A DNA stretch of 49,242 nt from positions 62,001-111,242 of the forward strand of contig JAXLQJ010000020.1 in assembly GCA_046331705.1 (NCBI GenBank), in the 5' to 3' direction. The notes beneath the pieces are model-generated. The model was not told where the DNA came from. It saw only the letters and a program-made list of their open reading frames with translations, and did not search any database. The DNA is from a bacterium. GTDB taxonomy: Bacteria; JADJOY01. Made by a program: the position numbers and the translations under genes. Below are positions 1-49,242 of this stretch, in pieces. The first letter of the stretch is position 1. Each line of letters begins with the position of its first letter.

Positions 1-548
1 TTCTCCACGACCGTGCCCATGAGCGTGCCGAGGAGCTCGAGGGTGGGAACGTCGCCCGTCTGGTAGGCGAGCGCCACGGTGCAGCTCAGCGCGAGGGCGC
101 CGATGGTGGCGCGCGACGCGATGAGCGGCACCGCCACCGCGCTCTTCGAGCCCTCGGTCTTCAAGTAGCGGGCGATGGGCAGCAGCGCGTCGAGCTCGCT
201 GCGATTGGTCACGAGCAGCGAACGCTTGCCGCGGATCACCGAGGTGAAGGGCGAGTCCTCGGCGCGGACCCGCGCCACCGGCAGCTCGGTGGTGGTGCCG
301 AGCCGGTCGCCGTCGATCACCAGCACCTCGGGGGAATCGGGCTCGGCGAGCACCAGCGTGACGCGGTCGGCACGGAAGCGAGACCGCACCACCGCCACCA
401 GGTCGCGGAAGAGCTCCGCTTCGTCGACCTCGAGCCGCGCGATGAGCGCGCCCACGCGCCGCAGCATCTCGACCTCGCCGGCGAGGCGCTTGGCGTCGTC
501 GAGGGTGTATGCCGGCAAGCCTGCGCTGCGTTCGCTGCCCTCGAACAC
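1..548 (-). CDS. GAF-domain sensor protein, N-terminal part (runs off the window edge)
   Basis: Not in the ORF track. GTG at 548 immediately follows the TGA of the LuxR gene. My translation MFEGSERSAG...FRADRVTLVL...EGSKSAVAVPLIASRATIGALALS...LELLGTLMGTVVE has GAF-like features and stays open to the edge. Confidence 0.75.
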   Translation of the reverse strand, partial: MFEGSERSAGLPAYTLDDAKRLAGEVEMLRRVGALIARLEVDEAELFRDLVAVVRSRFRADRVTLVLAEPDSPEVLVIDGDRLGTTTELPVARVRAEDSPFTSVIRGKRSLLVTNRSELDALLPIARYLKTEGSKSAVAVPLIASRATIGALALSCTVALAYQTGDVPTLELLGTLMGTVVE

Positions 549-1109
549 TCAGTCACCCCGATTCGGCTCGCCAACGGAAGCGCTGGGCAAGAGCAGGTCT
601 TCGAGAAAGAAGGCCGAGAGGTCGTTGCGACCGGACAACCCGGACTTGCGGTAGAGCGACAGGGATTGCTGGCGCACGGTCTGCTCGTTGGTCTTGCGGA
701 TCGCGGCGATCTCCTTGTGGCTCAACCCCTTGAGCAGCAGCAGGCCGATCTCGCGCTCCGCCGCCGTGAGATTCCAGCGTCCGAACTGGCGGTCGATGGC
801 CTCGCCCAGCCCCTCGAGATAACTGCGCGCTTCCTCGCGCCAGCGCGCGGTCTCCTGGTGGGCGCGGGCCAGATCGCGCTCGAGCTCCACCACGTGCGAG
901 CGGGTCGCCTGCATGTAGCGCCACGAGACCACGATCCCGGACAGCAGCACCACCTCGATCGAGAGCTCGAGCAAGAGATGGGTCCAATGGACCTGTTGCT
1001 GCGCGTCCTCGATCACGTCCGCCCCGATCAGCACGAACAGCACCGTCAAGAACGCGAGCGCGCCGCGGCTCGCGCGCAACCGGGTGCTCGGGGACTCGTC
1101 GATCTCCAC
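549..1109 (-). CDS. Membrane-anchored LuxR-family helix-turn-helix regulator
   Basis: Two N-terminal hydrophobic segments, a coiled coil, then LTAAEREIGLLLLKGLSHKEIAAIRKTNEQTVRQQSLSLYRK (LuxR HTH pattern). GAAGGAAGG lies upstream of the GTG. Confidence 0.85.
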   Translation of the reverse strand: MEIDESPSTRLRASRGALAFLTVLFVLIGADVIEDAQQQVHWTHLLLELSIEVVLLSGIVVSWRYMQATRSHVVELERDLARAHQETARWREEARSYLEGLGEAIDRQFGRWNLTAAEREIGLLLLKGLSHKEIAAIRKTNEQTVRQQSLSLYRKSGLSGRNDLSAFFLEDLLLPSASVGEPNRGD

Positions 1110-1257
1110 GGTGGGGCCTTCCTTCGACCAAGAGGTGGGGCTGGTATCGCAAATCGGCCCGACCGCATCAAGGAGCGGCGCGGCATGCCCACGCCCGGTC
1201 GAACGCCCCCTCGCGCGTTCGGTTGGCGCGTCCCTGCGCGTGGTTCACACTGGCCGC

Positions 1258-3936
1258 ATGAGCACGTCCAGCAAACGCCGCACGCTCTACCTCGTCGACG
1301 GCCCCAACATCGCGTTTCGCGCCTTCTTCGCCATCGGCGGCATGAAGTCGAGCCATGGCCTGCCCACCAACGCGCTCTTCGGCTTCACCAACATGCTGCT
1401 CAAGCTCATCAAGGACGAGCGGCCGGATCATCTCGCGATCGCCTGGGACCCACCCGGAAAGACGCACCGCGAGGAGCGCTACCCGGAGTACAAGGGCACG
1501 CGTCCCGACATGCCCGAGGATCTGCGTGCGCAGATGCCGTATTTCCAGCGCATCGCCGAGGCCTTCGGCATCCCGTTCCTGGAGGTGCCCCGCTACGAGG
1601 CGGACGACGTCATCGCCACGCTCACGCGCCGCCACGAGCACGAGCTGGACGTGGTGATCGTCACCTCCGACAAGGACCTGATGCAGCTCGTGGGCGACCA
1701 CGTGTCGCTGCTCGACACCATGAAGGACAAGCGCATCGGCCGCGCCGAGGTCCAGGAGAAATTCGGCTGCGCGCCCGAGCAGGTGCCCGACGCGCTGGCC
1801 ATCTGGGGGGACACCTCGGACAACATCCCCGGCGTCAAGGGGATCGGCGAGAAGGGCGTGAAGGCGCTGCTGGCGAAATGGGGCAGCCTCGCCGACATCT
1901 ACGCGAATCTCGATCGAGTGGAGCCGGCGGGCACGCGCAAGAAGCTCGAGGCCGATCGGGACAACGCGTACCTCTCGCTCGAGCTGGCCACGGTCGCGAG
2001 CGACGCGCCCGTGGAGGCGAGGATCGAGGATCTGGCGCTCGCGTTCCCGCCGCCGGTGGAGCGCGCGCGCCCGCTCTTCACCGAGCTCGAGTTCCGCGGG
2101 CTGTTGCGCGAGTTCGGCGGCGAGATGGTGTCGATCGATCGCAGCGCCTACCGTCTCGTCACGAGCGCCGACGAGCTGGCCGAGCTCGCGAAGGCGCTGC
2201 GCCGCGCGGATCGGTTCGCCGTCGACACCGAGACCACCTCCCTGCGCGCGCTCGAGGCGCGGCTGGTGGGGCTCTCCTTCTGCTGCGACGACCGGGTCGC
2301 GTGGTACGTGCCCGTCGCGCACCATTACCTCGGCTGCCCGCCGCAGCTCGACTGGGACACGGTCCGCGACGTGCTCGGTCCGCTGCTCGAGGATCCGGAC
2401 AAGGGCAAGGTCGGCCAGAACCTGAAATACGACGTCGAGGTGCTGGGCACGCACGGTGTGGACGTGCGCGGCATCGACGGCGACACCCTGCTCGCCGATT
2501 ACCTGCTCAGCCCGGAACGGCGCTCGCACAACCTCGACGATCTGGCGCTCGTGCACCTCCAGCACCGCATGATCACGTACGAGCAGACGGTGCCGAAGGG
2601 CGAGACGTTCGCGTCGGTACCGGTCGAGCAGGCGCGCGACTATTCCGCCGAGGACGCCCACGTCACGTGGCTCCTCGACAAGCGCTTGGCGCCGCGACTC
2701 GAGAGCGAAGGGCTCGGCACGCTCTACCGCGAGCTCGAGGTGCCGCTGATCCCGGTGCTCGCCCGGATGGAGGCGAACGGGATCGCCGTCGACCGCCGCG
2801 GGCTACGCGATCTCTCGCACGAGCTGGATCGACGCATCGGGGAAGCCGAGGAGGCCTGCTACCGCGCCGCCGGCACCAAGTTCTCGATCGGGTCGGTGCC
2901 GCAGCTGCGCGAGATCCTGTTCGACAAGCTGCAGCTACCGGTGCTCAAGAAGACCAAGACCGGCGCGTCCACCGACGAAGCGGTGCTCTCCGAGCTGGCC
3001 ATCCAGCACCCGCTCCCCCAAGCGATCCTCGACTACCGTTCGCTGGTCAAGCTCAAGAACACCTACGTCGACACCCTGCCCACGCTGATCAACCCACGCA
3101 CGGGCCGCATCCACACGAATTACTCGCAGACCACGGCCGCGACCGGTCGGCTCTCGTCCTCCGACCCCAACCTCCAGAACATCCCCATCCGCACCGCGGA
3201 GGGTCGACGCATCCGACACGCCTTCTGCGCTCCCGAAGGGCGGCTGCTGCTCGCGGCGGACTACTCCCAGGTGGAGCTGCGCGTCCTCGCCCACCTGGTG
3301 GGCGGCAAGGGCGGTTTCGCCGACGCGTTCGCCGCGGGCATCGACGTCCACACCCAGACCGCCGCCGGCATCTTCGGCGTGCCGGTCGAAAGCGTGGACA
3401 AGGAGCAGCGCCGCATCGCCAAGGCCGTGAACTTCGGCATCCTCTACGGACAGGGCGCCCACGGTCTGGCGCAGACCACCGGCATCTCGCGCACCGAGGC
3501 CAAGGAGTATCTGCGCCGCTACGGCGAGCGCTTCCCGGAGGTGGCCGCGTACCAGGCCAGCACCATCGCCACCGCCCGCGAGAAGGGCTACGTCGAGACT
3601 CTCCTCGGCAGGCGCCGGCGGCTCGGGGACCTCACGAGCGGCAGCCAGGTGGATCGGGCCCAGGCCGAGCGCATGGCGCTCAACACGCCCATCCAGGGCA
3701 CGGCGGCGGACCTCATCAAGAAGGCCATGATCGCCATCGATCGCCGGCTCGCGGCCGAGCACCCGGGCCAGCTCATGCTGCTCCAGGTCCACGACGAGCT
3801 GGTCTTCGAGGTCGACGAGAGCCGCGTGGACGCGGTGCGCGAGATGGTGGTCGACGAGATGACCCACGCCATCGAGCTCGCCGTGCCGCTGGTCGTCGAC
3901 ACCGGCGTCGGCCGCCACTGGGACGAGACGGACTGA
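1258..3936 (+). CDS. polA: DNA polymerase I
   Basis: 5'-3' exonuclease (LYLVDG, YEADDVIATL, GDTSDNIPGVKGIG), 3'-5' exonuclease (VDTETT), polymerase motifs A (DYSQVELR), B (RRIAKAVNFGILYG) and C (LQVHDELV). ATG 1258 is preferred to the ORF-track start at 1084. Confidence 0.98.
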   Translation: MSTSSKRRTLYLVDGPNIAFRAFFAIGGMKSSHGLPTNALFGFTNMLLKLIKDERPDHLAIAWDPPGKTHREERYPEYKGTRPDMPEDLRAQMPYFQRIAEAFGIPFLEVPRYEADDVIATLTRRHEHELDVVIVTSDKDLMQLVGDHVSLLDTMKDKRIGRAEVQEKFGCAPEQVPDALAIWGDTSDNIPGVKGIGEKGVKALLAKWGSLADIYANLDRVEPAGTRKKLEADRDNAYLSLELATVASDAPVEARIEDLALAFPPPVERARPLFTELEFRGLLREFGGEMVSIDRSAYRLVTSADELAELAKALRRADRFAVDTETTSLRALEARLVGLSFCCDDRVAWYVPVAHHYLGCPPQLDWDTVRDVLGPLLEDPDKGKVGQNLKYDVEVLGTHGVDVRGIDGDTLLADYLLSPERRSHNLDDLALVHLQHRMITYEQTVPKGETFASVPVEQARDYSAEDAHVTWLLDKRLAPRLESEGLGTLYRELEVPLIPVLARMEANGIAVDRRGLRDLSHELDRRIGEAEEACYRAAGTKFSIGSVPQLREILFDKLQLPVLKKTKTGASTDEAVLSELAIQHPLPQAILDYRSLVKLKNTYVDTLPTLINPRTGRIHTNYSQTTAATGRLSSSDPNLQNIPIRTAEGRRIRHAFCAPEGRLLLAADYSQVELRVLAHLVGGKGGFADAFAAGIDVHTQTAAGIFGVPVESVDKEQRRIAKAVNFGILYGQGAHGLAQTTGISRTEAKEYLRRYGERFPEVAAYQASTIATAREKGYVETLLGRRRRLGDLTSGSQVDRAQAERMALNTPIQGTAADLIKKAMIAIDRRLAAEHPGQLMLLQVHDELVFEVDESRVDAVREMVVDEMTHAIELAVPLVVDTGVGRHWDETD

Positions 3937-3939
3937 GTC
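3698..3939 (+). repeat. Left copy of the 242-bp polA 3'-end direct repeat (attL-like)
   Basis: Aligns without gaps to 15594-15835 with 12 mismatches (manual alignment). Confidence 0.95.
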
Positions 3940-3958
3940 AGCCGCGCGGGTGGCGCGC

Positions 3959-3986
3959 TTGTCCGTGCGGGTTGCCTCGCTATCAT
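3959..3986 (+). promoter_or_regulatory. Putative sigma70 promoter for the enhancer-binding protein gene
   Basis: TTGTCC-16 nt-TATCAT, about 40 nt upstream of ATG 4029. Confidence 0.45.
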
Positions 3987-4028
3987 CGCGGTTGAGACAA
4001 GTTCTTCGACGAGTTGACCCTTCGCCCC

Positions 4029-5669
4029 ATGAAGCCGCCCAACGCTACCAACAGTGTCACACGGATCAACCCCGAATCGGGGTTTCCCGAAATCCGGATT
4101 CCGGCCAGCGCGACGCCTTTCGACGAGAACGCCGACGAGATCGCGCTCGACCAGCTGCGTCGTTCGTACCTGCGCCTCGGTCGCCTCTACGAAGTATCCC
4201 AGTCCCTTCTCGAGCCGCGCGACGCGGAAGGTGTTTTCAACGCCATCGCACGAGCTGTTACCGACCTGGTTGGTGCCGAGCGCGTGCTAATCGCCACGCT
4301 GGAAGGCGAGCACATGACGTGTCGCGCGAGCTGCGGCTTCGATGCTGCGGTCACCGATGTCCTCCCCGTCAGCAAGACGATCGTTGGAACGGTCTTGGCG
4401 ACAGCCGAATCCGTCCTCTCAGCCGATGCCCAGCACGAGGCACAATATCGAGACGCGGCGAGCGTGGTCGTTCAGGGAATTCGCTCCGTGATGTGCTGTG
4501 CGCTGAGACCGCCGCGGGATCGACCCGTCGGATTCGTCTACGCTGACAGCAATCTCACGGACAGGGCGTTCGATCACGAGGATCTTCGGTTTCTGCACGC
4601 GCTCGCACACTACGGCTCTCTGGCCCTGGAGAGCGTGGAGCGACTCGCAACCGAACGCGCGTTGGCGCGAGATCGATCCGAAACCCTATGTGAAGCGTAC
4701 GGACCGGATCACGAGTTCGTCGGGACCAGTGCCAAGAGCCTGGCCGTGATGAATCTCGTTCGACGGGCCGCAGCAAGCAATGCGCCGGTTCTGGTCGTCG
4801 GTGAGACCGGTACGGGCAAGGAGATCGTAGCGCGTGCGCTGCACTGGCACTCTCCGAGGCGCGACGGTCCATTCATCCCCGTGAACATGGGGACCATGCT
4901 CCGCGACACAGCGCTCTCCGAGCTGTTCGGTCACGAGCGCGGCGCGTTCACCGGCGCCCATGCACCGCGCAGCGGCCTTTTTCGCCAGGCCAGCGGCGGG
5001 GTGCTCTTTCTCGACGAGATCACTGCAGCTACACCCGATGTGCAGGTGATGCTCCTGCGAACGCTACAGGAAGCAACGGTGCGACCACTGGGTGGCCGCA
5101 CAGAGGTCAAGGTCGACGTGCGCCTCGTCGCTGCGTGCAACGTCGACATCGAGGAAGAGGTACGAGCCGGCCGGTTTCGCGAGGACCTTTTCTATCGATT
5201 GAACGTGGTCCGCCTCGACCTTCCTCCTCTCCGCGAGCGCCCGGAGGATCTCGAGCTGCTGTTGAACCACTTCCTCACGCGGTTTGCGCCTCATCAACGC
5301 TACGATCCGGCGGCGTTGCGGTTGCTGTGCACGTACTCGTGGCCCGGCAACGTGAGGGAGCTGCGGAACACGGTCGAAAGCCTCACGATCCTCACTCCCG
5401 GTGACGTGATCGGGATCGAGGATATCCCCGACCGAGTGCGTCGCGCGGCACGTCCCGCCCAGCCTACTCCGGCGAGCGGCCCCCTCGAACCCCTCCGCGT
5501 GGCTGTACAACGGCTCGAGCGCGACCACATCCAGAAGGCCCTTCGAGAGACGGCGGGCAACCGCGACCAAGCCGCAGAACTGCTAGGCGTCGGACGAGCC
5601 ACGCTTTACGAGAAGATCAAGCAATACGGGATTGCCTCGTCGCAAACCTCCGATCGCAGCGCGTCCTGA
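4029..5669 (+). CDS. Sigma54-dependent enhancer-binding protein (GAF-AAA+-Fis HTH)
   Basis: GAF region (SKTIV...GIRSVMC...GFVYAD), Walker A GETGTGKE, ELFGHERGAFTGA (intact GAFTGA), LFLDEI, FREDLFYRLNV, WPGNVREL, and HTH GNRDQAAELLGVGRATLYEKIKQYG. Confidence 0.96.
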   Translation: MKPPNATNSVTRINPESGFPEIRIPASATPFDENADEIALDQLRRSYLRLGRLYEVSQSLLEPRDAEGVFNAIARAVTDLVGAERVLIATLEGEHMTCRASCGFDAAVTDVLPVSKTIVGTVLATAESVLSADAQHEAQYRDAASVVVQGIRSVMCCALRPPRDRPVGFVYADSNLTDRAFDHEDLRFLHALAHYGSLALESVERLATERALARDRSETLCEAYGPDHEFVGTSAKSLAVMNLVRRAAASNAPVLVVGETGTGKEIVARALHWHSPRRDGPFIPVNMGTMLRDTALSELFGHERGAFTGAHAPRSGLFRQASGGVLFLDEITAATPDVQVMLLRTLQEATVRPLGGRTEVKVDVRLVAACNVDIEEEVRAGRFREDLFYRLNVVRLDLPPLRERPEDLELLLNHFLTRFAPHQRYDPAALRLLCTYSWPGNVRELRNTVESLTILTPGDVIGIEDIPDRVRRAARPAQPTPASGPLEPLRVAVQRLERDHIQKALRETAGNRDQAAELLGVGRATLYEKIKQYGIASSQTSDRSAS

Positions 5670-5782
5670 TACGGCACCGTCGACGCAGAGCTGTTCATTC
5701 TGCAGACCCTTAGCCATGCGGTCGATTCACGAGCACCCCAGATCTTCCCGTCTCGTGAACCGACCGCCACCGACCATCAAGA

Positions 5783-6091
5783 TCACCGATCGTGATTCTT
5801 CCAACCGCTGTAGATGTTCTGAATCTGATGATTGAGATTCGACGCGCGGTTGCCAACCTCTTCGCGGACTCGACCCCACCGGCGGTCGAACTCCCCGTGC
5901 AAGTACTCGCCGTACTGGTTCTCGCAACGGGCGACGCAGTCGGTGTATAGGGTAGGCGGCTTGCGTTCACAAGCATCGTCGCACGACATCGCTCTTGCGC
6001 TGCTCGGGTTTGTCCCAGCCATCGCTGTGATCGCCGAAGCGAGCATCAACGTCGTGACGACCGTACGCATCCGATTCTTATTCGTGTCCAT
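5783..6091 (-). CDS. Small secreted protein with a twin CX3C motif
   Basis: ATG 6091 has a GAGGGG SD. Signal peptide ends ARA. Mature part begins MSCDDACERKPPTLYTDCVARCEN. A sigma54-like promoter lies upstream. Confidence 0.75.
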   Translation of the reverse strand: MDTNKNRMRTVVTTLMLASAITAMAGTNPSSARAMSCDDACERKPPTLYTDCVARCENQYGEYLHGEFDRRWGRVREEVGNRASNLNHQIQNIYSGWKNHDR

Positions 6092-6155
6092 GACTCGATT
6101 CCCCTCGAGAGCGGCGTTCCTCGCCGCTCGTGGTTGGTGGTTGACAGCACATGAA

Positions 6156-6171
6156 AGCAAGCCTCGCTCCA
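6156..6171 (-). promoter_or_regulatory. Sigma54 -24/-12 promoter
   Basis: Minus strand reads TGGAGCGAGGCTTGCT (GG-N10-GC with TTGCT), 65 nt above ATG 6091. Confidence 0.65.
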
Positions 6172-6251
6172 CCATCGCTCGAGCGCGATGAGTCGACACT
6201 CGGAATGATTTCAAGGAGTGTCCGCCGGCGCCATGTCCGATCAGGCAACCC

Positions 6252-6289
6252 GTCTACGCTGCCAGACTTCGGCGTCCGAGACATCGGAT
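6252..6289. promoter_or_regulatory. Tandem putative enhancer (UAS) palindromes
   Basis: GTCTACGCTGCCAGAC (6252-6267) and GTCCGAGACATCGGAT (6274-6289). Same pattern as at 11287 and 12378. Confidence 0.6.
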
Positions 6290-6690
6290 TCCCGAAGCCA
6301 CCCATTGCACGCGGCCGAGCAAGGCCTCAACACTCCTGCGGTGGATCCGCTCTGCCTGAAACCGTCAGTAGTTCTCGACCGCGTCCTGGACCGATGCCGC
6401 GGCACGAGACGCGCGCTCCCTGCTGCGTGTGCCACAGCACGCGCACCGAGATTTCCCAAGCAGCCCCTGCGGCTCAACGCGCCGGAAGCATCCAGGTCGC
6501 CCGAACCCATCGTCGGCGTGGCCTGGGGGGCGCGCGACGAGGTCTTCGGGCTATTGCATCAGGGCGGCGCGGGTGTAATCGATCGAACTCGCAATCGCTA
6601 GCGCGTCTCGTCAGCTCGCCGTGCCGCCACGCGTGCAACTAGCACGGGCCTGCCGTGCCGGCCGCCGCGAAACACGTCAGGCTCTTTGCG

Positions 6691-9207
6691 CTATGGGCAG
6701 GACACTGACGGGGTCGCCGACGACCATTCGCAAGCAGTGCCCGTCTCGAACCCGCTTTCGAAAGTCAGCACCGCCTCGGACGAGCCAGCACTGCAAGCGG
6801 GTGCGCCATCCTCGACCGTCTCCCCACAGATGCTGGCCCGCATACTCGCCCGCTGGTCCAGATCGTTGCAGGCGTCCTGCTCGTAGTGCGTGTGCGTGCA
6901 TTGCACGCCGTCCACCACCAGCTTGCTGTCCGATTTCAGCAGGTAGGTCTTGGTTGGGCCGCCATTGTACGCGAGGCGAAGCAGGCCAAGGTCCAAGATT
7001 GCGTGGTTGCCATCAACGACCGGGCAGGACGGATCGCCCCACGTGCCTAGGTTCGCCGTCATGCGACCGGAGGGAAACTGACAGGTGCCCTGAATGCCGC
7101 TGTTCCTCAGCAACATCTCACCCGTGGTCTCGATGGCGCTGGCCCCTTGATTCTCGGCGACGATCACGTGTGCGAGCGTCGCGTCGCCCCCATTGGTGAT
7201 TGCGGCACCACTCGGCGCCTCGTTTCCGCTCAGCGTCGAGTTGCGGACGATGAGGTCTCCGCTCCCGTTGGCTAGCCCTCCGCCCTCCCCCTGTGGGGAC
7301 GCGACCGTGTTTTCCGCGAGCAACGAGGCATCGATGATGGCTTGCGGCGCACCGCCGTCCGCGGCAACCAACAATGGCGACTCCACGAAGATGCCGCCCC
7401 CGGCGCTCTCCGCGGTGTTCGCTTCGACCGTAACGCGATCGAGGTGCAGTGAGCCCGAGCCATCTGAGTAGATCCCGCCGCCCTTCGCGCCGGCGCCCGT
7501 CGCTTGATTGCCTACAATCCTGACGTCCTCCAGAGACATATCTGTCGAACTCGCAATCGCGCCGCCATTGCCCTGAACTGACCCACCCGTCATGGTGAAG
7601 CCCGCGAACTTGATTGGCCCCCCTCCACCCTTCGGGTTGAACAAGCGGTCACCCCCGAGGATTTTGATGACTGTGACTGCGACCCCCGCGCCGCGGAGGG
7701 TGAGTGGCTGCCTGATGTCCAAGTCACCGAGCAGCGCATCGTCCTCGTCCGCACCGGGCCGCGTCAGCTCGTAACTCCCTGGCGCGAGAAGGATCGTCGC
7801 AGCATTCGATTGCGCGTTCGCTGCGATCACCGCTTCGCGAAGCGAACAAGCCACACCCGAGATACACCCATCCGGTTCTGGATCGTCAAGTTCGGTCACC
7901 GCGATCGACTCTCGTTCGTCCGCCTGCGCTTCGACGGCACCGGTATCGCAGTGCGCGTCTGAGCGAGGTTTGTTGCGCTGATCCGTTGTCGTGCACGGAC
8001 CGATCCCGGAGTCGACCGCAATGCTGCCGACGTCGAGCGCGTGCGTGCGTGTCGGCCCTCCGTAGTCGCCGATGGGCTTCACGCCAAGGCTGGCGACGCC
8101 GTGGCGGTCATTCGGGGCAAACAACGCGCAGGTGTTTCCGGGACTCTCGATGTTCCCGTCTTGGCTGTGGAACTGGCTCGCCGGCAGACCGCCCGGCGGG
8201 GCTGTGGCACAGTCTCCCTCGATCAGCGTGTTCCGCAGGGTCACCCCGTCTGGTCCGGTGCTTTCCAATGCATCAGCAGCGCCGTCTGCCAGGTTGCCGA
8301 TCAGGCTGCAGTCCGTCAGCGACAGCAACCCTGAGTTCTTGACAGCCGCGGCAAGGGCGGCCCGATTGCCGCTGAACGTCGAGTTGACAGCGTCGAGGGT
8401 CTCGCCAGCGTCGTTGGCGATGGCCCCACCGTGTCGCCCTGGGGTCGAGTTGCCACTGAAGGTCGAACGCGTGATTGTCACAGAAACAAGGCTGCGGTTG
8501 CCATTACCGTTATAAAGACCGCCGCCATCGTTCGCCTGAGGGCCGCCACCTGGAACAGCGACGTTGTCGCTCACCGTAGAATCCACAATCTCGAGATGAA
8601 CGGGCTTGTTCTCGTCGTCCAGATCCACCGTATAGAGGCCGCCGCCTTGGATCGCGGTATTGTCCGTCACAGTGCACCGCGTCAGCGTCAGTACGGCCGC
8701 AGCTGTCTTGATCCCGCCACCGCATGCGTAGCGGCCCGTAGAGCCAGGTGCGCATTTCGAGCTTTCCTGGTCGGCGGGTTCATCGAGCAGCGACACCTCG
8801 CCGCCTCGGATGATGAGATCGCGGAATTCAACGGTTGCCGCGCCCGGACGAACGTCGAAGACGCGATCGATCCTCTGAGCATCGATTACAGCGCCACCGT
8901 TCGAGCCGGGCGGCCCGAGAATTGTGACGGACTCGGATATGTCGAGGTCGCCTGACGCGGAGTCGTTCTCATTGGTGCCGGGCCTCGTGAGAAGGTAGGT
9001 TCCCCCTGGCAAATCAATCTCGTCAGCGCCGCTTGCGGCGTTCGCCGCAATCACCGCCTCGCGTAAGCTGCAGTCCTCCGGAGCACACGCATCGACGGAA
9101 GGGTCATCGAAACGTGTGACAGTGAATGTGGCAGCAATGCTCGCCGGTCCGAGGTGACCGAGGGTCAAGACTGCTACGATCAGCGCGGATGCAGTGCGCA
9201 GATTCAT
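6691..9207 (-). CDS. Secreted CSLREA-domain beta-helix protein (two modules, choice-of-anchor-Q-like)
   Basis: Signal peptide, CSLREAVIAANA twice, GGG-x/N-S-T-x-S-G-N beta-helix repeats, DYGGPTRTHAL...DQR...CDTGAVE, and C-terminal FESGFETG...WS. Confidence 0.9.
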   Translation of the reverse strand: MNLRTASALIVAVLTLGHLGPASIAATFTVTRFDDPSVDACAPEDCSLREAVIAANAASGADEIDLPGGTYLLTRPGTNENDSASGDLDISESVTILGPPGSNGGAVIDAQRIDRVFDVRPGAATVEFRDLIIRGGEVSLLDEPADQESSKCAPGSTGRYACGGGIKTAAAVLTLTRCTVTDNTAIQGGGLYTVDLDDENKPVHLEIVDSTVSDNVAVPGGGPQANDGGGLYNGNGNRSLVSVTITRSTFSGNSTPGRHGGAIANDAGETLDAVNSTFSGNRAALAAAVKNSGLLSLTDCSLIGNLADGAADALESTGPDGVTLRNTLIEGDCATAPPGGLPASQFHSQDGNIESPGNTCALFAPNDRHGVASLGVKPIGDYGGPTRTHALDVGSIAVDSGIGPCTTTDQRNKPRSDAHCDTGAVEAQADERESIAVTELDDPEPDGCISGVACSLREAVIAANAQSNAATILLAPGSYELTRPGADEDDALLGDLDIRQPLTLRGAGVAVTVIKILGGDRLFNPKGGGGPIKFAGFTMTGGSVQGNGGAIASSTDMSLEDVRIVGNQATGAGAKGGGIYSDGSGSLHLDRVTVEANTAESAGGGIFVESPLLVAADGGAPQAIIDASLLAENTVASPQGEGGGLANGSGDLIVRNSTLSGNEAPSGAAITNGGDATLAHVIVAENQGASAIETTGEMLLRNSGIQGTCQFPSGRMTANLGTWGDPSCPVVDGNHAILDLGLLRLAYNGGPTKTYLLKSDSKLVVDGVQCTHTHYEQDACNDLDQRASMRASICGETVEDGAPACSAGSSEAVLTFESGFETGTACEWSSATPSVSCP

Positions 9208-9253
9208 CGTCGCCTCCGGCGAGAGCTCGATAAGAAAAAGACACGAGAAAGGA

Positions 9254-10324
9254 TCAGTTCATACTCTGCAGTATCACCGCACGGATCTCGGGGTCAACTT
9301 CGCGAGCGAGGAGCTTCTCGACCGCCTGGCGAGCCTCACCGCCTGCCGGCGAAGCCGCCAACGCCTGGGCTGCGGCAGCGCGTTCGACCGGTGTCCGCTG
9401 GTAGTCGGTGGCCACGGCGATGAGCGCGTCGCCCGACGTAGGCGACGTGCTCGCCCCGGCCCACTGACTCAAGAGGCTCGGAACAAACCGGCTTGCGGAT
9501 GGGTCGGCTTGCATCTGGGCCAGGAAAGACTCGATCACTTCGTGAGGGTCGGCTGATGCGAGTCGTGCCAGCACATCAGTCGCGGCCGCCGCGTCCCCAC
9601 GCGACCGCGCGGTGACGGCAATCGCCACAGAAGATCCGGGGCGGCCCACGTCCAGAACACGCTCCCGAACCTTCGGCCGCCGATCGTTCTCAAATAGAAA
9701 TCCAAGCCGACCGTCGACATCGGCTTTCACGGGAGAAGTGCGGATGCCTTTCAGTACGGCTTCCTGAACGTCGGCGGGCAGCGCGTCAAAGTCCCCGAGC
9801 TCCACTCGCGCGTCCTCGCCAAGTATGTCGACTAGGACGTCAGCGCCTTGGCCGGTACCCGCTTCCGAAAGCGCTTGCAGGAGCTGATCGGCGAAGATGG
9901 CTTCCCCACGCGCTCGCGCGTCGAGCAGCGCACGCAGTACGCCGACCACTGCTGCCCGCGTGCCGGATCGCGCCAGCAGGCGAGCCGCGGCGAAACGCTC
10001 ATCGTCCGCCCGAGAGCCCACCAGACGGGCGAGCAGCATCGCTTCGCGGCTCGAGTCATCCGCATCCTCGCGCGCGGCTCGGTTAATCCCGCCCTCGTGG
10101 GCCGGGCCTGGAGAGTCCAGGATCACAGCAGTGGTCGATGGGCGCGACTTTGACGGCGGCGCGGACTCTCGAAGCTCGACGGCCCCCGCCCGCGACGCCT
10201 CAAACGGGCGCTCCGGGCGGGTGGCGGACATCGCTGCCCATGCAACCAGACTGACGGCGGCACAGCCGGCGAGAGCGCGACCGGCGGATCGCATCGAATC
10301 TCCCACGTCACGCCATTGGCTCAT
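9254..10324 (-). CDS. Membrane-anchored or exported alpha-helical (HEAT-like) repeat protein
   Basis: ATG 10324 lies 11 nt after the upstream gene stop. N-terminal hydrophobic segment. HEAT-like units ERFAAARLLARSG, ERAAAAQALAA and EVDPEIRAVIL. Confidence 0.7.
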   Translation of the reverse strand: MSQWRDVGDSMRSAGRALAGCAAVSLVAWAAMSATRPERPFEASRAGAVELRESAPPSKSRPSTTAVILDSPGPAHEGGINRAAREDADDSSREAMLLARLVGSRADDERFAAARLLARSGTRAAVVGVLRALLDARARGEAIFADQLLQALSEAGTGQGADVLVDILGEDARVELGDFDALPADVQEAVLKGIRTSPVKADVDGRLGFLFENDRRPKVRERVLDVGRPGSSVAIAVTARSRGDAAAATDVLARLASADPHEVIESFLAQMQADPSASRFVPSLLSQWAGASTSPTSGDALIAVATDYQRTPVERAAAAQALAASPAGGEARQAVEKLLAREVDPEIRAVILQSMN

Positions 10325-10335
10325 GGCTTTCTCGC

Positions 10336-11094
10336 TCAGAAGGACAGGTTGAGGAAGTAGCTTCCGGTCCCTGATGCGCTGTAGTGGCGAATCTTCACGT
10401 AATACGTCCCAGGTCCGACACTTGCTCGGATCGCGAAGTTGAGGCCGTAGGACCCCCCGCCATCGTCGTTCGAAGTGATGACGTTGCAACCGCCGTCGCG
10501 CAGAATTCCGTAGGTGTCGGTGGATCCCGTTGTGTAGACGGTGAGCGTCCCCGTGCGCGGAACGGTGACCACGGCCGAGTCGGCATCGCCGGGGAACTCG
10601 ATCGAGCTCAGGTTGCTGCTGTTGAGGGTTACCGGAAACGCCGTGCTGCACGACGAGCCCCAATCCTGCCCGCCGCTTGGGCCACCCGAGAAACCAGAGA
10701 CCAGCGAGTAGGACCCGGTGCCCGAAGAGGAGTAGTGGCGCACCCGGATGTAGTAGGTGCCCGGGCTGACGGCGATCGAGATGTGGAAGTTGTAGCCGTA
10801 GCTGCCCTCTCCGTCGTCGTTGGACGCGCCAGAGATCGCTCGGCAGGATCCGTCGTACAGGGCGCCGAACGTGTCCGTGGATCCGGTCGTGGAGATGTCG
10901 AGGATACCGGCAGATGTGATGACGTACCGGAAGTAGTCTTGATCGCCAGCGGGGTTGATCGCGCCCGAGATCCGCCCACCGAGCGAGATGCTGGGCGCCG
11001 TTGTGCAACTGGATCCGCCTTCGTCAGCGAGCGCGTGGCTCGACATGAGCATCGCCAGCGCAAGTGCTGCGAGAAGCTGCTTCGTGGAATGCAT
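10336..11094 (-). CDS. Secreted protein with two PPC-like (pre-peptidase C-terminal) domains
   Basis: ATG 11094 has a GGAGGGG SD and a signal peptide ending ALA. Two repeats of TTGSTDT-G-L-D...NDDG...NF-I...V-PGTYY-----HYS-SGTGSY-L. Confidence 0.88.
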   Translation of the reverse strand: MHSTKQLLAALALAMLMSSHALADEGGSSCTTAPSISLGGRISGAINPAGDQDYFRYVITSAGILDISTTGSTDTFGALYDGSCRAISGASNDDGEGSYGYNFHISIAVSPGTYYIRVRHYSSSGTGSYSLVSGFSGGPSGGQDWGSSCSTAFPVTLNSSNLSSIEFPGDADSAVVTVPRTGTLTVYTTGSTDTYGILRDGGCNVITSNDDGGGSYGLNFAIRASVGPGTYYVKIRHYSASGTGSYFLNLSF

Positions 11095-11186
11095 GGTCGT
11101 CCCCTCCACTGGCCACGGGGGCCAGTCGTCTACTGCCGATTCGGTTCGTCGCGCTAGCGCCCATCGCCCACGGACGCCCAGCGAAG

Positions 11187-11202
11187 AGCAGGCATCGTGC
11201 CA
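11187..11202 (-). promoter_or_regulatory. Sigma54 -24/-12 promoter of the PPC-HEAT-CSLREA operon
   Basis: Minus strand reads TGGCACGATGCCTGCT, near consensus TGGCACG-N4-TTGCW. Confidence 0.8.
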
Positions 11203-11286
11203 AGCGATTCGTGCCGCTCGGACTTGGGCGCCGACGAGAAATGCGCGGCGCACGGGACTCCGCAGTGGCATGAAGCAGTTGACGGC

Positions 11287-11321
11287 GTCCCGAGAACCAG
11301 ACTTGTTCCGACGCTTCAGAC
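11287..11321. promoter_or_regulatory. Tandem putative enhancer (UAS) palindromes
   Basis: GTCCCGAGAACCAGAC (11287-11302) and TTCCGACGCTTCAGAC (11306-11321). Confidence 0.6.
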
Positions 11322-11385
11322 TCATCGACGCGTCGCGAATCGACGAAGCGTGTTGTTGGTTACCGCGACTCCGGACCATCCACTG

Positions 11386-11422
11386 AAAAAAAACGCGCCC
11401 CGGATGCGGGACGCATCCGGGG
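11386..11422 (-). terminator. Intrinsic terminator after the 11462-12124 gene
   Basis: 11-bp stem CCCCGGATGCG/CGCATCCGGGG with a 3-nt loop. A8 on the plus strand gives a U8 tail on the minus strand 4 nt after the stem. Confidence 0.75.
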
Positions 11423-11461
11423 TGGGGAGAACCTGAGCCTCGCGAACAGGGTCTGAGCGGA

Positions 11462-12124
11462 CTACTCGCCGGACGCGTTCCAGTAGAAGTCCGTCGGGTC
11501 GGTCGTCACGAATCCCGGATCGACACCGAAGTCCACTTCGAGCAGAACGCCGTCCGTGCCGACGACCCTGACGTTGTCGATCTCACCAACTCCGTGCCCG
11601 ATACCATCGCCACCCTGCTTGGCAACACCGAATCGCGTCAGGTCCTGGGCGATCGCGCCTCCGCTCACCGCCACCGACGTGACGACGGCTCCCGACGACA
11701 GATCCTCGACCACGAGCGAGGCGGTGGCGCTCGCCTCACTGTAGATCATCGTGGCCCGGTACCAGTTGCCGAGCTGATAGTCGAAATTCTGGCGAACCTC
11801 GCCCATGCCTTCGGCGCCGAGGGTGAAGTGCTTCCCGCCACCGTCGAGCCCGACGATGAGATGAAAGGCGTCGTTCCCCGACTGGTTGTTCCGGAACAGC
11901 CCAAGCTCGATGCCACCGGACGAGGACACCTCGTCGAGGCGAAAGTCGGTCGCGACCAGAACACTCCCACCGCTGTACGCAATGGGCGTGTAGGCGAAAT
12001 CGTCCTCAGCGTCGACCGCCCGGAAGTGGTACGTGCCCGTCGTCGGGCATCCCGACTGCCCCATCAACACCGCAGCGAACGCCGCGCTGCCGACCAACGT
12101 CGTCCAACGCCGTAGGTTCTTCAT
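11462..12124 (-). CDS. Putative lipoprotein, beta-rich (lectin-like fold possible)
   Basis: ATG 12124 has a GGGGAGAGG SD. MKNLRRW-hydrophobic-MGQSGC resembles a lipoprotein signal. GNWYRATMIY and GEIDNVRV are ConA-like strand patterns. Confidence 0.75.
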   Translation of the reverse strand: MKNLRRWTTLVGSAAFAAVLMGQSGCPTTGTYHFRAVDAEDDFAYTPIAYSGGSVLVATDFRLDEVSSSGGIELGLFRNNQSGNDAFHLIVGLDGGGKHFTLGAEGMGEVRQNFDYQLGNWYRATMIYSEASATASLVVEDLSSGAVVTSVAVSGGAIAQDLTRFGVAKQGGDGIGHGVGEIDNVRVVGTDGVLLEVDFGVDPGFVTTDPTDFYWNASGE

Positions 12125-12254
12125 GATCCTCTCCCCTCTCCCTCGCCGTACTCGGGCGAGGCGTGTCGTTGCTGGCCTAGCTCTCGCCCCCACGGGCGAG
12201 CGCGACAGGTCGCCAGCGCGTCCAAGCCCGCTGACGCGAGCGCCTCAGCACCAG

Positions 12255-12270
12255 AGCAACAGCGGTGCCG
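12255..12270 (-). promoter_or_regulatory. Sigma54 -24/-12 promoter
   Basis: Minus strand reads CGGCACCGCTGTTGCT (GG-N10-GC). Confidence 0.75.
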
Positions 12271-12377
12271 AGGCCAGGCGACACTGACCAGAACGCATCG
12301 CCGTCGGCGAATCGCCGCGATTCTCGCGATAGCGCGCTCACGGCCACGCTGAGGCACCGAGCGACACTCGCAGTAGA

Positions 12378-12412
12378 ATCCGGGTATCCAGATGCGATCC
12401 GGGGAATCAGAC
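12378..12412. promoter_or_regulatory. Tandem putative enhancer (UAS) palindromes
   Basis: ATCCGGGTATCCAGAT (12378-12393) and ATCCGGGGAATCAGAC (12397-12412). Confidence 0.65.
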
Positions 12413-12488
12413 TTGTTGCGCCCGCACCGGGCTGACGCGGCACACCGGTCGTGGGGTTACTGTCTTCCCGCTCCCGCCAGAGGAGCGA

Positions 12489-15400
12489 ATGGGTCATGAG
12501 CACTTTGGCATTGCGATGAACGGCGCGATTGAAGACCCGCCGCGGTTCGAAACAGGTGAGCTGCTCGCTCAGCGCTATCGAGTGGTGAGTCGACTCGGGC
12601 GTGGCGGCATGGGCGAGGTGTACGAAGTTGAAGACCTCGAGTTGGGGACTCGCGTCGCCCTGAAGACCGTCGCCAGTGCGAACGACTCTGACCCAGAGGC
12701 GATGAGGCTCTTCAAGCGTGAGGTTCTTCTGGCGCGGCGAGTCACCCACCCGAGCATCTGCCGCACCTTCGACATCAGCTACCACTGCGCGGGAGGGCAC
12801 CGCGTCGCATTCCTCACGATGGAGCTACTCGTCGGGGAGTCCCTCGCGGCGCGCATCCAGCGCCAACAGCGGCTCCCGACCAACGAAGCGCTCTGCGTGA
12901 TCGAGCAGGTCGCCGCGGCACTCGACGCAGCCCATACCGCAGGCGTCGTGCACGGTGACCTGAAGAGCGCGAACATCATGATCGCGAGGACACCCGAAGG
13001 CGGCGAGCGTTCCGTGGTGACGGACTTCGGGTGCGCACGGCTGCACTTGAAGCCGGTCAGCGAGGGCGCGGCGGACGCCACCGAGTCCATCCGAGGAACG
13101 CCTGCGTACATGGCGCCCGAGCAGGTCGCTGGGAAGCCGTGTGGCCCGTCTGCAGACCTCTACGCGCTGGGCATCGTCGCCTTCGAAATGATCACGGGCA
13201 CGGTTCCGTTCCGAGCCGCGTCACCCATGGCAACGGCGATGCAGCGCCTCTACTTCGAGCCCCCGAGACCGGGATCGCTCGCGCCCGACCTCGATCCCAG
13301 GTGGGATAGCGCGATCCTGCGATGCCTGGACCGGAACCCCGACGCGCGGCCGGCCTCGGGAGCCGCCGTCGTTCAACTTCTTTGTGGCGAAGCCACGGCC
13401 CCGCGATGTCGGGCGGCGTTTCCCCAATCAGTGACGCCCTTCATCGGGCGTGAGCAGGAACTCGAGGAAGTCGCGAGCTTGGTGCGCACGTCGCGACTCG
13501 TCACCCTCACCGGAGCAGGCGGCTGCGGCAAGACTCGGCTCGCCCTCGAGTTGGCGCGCGGTTCGCAAGAGGCCTCGGAGGAGAATGCCTGGTTCGTCGA
13601 CCTGGCACCGCTCACCGGAAGCGCCGACGTCGCACATGAGACCGCGCTGACCATGGGGCTTCGGGAACAACCGGGCGAAGAACCCGCTCAAACCATCATC
13701 GACTTCCTGCAGTCGAGGACCGCGTTGATCTTGTTCGACAACTGCGAGCATGTGGTGGCGAGAGCCGCCGAGCTCGTACAACGGATCCTCAGTTCCACGC
13801 GAGGCGTACGGGTGCTCGCGACGAGCCGGCAGGTGTTGGGCGCTGCGGGCGAGTCGGTCTACCCGCTCTCGCCATTGGCCGTCCCGTCCCGGGACGCCTC
13901 GCGCCTCGAAGAAATCCGCGACGCGGCTGCTGTCCGTCTTTTCGAGGAAAGAGCCCGCGCAGCAAACCCAGTGTTCGCCCTGACCGATCGGACTGCGGCC
14001 ACGGTGGCGCAAATCTGCAGGCAACTCGACGGAATTCCCTTAGCACTGGAGCTAGCAGCCGCGAAGATTCGGACGGTTGCTCTCGCAGAAATCCTGAGGC
14101 GACTGCGGGATCGATTCCACCTCCTCCGTGGAGGGGGTGTCGGCACCCGCGAGCATCACCAAACGCTCCACGCCACAATCCAGTGGAGCCACGACCACCT
14201 GTCCCCACCCGAAGCCGTGCTGTTCCGGCGCCTCGCAGTCTTCTCGGGGGGATTCACACTCGAAGCCGTGGAGGCTGTGTGTTCCGGTTTGGGGCTCGAC
14301 GAGCACGACGTGCTGGAGTTGCTCACCGGGCTCGTCGACAAGTCGCTCGTGGTGTTCGATCCCGTGGAGTGCCGATACCGGCTTCTCGAGACCATCCGCG
14401 CATTGAGTACCGAACACCTGTGTGCTGCTGATGAGAGCATCCCGGTCGCGGCGAAGCACCAGGCATTCTTTCTCCGGTTTGCGCGAGATGCGCAGGAACA
14501 CCTGGGCACCGAAGATGAATCAGGCTGGCTCGACCGGCTTGAGACAGAACACGACAATCTTCGCGCAGCCCTGAGGCACGACGAGTCGGCCGATGGACCC
14601 GAACGCGCTCTCGACTTGGCCGGCACACTGATCCCCTTCTGGGAGACGCGGGGGTATCTCCGCGAGGCCAGAGAGATCCTCTCGGCGGCGGTTTCACGTG
14701 CCGCCCCGGCAGGATCCGGCGCGCTTCGAGCTCGCGCCCTGAGTGGCCTGGGGATCTTCGAATTCTTTCTCGGCGACTACCCATCGGCGCAGCAGCATTT
14801 CGAGGAGAGCCTCGGGATCCGCAGGAGCCTCGACGACCCATCGGCCGTGGGCGCGTCCCTCAACAACCTCGCGCTGGTCGCCCACGTGCGGGGCCAGTAC
14901 GAGGCCGCACAAACCCTCCACGAGGAGGGTCTTACGATTCAGCGCCAAGTGGGTACCGATCGGGATGTGGCGATTTCGCTCGCCAACCTGGGCGATGCAC
15001 AGAGACTTCTCGGCGACACCCAGGCCGCAAGGGTCACCCTCGACGCAGCGCTGGAGATCCTGCGCAGACTTGGCGATCGCCGACGCGAGGCTGGCGTGAT
15101 GACCAACCTCGCGCTCGTGGCGAGCGCTCAAGGGAATCTCGAAGAGGCGTGGCGGCTCCTGGATCAGAGCCTCGCCATCCGCCGAGAGCTCGGGGATAGG
15201 TGGGGGATCGCCCTCACCTGCCTGAATCTCGGAGAGTTGTGCCTCGATCGCTCGGACACCACGGGCGCGTCCGCATACCTGGTGGACTCGCTGACCACGG
15301 CGCGGGAGATCGGCGCAAACGAGCCGCTGGTCGATGGACTTCAGCTAGCCGCCCGATTCGCCGCGTCTAAGGGTGATCCAACGGCGGCCGCCCGTTTGTT

Positions 15401-15593
15401 GGCAGCGGCACACCAGCTGCGCGAGCGGATGGGGTTGCCGACCGCCCCCTCGGCGCATGCCCAGCAGGACAGAATCATCGCGTCCGCACGTCTGGAATTG
15501 GGGGAAGACAATCTCGAGGCGTGCCGAGCGGCTGGCCGAGGGATGGACCTTGGGACCGCGGTCGCACTTGCGCTCGAAAGCTGTAGGGGCTGA
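12489..15593 (+). CDS. Ser/Thr protein kinase fused to a STAND-type ATPase (COG3903/AfsR-like) and TPR repeats
   Basis: Kinase motifs GRGGMGEVY, VALK, HGDLKSAN, DFG, GTPAYMAPE. ATPase motifs FIGREQEL, Walker A GAGGCGKT, Walker B LILFDNCEH, LDGIPLALELAA. TPRs of the SLNNLA...ESLGIRR type. AGGAG SD. Confidence 0.95.
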   Translation: MGHEHFGIAMNGAIEDPPRFETGELLAQRYRVVSRLGRGGMGEVYEVEDLELGTRVALKTVASANDSDPEAMRLFKREVLLARRVTHPSICRTFDISYHCAGGHRVAFLTMELLVGESLAARIQRQQRLPTNEALCVIEQVAAALDAAHTAGVVHGDLKSANIMIARTPEGGERSVVTDFGCARLHLKPVSEGAADATESIRGTPAYMAPEQVAGKPCGPSADLYALGIVAFEMITGTVPFRAASPMATAMQRLYFEPPRPGSLAPDLDPRWDSAILRCLDRNPDARPASGAAVVQLLCGEATAPRCRAAFPQSVTPFIGREQELEEVASLVRTSRLVTLTGAGGCGKTRLALELARGSQEASEENAWFVDLAPLTGSADVAHETALTMGLREQPGEEPAQTIIDFLQSRTALILFDNCEHVVARAAELVQRILSSTRGVRVLATSRQVLGAAGESVYPLSPLAVPSRDASRLEEIRDAAAVRLFEERARAANPVFALTDRTAATVAQICRQLDGIPLALELAAAKIRTVALAEILRRLRDRFHLLRGGGVGTREHHQTLHATIQWSHDHLSPPEAVLFRRLAVFSGGFTLEAVEAVCSGLGLDEHDVLELLTGLVDKSLVVFDPVECRYRLLETIRALSTEHLCAADESIPVAAKHQAFFLRFARDAQEHLGTEDESGWLDRLETEHDNLRAALRHDESADGPERALDLAGTLIPFWETRGYLREAREILSAAVSRAAPAGSGALRARALSGLGIFEFFLGDYPSAQQHFEESLGIRRSLDDPSAVGASLNNLALVAHVRGQYEAAQTLHEEGLTIQRQVGTDRDVAISLANLGDAQRLLGDTQAARVTLDAALEILRRLGDRRREAGVMTNLALVASAQGNLEEAWRLLDQSLAIRRELGDRWGIALTCLNLGELCLDRSDTTGASAYLVDSLTTAREIGANEPLVDGLQLAARFAASKGDPTAAARLLAAAHQLRERMGLPTAPSAHAQQDRIIASARLELGEDNLEACRAAGRGMDLGTAVALALESCRG

Positions 15594-15835
15594 GCACCGC
15601 CGCGGACCTCACCAAGAAGGCCATGATCGCCATCGACCGCCGACTCGCCGCCGAGCACCCCGGCCAGCTCATGCTGCTCCAGGTCCACGACGAGTTGGTC
15701 TTCGAGGTCGACGAGAGCCGCGTGGACGCGGTGCGCGAGATGGTGGTCGACGAGATGACCCACGCCATCGAGCTCGCCGTGCCGCGGATCGTGGACACCG
15801 GCGTTGGCCGCCACTGGGACGAGACGGACTGAGTC
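15594..15835 (+). pseudogene. polA: Displaced duplicate of the polA 3' end (attR-like)
   Basis: Encodes the last ~78 codons of PolA including LQVHDELV and the TGA. Begins on the base after the kinase stop codon and has no promoter or SD. Confidence 0.93.
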
Positions 15836-16200
15836 CCTCGCGCGCCGGGTCGCTACCCGCGCGCTCACTCCGGCCGCAGAGAAACCGCTGACTCTCCATC
15901 CGCCTGCTGCCCACCGGCGCTCGCCCCAGGAGGCCCAACCGCTGCGGCTCGACGAGCGCGTGGGCCGTGCCCAGAGCGTCCACTGGCCGGCGGTCGGCCC
16001 GCCAGCGAGCCCGGCGGGGCGCACGTGGCGGCACGGCGAGGCCGTCGGCGATGACGAAACCCCTCGCCGCAGGTGGTGCGGCAGGTTACAGTTGGGGGCT
16101 TTACGGTCGGTCCGGCGTGCCGGCGGCGCGTGGGCCTCCCGAACATTCCCGTTCGAGCACCCCGACACCGTCGCAGCCAGACGGCGCACGAGGAAGTTCC

Positions 16201-18291
<2,091 letters not shown>

Positions 18292-18320
18292 CGTCCGTCG
18301 CACCGTGCGTGCGACGCCCC

Positions 18321-18356
18321 ACGAGGCCACCCGATCCGGGTGGCCTCGTTTCGTTT
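18321..18356 (+). terminator. Intrinsic terminator after fusA
   Basis: 13-bp stem ACGAGGCCACCCG/CGGGTGGCCTCGT followed by TTCGTTT. Confidence 0.8.
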
Positions 18357-18389
18357 CGGGTGACGCCCGCGTACCGCGATCACGCCGCG

Positions 18390-18418
18390 TTGAGGCGACA
18401 TCTCCGTGACAGTACGAT
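18390..18418 (+). promoter_or_regulatory. Putative sigma70 promoter (leaderless transcript)
   Basis: TTGAGG-17 nt-TACGAT, 6 nt before ATG 18425, with no SD. Confidence 0.5.
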
Positions 18419-18424
18419 GGCGGC

Positions 18425-20170
18425 ATGAGGAAGCCATCGGAGGTCGCGAGACGCCCCGGCGCAGCCGGCTCTTCCGGCGCGAGAGCGGCGGCGGCAACGG
18501 GGCTGTTCGGGCTCGTGCTCGGGCTCGGACTCGGACTCGGACTCGGCTGCAACACCTCGCATCCGGACCAGCCCCCACGTTCGCTCGAACCGGTCGACAG
18601 CAACCTCGCCACGTTCATGCGCGGCGGTGGCTGCTATCCCCAAGGGTTGCGCGGCCAGCTGCCGAGCCCGCTCGACCAGATCGAGCAGATCGTGCTGGTG
18701 AATCCCGAGTGGGCGCCTGTCGAGAATGGTCAGGTGATCGACTCGAAGCCCGTGCTGGTGCACGGCATCGCGCACGTGCCGCACGGAGACACCGGTGGCG
18801 ACTACCCGGCCAATCACGTCTTCAGCGATCACACCGCGCAGCTCGAGCTCGACGAGGCCGACCGGTGGCTGCTCGGCACGGGGAACTTCGACTCGGCCGG
18901 CGAGGCGCGGCTCGAGTACGAGTGCGAATCCGGAAAGTGTCCCGACTGGGCATGGCTCGGCGAAGGCGATCGCGTGGTCGCGCTCGGGCGCTGGATCTTC
19001 GACTGCGGCCACCCCAATGCCGAGCCGGGCCACTGCTCGGGCGCGACCGACGAAGAGTGCATCCTCGACGGCGATTGCGGCGACGGTCAGACCTGCACGG
19101 GGGCCGTCTTCCGCTACTCGACCGAGATCCACCCACCACAAGCCACCGCGGTGATCCGCGCGGGCCGAGGCGGCGTCGTCTCCGACGAGCCCGACGCCGC
19201 TCCGACTGCCGCCACGCGCGTGGACGTGTGGGTGAACGCCGACGCCGGCGCAGCGGGCGACCGTTGCTCGCTCAGCCACGTCGAGCCGCTCGCCGACGTG
19301 ATCGTGAAGCACGACTGCTATCCGCTGAGTCAGCCGGTCGCGCCCATCAACGACTACGACTTCCCGTTCGACGTGCCACTTCCGCCGAAACCCTCGGCGT
19401 CCGCGAAGCCGACTTGGCGCGTGGTGCCACGCGACCTGCGTCACGCGAATGCGATCGCGGCGCGGCTCGAGGTGGTGCCACGCACCGGCGGCGCGGATCC
19501 GCATCTGGCGATGACCGTGCGCATGACCCAACCCGCGGCGACGGGCTTGCCCACGGGATACGCCGCGACGATCTACGCCGGCTGGCAGGAAGCCGGCCCG
19601 GGGGATCTCACCCACGTGCGTGTGACGGTCGAGAAGGTCGCCATCGCCAACGCGCTTCAGCCCGCGACGCCCGTGGTACGCGAGGTGAAGACCTGGCGGC
19701 TTCAGACCGCCGTGAACGGCGAATGGCAATCGCTCCACGACCTCGAGCGAGTCTCCACCGGCGACGTCATCCCGCAGCGGCTCGTGTGGGATCAATACCT
19801 GCACCCGAACGACGCCGTTCACCTGCGCACCGACGGCGTCGCGCGGATCTGCATCGACACGATGTTCGGCAAGGCGCTGGTCACCGATATCCGCGAGATC
19901 GGACCGGCAGGCACCATCGAGTGTCTGCTCACGAATGGTCAGAACCCGAGCCCCGGCGAGATCGACGTGTCCTATCCCGGACCGGACTTCGGCGCCGGGA
20001 CCGGATCGAAGACGTACGACGTGCCGAGCGAAGGGTCGAGCGGCGGTGCCTGCTCGGCGACCACCAACCAGCTCTGCGTCACCGATTCCGACTGCCCCAG
20101 CGGCGAATCGTGCGACGCCGGCGGCAGCGCTTACACCCTCAGCTACACCATAGAGCGCCTCGCGAGCTGA
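18425..20170 (+). CDS. Putative lipoprotein of unknown function with Cys-rich minidomains
   Basis: Signal ending LGLGLGLGLGC, GRWIFDCGH...TEIHP motif, two C-x7-C-x5-C-x5-C units, and strong GC3 coding bias. Confidence 0.8.
   Translation: MRKPSEVARRPGAAGSSGARAAAATGLFGLVLGLGLGLGLGCNTSHPDQPPRSLEPVDSNLATFMRGGGCYPQGLRGQLPSPLDQIEQIVLVNPEWAPVENGQVIDSKPVLVHGIAHVPHGDTGGDYPANHVFSDHTAQLELDEADRWLLGTGNFDSAGEARLEYECESGKCPDWAWLGEGDRVVALGRWIFDCGHPNAEPGHCSGATDEECILDGDCGDGQTCTGAVFRYSTEIHPPQATAVIRAGRGGVVSDEPDAAPTAATRVDVWVNADAGAAGDRCSLSHVEPLADVIVKHDCYPLSQPVAPINDYDFPFDVPLPPKPSASAKPTWRVVPRDLRHANAIAARLEVVPRTGGADPHLAMTVRMTQPAATGLPTGYAATIYAGWQEAGPGDLTHVRVTVEKVAIANALQPATPVVREVKTWRLQTAVNGEWQSLHDLERVSTGDVIPQRLVWDQYLHPNDAVHLRTDGVARICIDTMFGKALVTDIREIGPAGTIECLLTNGQNPSPGEIDVSYPGPDFGAGTGSKTYDVPSEGSSGGACSATTNQLCVTDSDCPSGESCDAGGSAYTLSYTIERLAS
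18518..18547 (+). repeat. (CTCGGN)5 hexamer microsatellite encoding Leu-Gly
   Basis: CTCGGG CTCGGA CTCGGA CTCGGA CTCGGC immediately before the Cys codon. Confidence 0.85.
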
Positions 20171-20752
20171 GCGGCACGGACGACTCGCGCCGAGACCGCG
20201 CAGCGCCACGTGATTCCTGCCCGGCACGCGCCGCGCGCAAAGCGCCGCGTCGTCGAACGCGATTTCATCGCCTCGCTCGGCGTCGCGCGCGCAGTCCGGC
20301 AGCGGCTGCGCGTCGCGAACGAAGCCATCGCGCAGCTCGACCGCGGCCGACGGCATCGCACAATCCTCAACGGGCCGCGAGTCGGCGCTGGGGATCGTGA
20401 TGGGTGCTCATCTCTGGCGCGACGGCGGCGCGTCGATTCGATCCAGTGATACCGCCCTGCTTGACTCGACTCGAGCGCCGGGCGCAGGGTGTATGGGAAA
20501 CCACGGATCGTTCGAGATCGAACATGAATCCCCGGGGTCTAGCGACGTCTTCCGACGCCCCCACTGGCGCCACTCCGTGGCGCAGCCAACCTGCCATACC
20601 CACGCGCGCGAGCGCGATTTCGCGGGATCGATCGCCGTCCGCACGGTTGCGCGCCGTCGCATCGATTCGCTGCTCATAAGGCGATCTCCTAGCCTCGGAT
20701 CCACGAACCTGCGCCCACACTCGACGGCATCGATGCCGATGGGAGATCCGAC

Positions 20753-21499
20753 GTGCCCATCATCCCGTTCGTCGTGCTGACGCTGATCCTGGCCCGAAGC
20801 ATCCACGTTCGCGGATGGGGACGGTCGCTCCAGTTCTTCCTCTGGGCCTACGTGTTCTTTGCCTTCAAGGCCTTCCTGAACATGTATCGCGATCCCGACG
20901 AGCTCCCGTTCGTCGTCAACCTGCACGTGTTGACACGCGGCGGGAAGGACTGGGGGGCGTTTCTACTCGTCAGGCCAGCGATCCGCCTTTGCGCCGCGTA
21001 TGGCGGATTCGCGGCGGCCGAGTGGCTGGCTCGTCGGCTCGGGCGCACCCAACGGCGATACCTGTTCGTCGCCGCGACGGCGGCCATCGGCTACGCGGTC
21101 ATCGGAGTGATCATCGAGATTCTCAACCTGCGGCTGGGGCTCTTGTGGTGGCGATGGAAGGATCGAATCGACCCGAGCCCGCTCTCCTGGTTTCGGCTCT
21201 GGCTCACGTGGGGAATGCCGGCGTTTCTCGTCTGCTTGCTGCCGTTCGTCGCTCGCCCAGAGCGTCGCCGGCCGTGGAGCGCGCCGCTCGTAGCGTTCAT
21301 CGCGTTCGTCGCTGGGCTCAACGTGGCGGCGGTCGCAGGCGATCTCGCGTTTCGTGTCTACCTGTCCGCCTTTCTGGTCGCTGCGTTCGTCCTCCCGTTC
21401 ATCCCCTGGGGACCCGAGCTGGCGCCAATCGCGGACGCCCGCGGAGATCACGAACGCGCGGCCACGGTCCGCGCGCGGAGCCCGAGCCGCGGAGCGTGA
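20753..21499 (+). CDS. Polytopic membrane protein of unknown function
   Basis: About seven hydrophobic segments. GGGAG SD before the GTG. Confidence 0.7.
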   Translation: MPIIPFVVLTLILARSIHVRGWGRSLQFFLWAYVFFAFKAFLNMYRDPDELPFVVNLHVLTRGGKDWGAFLLVRPAIRLCAAYGGFAAAEWLARRLGRTQRRYLFVAATAAIGYAVIGVIIEILNLRLGLLWWRWKDRIDPSPLSWFRLWLTWGMPAFLVCLLPFVARPERRRPWSAPLVAFIAFVAGLNVAAVAGDLAFRVYLSAFLVAAFVLPFIPWGPELAPIADARGDHERAATVRARSPSRGA

Positions 21500-21521
21500 C
21501 CTCTCGATCGCCCCGGATTCA

Positions 21522-21575
21522 GGTGCCACCCACCGTCGAGGCCCGCAGCGCCCGCCGCAGAGTGCCACCCACCGT
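21522..21575 (+). repeat. REP-like motif pair upstream of the RAYT-like gene
   Basis: GTGCCACCCACCGT at 21523-21536 and 21562-21575. GGTGCCACCCACC (21522-21534) is the exact reverse complement of 22948-22960. Confidence 0.7.
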
Positions 21576-21676
21576 TCAGAGGGGTGCCAGCGGGTCCTTC
21601 GGCCTAGGGAACCGCCGCCGCGCCTGGGTTGCTGTGGGCGTGATGCCGCTACCCCGCCGAGTCCGTGCCCGTTCGC

Positions 21677-21717
21677 TGCGCCCCGGCGTTCGCTGTGAAT
21701 GCGAACGCCGGGGCGCA
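21677..21717. repeat. Perfect 17-bp hairpin upstream of the RAYT-like gene
   Basis: TGCGCCCCGGCGTTCGC-TGTGAAT-GCGAACGCCGGGGCGCA, with no U tail. Confidence 0.9.
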
Positions 21718-21777
21718 CCACGCGACCCCGCGCAACCAAAAGGCCGGGAATATCGCTTCTCGCGCGACCCCGCGCAG

Positions 21778-21793
21778 CGGCACGGAAACTGCC
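21778..21793 (+). promoter_or_regulatory. Sigma54-like -24/-12 element before the RAYT-like gene
   Basis: CGGCACGGAAACTGCC (GG-N10-GC), 15 nt before ATG 21809. Confidence 0.5.
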
Positions 21794-21808
21794 TCGCGTT
21801 CACACGTC

Positions 21809-22732
21809 ATGGGCCGACCGATCCGATGGCTCCAGCCGCGCACGCGATGGTTCATCACCTCGCGCGCACTCGAGGCGCGGTGCCTTCTGGTCCCCAGCGT
21901 CGCGATCAACCAACGCGTCGGCTTCTGGCTCGGCCGCGCGTTGAAGCGCTTTCCTGGAATCCGAGCGCACGCGCTCTACGTGGCGTCCAACCATGTGCAC
22001 GCCTGCGTGAGCGATCTCGATGGCTCGCTCTCGGACTTCGTGGGCTACTTCCTCGGGAATCTCGCCAGAGACGTGAACGCGCTGCGCGAGCGAAGCGGCC
22101 CGCTCTTCCATCGAAGGTTCTCCGCGGAGCCGATCCTCGACGACGAGGCCGTCGCGGAACGAATCGCATACCTCGTGAACAACCCGACCGAAGATCGCCT
22201 TGTCGACGATTGGCGCGACTGGCCGGGCGTCCTGCTTTGGACCAAGACACACCAGCCCGAAACACGTCGATTTCGCCGCCTCAATGAGTCGGCGTACGTC
22301 ACAGCGAAAGCCCACGCCGAACACGTGGGCAAGAAGGTCAAGCAAGAGGACTTCTTCGAGGAAGAAGTCGTCACGATCACACCGGTGGACGACGGCGAGG
22401 GACACCTCCTCGACCCGAAGCAGATCCGCTGCGCCGTCGAGCGGCGCGCACAGGCGCTGCGCGACCAGCATCGCGGTAAGCCATGTCTCGGCGTGGCGAG
22501 GATCCTGCGCCAGGACGCGAGGGACGCACCGAAACACTCCGATCGCTCGCCGAGGCCGCTCTGCCATACGACGCGGCGGACGTTGTGGGACGAGTTTCGG
22601 GAAAGTTGGCGAAGCCTCGTTTCGACCTATCGCGAGATCTCCGCACGCTTCCGTCAGGGAGAGCTCCGAATTCGCTTTCCCGCATTCACGTTCCCGCCCT
22701 GGCGGCCTCTGGTCGTCCCCCTGCAGCGCTGA
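21809..22732 (+). CDS. REP-associated tyrosine transposase-like HUH (Y1) nuclease with C-terminal extension
   Basis: MGRPIR...FITSR, HUH motif SNHVH, RSGPLFHRRF, catalytic-type Y in IAYLVNNP, WRDWPG. Tail ends FPAFTFPP. Confidence 0.88.
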   Translation: MGRPIRWLQPRTRWFITSRALEARCLLVPSVAINQRVGFWLGRALKRFPGIRAHALYVASNHVHACVSDLDGSLSDFVGYFLGNLARDVNALRERSGPLFHRRFSAEPILDDEAVAERIAYLVNNPTEDRLVDDWRDWPGVLLWTKTHQPETRRFRRLNESAYVTAKAHAEHVGKKVKQEDFFEEEVVTITPVDDGEGHLLDPKQIRCAVERRAQALRDQHRGKPCLGVARILRQDARDAPKHSDRSPRPLCHTTRRTLWDEFRESWRSLVSTYREISARFRQGELRIRFPAFTFPPWRPLVVPLQR

Positions 22733-22947
22733 CGACGAGCTCGACTACGCATGAGCACGCTCGCAACGTCGTGAACAACCGCGGACGCGGCGATCTTGCG
22801 CGGACACGCGCGGTGCCCGCAATCGTTCCCTGCTTCGCGCGCAGCGCGTCCGAAGTCATCACCGCGGTCGACGCTTACGCGCTCGATCGAGCTCGCGCGG
22901 CGCCCCCGATGCGTCGCATTGACCGAGGCGGGGTCACAGGGAAACAG

Positions 22948-22995
22948 GGTGGGTGGCACCGTCACAGGGGGCACCGTCACAGGGCACCGTCACAG
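22948..22995 (+). repeat. Inverted 13-mer plus three tandem GGCACCGTCACAG units downstream of the RAYT-like gene
   Basis: GGTGGGTGGCACC at 22948-22960. GGCACCGTCACAG at 22955, 22970 and 22983. Confidence 0.8.
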
Positions 22996-23087
22996 CGGGC
23001 CACAGAGGCGCACAGCGAGCCAGCGGCCCACGCGCTCGGGTCCGAAAACGGCTAGCGATGCCACCCCGGCGCGGCATACTGCCGAGC

Positions 23088-24572
23088 ATGCGCACGGCGC
23101 TGCTCGATCCGCTCGTTTGTTACCGCGCCATCCTCGCGAGAGATCGGCGCTTCGACGGTCATTTCTTCGTCGGCGTCTCGACGACCGGCATCTACTGCCG
23201 GCCGATCTGTAGCGCGCGTACGCCGCGCAGGGATCGCTGTGCGTTCTTCCGTACCCCCGCCGAAGCGGAGCGAGCAGGTTTCCGCGCGTGCTTCCGCTGT
23301 CGGCCCGAGCTGGCCCCCGGGCTCGCGCCGCTCGATTCGATCCCACGCCTGGTGGCCGAAGCCGCGCGCCGGATCGACGAAGGCTTCCTCAACGATCGTT
23401 CGGTCGACGCGCTCGCCGCCGAGCTCGGCGTCACGAGCCGCCACCTCCGGCGGGCGATGGAGGCCTTCCTGGGCGTCACGCCCATCGAGCTTGCGCAGAC
23501 ACGCCGCCTCGCGCTCGCGAAACAGCTGCTCCACGACTCCCACGCGAGCCTGACACAGATCGCGCTCGGGAGCGGCTTTCGCAGCGTGCGCCGCTTCAAC
23601 TCGCTCTTCCGCGAGCGCTTCGGGCGCGCGCCGTCGGCGATGCGACGCGATCACGGTGCAACGATCGCATCGCGGGGTCCAGAGCTGGTCCTGCGACTCG
23701 GCTACCGCCCCCCGCTCGACTGGGATGGCCTGCTCGGTTTCCTTCGCGGCCGCGCGGTGCCCGGTGTGGAGCACGTGGCGAACGGGATCTATCGGCGCAC
23801 GGTGGCGGTCGACGACGACGTCGGGACGCTCGCCGTCGCGAACGACCGCGATCGCGCAGCGATCGTGGTGACGGTGTCGCCACGCCTCGCCGGCGCGCTG
23901 ATGCCCATCACCGCACGGCTCAAGTCGCTCTTCGATCTCGATGCCAACCCCCACACGATCGGCCAGGTGCTGAGCCGCGACGCCCGCCTCGCGCCGCTCG
24001 TGAGCCGCCGGCCCGGGCTCCGCGTCCCGGGTGCATTCGACGCCTTCGAAGCCGCGGTGCGCGCGATTCTCGGGCAGCAAGTGACGGTGCGCGCGGCCAC
24101 CACCCTCGCCGGCCGCTTGGTGGCGCGCTTCGGGCGACCGCTCGCCGCCGATGCCGTCACCGAGTCGCGAGCGGAGCTCACGCACCTCTTCCCCGATGCC
24201 TCACGACTCGCCGCCGCGCGCGTCGGCGACATCGCCTCGCTTGGAATCGTCAGCGCCCGCGCGCGCGCCATCGTCGCCCTCGCGGCCGCGGTCGCGGACG
24301 GCAGCCTGCGGCTCGATCGCCACGCCCCCGTGGACCAGACGATGCGGCGCCTGGAAGAGCTACCGGGTGTGGGACCGTGGACAGCCCACTACGTGGCCAT
24401 GCGCGCGCTTCGGCATCCCGACGCCTTCCCCGCAGCCGACATCGCCATCCGCAAAGCCCTCGGCGGCCTTGGCGCGCGCGAAGCCGCGGCGCAGTCCGAG
24501 GCTTGGCGTCCGTGGCGTTCCTACGCGGTTCTCCATCTCTGGGCGTCGCTCGGCGACGATCCGTCTCCGTGA
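23088..24572 (+). CDS. alkA: Ada-AlkA fusion (Ada Zn domain, AraC HTH, AlkA N-terminal, HhH-GPD 3-methyladenine glycosylase)
   Basis: RDRRFDGHFFVGVSTTGIYCRPIC...GFRACFRCRP, SGFRSVRRFN, RAILGQQVTV, LPGVGPWTAHY...DAFPAAD, WRPWRSYA. Confidence 0.95.
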   Translation: MRTALLDPLVCYRAILARDRRFDGHFFVGVSTTGIYCRPICSARTPRRDRCAFFRTPAEAERAGFRACFRCRPELAPGLAPLDSIPRLVAEAARRIDEGFLNDRSVDALAAELGVTSRHLRRAMEAFLGVTPIELAQTRRLALAKQLLHDSHASLTQIALGSGFRSVRRFNSLFRERFGRAPSAMRRDHGATIASRGPELVLRLGYRPPLDWDGLLGFLRGRAVPGVEHVANGIYRRTVAVDDDVGTLAVANDRDRAAIVVTVSPRLAGALMPITARLKSLFDLDANPHTIGQVLSRDARLAPLVSRRPGLRVPGAFDAFEAAVRAILGQQVTVRAATTLAGRLVARFGRPLAADAVTESRAELTHLFPDASRLAAARVGDIASLGIVSARARAIVALAAAVADGSLRLDRHAPVDQTMRRLEELPGVGPWTAHYVAMRALRHPDAFPAADIAIRKALGGLGAREAAAQSEAWRPWRSYAVLHLWASLGDDPSP

Positions 24573-24579
24573 GCGTGAA

Positions 24580-25809
24580 TCAGTCGCCCGCATCCGCAAG
24601 CCGCGGAAGCGCGATGCCGCGCGTCTCCGGCAAGACCCAAACCCAGCTCGCGGTCGCGAGGGCCAATACCAGCGGAACGCTCAAGCCGCCGCTCAACCCG
24701 CGCGCATCCACGGCGTGCTGAACCAGCACGGGTGCCAGCACCTGCACCGCGCGCGCACAGTTGTACGTGGTCCCCATGGCCAGACCGCGAACTTCCGTGG
24801 GAAAGAGCTCGGCCAGAAGCGCGCCGAATCCGGCGGTGCAACCCGAGCCGAGGCCGAGCGTCAGCATGGTGGCCCAGAAGAGCATGGGATTGGCGGATAG
24901 GTATTGCCAACGAAACGCGAGCATGGCGATCGCCGCCGCGGTGACCAGCGAGAACAGCGTGAACGCGGGGCGCCGGCCGACGCGATCCGAGAGCTGTCCG
25001 AACGCGAGCATTCCCGTGAGCTGCCCGAGCTGCGCGGTGAAGACCCACGCGAAGCTCCTACCCACGCCTTGGTTCATCTCCTTCAAGAGAAAGCTGGGCA
25101 GCCACGTGTAGCAGGTCCAGTACGTGCCGAGCTTGAAGACACCGAGCAACCACGCGGCGAGCATGTGGCGTCCGACACCGGCGCCACGCAACCGTCCCCA
25201 GGAGACACGCGCCGCAGCGGGCTCGTTGGGGAGATGGAGCGAACGACGCGCGGCGAGCGCCAGGAGCGCCGTGGCGCTCGAGCCGATCATCACCCAGCGC
25301 CATCCGACGTGCGGCGCGATGAGGAACCCGGCGACGGCCGCCAGCGCCACCCCCACGGGCTCACCCGACTGAAGGAACGCCGAGCCCCGGCCGCGCATGC
25401 GATTGCCGATGGACTCCGCCACCAGCGCGTGGCCAATCGCCCACTCGCCGCCCACGCCGAGCCCGACCAACCCCCGGCCGATCAGAAAGACCGGCAGGCT
25501 CGGCGCCAGACCTGCGACCAGCGAGCCGATCGAATAGAGCCCGATGGTGCTGGCCAGCATCGTGCGCTTGCCGATGCGATCCGCGAGCGCACCCGCCACG
25601 ATCCCACCCAGTCCTGACGTACCGAGCGCCACGCCGAGCATCCACGCCTCGGCGCTGTGGGTCAGCCCCAGGTCGTGGCCGACGTGCTCCTTCAGGAAGC
25701 CGAGCAAGACCAGATCGTAGAAATCGAATGTCCAGCCGAAGAACGCGAAGAGGAAGATCTTGAGCGGAAACGGGCGATCGTCGTCGAAGGCGCTGGTAGC
25801 GGGACGCAT
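24580..25809 (-). CDS. MFS transporter (SHS/aromatic-acid-like)
   Basis: GWTFDFYD, GALADRIGKR (motif A), GLGVGGEW, LSDRVGRR, ELFPTEVRG, about 12 TM segments. Confidence 0.93.
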   Translation of the reverse strand: MRPATSAFDDDRPFPLKIFLFAFFGWTFDFYDLVLLGFLKEHVGHDLGLTHSAEAWMLGVALGTSGLGGIVAGALADRIGKRTMLASTIGLYSIGSLVAGLAPSLPVFLIGRGLVGLGVGGEWAIGHALVAESIGNRMRGRGSAFLQSGEPVGVALAAVAGFLIAPHVGWRWVMIGSSATALLALAARRSLHLPNEPAAARVSWGRLRGAGVGRHMLAAWLLGVFKLGTYWTCYTWLPSFLLKEMNQGVGRSFAWVFTAQLGQLTGMLAFGQLSDRVGRRPAFTLFSLVTAAAIAMLAFRWQYLSANPMLFWATMLTLGLGSGCTAGFGALLAELFPTEVRGLAMGTTYNCARAVQVLAPVLVQHAVDARGLSGGLSVPLVLALATASWVWVLPETRGIALPRLADAGD

Positions 25810-25848
25810 GCGAGCCTCGGGATCTACGCGGTACCGGTGGAGATAGCA

Positions 25849-25880
25849 CGGGGGCGATACCCGTTCGGATATCGCCCCCG
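25849..25880. terminator. GC-rich hairpin downstream of the 25929-28556 gene (possible terminator or stabiliser)
   Basis: CGGGGGCGATA...TATCGCCCCCG stem with no clear U tail. Confidence 0.4.
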
Positions 25881-25928
25881 CGAACCGGTCACCGCGCCGC
25901 CGCGGTCACCGGGCCGACGTCGTGCCCG

Positions 25929-28556
25929 CTACGGCTGCGAGCAGCCTCCCGGCGTGGCCGAGTTGCAGTCGTCGTCGATGCCGTTGCTCGGAATCTCGGT
26001 CTTCCCGGGGTTCACGTTCGCGTTGGCATCGTTGCAATCGAGCTGCGCGTGGGCGCACGCGGCCGACGCCGGGTTGCCGTAGCCGTCGGCGTCGAGGTCT
26101 TTGCAGTCGCTGGTGGCGGCGTTGCAGTCGTCATCGAGGCCGTTGCCCGGGATCTCGGCTCTCCCGGGATTCACGTTGGCATTCGTGTCCAGACAGTCGA
26201 TCGCGCCACAAGCGCCGCCGGAAACCGAATAGCCATCGCTGTCCGCGTCCACGCAATCCGGCGTGCCGGCGTTGCAGTCGTCGTCGACGCCGTTGCCGGG
26301 AATCTCCGCGTGCCCGGGGTTCACGTTCGCGTTGGAGTCGCTGCAATCGACCGGACCGCAGACGCCGCCGCTGGGTGAGTAGCCATCGCCGTCGCCGTCG
26401 AGGCAGTCGGTGGTCGCGGCGCTGCAATCGTCGTCGATACCGTTGCCCGGCACCTCGGCATGCCCGGGATTCACGCTCGGATCACCGTCGTTGCAGTCCG
26501 CGTTGTTCGCGACGTAGCCGCCTGGCGCAGCGCAAGCCTGCGTCGTCACTCCCGCGTTGCCGTAGGTGTCGCCGTCGGCGTCGCGGAAGAATGTGATCGT
26601 GACACCTTCGTCGAGCTGCCCGTCGCAATCGTCGTCGGTCTGGTTGCAGACCTCCGTGGCGCCGGGATGGATGCTGGCGACACCGTCGTTGCAGTCGATC
26701 GTGCCACAAATGCCACCACTGACGGACGAACCGTCACCATCGGCGTCCACGCAATCTGGCGTCGCCGCGTTGCAGTCGTCATCTACGCCGTTCCCAGCGA
26801 CCTCCGCGTGGCCCGGGCTCACGTCAGCATTGGAATCGCTGCAATCCACCGGACCGCACACACCACCCGAGACCGAGTAGCCGTCGCCATCGCCATCCAC
26901 GCAATCGAGCGTCGCCGAGTTGCAGTCGTCGTCGGCGCCGTTGCCCGTGACTTCGGCATGACCGGGGTTCACGCTCGGACTCGAGTCATCGCAATCGGTG
27001 GCGTCGCCCGCCGTGCACGAGGCGTCACCAGGCGCGCCGTAACCGTCGTGATCGACGTCCGTGCAGGTGTCGCACGCGTCTCCGACGCCGTCCGAATCCA
27101 CATCCTGCTGACCGGGGTTCGCGACGCTTGGACAGTTGTCGCTTGCGTCAGGAGTTCCGTCATTATCGGTGTCGAGCGCCCGGACCGAGTAGACATACGC
27201 AGCCCCCCGAGACGTGTCCGACCCGAACGTGTCCTGGTAAGCCCCAACGACAAAACGCGCGCCATCGACGGCAACTCCCTGACCGAAGAACGCGAATGCT
27301 TTCGCGTCGGTTGCTCGGACCTTCTTGACCGGTAGCCAAACATGGCCGTTTCGCTTGAAGAGCGCCGCAGCCCCTGCGCTGGTGAAGCCTTGCCTGTCGA
27401 ATGGCGCACCAATCAGAAGCAGGGATTCTGACATTGCCGTCGTCTGACCGAAACTCCCCGAGCTCGAATCGAGCGGCAAAAGCTTCTGACGGAATTGCCA
27501 GGTGAGGCCATCCCATTCGTAGGAATACGCCGCGCCACCTTGCGCCACGACGGCATCGACGAACGGCGCACCGATGACGATTCTTGATCCATCGGTAGCG
27601 ACCGAACTCCCGAAGTAATCCTGATACGCGCCGTCAGGTGCCGTGATCTTGACCGCAGTGCTCCACGTCGTGCCGGTCCTTCGGAAGACGAAGGCCGCGC
27701 CCTGATCGACCTTTAGAGGTACAACACCGTCGTCGTACGGGGCTCCGACGACCAGCAATCCGTCTCGGAAGGCGATCGAAGATCCAAAGTGTTGACCCAC
27801 CTGGGCTGGCGAACCTGTGAGCTTCGAGTCGAAAGTCCAAGAGTTACCAGACCGCGCGTAAACGTAGACGGCGCCTTTATCTGCGTCATTCAAGTAGGAT
27901 CCGACGAAAGCCAAATCTCCGACCAGAGCCACCGAGACCCCGAAATGATCACCCACTTCCGTCGGCGGTGGCGGTGTTAGAGTCGCTTCTTGAACCCAGT
28001 TCGCTCCGTTGCGCCGGAATACGTACGCCTTACCAACCGCTGGAGGCGGTGAGATCGAAAAGTCATACGGTGCGCCCAAGATGATCGTGTCACCATCGAC
28101 GGCAACGGATCGTCCCGCGAACTCATGGCTGGCGTTGTTGGGTACGAGCTTGGGACCTTGCGACCACGTCGTGCCATTCGTCGTGAAGACTCGAGCCGAG
28201 CCGGAAGCTGCGCCATGCGCGCTGGATCCGTAAGCGCCACCTACGACCAGATCCCCATCGACTCCGACGCCATAACCAAAGTAGTCGTAGAGCAGCGCAT
28301 CGCTCGGCACGAGCTTCGCATCTTCATTCACCGTGACATCACAGAAATCGCCGAGCCCGTTGACATCTGCGTCGGCCTGATTGGGGTTTGCAACGTCGAC
28401 GCAGTTGTCGAGCGAGTCGGGGACACCGTCATTGTCGGCGTCCGAGGCAACCGCTGCGCTCGGCATTAGCCCAACACCAACGAGCACGATCGCGATCAAC
28501 ACGAGTTGGAGGCAACGCCACCAACACCAGATCACCCCGCGAGATCCAGCGTTCAT
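25929..28556 (-). CDS. Secreted FG-GAP beta-propeller protein with thrombospondin type-3 and seven MopE-like Cys/Asp repeats
   Basis: Signal peptide, DNDGVPDSLDNC...NPNQAD, repeated FG-SVA-DGD--VVGA, and a tail of DC-D-N--VNPG-AE--GNG-DDDC repeats. Confidence 0.9.
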   Translation of the reverse strand: MNAGSRGVIWCWWRCLQLVLIAIVLVGVGLMPSAAVASDADNDGVPDSLDNCVDVANPNQADADVNGLGDFCDVTVNEDAKLVPSDALLYDYFGYGVGVDGDLVVGGAYGSSAHGAASGSARVFTTNGTTWSQGPKLVPNNASHEFAGRSVAVDGDTIILGAPYDFSISPPPAVGKAYVFRRNGANWVQEATLTPPPPTEVGDHFGVSVALVGDLAFVGSYLNDADKGAVYVYARSGNSWTFDSKLTGSPAQVGQHFGSSIAFRDGLLVVGAPYDDGVVPLKVDQGAAFVFRRTGTTWSTAVKITAPDGAYQDYFGSSVATDGSRIVIGAPFVDAVVAQGGAAYSYEWDGLTWQFRQKLLPLDSSSGSFGQTTAMSESLLLIGAPFDRQGFTSAGAAALFKRNGHVWLPVKKVRATDAKAFAFFGQGVAVDGARFVVGAYQDTFGSDTSRGAAYVYSVRALDTDNDGTPDASDNCPSVANPGQQDVDSDGVGDACDTCTDVDHDGYGAPGDASCTAGDATDCDDSSPSVNPGHAEVTGNGADDDCNSATLDCVDGDGDGYSVSGGVCGPVDCSDSNADVSPGHAEVAGNGVDDDCNAATPDCVDADGDGSSVSGGICGTIDCNDGVASIHPGATEVCNQTDDDCDGQLDEGVTITFFRDADGDTYGNAGVTTQACAAPGGYVANNADCNDGDPSVNPGHAEVPGNGIDDDCSAATTDCLDGDGDGYSPSGGVCGPVDCSDSNANVNPGHAEIPGNGVDDDCNAGTPDCVDADSDGYSVSGGACGAIDCLDTNANVNPGRAEIPGNGLDDDCNAATSDCKDLDADGYGNPASAACAHAQLDCNDANANVNPGKTEIPSNGIDDDCNSATPGGCSQP

Positions 28557-28586
28557 CGAATCATCCTCCCTTTCATCGTGAGTCTT

Positions 28587-31500
28587 TTAGGGCGCCGAGC
28601 ACCCGCCGGGGGTCGCGGCGTTACAGTCATCGTCGATGCCGTTGCTCGGGATCTCCGTGCGACCGGGGTTCACGTTCACGTTGGAGTCGTTGCAGTCGAG
28701 CTGTGCGTGGGCGCACGCCGCGGATGCCGGGTTGCCGTAGCCGTCGGCGTCGAGGTCCTTGCAGTCGCTCGTGGCGGAGTTGCAGTCGTCGTCGAGGCCG
28801 TTGCCGGGCACTTCCGTCCGGCCCGGGTTCACATTGGCGTTGCTGTCGAGGCAATCGACAGCACCGCAGGCGCCACCGGACGACGAGTAGCCATCGGCGT
28901 CCGCATCCACGCAGTCCGCGGTGCCGGCGTTGCAGTCGTCGTCCACGCCGTTGCCTGGGACTTCGGCGTGACCGGGGTTCACGTCGCCGTTGGAATCGTT
29001 GCAGTCGACCGGGCCGCAGGACCCACCCGAGGGGGAGTAGCCGTCACCGTCGGCATCCAGACAATCCGTCGTCGCCGGGTTGCAGTCGTCGTCGACACCG
29101 TTGCCAGGAACTTCGGCATGGCCAGGATTCACGCTCGGATTGCCATCGTTGCAGTCGGTGCTGTTGGCGACGTAGCCGCCCGGTGCCGAGCACGCCTGCG
29201 TGGTGACGCCCGCGTTGCCGTAGGTGTCGCCGTCGGCATCGCGGAAGAAGGTGGTCGTGACGCCTTCGTCGAACTGCCCATCGCAGTCATCGTCGGTCTG
29301 ATTGCAGACCTCCGTCGCACCGGGATGAATGCTGGCGACGCCGTCGTTGCAGTCGAGCGCGCCGCAAACACCGCCGCTCACCGACGAGCCGTCACCGTCG
29401 GCATCCACGCAATCGGGCGTCGCGGCGTTGCAGTCATCGTCCACGCCGTTGCCCGCGACCTCGGCGTGGCCGGGATTCACGTTCGCGTTGGAGTCGCTGC
29501 AGTCGACCGGGCCACACACGCCGCCGGACACCGAGTACCCATCGCCGTCCCCGTCGACGCAATCGAGCGTCGCGGGATTGCAGTCGTCGTCCGCGCCGTT
29601 CCCCGCCACCTCCACGTGGCCAGGGTTCACGCTCGGATTCGAGTCGTCGCAATCGGTGGCGGCCCCCGCCGTGCACGAGGCGTGACCGGGCGAGCCGTAG
29701 CCGTCGTGATCGATGTCGGTGCAGGTATCGCAAGCGTCACCGATGCCGTCGTTGTCGACGTCTTGCTGACCTGGGTTTGCCACGGTGGGGCAGTTGTCGA
29801 CGCTGTCGGGAATACCGTCCCCGTCACCATCGGGCGCTGGAAGGCGGAACGCGTACACGGCACCCTTCCCAGCTTCCCCGCTCGCCCCGACCAGCATGTG
29901 GCGTCCCGACACGCTCACGTCTTGGCCAAACTGGTCGGAGGCGGAGCGCTCGGATCCCGCAACCTTTGCGTAGAGCGACCACGTCGATCCGATGAGCCTA
30001 TAGAGGTACACGGAGCCGCTGTAGCTGTCGTCGCCAGAAGCACCGATGGCGATGAAGTTGCCGTCGATGGATGCGCTTCGTCCGAACGAATCTCCGGCGA
30101 CTGCATCGGATGCCGCGAGCGTCGCGACCTGCGACCAAGTCCCGTTCTTCTTGAATACGTACGCCACGCCCGCGTTCGTCGCTGGCTGATCGTAGAATTG
30201 CGCTCCCACGACCACGGTGTCGCCGCTCGCGTCGAGACCAAGGCCGAAGAAGTCCGATGTCGTGCCGGCGGGCGGCGCGAGCGTCGCCTCTTGCGTCCAG
30301 GTCGTCGACTTCCGATACACGTAGACGCGCCCCGCAGGCGACGCGCTCCAGGCCGACACCAACAAGAGACTCCCCCGCAGGCGGATGATCTCAGCGGCGC
30401 TCCCACCCGCCGGAGGCGTGATGGTCTGGGTGAGGGTCCAGGTGCCGCCGGTGAAGGTGAACACGTGCACGCGCGCGGTGGATCCGGGGCAGCCGAGCGC
30501 GATGGTGTTCCCGTCGATCGAAACGTCCGTGCCGCACAGGGTGTCACCCGAGATTCCCGTGATGATCGCCTCCTGAGACCACGTGCCAGCGCTGCTACGC
30601 CGGAAGACGTAAGCCTTGTTGCCGGCGCCCACGCCGATGACGGCTGCGTCGCCGCTCACTTCGCCGCGGTAGCCGAAGTGCTGGTTTGCCACCCCGTCAG
30701 ACGCATGAACCTTGGCTTCCTGCGTCCATGCGCTTCCGTTCCAGGAGAAGAGGTACGCTGAGCCTGAGTCAGTACCCAAGTCGTCATCGAGCCAGGCGCC
30801 GGCCACGGCGCGATCGCCGCGGACGGCCACCGACCACCCGAGTGCGTCGCCGGACTGGTTCTCCGGTGGGTTGATCTTCTGCACCTGGTCGATGTCGAGA
30901 TCGCACGCATTGCCGATTCCGTCGCCGTCGGTGTCGAGTTGGTCGGAATTGGGTGTCGTCGGACAGTTGTCGGCGATGTCCTCGATGCCATCGCCGTCGG
31001 TGTCGAGACCGGCGACGCGGAAGCCGGCGACGATGGGTGCGGAGATGTTGCCCGTGCGGTGGTTGTCGCGCGCGTCGGCGATTCCCGTGGGCACGCCGTT
31101 GTAGTTGATGCTCGGGTTGGAGAAGCGCTGCACGCGCGTGCAGCCGGAGGTGCACGGATCGGCGTACGACATCACCGTGCGGAACGAGCCGTTGACGTAG
31201 TGGCCGTACGACCAGGGATACGACGCCGACGAGGGCGGCGAGATGCCGTTCTCCGGATTGTGCTCGAAGCCCATGTTGTGCCCGTGCTCGTGGGCGTAGG
31301 AGATGTTTCCGACGGCGCAGGAGCGCACCGTGACTTGATACGCCGACTCGGAAAAGCCGGAGGAAATCGAGCGCTGGACGTATGCCTGGCCGCACACGCC
31401 CGAGCCGCCGTTCTCGACGATCAGCGCAACCAGGTCTGCGTAGTGCTGATTGCGCAATGCCTTCACCGTGGGATCACCCGCCACCCACGCGAGGTCGGTG

Positions 31501-32303
31501 CCGGTGTTGGCCGAGTCGTTGTGATTCACGAGCGCCGTGTGCACCAGGTTGAAGTGCACGTCGATGCCGCTCGCGGCGAACGAGGTGTTCGCAACGTCGA
31601 CGGCGGACTGAATCGTGGCCTGGATGCTGGCCTGACCGCCCGCGCCGGTCTGCGCTTGAGGCGTGTACACCGCCATCACGTCGACCTCGGAGACGGCCTG
31701 CCCCGTCAGGTTGCCGGCAGCGACGTTCGGAACCGGGCGGCCTGGAATGGGATCGGCGACCACGCCGTCCCCTTCGCCGGTGCCGCACGGTGGGAAGAGC
31801 CCCTGATCGAGCTGAATCAAACGATGGTTCCCGCCGCGAGGCTGGATCTCGTAAGCCTCGCCCGTGAGCGTCACCAGCCCAGCGAGCAGTCCATTCGAGA
31901 CGGTGAGCGTCACGTCGCCCTCCGTCGCGTCGCTCTCGGCTACGACGTGGCCACGCCACACGTAGCCGCTCTTGCCTCGCGACTCGAAACCCGTCCGGGC
32001 AGCCTTGAACGTCGTGCCATCCAGACGCGACAGCTCGATCGTCGGCTCACCAGCGGCGAGCGGCGCAAGATTGAGCGAGATCGGCACCTCGGCGATCGAT
32101 GCCGGTGAGCTGAGCGGGCCCTGAATCAGCCCACCGCTCGGCGCGAAGACAGGCGCGGTCTGCGCCGCGGCAGGCCCGGCGAGGCCGAGCAGCGCCATGG
32201 CGAGCGTGGCGGCGACGAACCAGCGGCCGAGCGCCGCGCGGTTGCCGGTTCGATCCAAGCCGGATCGCGGGCGCAGAAATGGCGTCGAGCGTTCACTGCC
32301 CAT
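28587..32303 (-). CDS. Secreted metzincin (reprolysin/M12B-like) metalloprotease with TSP3, FG-GAP and seven MopE-like repeats
   Basis: Pro-domain with PPCG cysteine switch-like motif, [11 protein letters not shown], Met-turn RTVMSY, FSNP, FG-GAP repeats, and the same tail as the downstream gene. GGGGAGGGG SD. Confidence 0.92.
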
Positions 32304-32473
32304 GAATCCCCTCCCCCGAGAAGACGATCGTGCCGGCGTGCTGGCGAGGCGTGCGTGACAACCCTAATGCGCACCGGCGTTTCAATCCTACGCAGGTCCG
32401 GTTAGCCGTGCAACACCGGTGTACGACACCCGAGCGATCGCGCGGCCACCGCGGCCACGTCCGGGCCACTCGC

Positions 32474-33202
32474 TCAGCGCTTCCGAGGATGGCGTCGATG
32501 CGCCGATGCGTGCGGCACACCCATCACCCGCGACCAGCGCTCGACGCGCCAACCGCGCTCGAGCGCCAGCGGGCCGAGCGATCCGCGGGGATTGACCGCA
32601 ACTCCGCGCCCCACGCGCTCGAGGAGCGGCACGTCGATGGCTCGGTCCGTGAACGCGGTGCTGCGCGCCCAGTCGATGGCACGGCCCTCGAAGGCGCGCT
32701 CGATTCTCGCGACCTTGCCTTCCTTGTACGGAATGGGTTGCTCGACCTCGTCGGTGAGCCTCCCGCCACGGATCGCGGCGCGCGAGCCGATGCCGAGCGA
32801 AGCTCCCACCAACTCGGCCAAGGGCTCGATGACGAGCTCGGTGGAGCCGGATGCGAGCACCACCGTGAGCCCTTGCGCGCGGCAGCGCTCGATGGCGTCG
32901 AGCGCTTCCCGATACACCGCCTTGTGCACGTCCTCGGCGACACACCGGCGCGCGTGATGGCGCAGCTCGTCCTCGGCCAGCCCCGCGAAGAGCCGCGCTC
33001 CCAGCTCCACGAGGTCCCGGCCGGTCCGTCGGCGAAAACGATAAGCGAGCAGCTCGCGAGCCACGAGCTTGCGCTGCTCTGGAGTGAGGATCGCGTTTCG
33101 CCACAGGTAGCCGATGAAGGCGCCGCCCGAGGACCCACGCACCAGCGTGTGATCCACATCGAAGACCGCGAGCGCGATCGAGTCGGCCTTCGGCGTGCTC
33201 AT
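32474..33202 (-). CDS. HAD-IB family phosphatase (SerB-like)
   Basis: VFDVDHTL, VVLASGS, EGKV, FTDRAIDVPLL...VAVNP. Start overlaps the upstream stop (ATGA). Confidence 0.9.
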   Translation of the reverse strand: MSTPKADSIALAVFDVDHTLVRGSSGGAFIGYLWRNAILTPEQRKLVARELLAYRFRRRTGRDLVELGARLFAGLAEDELRHHARRCVAEDVHKAVYREALDAIERCRAQGLTVVLASGSTELVIEPLAELVGASLGIGSRAAIRGGRLTDEVEQPIPYKEGKVARIERAFEGRAIDWARSTAFTDRAIDVPLLERVGRGVAVNPRGSLGPLALERGWRVERWSRVMGVPHASAHRRHPRKR

Positions 33203-34884
33203 CGGCTCACCCGCGCCTTCGCCGGCGAACGTCGTCGCGAGCCAGCCGTCCCCGCGGAATCCGCGGTGCGCGGCGGTTGGGGGCTCCCGAATCCGCCTCC
33301 ACCCGGCGTCTCGATCCGCAGCCGATCGCCGGGCTCGAGCTCGAGCGTCCGCTTCGCCGGGAGCGACCTCGGCGACCCGCCGCGACGCACCAACGTGTTC
33401 CGGCCACGCGCGCCCGGCGCTCCACCGGCCAACCCGTACGGCGCGCTCGCCCGGCGCTCGCTCACGAGCGTGGCTGTCATCGCACTCAGGGCTTCGATCT
33501 CCCGCACCACTCCGTCGCCTCCTCGCGCCGCGCCCGCACCGCCCGAGCCGCGTCGCACGCGGTACTCGGTGACGCGAAGCGGATACGCGTGCTCCAGCGC
33601 CTCGATGGGAGTGTTGCGCGTATTGGTCATGTGTGTCTGCACCGCGCAGAGCCCGTCGAGACCGGGCCGCGCGCCCATGCCGCCCGCGATGGTCTCGTAA
33701 TACGCGAAAGCGGGGGCGCGTCCGCCGGCGCCGCTCGAGCCGATCGCGAGGTTGTTCATGGTGCCCGCGCTCGCCGCGGGGACGCGGCCGGGAAGCGCTC
33801 TCGCCAGCGCGCCCAGCACCACGTCGACGATTCGCTGGCTGGTCTCGACGTTGCCGGCGCTCACCGCCGCCGGCGAGCTCGCGTCCACCACCGAGCCGGG
33901 CGTCGTCACGAGACGCACCGGCCGCAAGATGCCCGCGTTGGTGGGAACGTCGAGCGGCAGCAGCGTGCGCAGCGCGTAGAAGACGGCGGACAGCGTGACC
34001 GCCCGCACCGCATTCACCGGACCCTCCACTTGCGCGGCGCTGCCCGCGAAGTCGAAGACGACGTCCGCAGCGCGTTCGCGGTGGATCTCCACCCGGATCG
34101 GGATCGGACCGTGGCCGAGCCCGTCGTCGTCGAGCACGTCGTGGAAGCGATGGCGGCCGCGTGGAATCTCGCGGACGAGCGTGCGCACCAGGCGCTCCGA
34201 GTAATCGAGCAGCTCGTCGATCGCGAGCACGAGCGTCCGCGCGCCGAAACGATCGACCATCGCCCGCACGCGGCTGGCACCGACGGCATTCGCCCCGCGC
34301 TGCGCCGCGAGGTCGCCGAGCCGCTCGTCGGGGACGCGCATGTTCGCGAGCACCAGCGCCAGCACCTCGCGATCGAGCTGGCCGCCGCGACCGATCCGGA
34401 TCGGTGGGATTCGCAGTCCCTCCTGGAAGATCTCGCGTGCCAGCGGCATCGAGCCAGCCGCCATACCGCCCACGTCCGCGTGATGCGCTCGGCTCGCGAC
34501 GAAGAACGCGGGCGCCCGGCCGCCCTGGAGGAAGATCGGCGTCACCAGCGTCAGATCGGGCAGGTGGGTGCCGCCGGCGAATGGATCGTTGACCAGCACT
34601 TCATCGCCCGGCGCGAGCGTCAGGTGCCGGACGGCGGCCTCGACCGCGAGCGCCATCGAGCCGAGGTGCACGGGAATGTGGGCAGCCTGCGCGACGAGCC
34701 GGGTGCGCGCGTCGAAGAGCGCGCACGAGAAGTCGCGCCGCTCCTTCACGTTCGGCGAGAGGCCGGTGCGTTCGAGCGTGGTTCCCATCTCTTCGGCGAT
34801 CGATCCGAAGAGATCCTTCATGAGCTGGAGGCGCACCGGATCGAACGGCGATCGGGCGCGCCTCCTCGGCGAGCCCGCGCTCAC
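33199..34884 (-). CDS. Hydantoinase B / 5-oxoprolinase family subunit
   Basis: SPNVKERRDFSCALFD, HIPVHLGSM, NDPFAGGTHLPD, HHADVGG, YYETIAGGMGA, ETPGGGGFG. Confidence 0.95.
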   Translation of the reverse strand: MSAGSPRRRARSPFDPVRLQLMKDLFGSIAEEMGTTLERTGLSPNVKERRDFSCALFDARTRLVAQAAHIPVHLGSMALAVEAAVRHLTLAPGDEVLVNDPFAGGTHLPDLTLVTPIFLQGGRAPAFFVASRAHHADVGGMAAGSMPLAREIFQEGLRIPPIRIGRGGQLDREVLALVLANMRVPDERLGDLAAQRGANAVGASRVRAMVDRFGARTLVLAIDELLDYSERLVRTLVREIPRGRHRFHDVLDDDGLGHGPIPIRVEIHRERAADVVFDFAGSAAQVEGPVNAVRAVTLSAVFYALRTLLPLDVPTNAGILRPVRLVTTPGSVVDASSPAAVSAGNVETSQRIVDVVLGALARALPGRVPAASAGTMNNLAIGSSGAGGRAPAFAYYETIAGGMGARPGLDGLCAVQTHMTNTRNTPIEALEHAYPLRVTEYRVRRGSGGAGAARGGDGVVREIEALSAMTATLVSERRASAPYGLAGGAPGARGRNTLVRRGGSPRSLPAKRTLELEPGDRLRIETPGGGGFGSPQPPRTADSAGTAGSRRRSPAKARVSR

Positions 34885-36989
34885 GAGCCCACCTCGATCC
34901 AGAGCTCACCCAGCCGGCCGACCTTCGCCCGCGACCCGCTCGGCAGAAACGTGGTGGCCGTCTCCTCGACGACGATGGCGGGCCCCATCAGGCGTTGCCC
35001 GCGGCCGAGGCCGGCACGCGCGAAGATCGGAACGGCCCGCTTCCGCCGCGCTTCCACGATGGCTGCGCTGCCGACCGGCGCCGGGACTCGGGAGCGACCG
35101 CGGCTCGGCGCCACGGGCCAAGCAGGCCGCGCGACGCGACCGCGCCCCCGCACGCGGAGCGTCACGACCTCGATGGCTCGATCGGGATGCGCGTGGCCAT
35201 GAAGGCGCTGGTGCGCGCGATGAAACGCGTCCGCGTAATCGTCGTCGAACGGCACCTCGATCTCGTGCGATTGGCCCACGTAGCGCACGTCCACGCGCGG
35301 CGTGATCTCGATCGCGCTCGCCGCGAAGCCGCGCGCGCGCAGCTCGCCTCGGATCGCTGCGACCAGCGCGTGGAAGTGCGGCCGCAGCGCGCGCACCGCC
35401 GCGTCACGCCCACTCGCGAAGCGCGTGCGACTGGCGTCGACCACCACGTCCGCGCGGACCATGCCCAACGCCGAGAAGATCCCGGGCACCGGCGGCACCA
35501 GCACCGTGCCGATCCCGACCTCGCGCGCCAACGCCACGGCGTGCACGGGACCGGCGCCACCGAAGGCGAGCAGCGCGAACCCCGCGGGATCGTGGCCGCG
35601 CTCGACGCTCACCTTGCGCAGCGCGCGCGCCATGCTCGCCTCGACCACCCGCGTCACGCCCAGCGCCGCGGCGGCGGTCCCGAGACCCGCGCGTCGCGCG
35701 AGCCGTTCGATCGCGTGCGCGGCCGCCGCCTCGTCGAGCGACATCCGTCCACCCAGGAAATGACGCGCTTGGATGCGCCCCAGGAAGACATCCGCGTCGG
35801 TGACCGTCACCTCGCGTCCGCCGCGTCCGTAACAAGCGGGGCCGGGCACGGCGCCGGCGCTCGCCGGGCCCACCGCCAGCGCGCCACCTTCGTCGACACG
35901 CGCGATCGATCCGCCGCCGGCGCCCACGGTGTGGATGTCGAGCACCGGCATGCGCACCGGTAGCCCCGCGATCTCGGTGGCCGACGCGAGCCGCGCCACG
36001 CCGTCGATGAGCGAGACATCCGTCGAGGTTCCGCCCATGTCGAAGGTGATGAGCCGGGACACGCCGAGCGCTCGTGCCAGCGCCTCGGCTGCCGCAACAC
36101 CGCCCGCCGGGCCGGAAAGCACCGTTTCGATCGGGCGCTCGGCTGCGCGTTCCGCGCTGGTCATGCCGCCGCCCGAATGCATGACGCTGAGGGCGGTGTC
36201 GCCGAGCGCCGCACCGAGCCGCGCGAGATAGCGCGCCATCACCGGCACCAGCGCCGCGTTGAGCGCGGTGGTCACGGTGCGCTCGTACTCGCGAAACTCG
36301 GGCCGAAGACGCGACGAGCACGTGATCGGCAGACCCGTGGCCGCGAGGATGCCCGCGGCGCGCTCCTCGTCCGCGGCGTTGGCATACGCGTGCAGGAAGG
36401 AGATCGCGATCGAGCGGGCGCCGCGGCGGGGGATCCGCGCGATCAGCTGCGCGAGCGCGCGCTCGTCGAGCGGCTCGATGCGCTCGCCGTGGGGACCGAG
36501 TCGTCCGCGTACGCCGAAGCGCAGCGCCGGTGGCACGGGCGGATCGGGCCGCGTCACGAATGGGTCGTAGAGATCCGGCCGATCCTGGCGACCGATCTCG
36601 ATCACGTCCTCGAGCCCGGCGTTGGTCACGAGTGCGGTGGGTGCCAGCTCACGCGTGAGCACCGCGTTGGTGGCCACGGTGGTGCCGTGGATCACCTGCG
36701 CCGGCGTGGCGGCGGCCACGAGCTCGCGAATGCCGGTTCGAATCGCTTCCGAGGGATCGCGCGGTGTCGACGGGACCTTGTGGATGCGAAACCGATCGCC
36801 GTCGAGGAGCACGAGATCGGTGAACGTGCCGCCCGTGTCCACGCCGACGATCCCCGCGCTCGTCTGCGGCCGAGACGACGCGCGCGGCGCGGATGCGCGA
36901 GCGCGCGCCAGCGCGCGCCGCCTGCGCAGATCGACGGCGAGCGCGGACGCCGAGCGTCCACTCCCGGGACGTTGCTTCGCTCGCGGCAC
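34881..36989 (-). CDS. Hydantoinase A / 5-oxoprolinase family ATP-binding subunit (start uncertain)
   Basis: GVDTGGTFTD, HGTTVATNA, LSGPAGG, DMGGTSTD, GAGGGSIA, GPASAGAVPGPACYGRGG, AFGGAGPVH. Confidence 0.95.
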   Translation of the reverse strand: MPRAKQRPGSGRSASALAVDLRRRRALARARASAPRASSRPQTSAGIVGVDTGGTFTDLVLLDGDRFRIHKVPSTPRDPSEAIRTGIRELVAAATPAQVIHGTTVATNAVLTRELAPTALVTNAGLEDVIEIGRQDRPDLYDPFVTRPDPPVPPALRFGVRGRLGPHGERIEPLDERALAQLIARIPRRGARSIAISFLHAYANAADEERAAGILAATGLPITCSSRLRPEFREYERTVTTALNAALVPVMARYLARLGAALGDTALSVMHSGGGMTSAERAAERPIETVLSGPAGGVAAAEALARALGVSRLITFDMGGTSTDVSLIDGVARLASATEIAGLPVRMPVLDIHTVGAGGGSIARVDEGGALAVGPASAGAVPGPACYGRGGREVTVTDADVFLGRIQARHFLGGRMSLDEAAAAHAIERLARRAGLGTAAAALGVTRVVEASMARALRKVSVERGHDPAGFALLAFGGAGPVHAVALAREVGIGTVLVPPVPGIFSALGMVRADVVVDASRTRFASGRDAAVRALRPHFHALVAAIRGELRARGFAASAIEITPRVDVRYVGQSHEIEVPFDDDYADAFHRAHQRLHGHAHPDRAIEVVTLRVRGRGRVARPAWPVAPSRGRSRVPAPVGSAAIVEARRKRAVPIFARAGLGRGQRLMGPAIVVEETATTFLPSGSRAKVGRLGELWIEVGS

Positions 36990-36998
36990 GGGCTCGAC

Positions 36999-37952
36999 TC
37001 AGCGGGCGACGCGCAGCAGCACCTTCAGCACTCCCGGCGCCGCCGCGCGCTGGAACGCCTCGACGCCCCGCTCGAGCGGGCATTGCGCGCTCACCAGCGC
37101 CGACACGTCGACGCGCTTCGCCGCCAGCGCCGCGATCGCCGGCTCGAAGCGCCCGCAGCGGGATCCTTGAATGCGCACCTCGTTGATCACCGCGGGCGCC
37201 AGGTCGAGCGACGCTTGGCCGGCGACGGTGCTCTTCAGGAACACGGTGCCGCGCGGCCGCACGATCGCGAGCGCTGCTTGAAGCCCACCCGCCGTTCCCG
37301 TGCACTCGGCCACCACGTCCGCGCGCAAGGCACCGACGCGCTCGACGAGCCGCACCCGCACGCCGCTCTTTCGCAACGTGCGCAGCTTCTCCTCGTGCTT
37401 CCCGATCGACGTCACCGCGTAGCCCGCCTGCGCGAGCACCTGCGCGACCAACAGCCCGAGCTTGCCGTCGCCCAGCACCACCGCCTCGCGGCCGGCGTCG
37501 GCGGGCATCTGCTCCAGGATCTCGAACGCCGCCGCGACCGGCTCGACGAAGACGGCCGCTTCGTCGGGCAACGAGTCCGGGACGCGGCGCAGATTGGCGA
37601 TCGGCAGCGTCAGCCGATCGGCGAAAGCACCGTCCCGACCGAGAATGCCGAGCACCGTGCGCTTCGGGCAGTGGCGCGAGTCGCCACGCCGACAGCCCGC
37701 GCATCGACCGCAGCCGGCGTTGATCTCACCGACGACACGCCGGCCCACGAGCTTCGCCGGGCCTTCGACCACGCGCCCCACGAACTCGTGGCCGGGGACG
37801 CCCGCGAAGCCCATGTAGCCGCGAGCGAGCTCCAGGTCGGTGTTGCAGATCCCGGCGAGCAACACCTCGACTCGCGCCTCGCCGCGCGGCAGCCGCCGCT
37901 CGCGACGGTCGGGTCGATAGTGAAGCCCGTGATCCAGCACCAGCGCGCGCAT
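36999..37952 (-). CDS. Zinc-dependent MDR alcohol dehydrogenase family protein
   Basis: GICNTD, PGHEFVG, structural Zn motif CGRCAGCRRGDSRHC, GDGKLG. Confidence 0.93.
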   Translation of the reverse strand: MRALVLDHGLHYRPDRRERRLPRGEARVEVLLAGICNTDLELARGYMGFAGVPGHEFVGRVVEGPAKLVGRRVVGEINAGCGRCAGCRRGDSRHCPKRTVLGILGRDGAFADRLTLPIANLRRVPDSLPDEAAVFVEPVAAAFEILEQMPADAGREAVVLGDGKLGLLVAQVLAQAGYAVTSIGKHEEKLRTLRKSGVRVRLVERVGALRADVVAECTGTAGGLQAALAIVRPRGTVFLKSTVAGQASLDLAPAVINEVRIQGSRCGRFEPAIAALAAKRVDVSALVSAQCPLERGVEAFQRAAAPGVLKVLLRVAR

Positions 37953-38023
37953 GACGGTGCTTATAGCATCGCGGCGCGGCGAGACCGCTCGCAGCGGCGC
38001 GGGTTTCGGGCCAAGCTCGGGTC

Positions 38024-38389
38024 GTGAACGGCCGCATCCTTCCCGGTCTCGCGATCCTGCTCGCGTTCCAGCTCGCGGGCGAGGCGCTGGCGCCCCATCT
38101 CCCGCTCGCCATGCCGGGATCGGTGACGGGGATGGTGCTGCTGGCAGTGGCGCTCTTCGCCGGATGGGTGCGGATCGAGTGGGTGCGCGGCGCCGCCGAC
38201 GCGCTGCTTTCGCGACTCGGACTCTTCTTCGTTCCCGCCGGGGTGGGTGTCATGGCGCACGGGCGCCTGCTGCGGCAGGAATGGATGCCGATCGTGGTCG
38301 CGATGGCCGTGAGCACGGTGGCGGTCCTCGTCGTGACCGGCTGGACCGAGCGCTGGCTCGCCCGCAAGCGGACCCGCCGTGCCGACTGA
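38024..38389 (+). CDS. cidA: CidA/LrgA family holin-like membrane protein
   Basis: FQLAGEAL...PGSVTGMVLL...LGLFFVPAGVGVM. Overlaps the lrgB start. Confidence 0.9.
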   Translation: MNGRILPGLAILLAFQLAGEALAPHLPLAMPGSVTGMVLLAVALFAGWVRIEWVRGAADALLSRLGLFFVPAGVGVMAHGRLLRQEWMPIVVAMAVSTVAVLVVTGWTERWLARKRTRRAD

Positions 38390-39074
38390 GCTCGCGCGAT
38401 CGCCGCTCTTCGGCGTGGCGTTGACGCTCGCCGTCTTCGCCATCGCCGAGCGCGTTTACGGCCGCGTGCGCACGCCGTTCGCGCACCCCGTGGCCACGTC
38501 GATCGTCGCGATCATCGGGGCGCTCACGCTGCTCGGCGTGCCGCACGAGGCCTACGCCGCGGGCGGCAAGCTCCTGCTCTTCTTGCTCGGACCAGCGGTG
38601 GTGGCGCTGGCGGTGCCGCTCTACGATCAGCGCGCTCGCTTGGCGGGCCGCGTGCTTCCGATCCTCGCCGGGATCGTCGCGGGCGCGGTCGCCTCGATCG
38701 TCACCGCCGTCGGCACCGCGCGGCTGCTGGGCGCGAGCCGTGCCGTGGCGCTGTCGCTCGCGCCCAAATCCGTGACCACGCCGATCGCCATCGCGCTCTC
38801 CGAGCGCATCGGCGGCATCCCGCCGCTGACGGCGTGCGTGGTGGTGCTCACGGGCTGCATCGGCGCGGTGGTCGGGCCCCAGCTCTGCCGCGCGTTCGGG
38901 ATCCGCGAGCCCGTCGCGATGGGCCTGGCGATGGGCACCGCGTGCCACGGCATCGGCACGGCGCGCATGCTGGAGGTCGACGCCCTGGCGGGTGCCGTGG
39001 CCGGGCTGGCCATCGGCCTCAACGGCGTGGCGACGTCGATGATCCTGCCGCTGGTGCTGCGCTTCCTCGGCTGA
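38379..39074 (+). CDS. lrgB: LrgB/CidB family membrane protein
   Basis: LLGPAVVALAVPLY, SLAPKSVTTPIA, GLAMGTACHGIGTAR. Confidence 0.93.
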   Translation: MPTELARSPLFGVALTLAVFAIAERVYGRVRTPFAHPVATSIVAIIGALTLLGVPHEAYAAGGKLLLFLLGPAVVALAVPLYDQRARLAGRVLPILAGIVAGAVASIVTAVGTARLLGASRAVALSLAPKSVTTPIAIALSERIGGIPPLTACVVVLTGCIGAVVGPQLCRAFGIREPVAMGLAMGTACHGIGTARMLEVDALAGAVAGLAIGLNGVATSMILPLVLRFLG

Positions 39075-39160
39075 CGCTGCACGCGCGGCGCGGGCTCGAC
39101 CCGGTCACGCGCCGCGCGGCGCGCTCGCGAACGTCGCTCGCCGGTAACCCGGCGGACGGC

Positions 39161-40774
39161 TCACGACCACTGCCAGTCCTTGTAGCGATCGCGCAGCGCG
39201 GCTTTGAGGAACTTGCCGGTGGACGTGCGTGGGATCTCGTCGATGAAGACGAAGGCGTCCGGCATCCACCACTTGGCGATCTTCCCTTCCAGATACGCGC
39301 GCAGATCCGCCTCGCTCAGATCCCGCCCCGATTCGCGCACGATCACCGCCAGCGGCCGCTCGTCCCACTTCGGATGAGGCACCGCGATCACCGCCGCCTC
39401 CTTGACGTCGGGATGGCCCATGAGCGCGTTCTCGAGATCCACCGAGCTGATCCACTCGCCGCCCGACTTGATGAGATCCTTGGTGCGGTCGGTGAGCTTC
39501 ACGTAGCCATCGCCGTCGATGGTCGCGACGTCGCCGGTTCGAAACCAGCCGTCGGCCGTCCACTTCTCGTCGGTGTCGTCGAGGCGGTAGTAGCTGCCCG
39601 CCACCCACGGCCCGCGTACCTGCAGCTCGCCCATGCTCTTGCCGTCCCACGGCGCGGGACCGCTCTCGGCGACCACGCGGCACTCGACGAACGGCGCGGG
39701 AATGCCCTGCTTCGCGCGATACGCGTACTGCTCGTCGAGCGGCCGATCGAGGAGGTGGTCCTTGACGTAGCTCACGGTGCCGAGCGGCGCGGTCTCGGTC
39801 ATGCCCCAGGCCTGAATGAGCTTCCAACCGAGCCGGTCGAACTCGCGGATCATGCTCTCGGGAGGCGCCGAGCCGCCCACGGCCATGCGCAACCCGGGTT
39901 GCGTCTTCCAGCGGCCGGGGTTCCGATTCATGGCATCGAGCATGCCCATCCAGATCGTGGGCACGCCTGCCGACATCGTGACCTTCTCTTCCTGAAAGAG
40001 GTCGAGAAGCAGATCGGGCGCCAGGTGCGGCCCGGGGAACGCGATCTTGGCGCCCACCATCACGGCGGTGAACGGTAGCCCCCAGGCGTTGGCGTGGAAC
40101 ATCGGCACGACGGGCGTGATCACGTCGCGCTGGCAGAGCGCCAGGGTGTCCACGAGACCGGCGGCGAACGTGTGCAACACGATCGCTCGGTGCGAATAGA
40201 GAACGCCCTTGGGCTTTCCCGTGGTGCCCGACGTGTAGCACATGCCCGCCGCCTCGTTCTCGTCGAGCGCCGGCGGCGTCCATTCCGAGCTCGCGCCAGC
40301 GATGAAGTCCTCGTAGCTGGTGGTTCCCGGCGGAACCGGCTTGCCGGTGAGCGGCACCACGATCACCCGCTCGAAGCGGTGCTTGTCCCGCCACGGCTCG
40401 TAGATCGGCCACAGCACGTCGTCGACGATCAGGAAGCGGTCGTCGGCATGCCCCGCGATGTAAGCGATGTCGTCGGGGTGCAGCCGCAAGTTGAGCGTGT
40501 GCAGCACGCCGCCCGCGGCGGGGATGCCGAAGTACGCCTCCAGATGCCATGCGTGGTTCCACATCAGCGTCGCGACTCGGTCGCCGCGGCGCAGGCCGGC
40601 GCGCGTGAGCGCCTCGCCGAGCGCCCGCGCACGGCGATGAAAGGCGCGGTAATCCGTGCGATGGATCGACTTGTCGGGCAGACGCGAGCAGATCTCGCGA
40701 CTGGCGAAGAGCGCTCCCGCGCGCTCGAGGATCGAGGTCAAGGTGAGCGGGAAATCCATCATCTGACCACGCAT
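39161..40774 (-). CDS. Fatty-acid/acyl-CoA ligase (AlkK/DmdB-like)
   Basis: ATG 40774 has a [73 protein letters not shown]. Confidence 0.95.
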
Positions 40775-40964
40775 GCGTCGTTCCTCCCCTGGCGATTCGG
40801 TGGCGGCGAGGCTCGATCGAGCCCCTGCCACGAAGACGGCGGCCGATCCTAGCAGCACCGGCGCGCCGCGCGCTGGCGGCCCCGCGATCGCCGACGGGCC
40901 GAGCGACGGGGTGAAGCCGCAGCCGTTTGCGCGGCGCGTCAGGCCCTGTTTTGCTGGGCCGCGC

Positions 40965-43448
40965 ATGATTCGGCTCAGCCGCTCGCGACGTGCATCCACC
41001 GCGCTGGTGTTCGGCGTGGTGTTCCTGGGCGTGATGGTGCTCACCGCCATCCAGATCACGCACAGCTCCATGTCCACGAGCGCCGCGCTGATCACGTCGC
41101 ATCGCCTGCTCGGCCAGATCTCCTGGACGCGCGCGCTGCTCATCCAGATCGACGAAGGCGTCGAGGCCTATCTGCTGACCGGCAAGGGCGAGTCGCTCAC
41201 GCCGTACGAGACCGGTCGGCGCACGATCCTCTCCGCCCTCGACGAGCTGGCGCAGCTCGCCCCGCACCGCGAGGCAGACGTGGCGCAGCTGCGCGCGCTC
41301 GTGGTCCAGAAGCTCGCGATCACCGCACAGCTGGTGCAGATGCGCTCCACCAGCGGCCTCGACGCCGCGCGCAAGCTCTTCGTCGACGGCAATCGCAGCG
41401 ACGTGACGACGGAGCTCGACCAAGTCCTCAATCGCCTCACCAACGAGGAGCGCGCCGCCGCCGAGCACCGCGCGGCGAGCCGCAGCTTCCGCGCGCAGTT
41501 CGAGATCGTGGTGGTGGTGCTGTGCGGCGCGCTTTCGTTCTCGCTGGTGGCGCTGGCGGTGCACTTGCTGCGCCGCGAGATCACCGAGCGCAAGCGCGCC
41601 GAGCGCGCCGTCGAGGAGAACGCCTCGTTGCTGCGCGCCGTCACCGACGGCACCGCCGACCTCGTCTATCTGAAGGACCTCGAGGGACGGTTCCGGATGG
41701 TGAACTCGTCGTTCGCGCGCTCGGTGGGGGCGGCGGCGGAAGACGTGGTCGGGCGCCTCGATCGCGAGGTGATGCCGAGCGCCGGCGAGGGCGTCGATCC
41801 GCGCACCAGCGACGTCGAGCTGGCGCGCACGGGCCGCTCGGCCTCGTTCGAGGAGACCCGCGTCATCGGCGGATACGCGCGCACGTTCCTCTCCACGAAG
41901 ACCGTGCAGCGCGACGTGGACGGCCGATCGGTGGGGATCATCGGCATCGCCCGCGACATCACCGATCGCATTCGCGCCGAGGCCGAGCTGCGCGACAGCG
42001 AGCAGCGTTTCCGCGCGCTCAGCAACGCATCGCCGACGGGCATCTGGCGCTGCGATCGCCATGGCCGCTGCACCTACACCAATCCGCAATGGCAGCGCAT
42101 GTCGGGGCTCAGCTTCGAGCAGGCCCTCGGCGAGGGCTGGATGCGCACGGTCCACCCGGACGATCTGACGGCCGCGCGCGAGATCTTCCTGCGCGCCGCG
42201 CGCGACGGCGCCGACTTCGTCACCGAGATCCGCTTCGCGCGCACCGACGGCGAGATCCGCTGGGTGCGCATCCGCGGCGCGCCGGTGGTGAGCCCGGCCG
42301 GTGACATCACCGGCTACGTGGGCACCAGCGACGACATCACCGATCGTCGCCTGGTCGAGGAGAGCCTGCGCGCCGCCAACGCACGGCTGGAGCGGCAGCA
42401 GGCGGAGCTTCAGGTGCTGAGCGAGATGGGCGAGTTCCTGCAGGCGTGCCAGGGCTCGGCGGAGGCGTATCCGATCGTCGCCAAATCGCTCGCGAAGCTG
42501 TTCGCGGGGACCAAGGGCTGGATCGCGATGATCTCGCCGTCGCGCAACAGCGTCGACGAGGTCGCGGCTTGGGGCGAGGGTGTCGCGCCGAGCGAGTCGT
42601 TTGCGCCCGACGAGTGCTGGGCGCTGCGACGCGGCAAGCTGCACGCGGTGCTCGCGCCCGGGGACGGGCCGCGCTGCGCCCATCTCGGCGACTCGCCGAG
42701 CGAGCGCTACCTGTGCGTGCCCATGATGGCGCAGGGCGAGGCCCTGGGCGTGCTGCACTGCCGCGTCGACGGGTCGCCGCAGGTCGCGGGCGCGGATCCC
42801 GGGCGGCACGCGGGCGGGATCGACCTCGATTCCGGTCTGATCGTGAACGCCGCCGAGCACGTGGCGCTGGCGCTCGCCAACGTGAACCTGCGCGAGACGC
42901 TGCGCAATCAATCGATCCGCGATCCGCTGTCGTCGGTCTACAACCGCCGCTTCATGGAGGAATCGCTCGACCGCGAAGTGCAGCGGGCCGAGCGGCGCGG
43001 CTGGCCGATCGGGCTCATCATGCTCGACCTCGACCATTTCAAGAGCTTCAACGACGCGTACGGCCACGAGGCGGGCGACGCGATCATCCGCGCGCTGGGC
43101 GGCTTCCTCCAATCGCGGGTGCGCGCCAGCGACATCGTGTGCCGCTACGGCGGCGAGGAGTTCGTGATCATCCTCCCCGAGTCCGCGGCGGCGCAGACGA
43201 TCGAGCGCGCCGAGCTCTTGTGCCGCGACCTGCGCGGCACGAGCTTCAAGGTCGACGACCGAGCGCTCGGACCGATCACGCTTTCCGCCGGCGTCGCCGT
43301 GCTCCCCGATCACGCCGCCAACGCCACCGAGCTGCTGCGCGCTGCGGATGCGGCGCTCTATCGCGCCAAGGAAGACGGCCGCGACCGCGTGGTGGTGGCG
43401 ACCCCCACGGCGGCCACGTCGGTGGCGACGTCGATCGCGGCATCGTGA
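40965..43448 (+). CDS. Membrane-bound diguanylate cyclase (CHASE3-PAS-PAS-GAF-GGDEF)
   Basis: Two TM helices around an AYLLTG CHASE3-like domain, two PAS/PAC units, GAF (CWALRRG...CVPMMAQGE), DLDHFK, RASD I-site and GGEEF. Confidence 0.95.
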   Translation: MIRLSRSRRASTALVFGVVFLGVMVLTAIQITHSSMSTSAALITSHRLLGQISWTRALLIQIDEGVEAYLLTGKGESLTPYETGRRTILSALDELAQLAPHREADVAQLRALVVQKLAITAQLVQMRSTSGLDAARKLFVDGNRSDVTTELDQVLNRLTNEERAAAEHRAASRSFRAQFEIVVVVLCGALSFSLVALAVHLLRREITERKRAERAVEENASLLRAVTDGTADLVYLKDLEGRFRMVNSSFARSVGAAAEDVVGRLDREVMPSAGEGVDPRTSDVELARTGRSASFEETRVIGGYARTFLSTKTVQRDVDGRSVGIIGIARDITDRIRAEAELRDSEQRFRALSNASPTGIWRCDRHGRCTYTNPQWQRMSGLSFEQALGEGWMRTVHPDDLTAAREIFLRAARDGADFVTEIRFARTDGEIRWVRIRGAPVVSPAGDITGYVGTSDDITDRRLVEESLRAANARLERQQAELQVLSEMGEFLQACQGSAEAYPIVAKSLAKLFAGTKGWIAMISPSRNSVDEVAAWGEGVAPSESFAPDECWALRRGKLHAVLAPGDGPRCAHLGDSPSERYLCVPMMAQGEALGVLHCRVDGSPQVAGADPGRHAGGIDLDSGLIVNAAEHVALALANVNLRETLRNQSIRDPLSSVYNRRFMEESLDREVQRAERRGWPIGLIMLDLDHFKSFNDAYGHEAGDAIIRALGGFLQSRVRASDIVCRYGGEEFVIILPESAAAQTIERAELLCRDLRGTSFKVDDRALGPITLSAGVAVLPDHAANATELLRAADAALYRAKEDGRDRVVVATPTAATSVATSIAAS

Positions 43449-43797
43449 CCGGCGACGACGAGGGAACGCGGCGACACACGCACCTCGCGATCGAGGTGGC
43501 GACCGCGCTGAACCGGGCGCTGCACGATCGACCGCGCGCGATCGACCGCGCACGCTCCTCGGCCCCAGCAGGCGCATGGTCATGAGCCGGGCCAGCCGCT
43601 GCACCTACCCCGACGTGGTCGTCGTGTGCGGCCCCGCACCGTTCACGGACGCGCGCGAAGAGCCCCTGCCGAGCCCGACACTCATCGTCGACGGGCTCTC
43701 GCGCAGCACCGCGAGCGACGCCCGCGGCCGCCAGCTCGAGAACGACCGGACGATTGCCTCGCTCTCGGAGGACGTGCGCGTCGCGCCCGCCGTGTGA
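43445..43797 (+). pseudogene. Decayed Uma2-family restriction-fold endonuclease gene
   Basis: One frame reads GTRRHTHLAIEVATAL..DRP. Another reads YPDVVVVCG..FTD...PTLIVDGLSRSTASDARG..LE..RTIASL, matching the Uma2 pattern YPDV.V.C...NP.LIVEVLSPST..YDRG.KF..YR.IPSL. Frameshifted, truncated, and missing key residues. Confidence 0.7.
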
Positions 43798-44118
43798 CGG
43801 CGCGACGGGCCGCGGCCGGGTCGTCGGAGCGGGCGGAAGCCACCGCCGCGACCTCGATCGAAGGGACCGCCCAGCGCGATCCCGAGCGACGAAGCCACCC
43901 GTTGATGCGCCAGCCCGGGACGCAGGAGCACGATCGACTCGCGATCGACGATCTGCGCCACGAGGTGGTCGGGAACCTTCCTCGGGTCCTCGGGGGTCGC
44001 GCGTGCCCGTACGGGCTCGGCCAGCGCTCGCTCCACCCCGATCCACCACGGCGAGTTCTCAGAAACGTCACACTCGCGTAAAAGTCGGATCGTGCCTCGT
44101 GGTTCGAGGGAGGATCCG

Positions 44119-47100
44119 ATGCTTGAGCCCAGCCGCGTTCGTTCGTGCGTCGTCTTCGTCGCTCTTCTCGTCGGCGTCGCGTGCAGCAACGACAAGACGA
44201 ACGGCAGCGGCGGCGCCAGCTCCGCCGCCTACGCGAGGCGCATCACCTCGGCGGCGGAGCTCATCGGCGGGACGCGTGCGCAAGGCCGCGTGGGCGACTG
44301 GCTCATCGGCAACGGCCGCATCCGCGTGATCGTCCAGGACGTGGACGCGGAGCGCTCGATCCACGGCATCTCCCAGTACGGCGGCACGATCCTCGACGCG
44401 GACGTGGTGCGCGCGCCCGGCGATCCCGGCAACGACCAGTTCGAGGAGCTGGCGTTGATGGTGAACCTCGAGTCCACGCTGCGACCGACGGACATCGAGA
44501 TCGTCGCCGACGGCAGCGACGGCGGGCCCGCGACCATCCGCGTCACGGGTGTCGACGACCTCCTCGACTCGCTCAACTTCTCGTCGCAGGTGCAGGCGCT
44601 CGGCGGCGGCATCGTGAAGCTGCCGTCGGCGTTCGACGATCACGACCTACCGATCAGCATCGCCACCGAGTACACGCTCGCCCCCGGCTCGAACGCGATC
44701 GAGATGCGCACCACCATTCGGAACGACGCGAGCGGCCGCAAGCCTCCCACGCTCCACATTCCCGTGGGCGACTTCCTGAGCGGCTCGGGACGCCTCGAAG
44801 CCTTCGTTCCCGGCCTCGGCTTCGGCGGCAATCTCACCGGCGAGCTGACGTTGCGTGGCGAGACCGACTTCGTGGCATTCACCGGCATCGAAGAGGGCAG
44901 AGGCGTGAGCTACGGCTACGCGCCGAGCCCCACCGCGAACTCCAGCGTGAGCGCCTCGGGCCTGCACTTCGTCCTCGCCGGCAACAAGGTGCTGCGACTC
45001 TTGCTCGGTCTCGAAGACCCGGCGCTCGCGGTTCCACCAGGGTCCGAGGCGCTCTACGTGCGCTGGTTCGTGGTCGGCAACGGCGACATCGCCTCCGTGC
45101 AGGGTCCGATGCACCAGCTCATCGGGCGATCCACGGCGGCCGTCCGCGGTCGGGTCACCGTCGACGGACAGCCGCTCGCCGGCGCACGCGTGGCGGCGCT
45201 CTCGAGCGAGGGCGTGCCCGATCAGGCGCAGACCAACGTCGTCACCTCGTTCGAGGCCGCGGGCGACGGCACGTTCACGGGCACGCTTCCCGTCGGCCAT
45301 TACGCGCTGGAAGCCGATGCGACGGGCTATCCGTGGGACGGCTCGAGCACTCCGACGCGGCACGAGATCGACGTCGTCGCTGGCCAGACCGCCGAGGTCG
45401 AGATCGCCTTGCCGTCGACGGGCCACCTGCGCGTCCACGTCGCCGACGGCCCGACCGGGACGGCGCTTCCCGCGAAGGTGAGCCTCGTCGGCAAGGACCC
45501 GAGCCCACCCGCGGCGCAAGACCAGGACTTGCCGTTGCTCGCGAACCGCGCCGGCCTCTTCCGCGACGTCACGGGCGATCCGCTCCCCCACGGCCTCTCG
45601 CGGGTGCTGTTCGTGGACCTCGGCGGCGACTCGGGCGACGTCCTCGTCGAGCCCGGCCGCTACCGCGTGGTGGTCTCGCGTGGCCCCGAGTACTCGACCC
45701 ACGACGAGGTGGTGGAAGTGCGTGCCGGCAACACCACCAACGTGGACGCCAAGCTCACCCGCGTGGTGGACACGGCGGGCTTCGTGAGCGCCGACTTCCA
45801 CCAGCACCTGATCAACAGTTTCGATTCCAACATCGCCATCGAGCAGCGCATCCGCACCCACCTCGGCGAGGGGCTCGAGCACGCCGTCTCGACCGACCAC
45901 GACTTCCTCACGGACTTGGCGCCCACCATCCACGCCATGGGCGCCGATGCCTGGGTGAGCGCCGGGATCGGCGAGGAGATCACCTCACCCGACTACGGCC
46001 ACTTCAACGCGTGGCCGCTGACGATCGACACCACCAAGCTCGATGGCGGCGCGCTCGATTGGGGCGGTGGGCGCCAAGCGGCGCCTGGCAAGAACTTCCC
46101 CTCGCAGGGGGCCTTCGCGATGACACCGGGGGAGATCTTCGCCGCGATCCGCGACAACATCCTCGACCGCGACTCGGCGCCCGAGGTGGTGCAGATCAAC
46201 CACATCAACGACTCGATCGGGATGTTCGAGCTGCTCGGCGTCGACACGCGCACGCTCTCGACGTCCGGCTTCACCGCGGCGCATCCGCCCGCGACCTTCC
46301 GCTTGCCGGGCGAGCCGGGCGCCAACTTCTTCGACGCGCGCTTCGATGCCCTCGAGCTCTTGATCCAGTCGGACGCCGACTCGATCACCCGCTTCCTCGA
46401 TCAGAACTTCGGCGACTGGACCAACCTGCTCGACGCCGGGATCGTGAGCACCGCCACCGGCAACTCCGACACCCACACCCAGCACAAGGTTCCGGTCGGC
46501 TCGCCGCGCAACTTCGTCGCTTCCAGCACCGACTCGCCGGCCGCCGTGAACGCGCAAGAGATCGCCGACGCCGTGCGCGGCGGCCACGTGGTGATGTCGA
46601 ACGCGCCCTTCGTGTCGGTGCGCCTCGTCGACGCCGCCAGCGGCGAAGAAGCGAGTCTCGCTTTCGGCAAGAATCGCGTGGTCGGGGCGGCCGACGGCCG
46701 CGTCACCCTCGAGATTCGCGTCCAGTCGCCGACCTGGGCGGCCTACGACGAGGTCGCGATCTACCGCAACGCGGCCTCGACCGCGACCGACGAGGACGGC
46801 GACCCCGCCACGCCGCCCTACTACAAGCCCATCCCGGAGCGCGTGCGCACCCGCGGCACCGATCTCACCGTCGAGACCGTCGCCGTCGGCGGCGCGAGCC
46901 GCCTCGAGAGCACGCTCACCGAGACCTTCGAGGGCCTCACCGCGGACTCGTGGTTCGTGGTGCTGGTGCGCGGCACGCCGGGAGTCTCGGCGCCGCTCTT
47001 CCCGGTGATCCCGAACGACGTCGACCCGAGCCAGGACCCAGGCGATCTCGTCACGGGCGTGCCGCGCGGCGGCGTGACCGCGCTCGCGCTCACCAACCCG

Positions 47101-47193
47101 CTGTTCGCGGACGTCGATGGAAACGGCCGCTTCGATGCGCCACCCGCGCTCCGCAGCGGGTTGAGTCCTCGCGGACCCGGAAGTCGAGGGTGA
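44119..47193 (+). CDS. Large lipoprotein with carboxypeptidase-regulatory-like Ig domains and a C-terminal PHP-type (CehA/McbA-like) metallohydrolase
   Basis: GGAGG SD, lipobox VGVAC, DFHQH...DS, STDHD, GEEIT...GHFNAWP, QINH, GNSDTH. Confidence 0.88.
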   Translation: MLEPSRVRSCVVFVALLVGVACSNDKTNGSGGASSAAYARRITSAAELIGGTRAQGRVGDWLIGNGRIRVIVQDVDAERSIHGISQYGGTILDADVVRAPGDPGNDQFEELALMVNLESTLRPTDIEIVADGSDGGPATIRVTGVDDLLDSLNFSSQVQALGGGIVKLPSAFDDHDLPISIATEYTLAPGSNAIEMRTTIRNDASGRKPPTLHIPVGDFLSGSGRLEAFVPGLGFGGNLTGELTLRGETDFVAFTGIEEGRGVSYGYAPSPTANSSVSASGLHFVLAGNKVLRLLLGLEDPALAVPPGSEALYVRWFVVGNGDIASVQGPMHQLIGRSTAAVRGRVTVDGQPLAGARVAALSSEGVPDQAQTNVVTSFEAAGDGTFTGTLPVGHYALEADATGYPWDGSSTPTRHEIDVVAGQTAEVEIALPSTGHLRVHVADGPTGTALPAKVSLVGKDPSPPAAQDQDLPLLANRAGLFRDVTGDPLPHGLSRVLFVDLGGDSGDVLVEPGRYRVVVSRGPEYSTHDEVVEVRAGNTTNVDAKLTRVVDTAGFVSADFHQHLINSFDSNIAIEQRIRTHLGEGLEHAVSTDHDFLTDLAPTIHAMGADAWVSAGIGEEITSPDYGHFNAWPLTIDTTKLDGGALDWGGGRQAAPGKNFPSQGAFAMTPGEIFAAIRDNILDRDSAPEVVQINHINDSIGMFELLGVDTRTLSTSGFTAAHPPATFRLPGEPGANFFDARFDALELLIQSDADSITRFLDQNFGDWTNLLDAGIVSTATGNSDTHTQHKVPVGSPRNFVASSTDSPAAVNAQEIADAVRGGHVVMSNAPFVSVRLVDAASGEEASLAFGKNRVVGAADGRVTLEIRVQSPTWAAYDEVAIYRNAASTATDEDGDPATPPYYKPIPERVRTRGTDLTVETVAVGGASRLESTLTETFEGLTADSWFVVLVRGTPGVSAPLFPVIPNDVDPSQDPGDLVTGVPRGGVTALALTNPLFADVDGNGRFDAPPALRSGLSPRGPGSRG

Positions 47194-47209
47194 CGACTCG
47201 CGCGGCGAA

Positions 47210-48724
47210 TCAGCTCCGCTGGCGTAGCAGCCGATCGACCAAGCGATCGAGATCGACTCCCTCGCGATCGGCCTGCTTGCGCAGCGCCTCGGCGAGATCG
47301 GGCGCCAGGCGCACGCCGAGCGCACCGGACAGCGATTCGGGCCGCGCCTCGACGTCGGCGCGCTCGCTCGGCACGGGCGGCGCGTACGTCCAATCGGGGC
47401 GCTTGCGTACGTACGACTCGTCGAGCGCGAAGCTCCGCGTCGCGGCGACGTAATCCACCAGCAGCGGCACGGGAACCGCTTCCGTGGGCGCGAGCGGCTC
47501 CCGATAACGGGCCTCGAACTCGCCCCGAAAGCGCGAGATCAGGCTGGGAATCACCGTGGCGCCTTGCACCGGCAGGAAGCAGCGATGGCCCTGCGGCGCC
47601 GAGCGCGCGCCGTAGAGTGCCCGCTCGGGGTCGTCGTGGGTGGCCTTCGAGGAATCGAAGAGCTCGTCGATTGCGCTCGACGCGAGCCGCAGCCCCTGCT
47701 TGCACGCGGGGCATTGGTTGCACGACTCCACGTAGAAGAACCGCGCCAGGCTCGACGCGATGCGCGGCACGTTGCGGGTGTCGTCGTAGGCGATGAACCC
47801 GCCCGAGCCGAGCGCCGCGCCGATCAACGCCAGCGAGCCGAAGTCGGCGGGCGTGTCGAAGCGCTCGGGCGTGATGACCCCACCCGAGAGCCCTGGCAGC
47901 ACCAGCTTCAATCGCCGCCACGGCCGCGGTCCTCCCGCGACGTCGTAGAGCAAGTGCTTGAGCGGCGTCCCCGCCTCCAGCTCGTAGACCCCCGGACGCG
48001 TGACGTCCCCGCTCACGGTGAAGAGGATGGTGCCGGCGGTGTCCGTGGTGCCGAGCGCGCGGAACGAGTCGGCGCCGGCGCGCACGATGCCGGGGACCCG
48101 CGCGAAGGTCTCGATGTTCGACACCAGCGCCGGGTTGGGCGACCCGACGCTCGCGAAGAGCCCGCGCTCGACCGGCGTCTGGTGCGCCTCGCGGGGCAAC
48201 GGCTGCCCCTCCTCGATGTAGTTGAGAAGCGCCTTCTCCTCGCCGAGCAAGTACTCCTCGGGACCTTCCACGATGGTGAGGCGGACCCCGTCGAAGACTC
48301 CGTCCGAGCTCAGCTCGCGCACGGCGTCGCGGAGCCTGTCGATCTCGGCACGGAAGCGAGCGCGCGTGGCGACGTAGAGGTCGCGCGCCCCCACGATGTG
48401 CGCGGCGATGCGCAGTCCCTCGAGCGCCGCGTACGGGTTGAACCGCACGAGGTAGCGATCCTTGAACGAGCCGGGCTCGCTCTCGACGGCGTTCATCACC
48501 ACCACGCGGGTGGACGCGGCGTGTTCGGCGACCGCGCGCCACTTGAGGCCCGTCGGCGAGCCCGCGCCGCCGCGGCCGCGCAAGCCGGAGCGCGAGAGCT
48601 CGGCGACGAGCTCCGACGGCTCGCGCGCCAGCGCCTCGGCCACCGCGCTGGGACGATTCTCCGCCAGGTATTGCTGGTAGGTCGCGTACGGCTTCTCGGG
48701 AAGCAGCCAATGCTCGGGCTTCAT
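47210..48724 (-). CDS. Orphan NuoF-like flavo-iron-sulfur protein with an extra C-terminal ribbon-helix-helix-like tail
   Basis: SGLRGRGGAGSPTGLKW, ESEPGSFKDR, GEEKALL, NIETFA, SLBB region, CNQCPAC-x40-C. ATG 48724 preferred. Confidence 0.88.
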   Translation of the reverse strand: MKPEHWLLPEKPYATYQQYLAENRPSAVAEALAREPSELVAELSRSGLRGRGGAGSPTGLKWRAVAEHAASTRVVVMNAVESEPGSFKDRYLVRFNPYAALEGLRIAAHIVGARDLYVATRARFRAEIDRLRDAVRELSSDGVFDGVRLTIVEGPEEYLLGEEKALLNYIEEGQPLPREAHQTPVERGLFASVGSPNPALVSNIETFARVPGIVRAGADSFRALGTTDTAGTILFTVSGDVTRPGVYELEAGTPLKHLLYDVAGGPRPWRRLKLVLPGLSGGVITPERFDTPADFGSLALIGAALGSGGFIAYDDTRNVPRIASSLARFFYVESCNQCPACKQGLRLASSAIDELFDSSKATHDDPERALYGARSAPQGHRCFLPVQGATVIPSLISRFRGEFEARYREPLAPTEAVPVPLLVDYVAATRSFALDESYVRKRPDWTYAPPVPSERADVEARPESLSGALGVRLAPDLAEALRKQADREGVDLDRLVDRLLRQRS

Positions 48725-48900
48725 GGCGCGACTCCGATCGATCGAGTGCGAGCAGAACGGCCGGCGCCGCAAGATTACTCGGGCGCGCCCAGCGTGGCGG
48801 GCGGCGTCGCCGGCCCGGCGCCGCCAAGCGCGCGGGCCGCCGGGCGCCCCGATCGCCGTCACCCGCTCTCGGCGACGAAACGCGTTACCTTCCCCGCATC

Positions 48901-49242
48901 ATGAGCACCTCGCCCACGCCCACGATCGTCCCGGTTCCGCAGCTCGCCGACAACTACGCCTATCTGGTCGTGAACCCCGCGACGCGAGACGCGATCGCCA
49001 TCGATCCGGCGGAGGCCGGGCCGCTGCTCGCCGCCGCGCAGAAGATCGGCGCCTCGATCAACACCATCCTCAACACGCATCACCATTGGGACCATTGCGG
49101 GGCGAACGAAGAGCTGGGGAGCGCCACGGGCGCACCCGTCCAGGCGTCCGCGATCGAGGGAGACAAGATCCCCGGCCTCGCCGTCGCCCTCGAGCCCGGT
49201 CAGACGATCAACGTGAACGATTTCGCGATTCGCGTCCTGCGC
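48901..49242 (+). CDS. gloB: Hydroxyacylglutathione hydrolase (glyoxalase II, metallo-beta-lactamase fold), partial
   Basis: My translation: MSTSPTPTIVPVPQLADNYAYLV...AIDPAEA...ILNTHHHWDHCGAN. Open to the window edge. Confidence 0.88.
   Translation, partial: MSTSPTPTIVPVPQLADNYAYLVVNPATRDAIAIDPAEAGPLLAAAQKIGASINTILNTHHHWDHCGANEELGSATGAPVQASAIEGDKIPGLAVALEPGQTINVNDFAIRVLR

Follow-up and report, generated by a model that had tools for sequence, protein, structure and literature searches.

The window analysed here is a stretch of 49,242 nt from the metagenome-assembled genome of an uncultured sludge bacterium (8.17 Mb, 118 contigs, contamination 2.6%), whose phylum is represented by just six species genomes. 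The gene for DNA polymerase I, polA, lies at 1258..3936 on the plus strand and carries the Pfam domains 5_3_exonuc_N, 5_3_exonuc, DNA_pol_A_exo1 and DNA_pol_A (E-value 2.6e-150). Its longest open reading frame runs from GTG 1084, while ATG 1258 is the likely start; the gene has a GC3 of 0.93 and is the sole full-length polA match in the genome. On the same strand, fusA (16201..18291, GC3 0.91) encodes elongation factor G, and its score on NCBIfam TIGR00484, 955 bits, exceeds the cut-off of 659. Its ATG start is conserved with the sister species G002 and G003, and it is the native downstream neighbour of polA. The part of the polA-fusA spacer at 15845..16055 (plus strand) is species-specific: it is also present in a conspecific contig, L078, but absent from G002, whose type of spacer resumes only at about 16056. 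This spacer is polymorphic in the population, with a variant haplotype at 15963-16071 in the sequencing runs X2 and X3, whose island-bearing strains show 10 differing positions and a 10-nt indel within that interval. A reading of 15845..16055 as a degenerate third polA tail was ruled out by its alignment score (27, versus 23.6 ± 2.8 for shuffles).

The repeat search finds one direct-repeat family, formed by 3698-3948 and 15594-15844 on the plus strand, with 251 nt aligned without gaps at 94% identity and a spacing of 11,896. Such a match far exceeds chance. In the pairwise alignment the homology sets in abruptly at 3698/15594 and ends 12 nt past the polA stop codon. Copy A (3698..3948) is the in-gene tail of polA, with 239 nt up to the stop codon at 3934-3936 and 12 nt beyond it. 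Copy B (15594..15844) is an orphan tail that is still open, with 79 codons, a stop codon at 15830-15832 and again 12 nt, and its first base directly follows the stop codon of a kinase reading frame ending at 15593, as the sequence-only reading had noted. Column by column, the copies differ at 12 of the 239 coding bases; nine differences are synonymous and three are not (in the orphan, I>T at 3716, L>R at 3890 and V>I at 3892), which repeats the earlier count exactly. The 12 post-stop bases hold three further differences, and the longest identical block measures 90 nt. The GC3 of the orphan tail is 0.96. These two are the only full copies in the genome, which otherwise yields two short, weak matches (42-68 nt, 74-81% identity), and none of the viral contigs searched holds the polA tail.

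Between the copies lies an island of 11,645 bp (3949..15593), with the following cargo. At its left end, on the plus strand, is a sigma-54-dependent transcriptional activator (4014..5669; Pfam Sigma54_activat 8.3e-60, GAF, AAA_lid_14, HTH_8), built of a GAF sensor, an AAA+ domain and a Fis-type HTH; its NCBIfam matches all stay under the equivalog cut-offs, and its paralogs in the same genome are at most 49% identical. A minus-strand block follows, whose first gene, at 11462..12193, encodes 243 aa without assigned function, with no match in Pfam, NCBIfam or PADLOC and a G+C content by codon position of 0.65/0.51/0.80. The next minus-strand gene (10336..11094) encodes a 252-aa protein with the PPC (pre-peptidase C-terminal) domain in two stretches (Pfam, 6e-11), predicted to be secreted from a signal-peptide-like N-terminus at ATG 11094. 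Frame and start analysis places at 9254..10324 (minus strand) a reading frame of about 350 aa with no assigned function, rich in Ala and Arg and with a hydrophobic N-terminus; its start is uncertain, as the 584-aa call of this frame overlaps the next gene, and it has neither a Pfam, NCBIfam or PADLOC family nor a paralog in its own genome. The block ends with a right-handed beta-helix protein of 838 aa (6691..9207, minus strand; Pfam Beta_helix; NCBIfam choice_anch_Q, CSLREA_Nterm and POMP_repeat), whose CSLREA N-terminal and choice-of-anchor-Q domains suggest that it is probably secreted or surface-located, and whose best outside homologue among 5.8 billion clusters is 32% identical. Finally, 12489..15593 on the plus strand encodes a fusion of a Ser/Thr kinase, a STAND (NB-ARC/AAA) NTPase and TPR repeats (Pfam Pkinase 7.4e-42, NB-ARC, AAA_22, TPR_12). 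This protein is full length, with paralogs in the same genome aligning as far as residues 1031-1034 of 1034, and its best outside matches are 39-41% identical over most of its length and up to 43% over two thirds, with lengths of 825-1800 aa, mostly 980-1250.

The composition of the island is foreign: its GC3 values are 0.73-0.80, whereas polA, fusA and the orphan tail lie at 0.91-0.96. The domain search detects no integrase, transposase, resolvase, relaxase or other recombinase in 94 six-frame reading frames (3863-16237, minimum length 70 codons). The 17 long reading frames are also free of integrase and transposase domains, and no integrase turns up among 18 further reading frames scanned in the window. 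Likewise, the island's reading frames contain no ICE, IME or phage remnants by domain search (relaxase, coupling protein, T4SS or integrase fragments), the island matches no Rfam family, and no tRNA lies within 1-20000. With repeats of 251 nt, the locus was thus rejected as a classical integrase island, which has an integrase at one end, short att repeats and often a tRNA. Elsewhere in the genome, on contigs other than this one, the tyrosine-recombinase family PF00589 is matched nine times, in six cases with more than 100 bits.

A join of two strains or loci through the shared polA tail during assembly has to be considered for a genome of 118 contigs with some contamination, and contigs of other runs indeed break at the 90-nt identical block. 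Against this, the stretch is present in 20 runs of 13 studies. The left junction, from copy A into the island, is bridged by independent contigs in four of four runs from four studies, including a contig of run X9 (3682-4763) that spans copy A with no differences. The right junction, from the kinase into copy B, is bridged in two of the four (an X3 contig, 13886-15691, and an X5 contig, 14978-15642), with a third run reaching just 29 nt on one side. In addition, the contigs of run X3 have similar depths over polA, island and fusA (6.3-9.95). An artefact is therefore scarcely credible. These junctions are assembled contigs, which cannot reveal rare excision products.

The limits of the island are set by an empty allele from the same species. 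The metagenome contig L078 has a polA 99.9% identical to that of the window and a single 251-nt copy without the island. It differs from 1854-3948 at three of 2095 nt and then passes straight on into 15845-15943, jumping from 3948 to 15845, so that one copy is present when the site is empty and two when it is occupied; this allele is known from one 5.8-kb contig, which ends 111 nt past the polA stop codon. In G002 and G003 the site is empty as well, with fusA directly after polA. No other occupant of the site is found among five related genomes (G001-G005), whose matches to the island anywhere in the genome reach at most 73%, at the level of paralogs, among the listed matches longer than 200 nt, with shorter ones up to 95% over 40 nt. 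Our analysis thus shows a true insertion with exact limits, located 12 nt past the stop codon of an uninterrupted polA.

The empty allele also shows which tail is the resident one. The in-gene tail equals it at 239 of 239 positions, and hence at all 12 sites that distinguish the copies, and at 11 of the 12 post-stop positions, this being the comparison with one contig; the orphan differs from it at 12 positions in the tail and three after the stop codon. Copy A is therefore the resident allele. When four outgroups are used for polarisation, the in-gene branch has four changes, all synonymous, and the orphan branch seven to eight, including all three non-synonymous ones; of the four changes to A or T, three fall on the orphan branch, at synonymous sites, and give the rare codons CGA, TTG and GTT. 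The orphan retains the outgroup state at 3702, 3705, 3741 and 3753 and has a G002-like post-stop CCCTCGC, so it cannot have arisen by recent decay of the in-gene tail as it now is. It looks like a polA-end allele that is older or from a sister lineage, and now a decaying, non-functional relic. A maximum-likelihood tree of the tails leaves copy A with the empty allele, copy B and G002 unresolved relative to one another. The mismatches to the empty allele are distributed unevenly around the island: the left side has 2 (polA, 1844 nt) and 0 (copy A, 239 nt), the right side 15 (copy B, 251 nt) and 4 (spacer, 99 nt). Judged by these counts, ancestry apparently switches at the island, a pattern expected of one-sided recombination, while the 4% divergence of the right spacer may be plain hypervariability.

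On these results the sequence-only reading stands in part. It had described an island lacking an integrase, which agrees with the domain searches, and the comparisons made along the lines it proposed (an empty polA-fusA junction in relatives, GC3, and the two junctions, here by contigs, as a guard against a chimeric assembly) all speak for a real, foreign insertion. Its placement of the insertion within polA is not supported, since the gene is uncut. It had also taken the in-gene tail for a replacement and the orphan for the displaced original, an assignment that the match of the in-gene tail to the empty allele does not support. The synonymous bias, read earlier as a sign that both tails evolved as functional polA ends, arises from the evolution of the living gene together with the decay of the orphan. 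As for the claim that the island arrived with its own polA tail, some copy of the polA end was likely carried by the incoming DNA, but it is not the tail in use.

The best explanation we can offer, and a tentative one, is that the foreign block entered by host recombination through an incoming copy of the polA end. The block, made up of the sigma-54 activator, the minus-strand set of secreted-protein genes and the kinase-STAND-TPR gene, would have entered 12 nt downstream of the polA stop codon, either in a sister lineage or in an ancestor of the species. Entry through the shared homology could have taken one of two routes: a circular molecule may have integrated by a Campbell-type single crossover, or a linear fragment by homology-facilitated illegitimate recombination. 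On both routes the work would be done by host recombination functions, with no integrase encoded by the island. Two copies of the 251-nt segment would result, with polA neither cut nor re-tailed, and the orphan would since have gained damaging changes. The structure and the ancestry switch fit the second route, and a single crossover of a circle gives the same structure; neither a circle junction or hybrid repeat among the contigs nor a donor genome was seen. An imperfect repeat of 251 nt is of a length that homologous recombination can use, and is long for an att core. However, not one base of the in-gene copy is of orphan type, so any RecA crossover must lie rightward of 3909, within the final 39 nt. 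A crossover in the 90-nt identical block would be more likely a priori, and an edge in the last 39 nt would better suit a site-specific or illegitimate event. It is also conceivable that the empty-site allele replaced copy A in a later round of homologous recombination, and the differences between the copies would then be silent on the original event. Entry by host recombination resembles the 'C-terminal displacement' by homology-facilitated illegitimate recombination described for rhs/T6SS effector loci (PMC5361080; de Vries & Wackernagel 2002, Prudhomme et al. 2002 and Jackson et al. 2009 cited there). As in that account, there are an upstream homologous anchor, new DNA, a cast-off 3' fragment downstream, no recombinase in cis and a switch of ancestry; unlike there, where new tips are functionally different toxin domains and orphans form arrays, the same protein end recurs here, with one orphan and a cargo unrelated to polA. 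A bolder form of the idea, which we consider doubtful, is a recombinase-free mobile unit whose sole mobility module is the 251-nt polA-end copy. It would use this copy as a homology arm to enter any related chromosome by single crossover and would leave via the repeats, occupied and empty alleles would cycle in the species, and the arm would log the polA alleles of former hosts.

A site-specific recombinase encoded elsewhere may instead have moved the island as a parasitic element, with the repeats as putative attL and attR and a crossover near the right edge, for which the identical block 3910-3939 and CGCGCG at 3943-3948 are candidate sites. This is unlikely in our estimate, though a serious possibility: the empty allele has exactly one copy, the limits are sharp, an in-gene copy fully of resident type beside an orphan fully of the other type is what a crossover fixed at the right edge predicts, and the tyrosine recombinases on other contigs could supply the enzyme. 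There is also a precedent in the 13-kb genomic island of Escherichia coli H47 (microcin H47), reported with extensive imperfect direct repeats and without integrase or excisionase genes, with island-free sites in its species, and with excision and integration shown by experiment to be independent of homologous recombination (PMC3191183, Azpiroz et al. 2011). Our island likewise is small (11.6 kb), has long imperfect repeats and no recombinase genes, and is missing from sites of the same species; its repeats, however, are the end of an essential gene, its cargo is regulatory and secreted, and it is known from sequence alone in an uncultured host. Alternatively, the element could be a CIME, a class described as decayed ICEs or IMEs that retain attL and attR but have lost the genes for integration and transfer (PMC5704250). 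The position at a gene's 3' end, the flanking direct repeats and the lack of integrase and transfer genes are similar, whereas the island has no conjugation or integration remnants, its cargo has only distant homologues, no ICE or IME occupies the site in G001-G005, and the repeats consist of a diverged gene end of 251 nt, whose att role is putative. The missing remnants of ICE, IME or phage and the single known occupant count against a recombinase acting in trans in either form, as do the absence of the tail from viral contigs and the position of the polA homology on the side of the crossover where rebuilding the gene does not need it.

Quite improbable is the scheme known from e14 and phage 21, which insert into icd of E. 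coli; on this scheme the island would have gone into the 3' end of polA itself and furnished the tail in use, leaving the orphan as the displaced original. According to the published account, e14 has its own site-specific recombination system, an icdC 3' fragment lies at its far end, it supplies the tail while integrated, and its excision joins icd to icdC (PMC13626634; Hill et al. 1989 cited there). Our locus shares with this documented precedent a housekeeping-gene 3' end duplicated around an element, mostly synonymous differences between the copies and an orphan C-terminal fragment on the far side; moreover, the native spacer and fusA follow the orphan without a break, and since orphan and spacer both differ by 4-6% from the empty allele, they could be one resident haplotype. 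Unlike e14, no integrase adjoins either repeat, and the tail in use is that of the island-free allele (in the one contig, L078), where this scheme expects the orphan type. Both tails also have a native-like GC3 (0.93-0.96) unlike the cargo, and the homology extends past the stop codon to where the island starts. We regard as very improbable an in-situ origin of the duplication, by capture of foreign DNA at a staggered break with end-joining and fill-in, which would have produced a 251-nt target duplication, with the gene end in use evolving on, the orphan decaying and the island-free allele arising through later loss. The fossil-like orphan, ancestral at four sites and in its post-stop triplet, is consistent with such an event, and four synonymous versus seven to eight mixed changes fit one age with selection on one copy only. 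However, we know of no bacterial process making target duplications this long, as the scheme needs, and a deletion yielding the island-free allele would have had to cross over within the final 6-39 nt, yet this allele still differs at 4 of 99 spacer positions. The non-synonymous share of the orphan branch (3 of 7-8) is also below the neutral expectation of about 0.74 (binomial estimate, p about 0.06-0.08).

On the whole, the polA-fusA island is a fairly familiar kind of acquired island, and it reveals no new mechanism. It is an unusually clear case of a foreign block that settled beside an essential gene while carrying no recombinase gene, and an example with polA as the target in a sparsely sequenced phylum. 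As the same 251 nt are available in three states, namely the living gene end, the cast-off copy and the island-free allele, a direction can be assigned to each substitution, which corrects the tempting misreading of a synonymous bias as two functional tails. The case bears on what share of gene flow in uncultured bacteria can do without dedicated mobile-element machinery.

The 3' end of polA is present twice in the window, as an ungapped direct repeat of 251 nt with 94% identity (3698-3948 and 15594-15844). The in-gene copy comprises the final 239 nt of polA (stop codon at 3934-3936) together with the next 12 nt, while the orphan copy is a polA tail with an open frame of 79 codons and a stop, and its first base directly follows the stop of a 1034-aa kinase ORF (12489-15593). 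The two differ at 12 coding positions, nine synonymous and three non-synonymous (I>T at 3716, L>R at 3890 and V>I at 3892); our column comparison gives the same count as the sequence-only reading, which had proposed an island with a replacement polA tail. There is no third copy of the tail in the organism's own genome (8.17 Mb in 118 contigs, 95.7% complete). A degenerate third tail in 15833-16060, which would indicate serial displacement, is rejected, with a local alignment score of 27 compared with 23.6 ± 2.8 (maximum 39) for shuffled sequences. Among the six genomes of the order, class and phylum (all three sets being identical), two polA tails occur in this genome alone; a second tail is found in none of the 35 unrelated genomes searched, and no viral contig with a polA tail is found.

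A 36-base word from the tail, scanned against metagenome contigs, gave a single record, L078, which matches window 1854-3948 over 2095 nt with 3 mismatches and then continues directly into window 15845-15943. This one short contig is the island-free allele of the same species. Its anatomy shows that the 251-nt segment, single in the empty state, was doubled, that the island is exactly 3949-15593 (11,645 bp), and that the insertion point lies 12 nt past the polA stop codon. In G002, a related genome of the same genus, polA leads directly to the fusA upstream region, and in the relative G003 a spacer of about 440 nt separates polA from fusA. The comparison of empty polA-fusA junctions suggested earlier thus speaks for a true insertion, the island being missing from G002, G003 and the conspecific L078. 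In G005, of another genus, polA is followed by other DNA. The sole polA contig of a further relative, L038 (G001:C523), stops 70 nt into the tail segment, and the remaining tail is nowhere in this 990-contig assembly; the break could reflect a repeat there too, or be meaningless. The 211 nt after the orphan (15845-16055) are part of the spacer of the own species, and G002 is without these bases. The 11.6 kb of the island have no counterpart in the five related genomes, where no match above 200 nt exceeds 73% identity and every such match falls within AAA+, kinase and TPR domains; a search of the own genome gives the same picture. A by-eye likeness of the left end of the island to the G002-type spacer after polA is not significant, since 190 of 500 and 81 of 500 shuffles score no worse.

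The stretch 6200-16199 is present in 20 of 24 listed public metagenome runs from 13 studies, all of them sludge, wastewater or digester samples. For the junctions, which the sequence-only reading had wanted mapped, we used contigs assembled run by run, one run from each of four studies, with the possible source run excluded. The left junction (3948/3949) is bridged in all four (X2 3908-4951, X3 3860-4505, X5 3908-4687 and X9 3682-4763), and the X9 contig covers all of the in-gene copy with no difference. The right junction (15593/15594) is bridged in X3 (13886-15691) and X5 (14978-15642); in X9 the contig has just 29 nt on one side, and no piece is listed for X2. Other contig ends fall within a 90-nt block identical in the two copies, which is where short-word assemblies would be expected to break. 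Along polA, island and fusA, contig depths in X3 are similar (6.3-9.95). A joint 3937->16060 in one X5 contig matches the arrangement of G002, and a relative is its most likely source. No joint 3948->15845 is listed among the contigs of the four runs, although contigs miss rare forms and are silent on excision. Overall, the structure is not an assembly artefact.

The island starts with a sigma-54 activator with GAF, AAA+ and HTH domains (4014-5669, plus strand) and ends with the full-length Ser/Thr kinase-STAND-TPR protein (12489-15593, plus strand). Genes on the minus strand lie between them. One encodes a beta-helix protein of 838 aa (6691-9207) that has CSLREA and choice-of-anchor-Q domains, and another a secreted protein of 252 aa (10336-11094) with a pair of PPC domains; an ORF of some 350 aa has no known function, and a 243-aa ORF at 12193 is the first gene of this minus-strand set. 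The closest outside homologues show 32% identity for the beta-helix protein and 39-43% for the kinase, so the donor is not sampled. In the GC3 comparison that had been proposed, the long island ORFs have values of 0.73-0.80, compared with 0.93 in polA, 0.96 in the orphan tail and 0.91 in fusA. The description as integrase-less also holds: no integrase, transposase, relaxase or other mobility domain is detected in the 94 six-frame island ORFs of at least 70 codons, and no recombinase in 18 further window ORFs. The island region contains no tRNA and no Rfam family, and the nine PF00589 matches of the own genome are all on other contigs. A reading as a known defence system is rejected, the PADLOC matches being confined to generic kinase and AAA+ domains. 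A sigma-54-type -24/-12 match with one mismatch (CGGCAC-N5-TTGC, 12256-12270, minus strand) is located 63 nt before the ORF at 12193 and beside the island-encoded sigma-54 activator; as a promoter for the minus-strand genes it is rejected, window matches being at chance (2 versus 2.64 expected, and 48 versus 42.6). A terminator-like hairpin at the insertion point is likewise rejected, folding no better than shuffles (z -1.08 to +1.05). The own genome, G000, is rich in paralogs of both the sigma-54 activator and the Ser/Thr kinase, with 47 tblastn matches each.

It had been claimed that the island supplied the polA tail now in use, and this is not supported by the island-free allele, with which the in-gene tail is identical at 239 of 239 positions while the orphan differs at 12 tail and 3 post-stop positions. 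In the bases after the stop, the in-gene copy and the island-free allele both have RGCCGCGCG, and the orphan has the G002-like CCCTCGC. With G002, G001 (first 70 nt only), G003 and G005 as outgroups, the in-gene copy has derived states at 3702, 3705, 3741 and 3753, all four synonymous. The orphan has them at 3716, 3747, 3799, 3890, 3892 and 3909, and probably at 3765; the three non-synonymous changes are all among these, as are the codons CGA, TTG and GTT, and the polarity of 3897 is ambiguous. Tail identity and polarisation together show that the in-gene copy is the living, resident allele, and that the orphan is an older or sister-lineage allele that has since decayed; recent duplication of today's in-gene tail followed by decay cannot account for it. 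The synonymous bias, earlier taken as a sign that the island came with its own tail, therefore stems from functional evolution in the living gene together with some changes on the orphan line, and does not show that the tail now in use arrived with the island. The two copies have two derived states in common relative to G002, G003 and G005 (Asp in place of His at 3853, and a C at 3894). They are not established as sisters by these: in the tail tree that had been proposed, built by maximum likelihood over 239 nt, the branching among the in-gene/empty pair, the orphan and G002 is unresolved. Between the own genome and G002 the tail is the least diverged part of polA, with 4-8 mismatches per 183-nt window against a median of 24, and 7 of 44 four-fold third positions different against 181 of 449 upstream. 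A lower tail divergence is also seen in five of six other species pairs, and the upstream sites are saturated, so that a recent tail exchange between the own species and G002 is a weak lead.

The two flanks of the island relate differently to the island-free allele. On the left, 1844 nt of polA show 2 mismatches and the in-gene copy shows none; on the right there are 15 in 251 nt of the orphan and 4 in 99 nt of the spacer, and this last 4% is weak on its own because the spacer is hypervariable in the population. In fact, X2 and X3 contigs of island-bearing strains, identical to the window on both sides of 15963-16071, differ there at 10 positions and by a 10-nt deletion within about 110 nt. 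Such a switch of ancestry at the island is the pattern that one-sided recombination would be expected to leave. It might come from an import for which polA served as the anchor and whose illegitimate joint is at 3698; equally possibly, polA and the in-gene copy were later overwritten by DNA of an island-free strain, in which case the overwriting tract would have to end at 3948, where homology ends.

A duplicated target of 251 nt could be produced by single crossover of a circle carrying the segment, by homology-facilitated illegitimate recombination of a linear fragment, by the action of a site-specific recombinase on an element with the segment, or by capture at a staggered break. All but the last of these four need an incoming polA end, so the idea of incoming DNA with such a copy is probably right. 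We infer the insertion mechanism with the island-free allele known from one short contig. Host recombination through the polA-end homology, with somewhat less than an even chance, is our tentative choice, favoured by the lack of any mobility gene or remnant, by the long diverged repeats and by the ancestry switch at the island. What speaks most against it is the absence of orphan-type bases from the in-gene copy, which would place the crossover in the last 39 nt, outside the 90-nt identical block. Such confinement suits the fixed edge crossover of a trans-acting recombinase, comparable to the H47 genomic island of E. coli, and this rather unlikely explanation ranks second. As described (PMC3191183), the H47 island, 13 kb in size, is bounded by long, imperfect direct repeats and lacks recombinase genes; it is the nearest described case in form, and its mobility was demonstrated experimentally.

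A model after e14, which is inserted in icd and leaves the icdC fragment, has a duplicated gene end in common with the polA island; it is improbable, since e14, in the portion of the account consulted (PMC13626634), has a recombination system of its own and provides the tail that is used, neither of which applies here. An in-situ duplication appears slightly less credible still. An assembly artefact, to which contig ends within the identical block might seem to point, is highly improbable given the bridged junctions. CIMEs, outlined in the part consulted of PMC5704250 as decayed ICEs or IMEs retaining attL and attR, differ in that the polA island shows no sign of ICE descent. Cast-off 3' fragments like the orphan are also left by homology-facilitated illegitimate recombination and C-terminal displacement at rhs and T6SS loci, as far as the consulted sections of PMC5361080 describe them. 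A full-text literature search gave nothing relevant on polA as an integration target among the results listed, which is not proof of absence from print.

Some features beyond the island are also observed. About 4.6 kb past fusA, one fused gene (22923-24572) encodes an Ada-type zinc-binding domain, an AraC HTH and an AlkA-type glycosylase, that is, an adaptive-response regulator joined to a repair enzyme. Further on, two large adjoining paralogous genes (25929-28586 and 28587-32363, minus strand) carry FG-GAP, MopE-type metal-binding and thrombospondin-type-3 repeats, the latter additionally with a reprolysin-like metalloprotease domain, and a G003 locus has many internal repeat matches to both. 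The G003 polA itself, L036 (G003:C30), is matched in two pieces in different frames (query 2-237 and 235-378), which points to a frameshift, or an error of assembly, in that genome. The phylum, sparsely sampled and from activated sludge, has large genomes, its six species genomes being 5.5-8.4 Mb each.

The duplicated tail of the sequence-only reading is thus confirmed, and its interpretation is borne out in part. The polA island is a further case of a known phenomenon, not a new mechanism. It sits behind an intact polA as a genuine and stable island without an integrase, in a phylum for which six species genomes are known.
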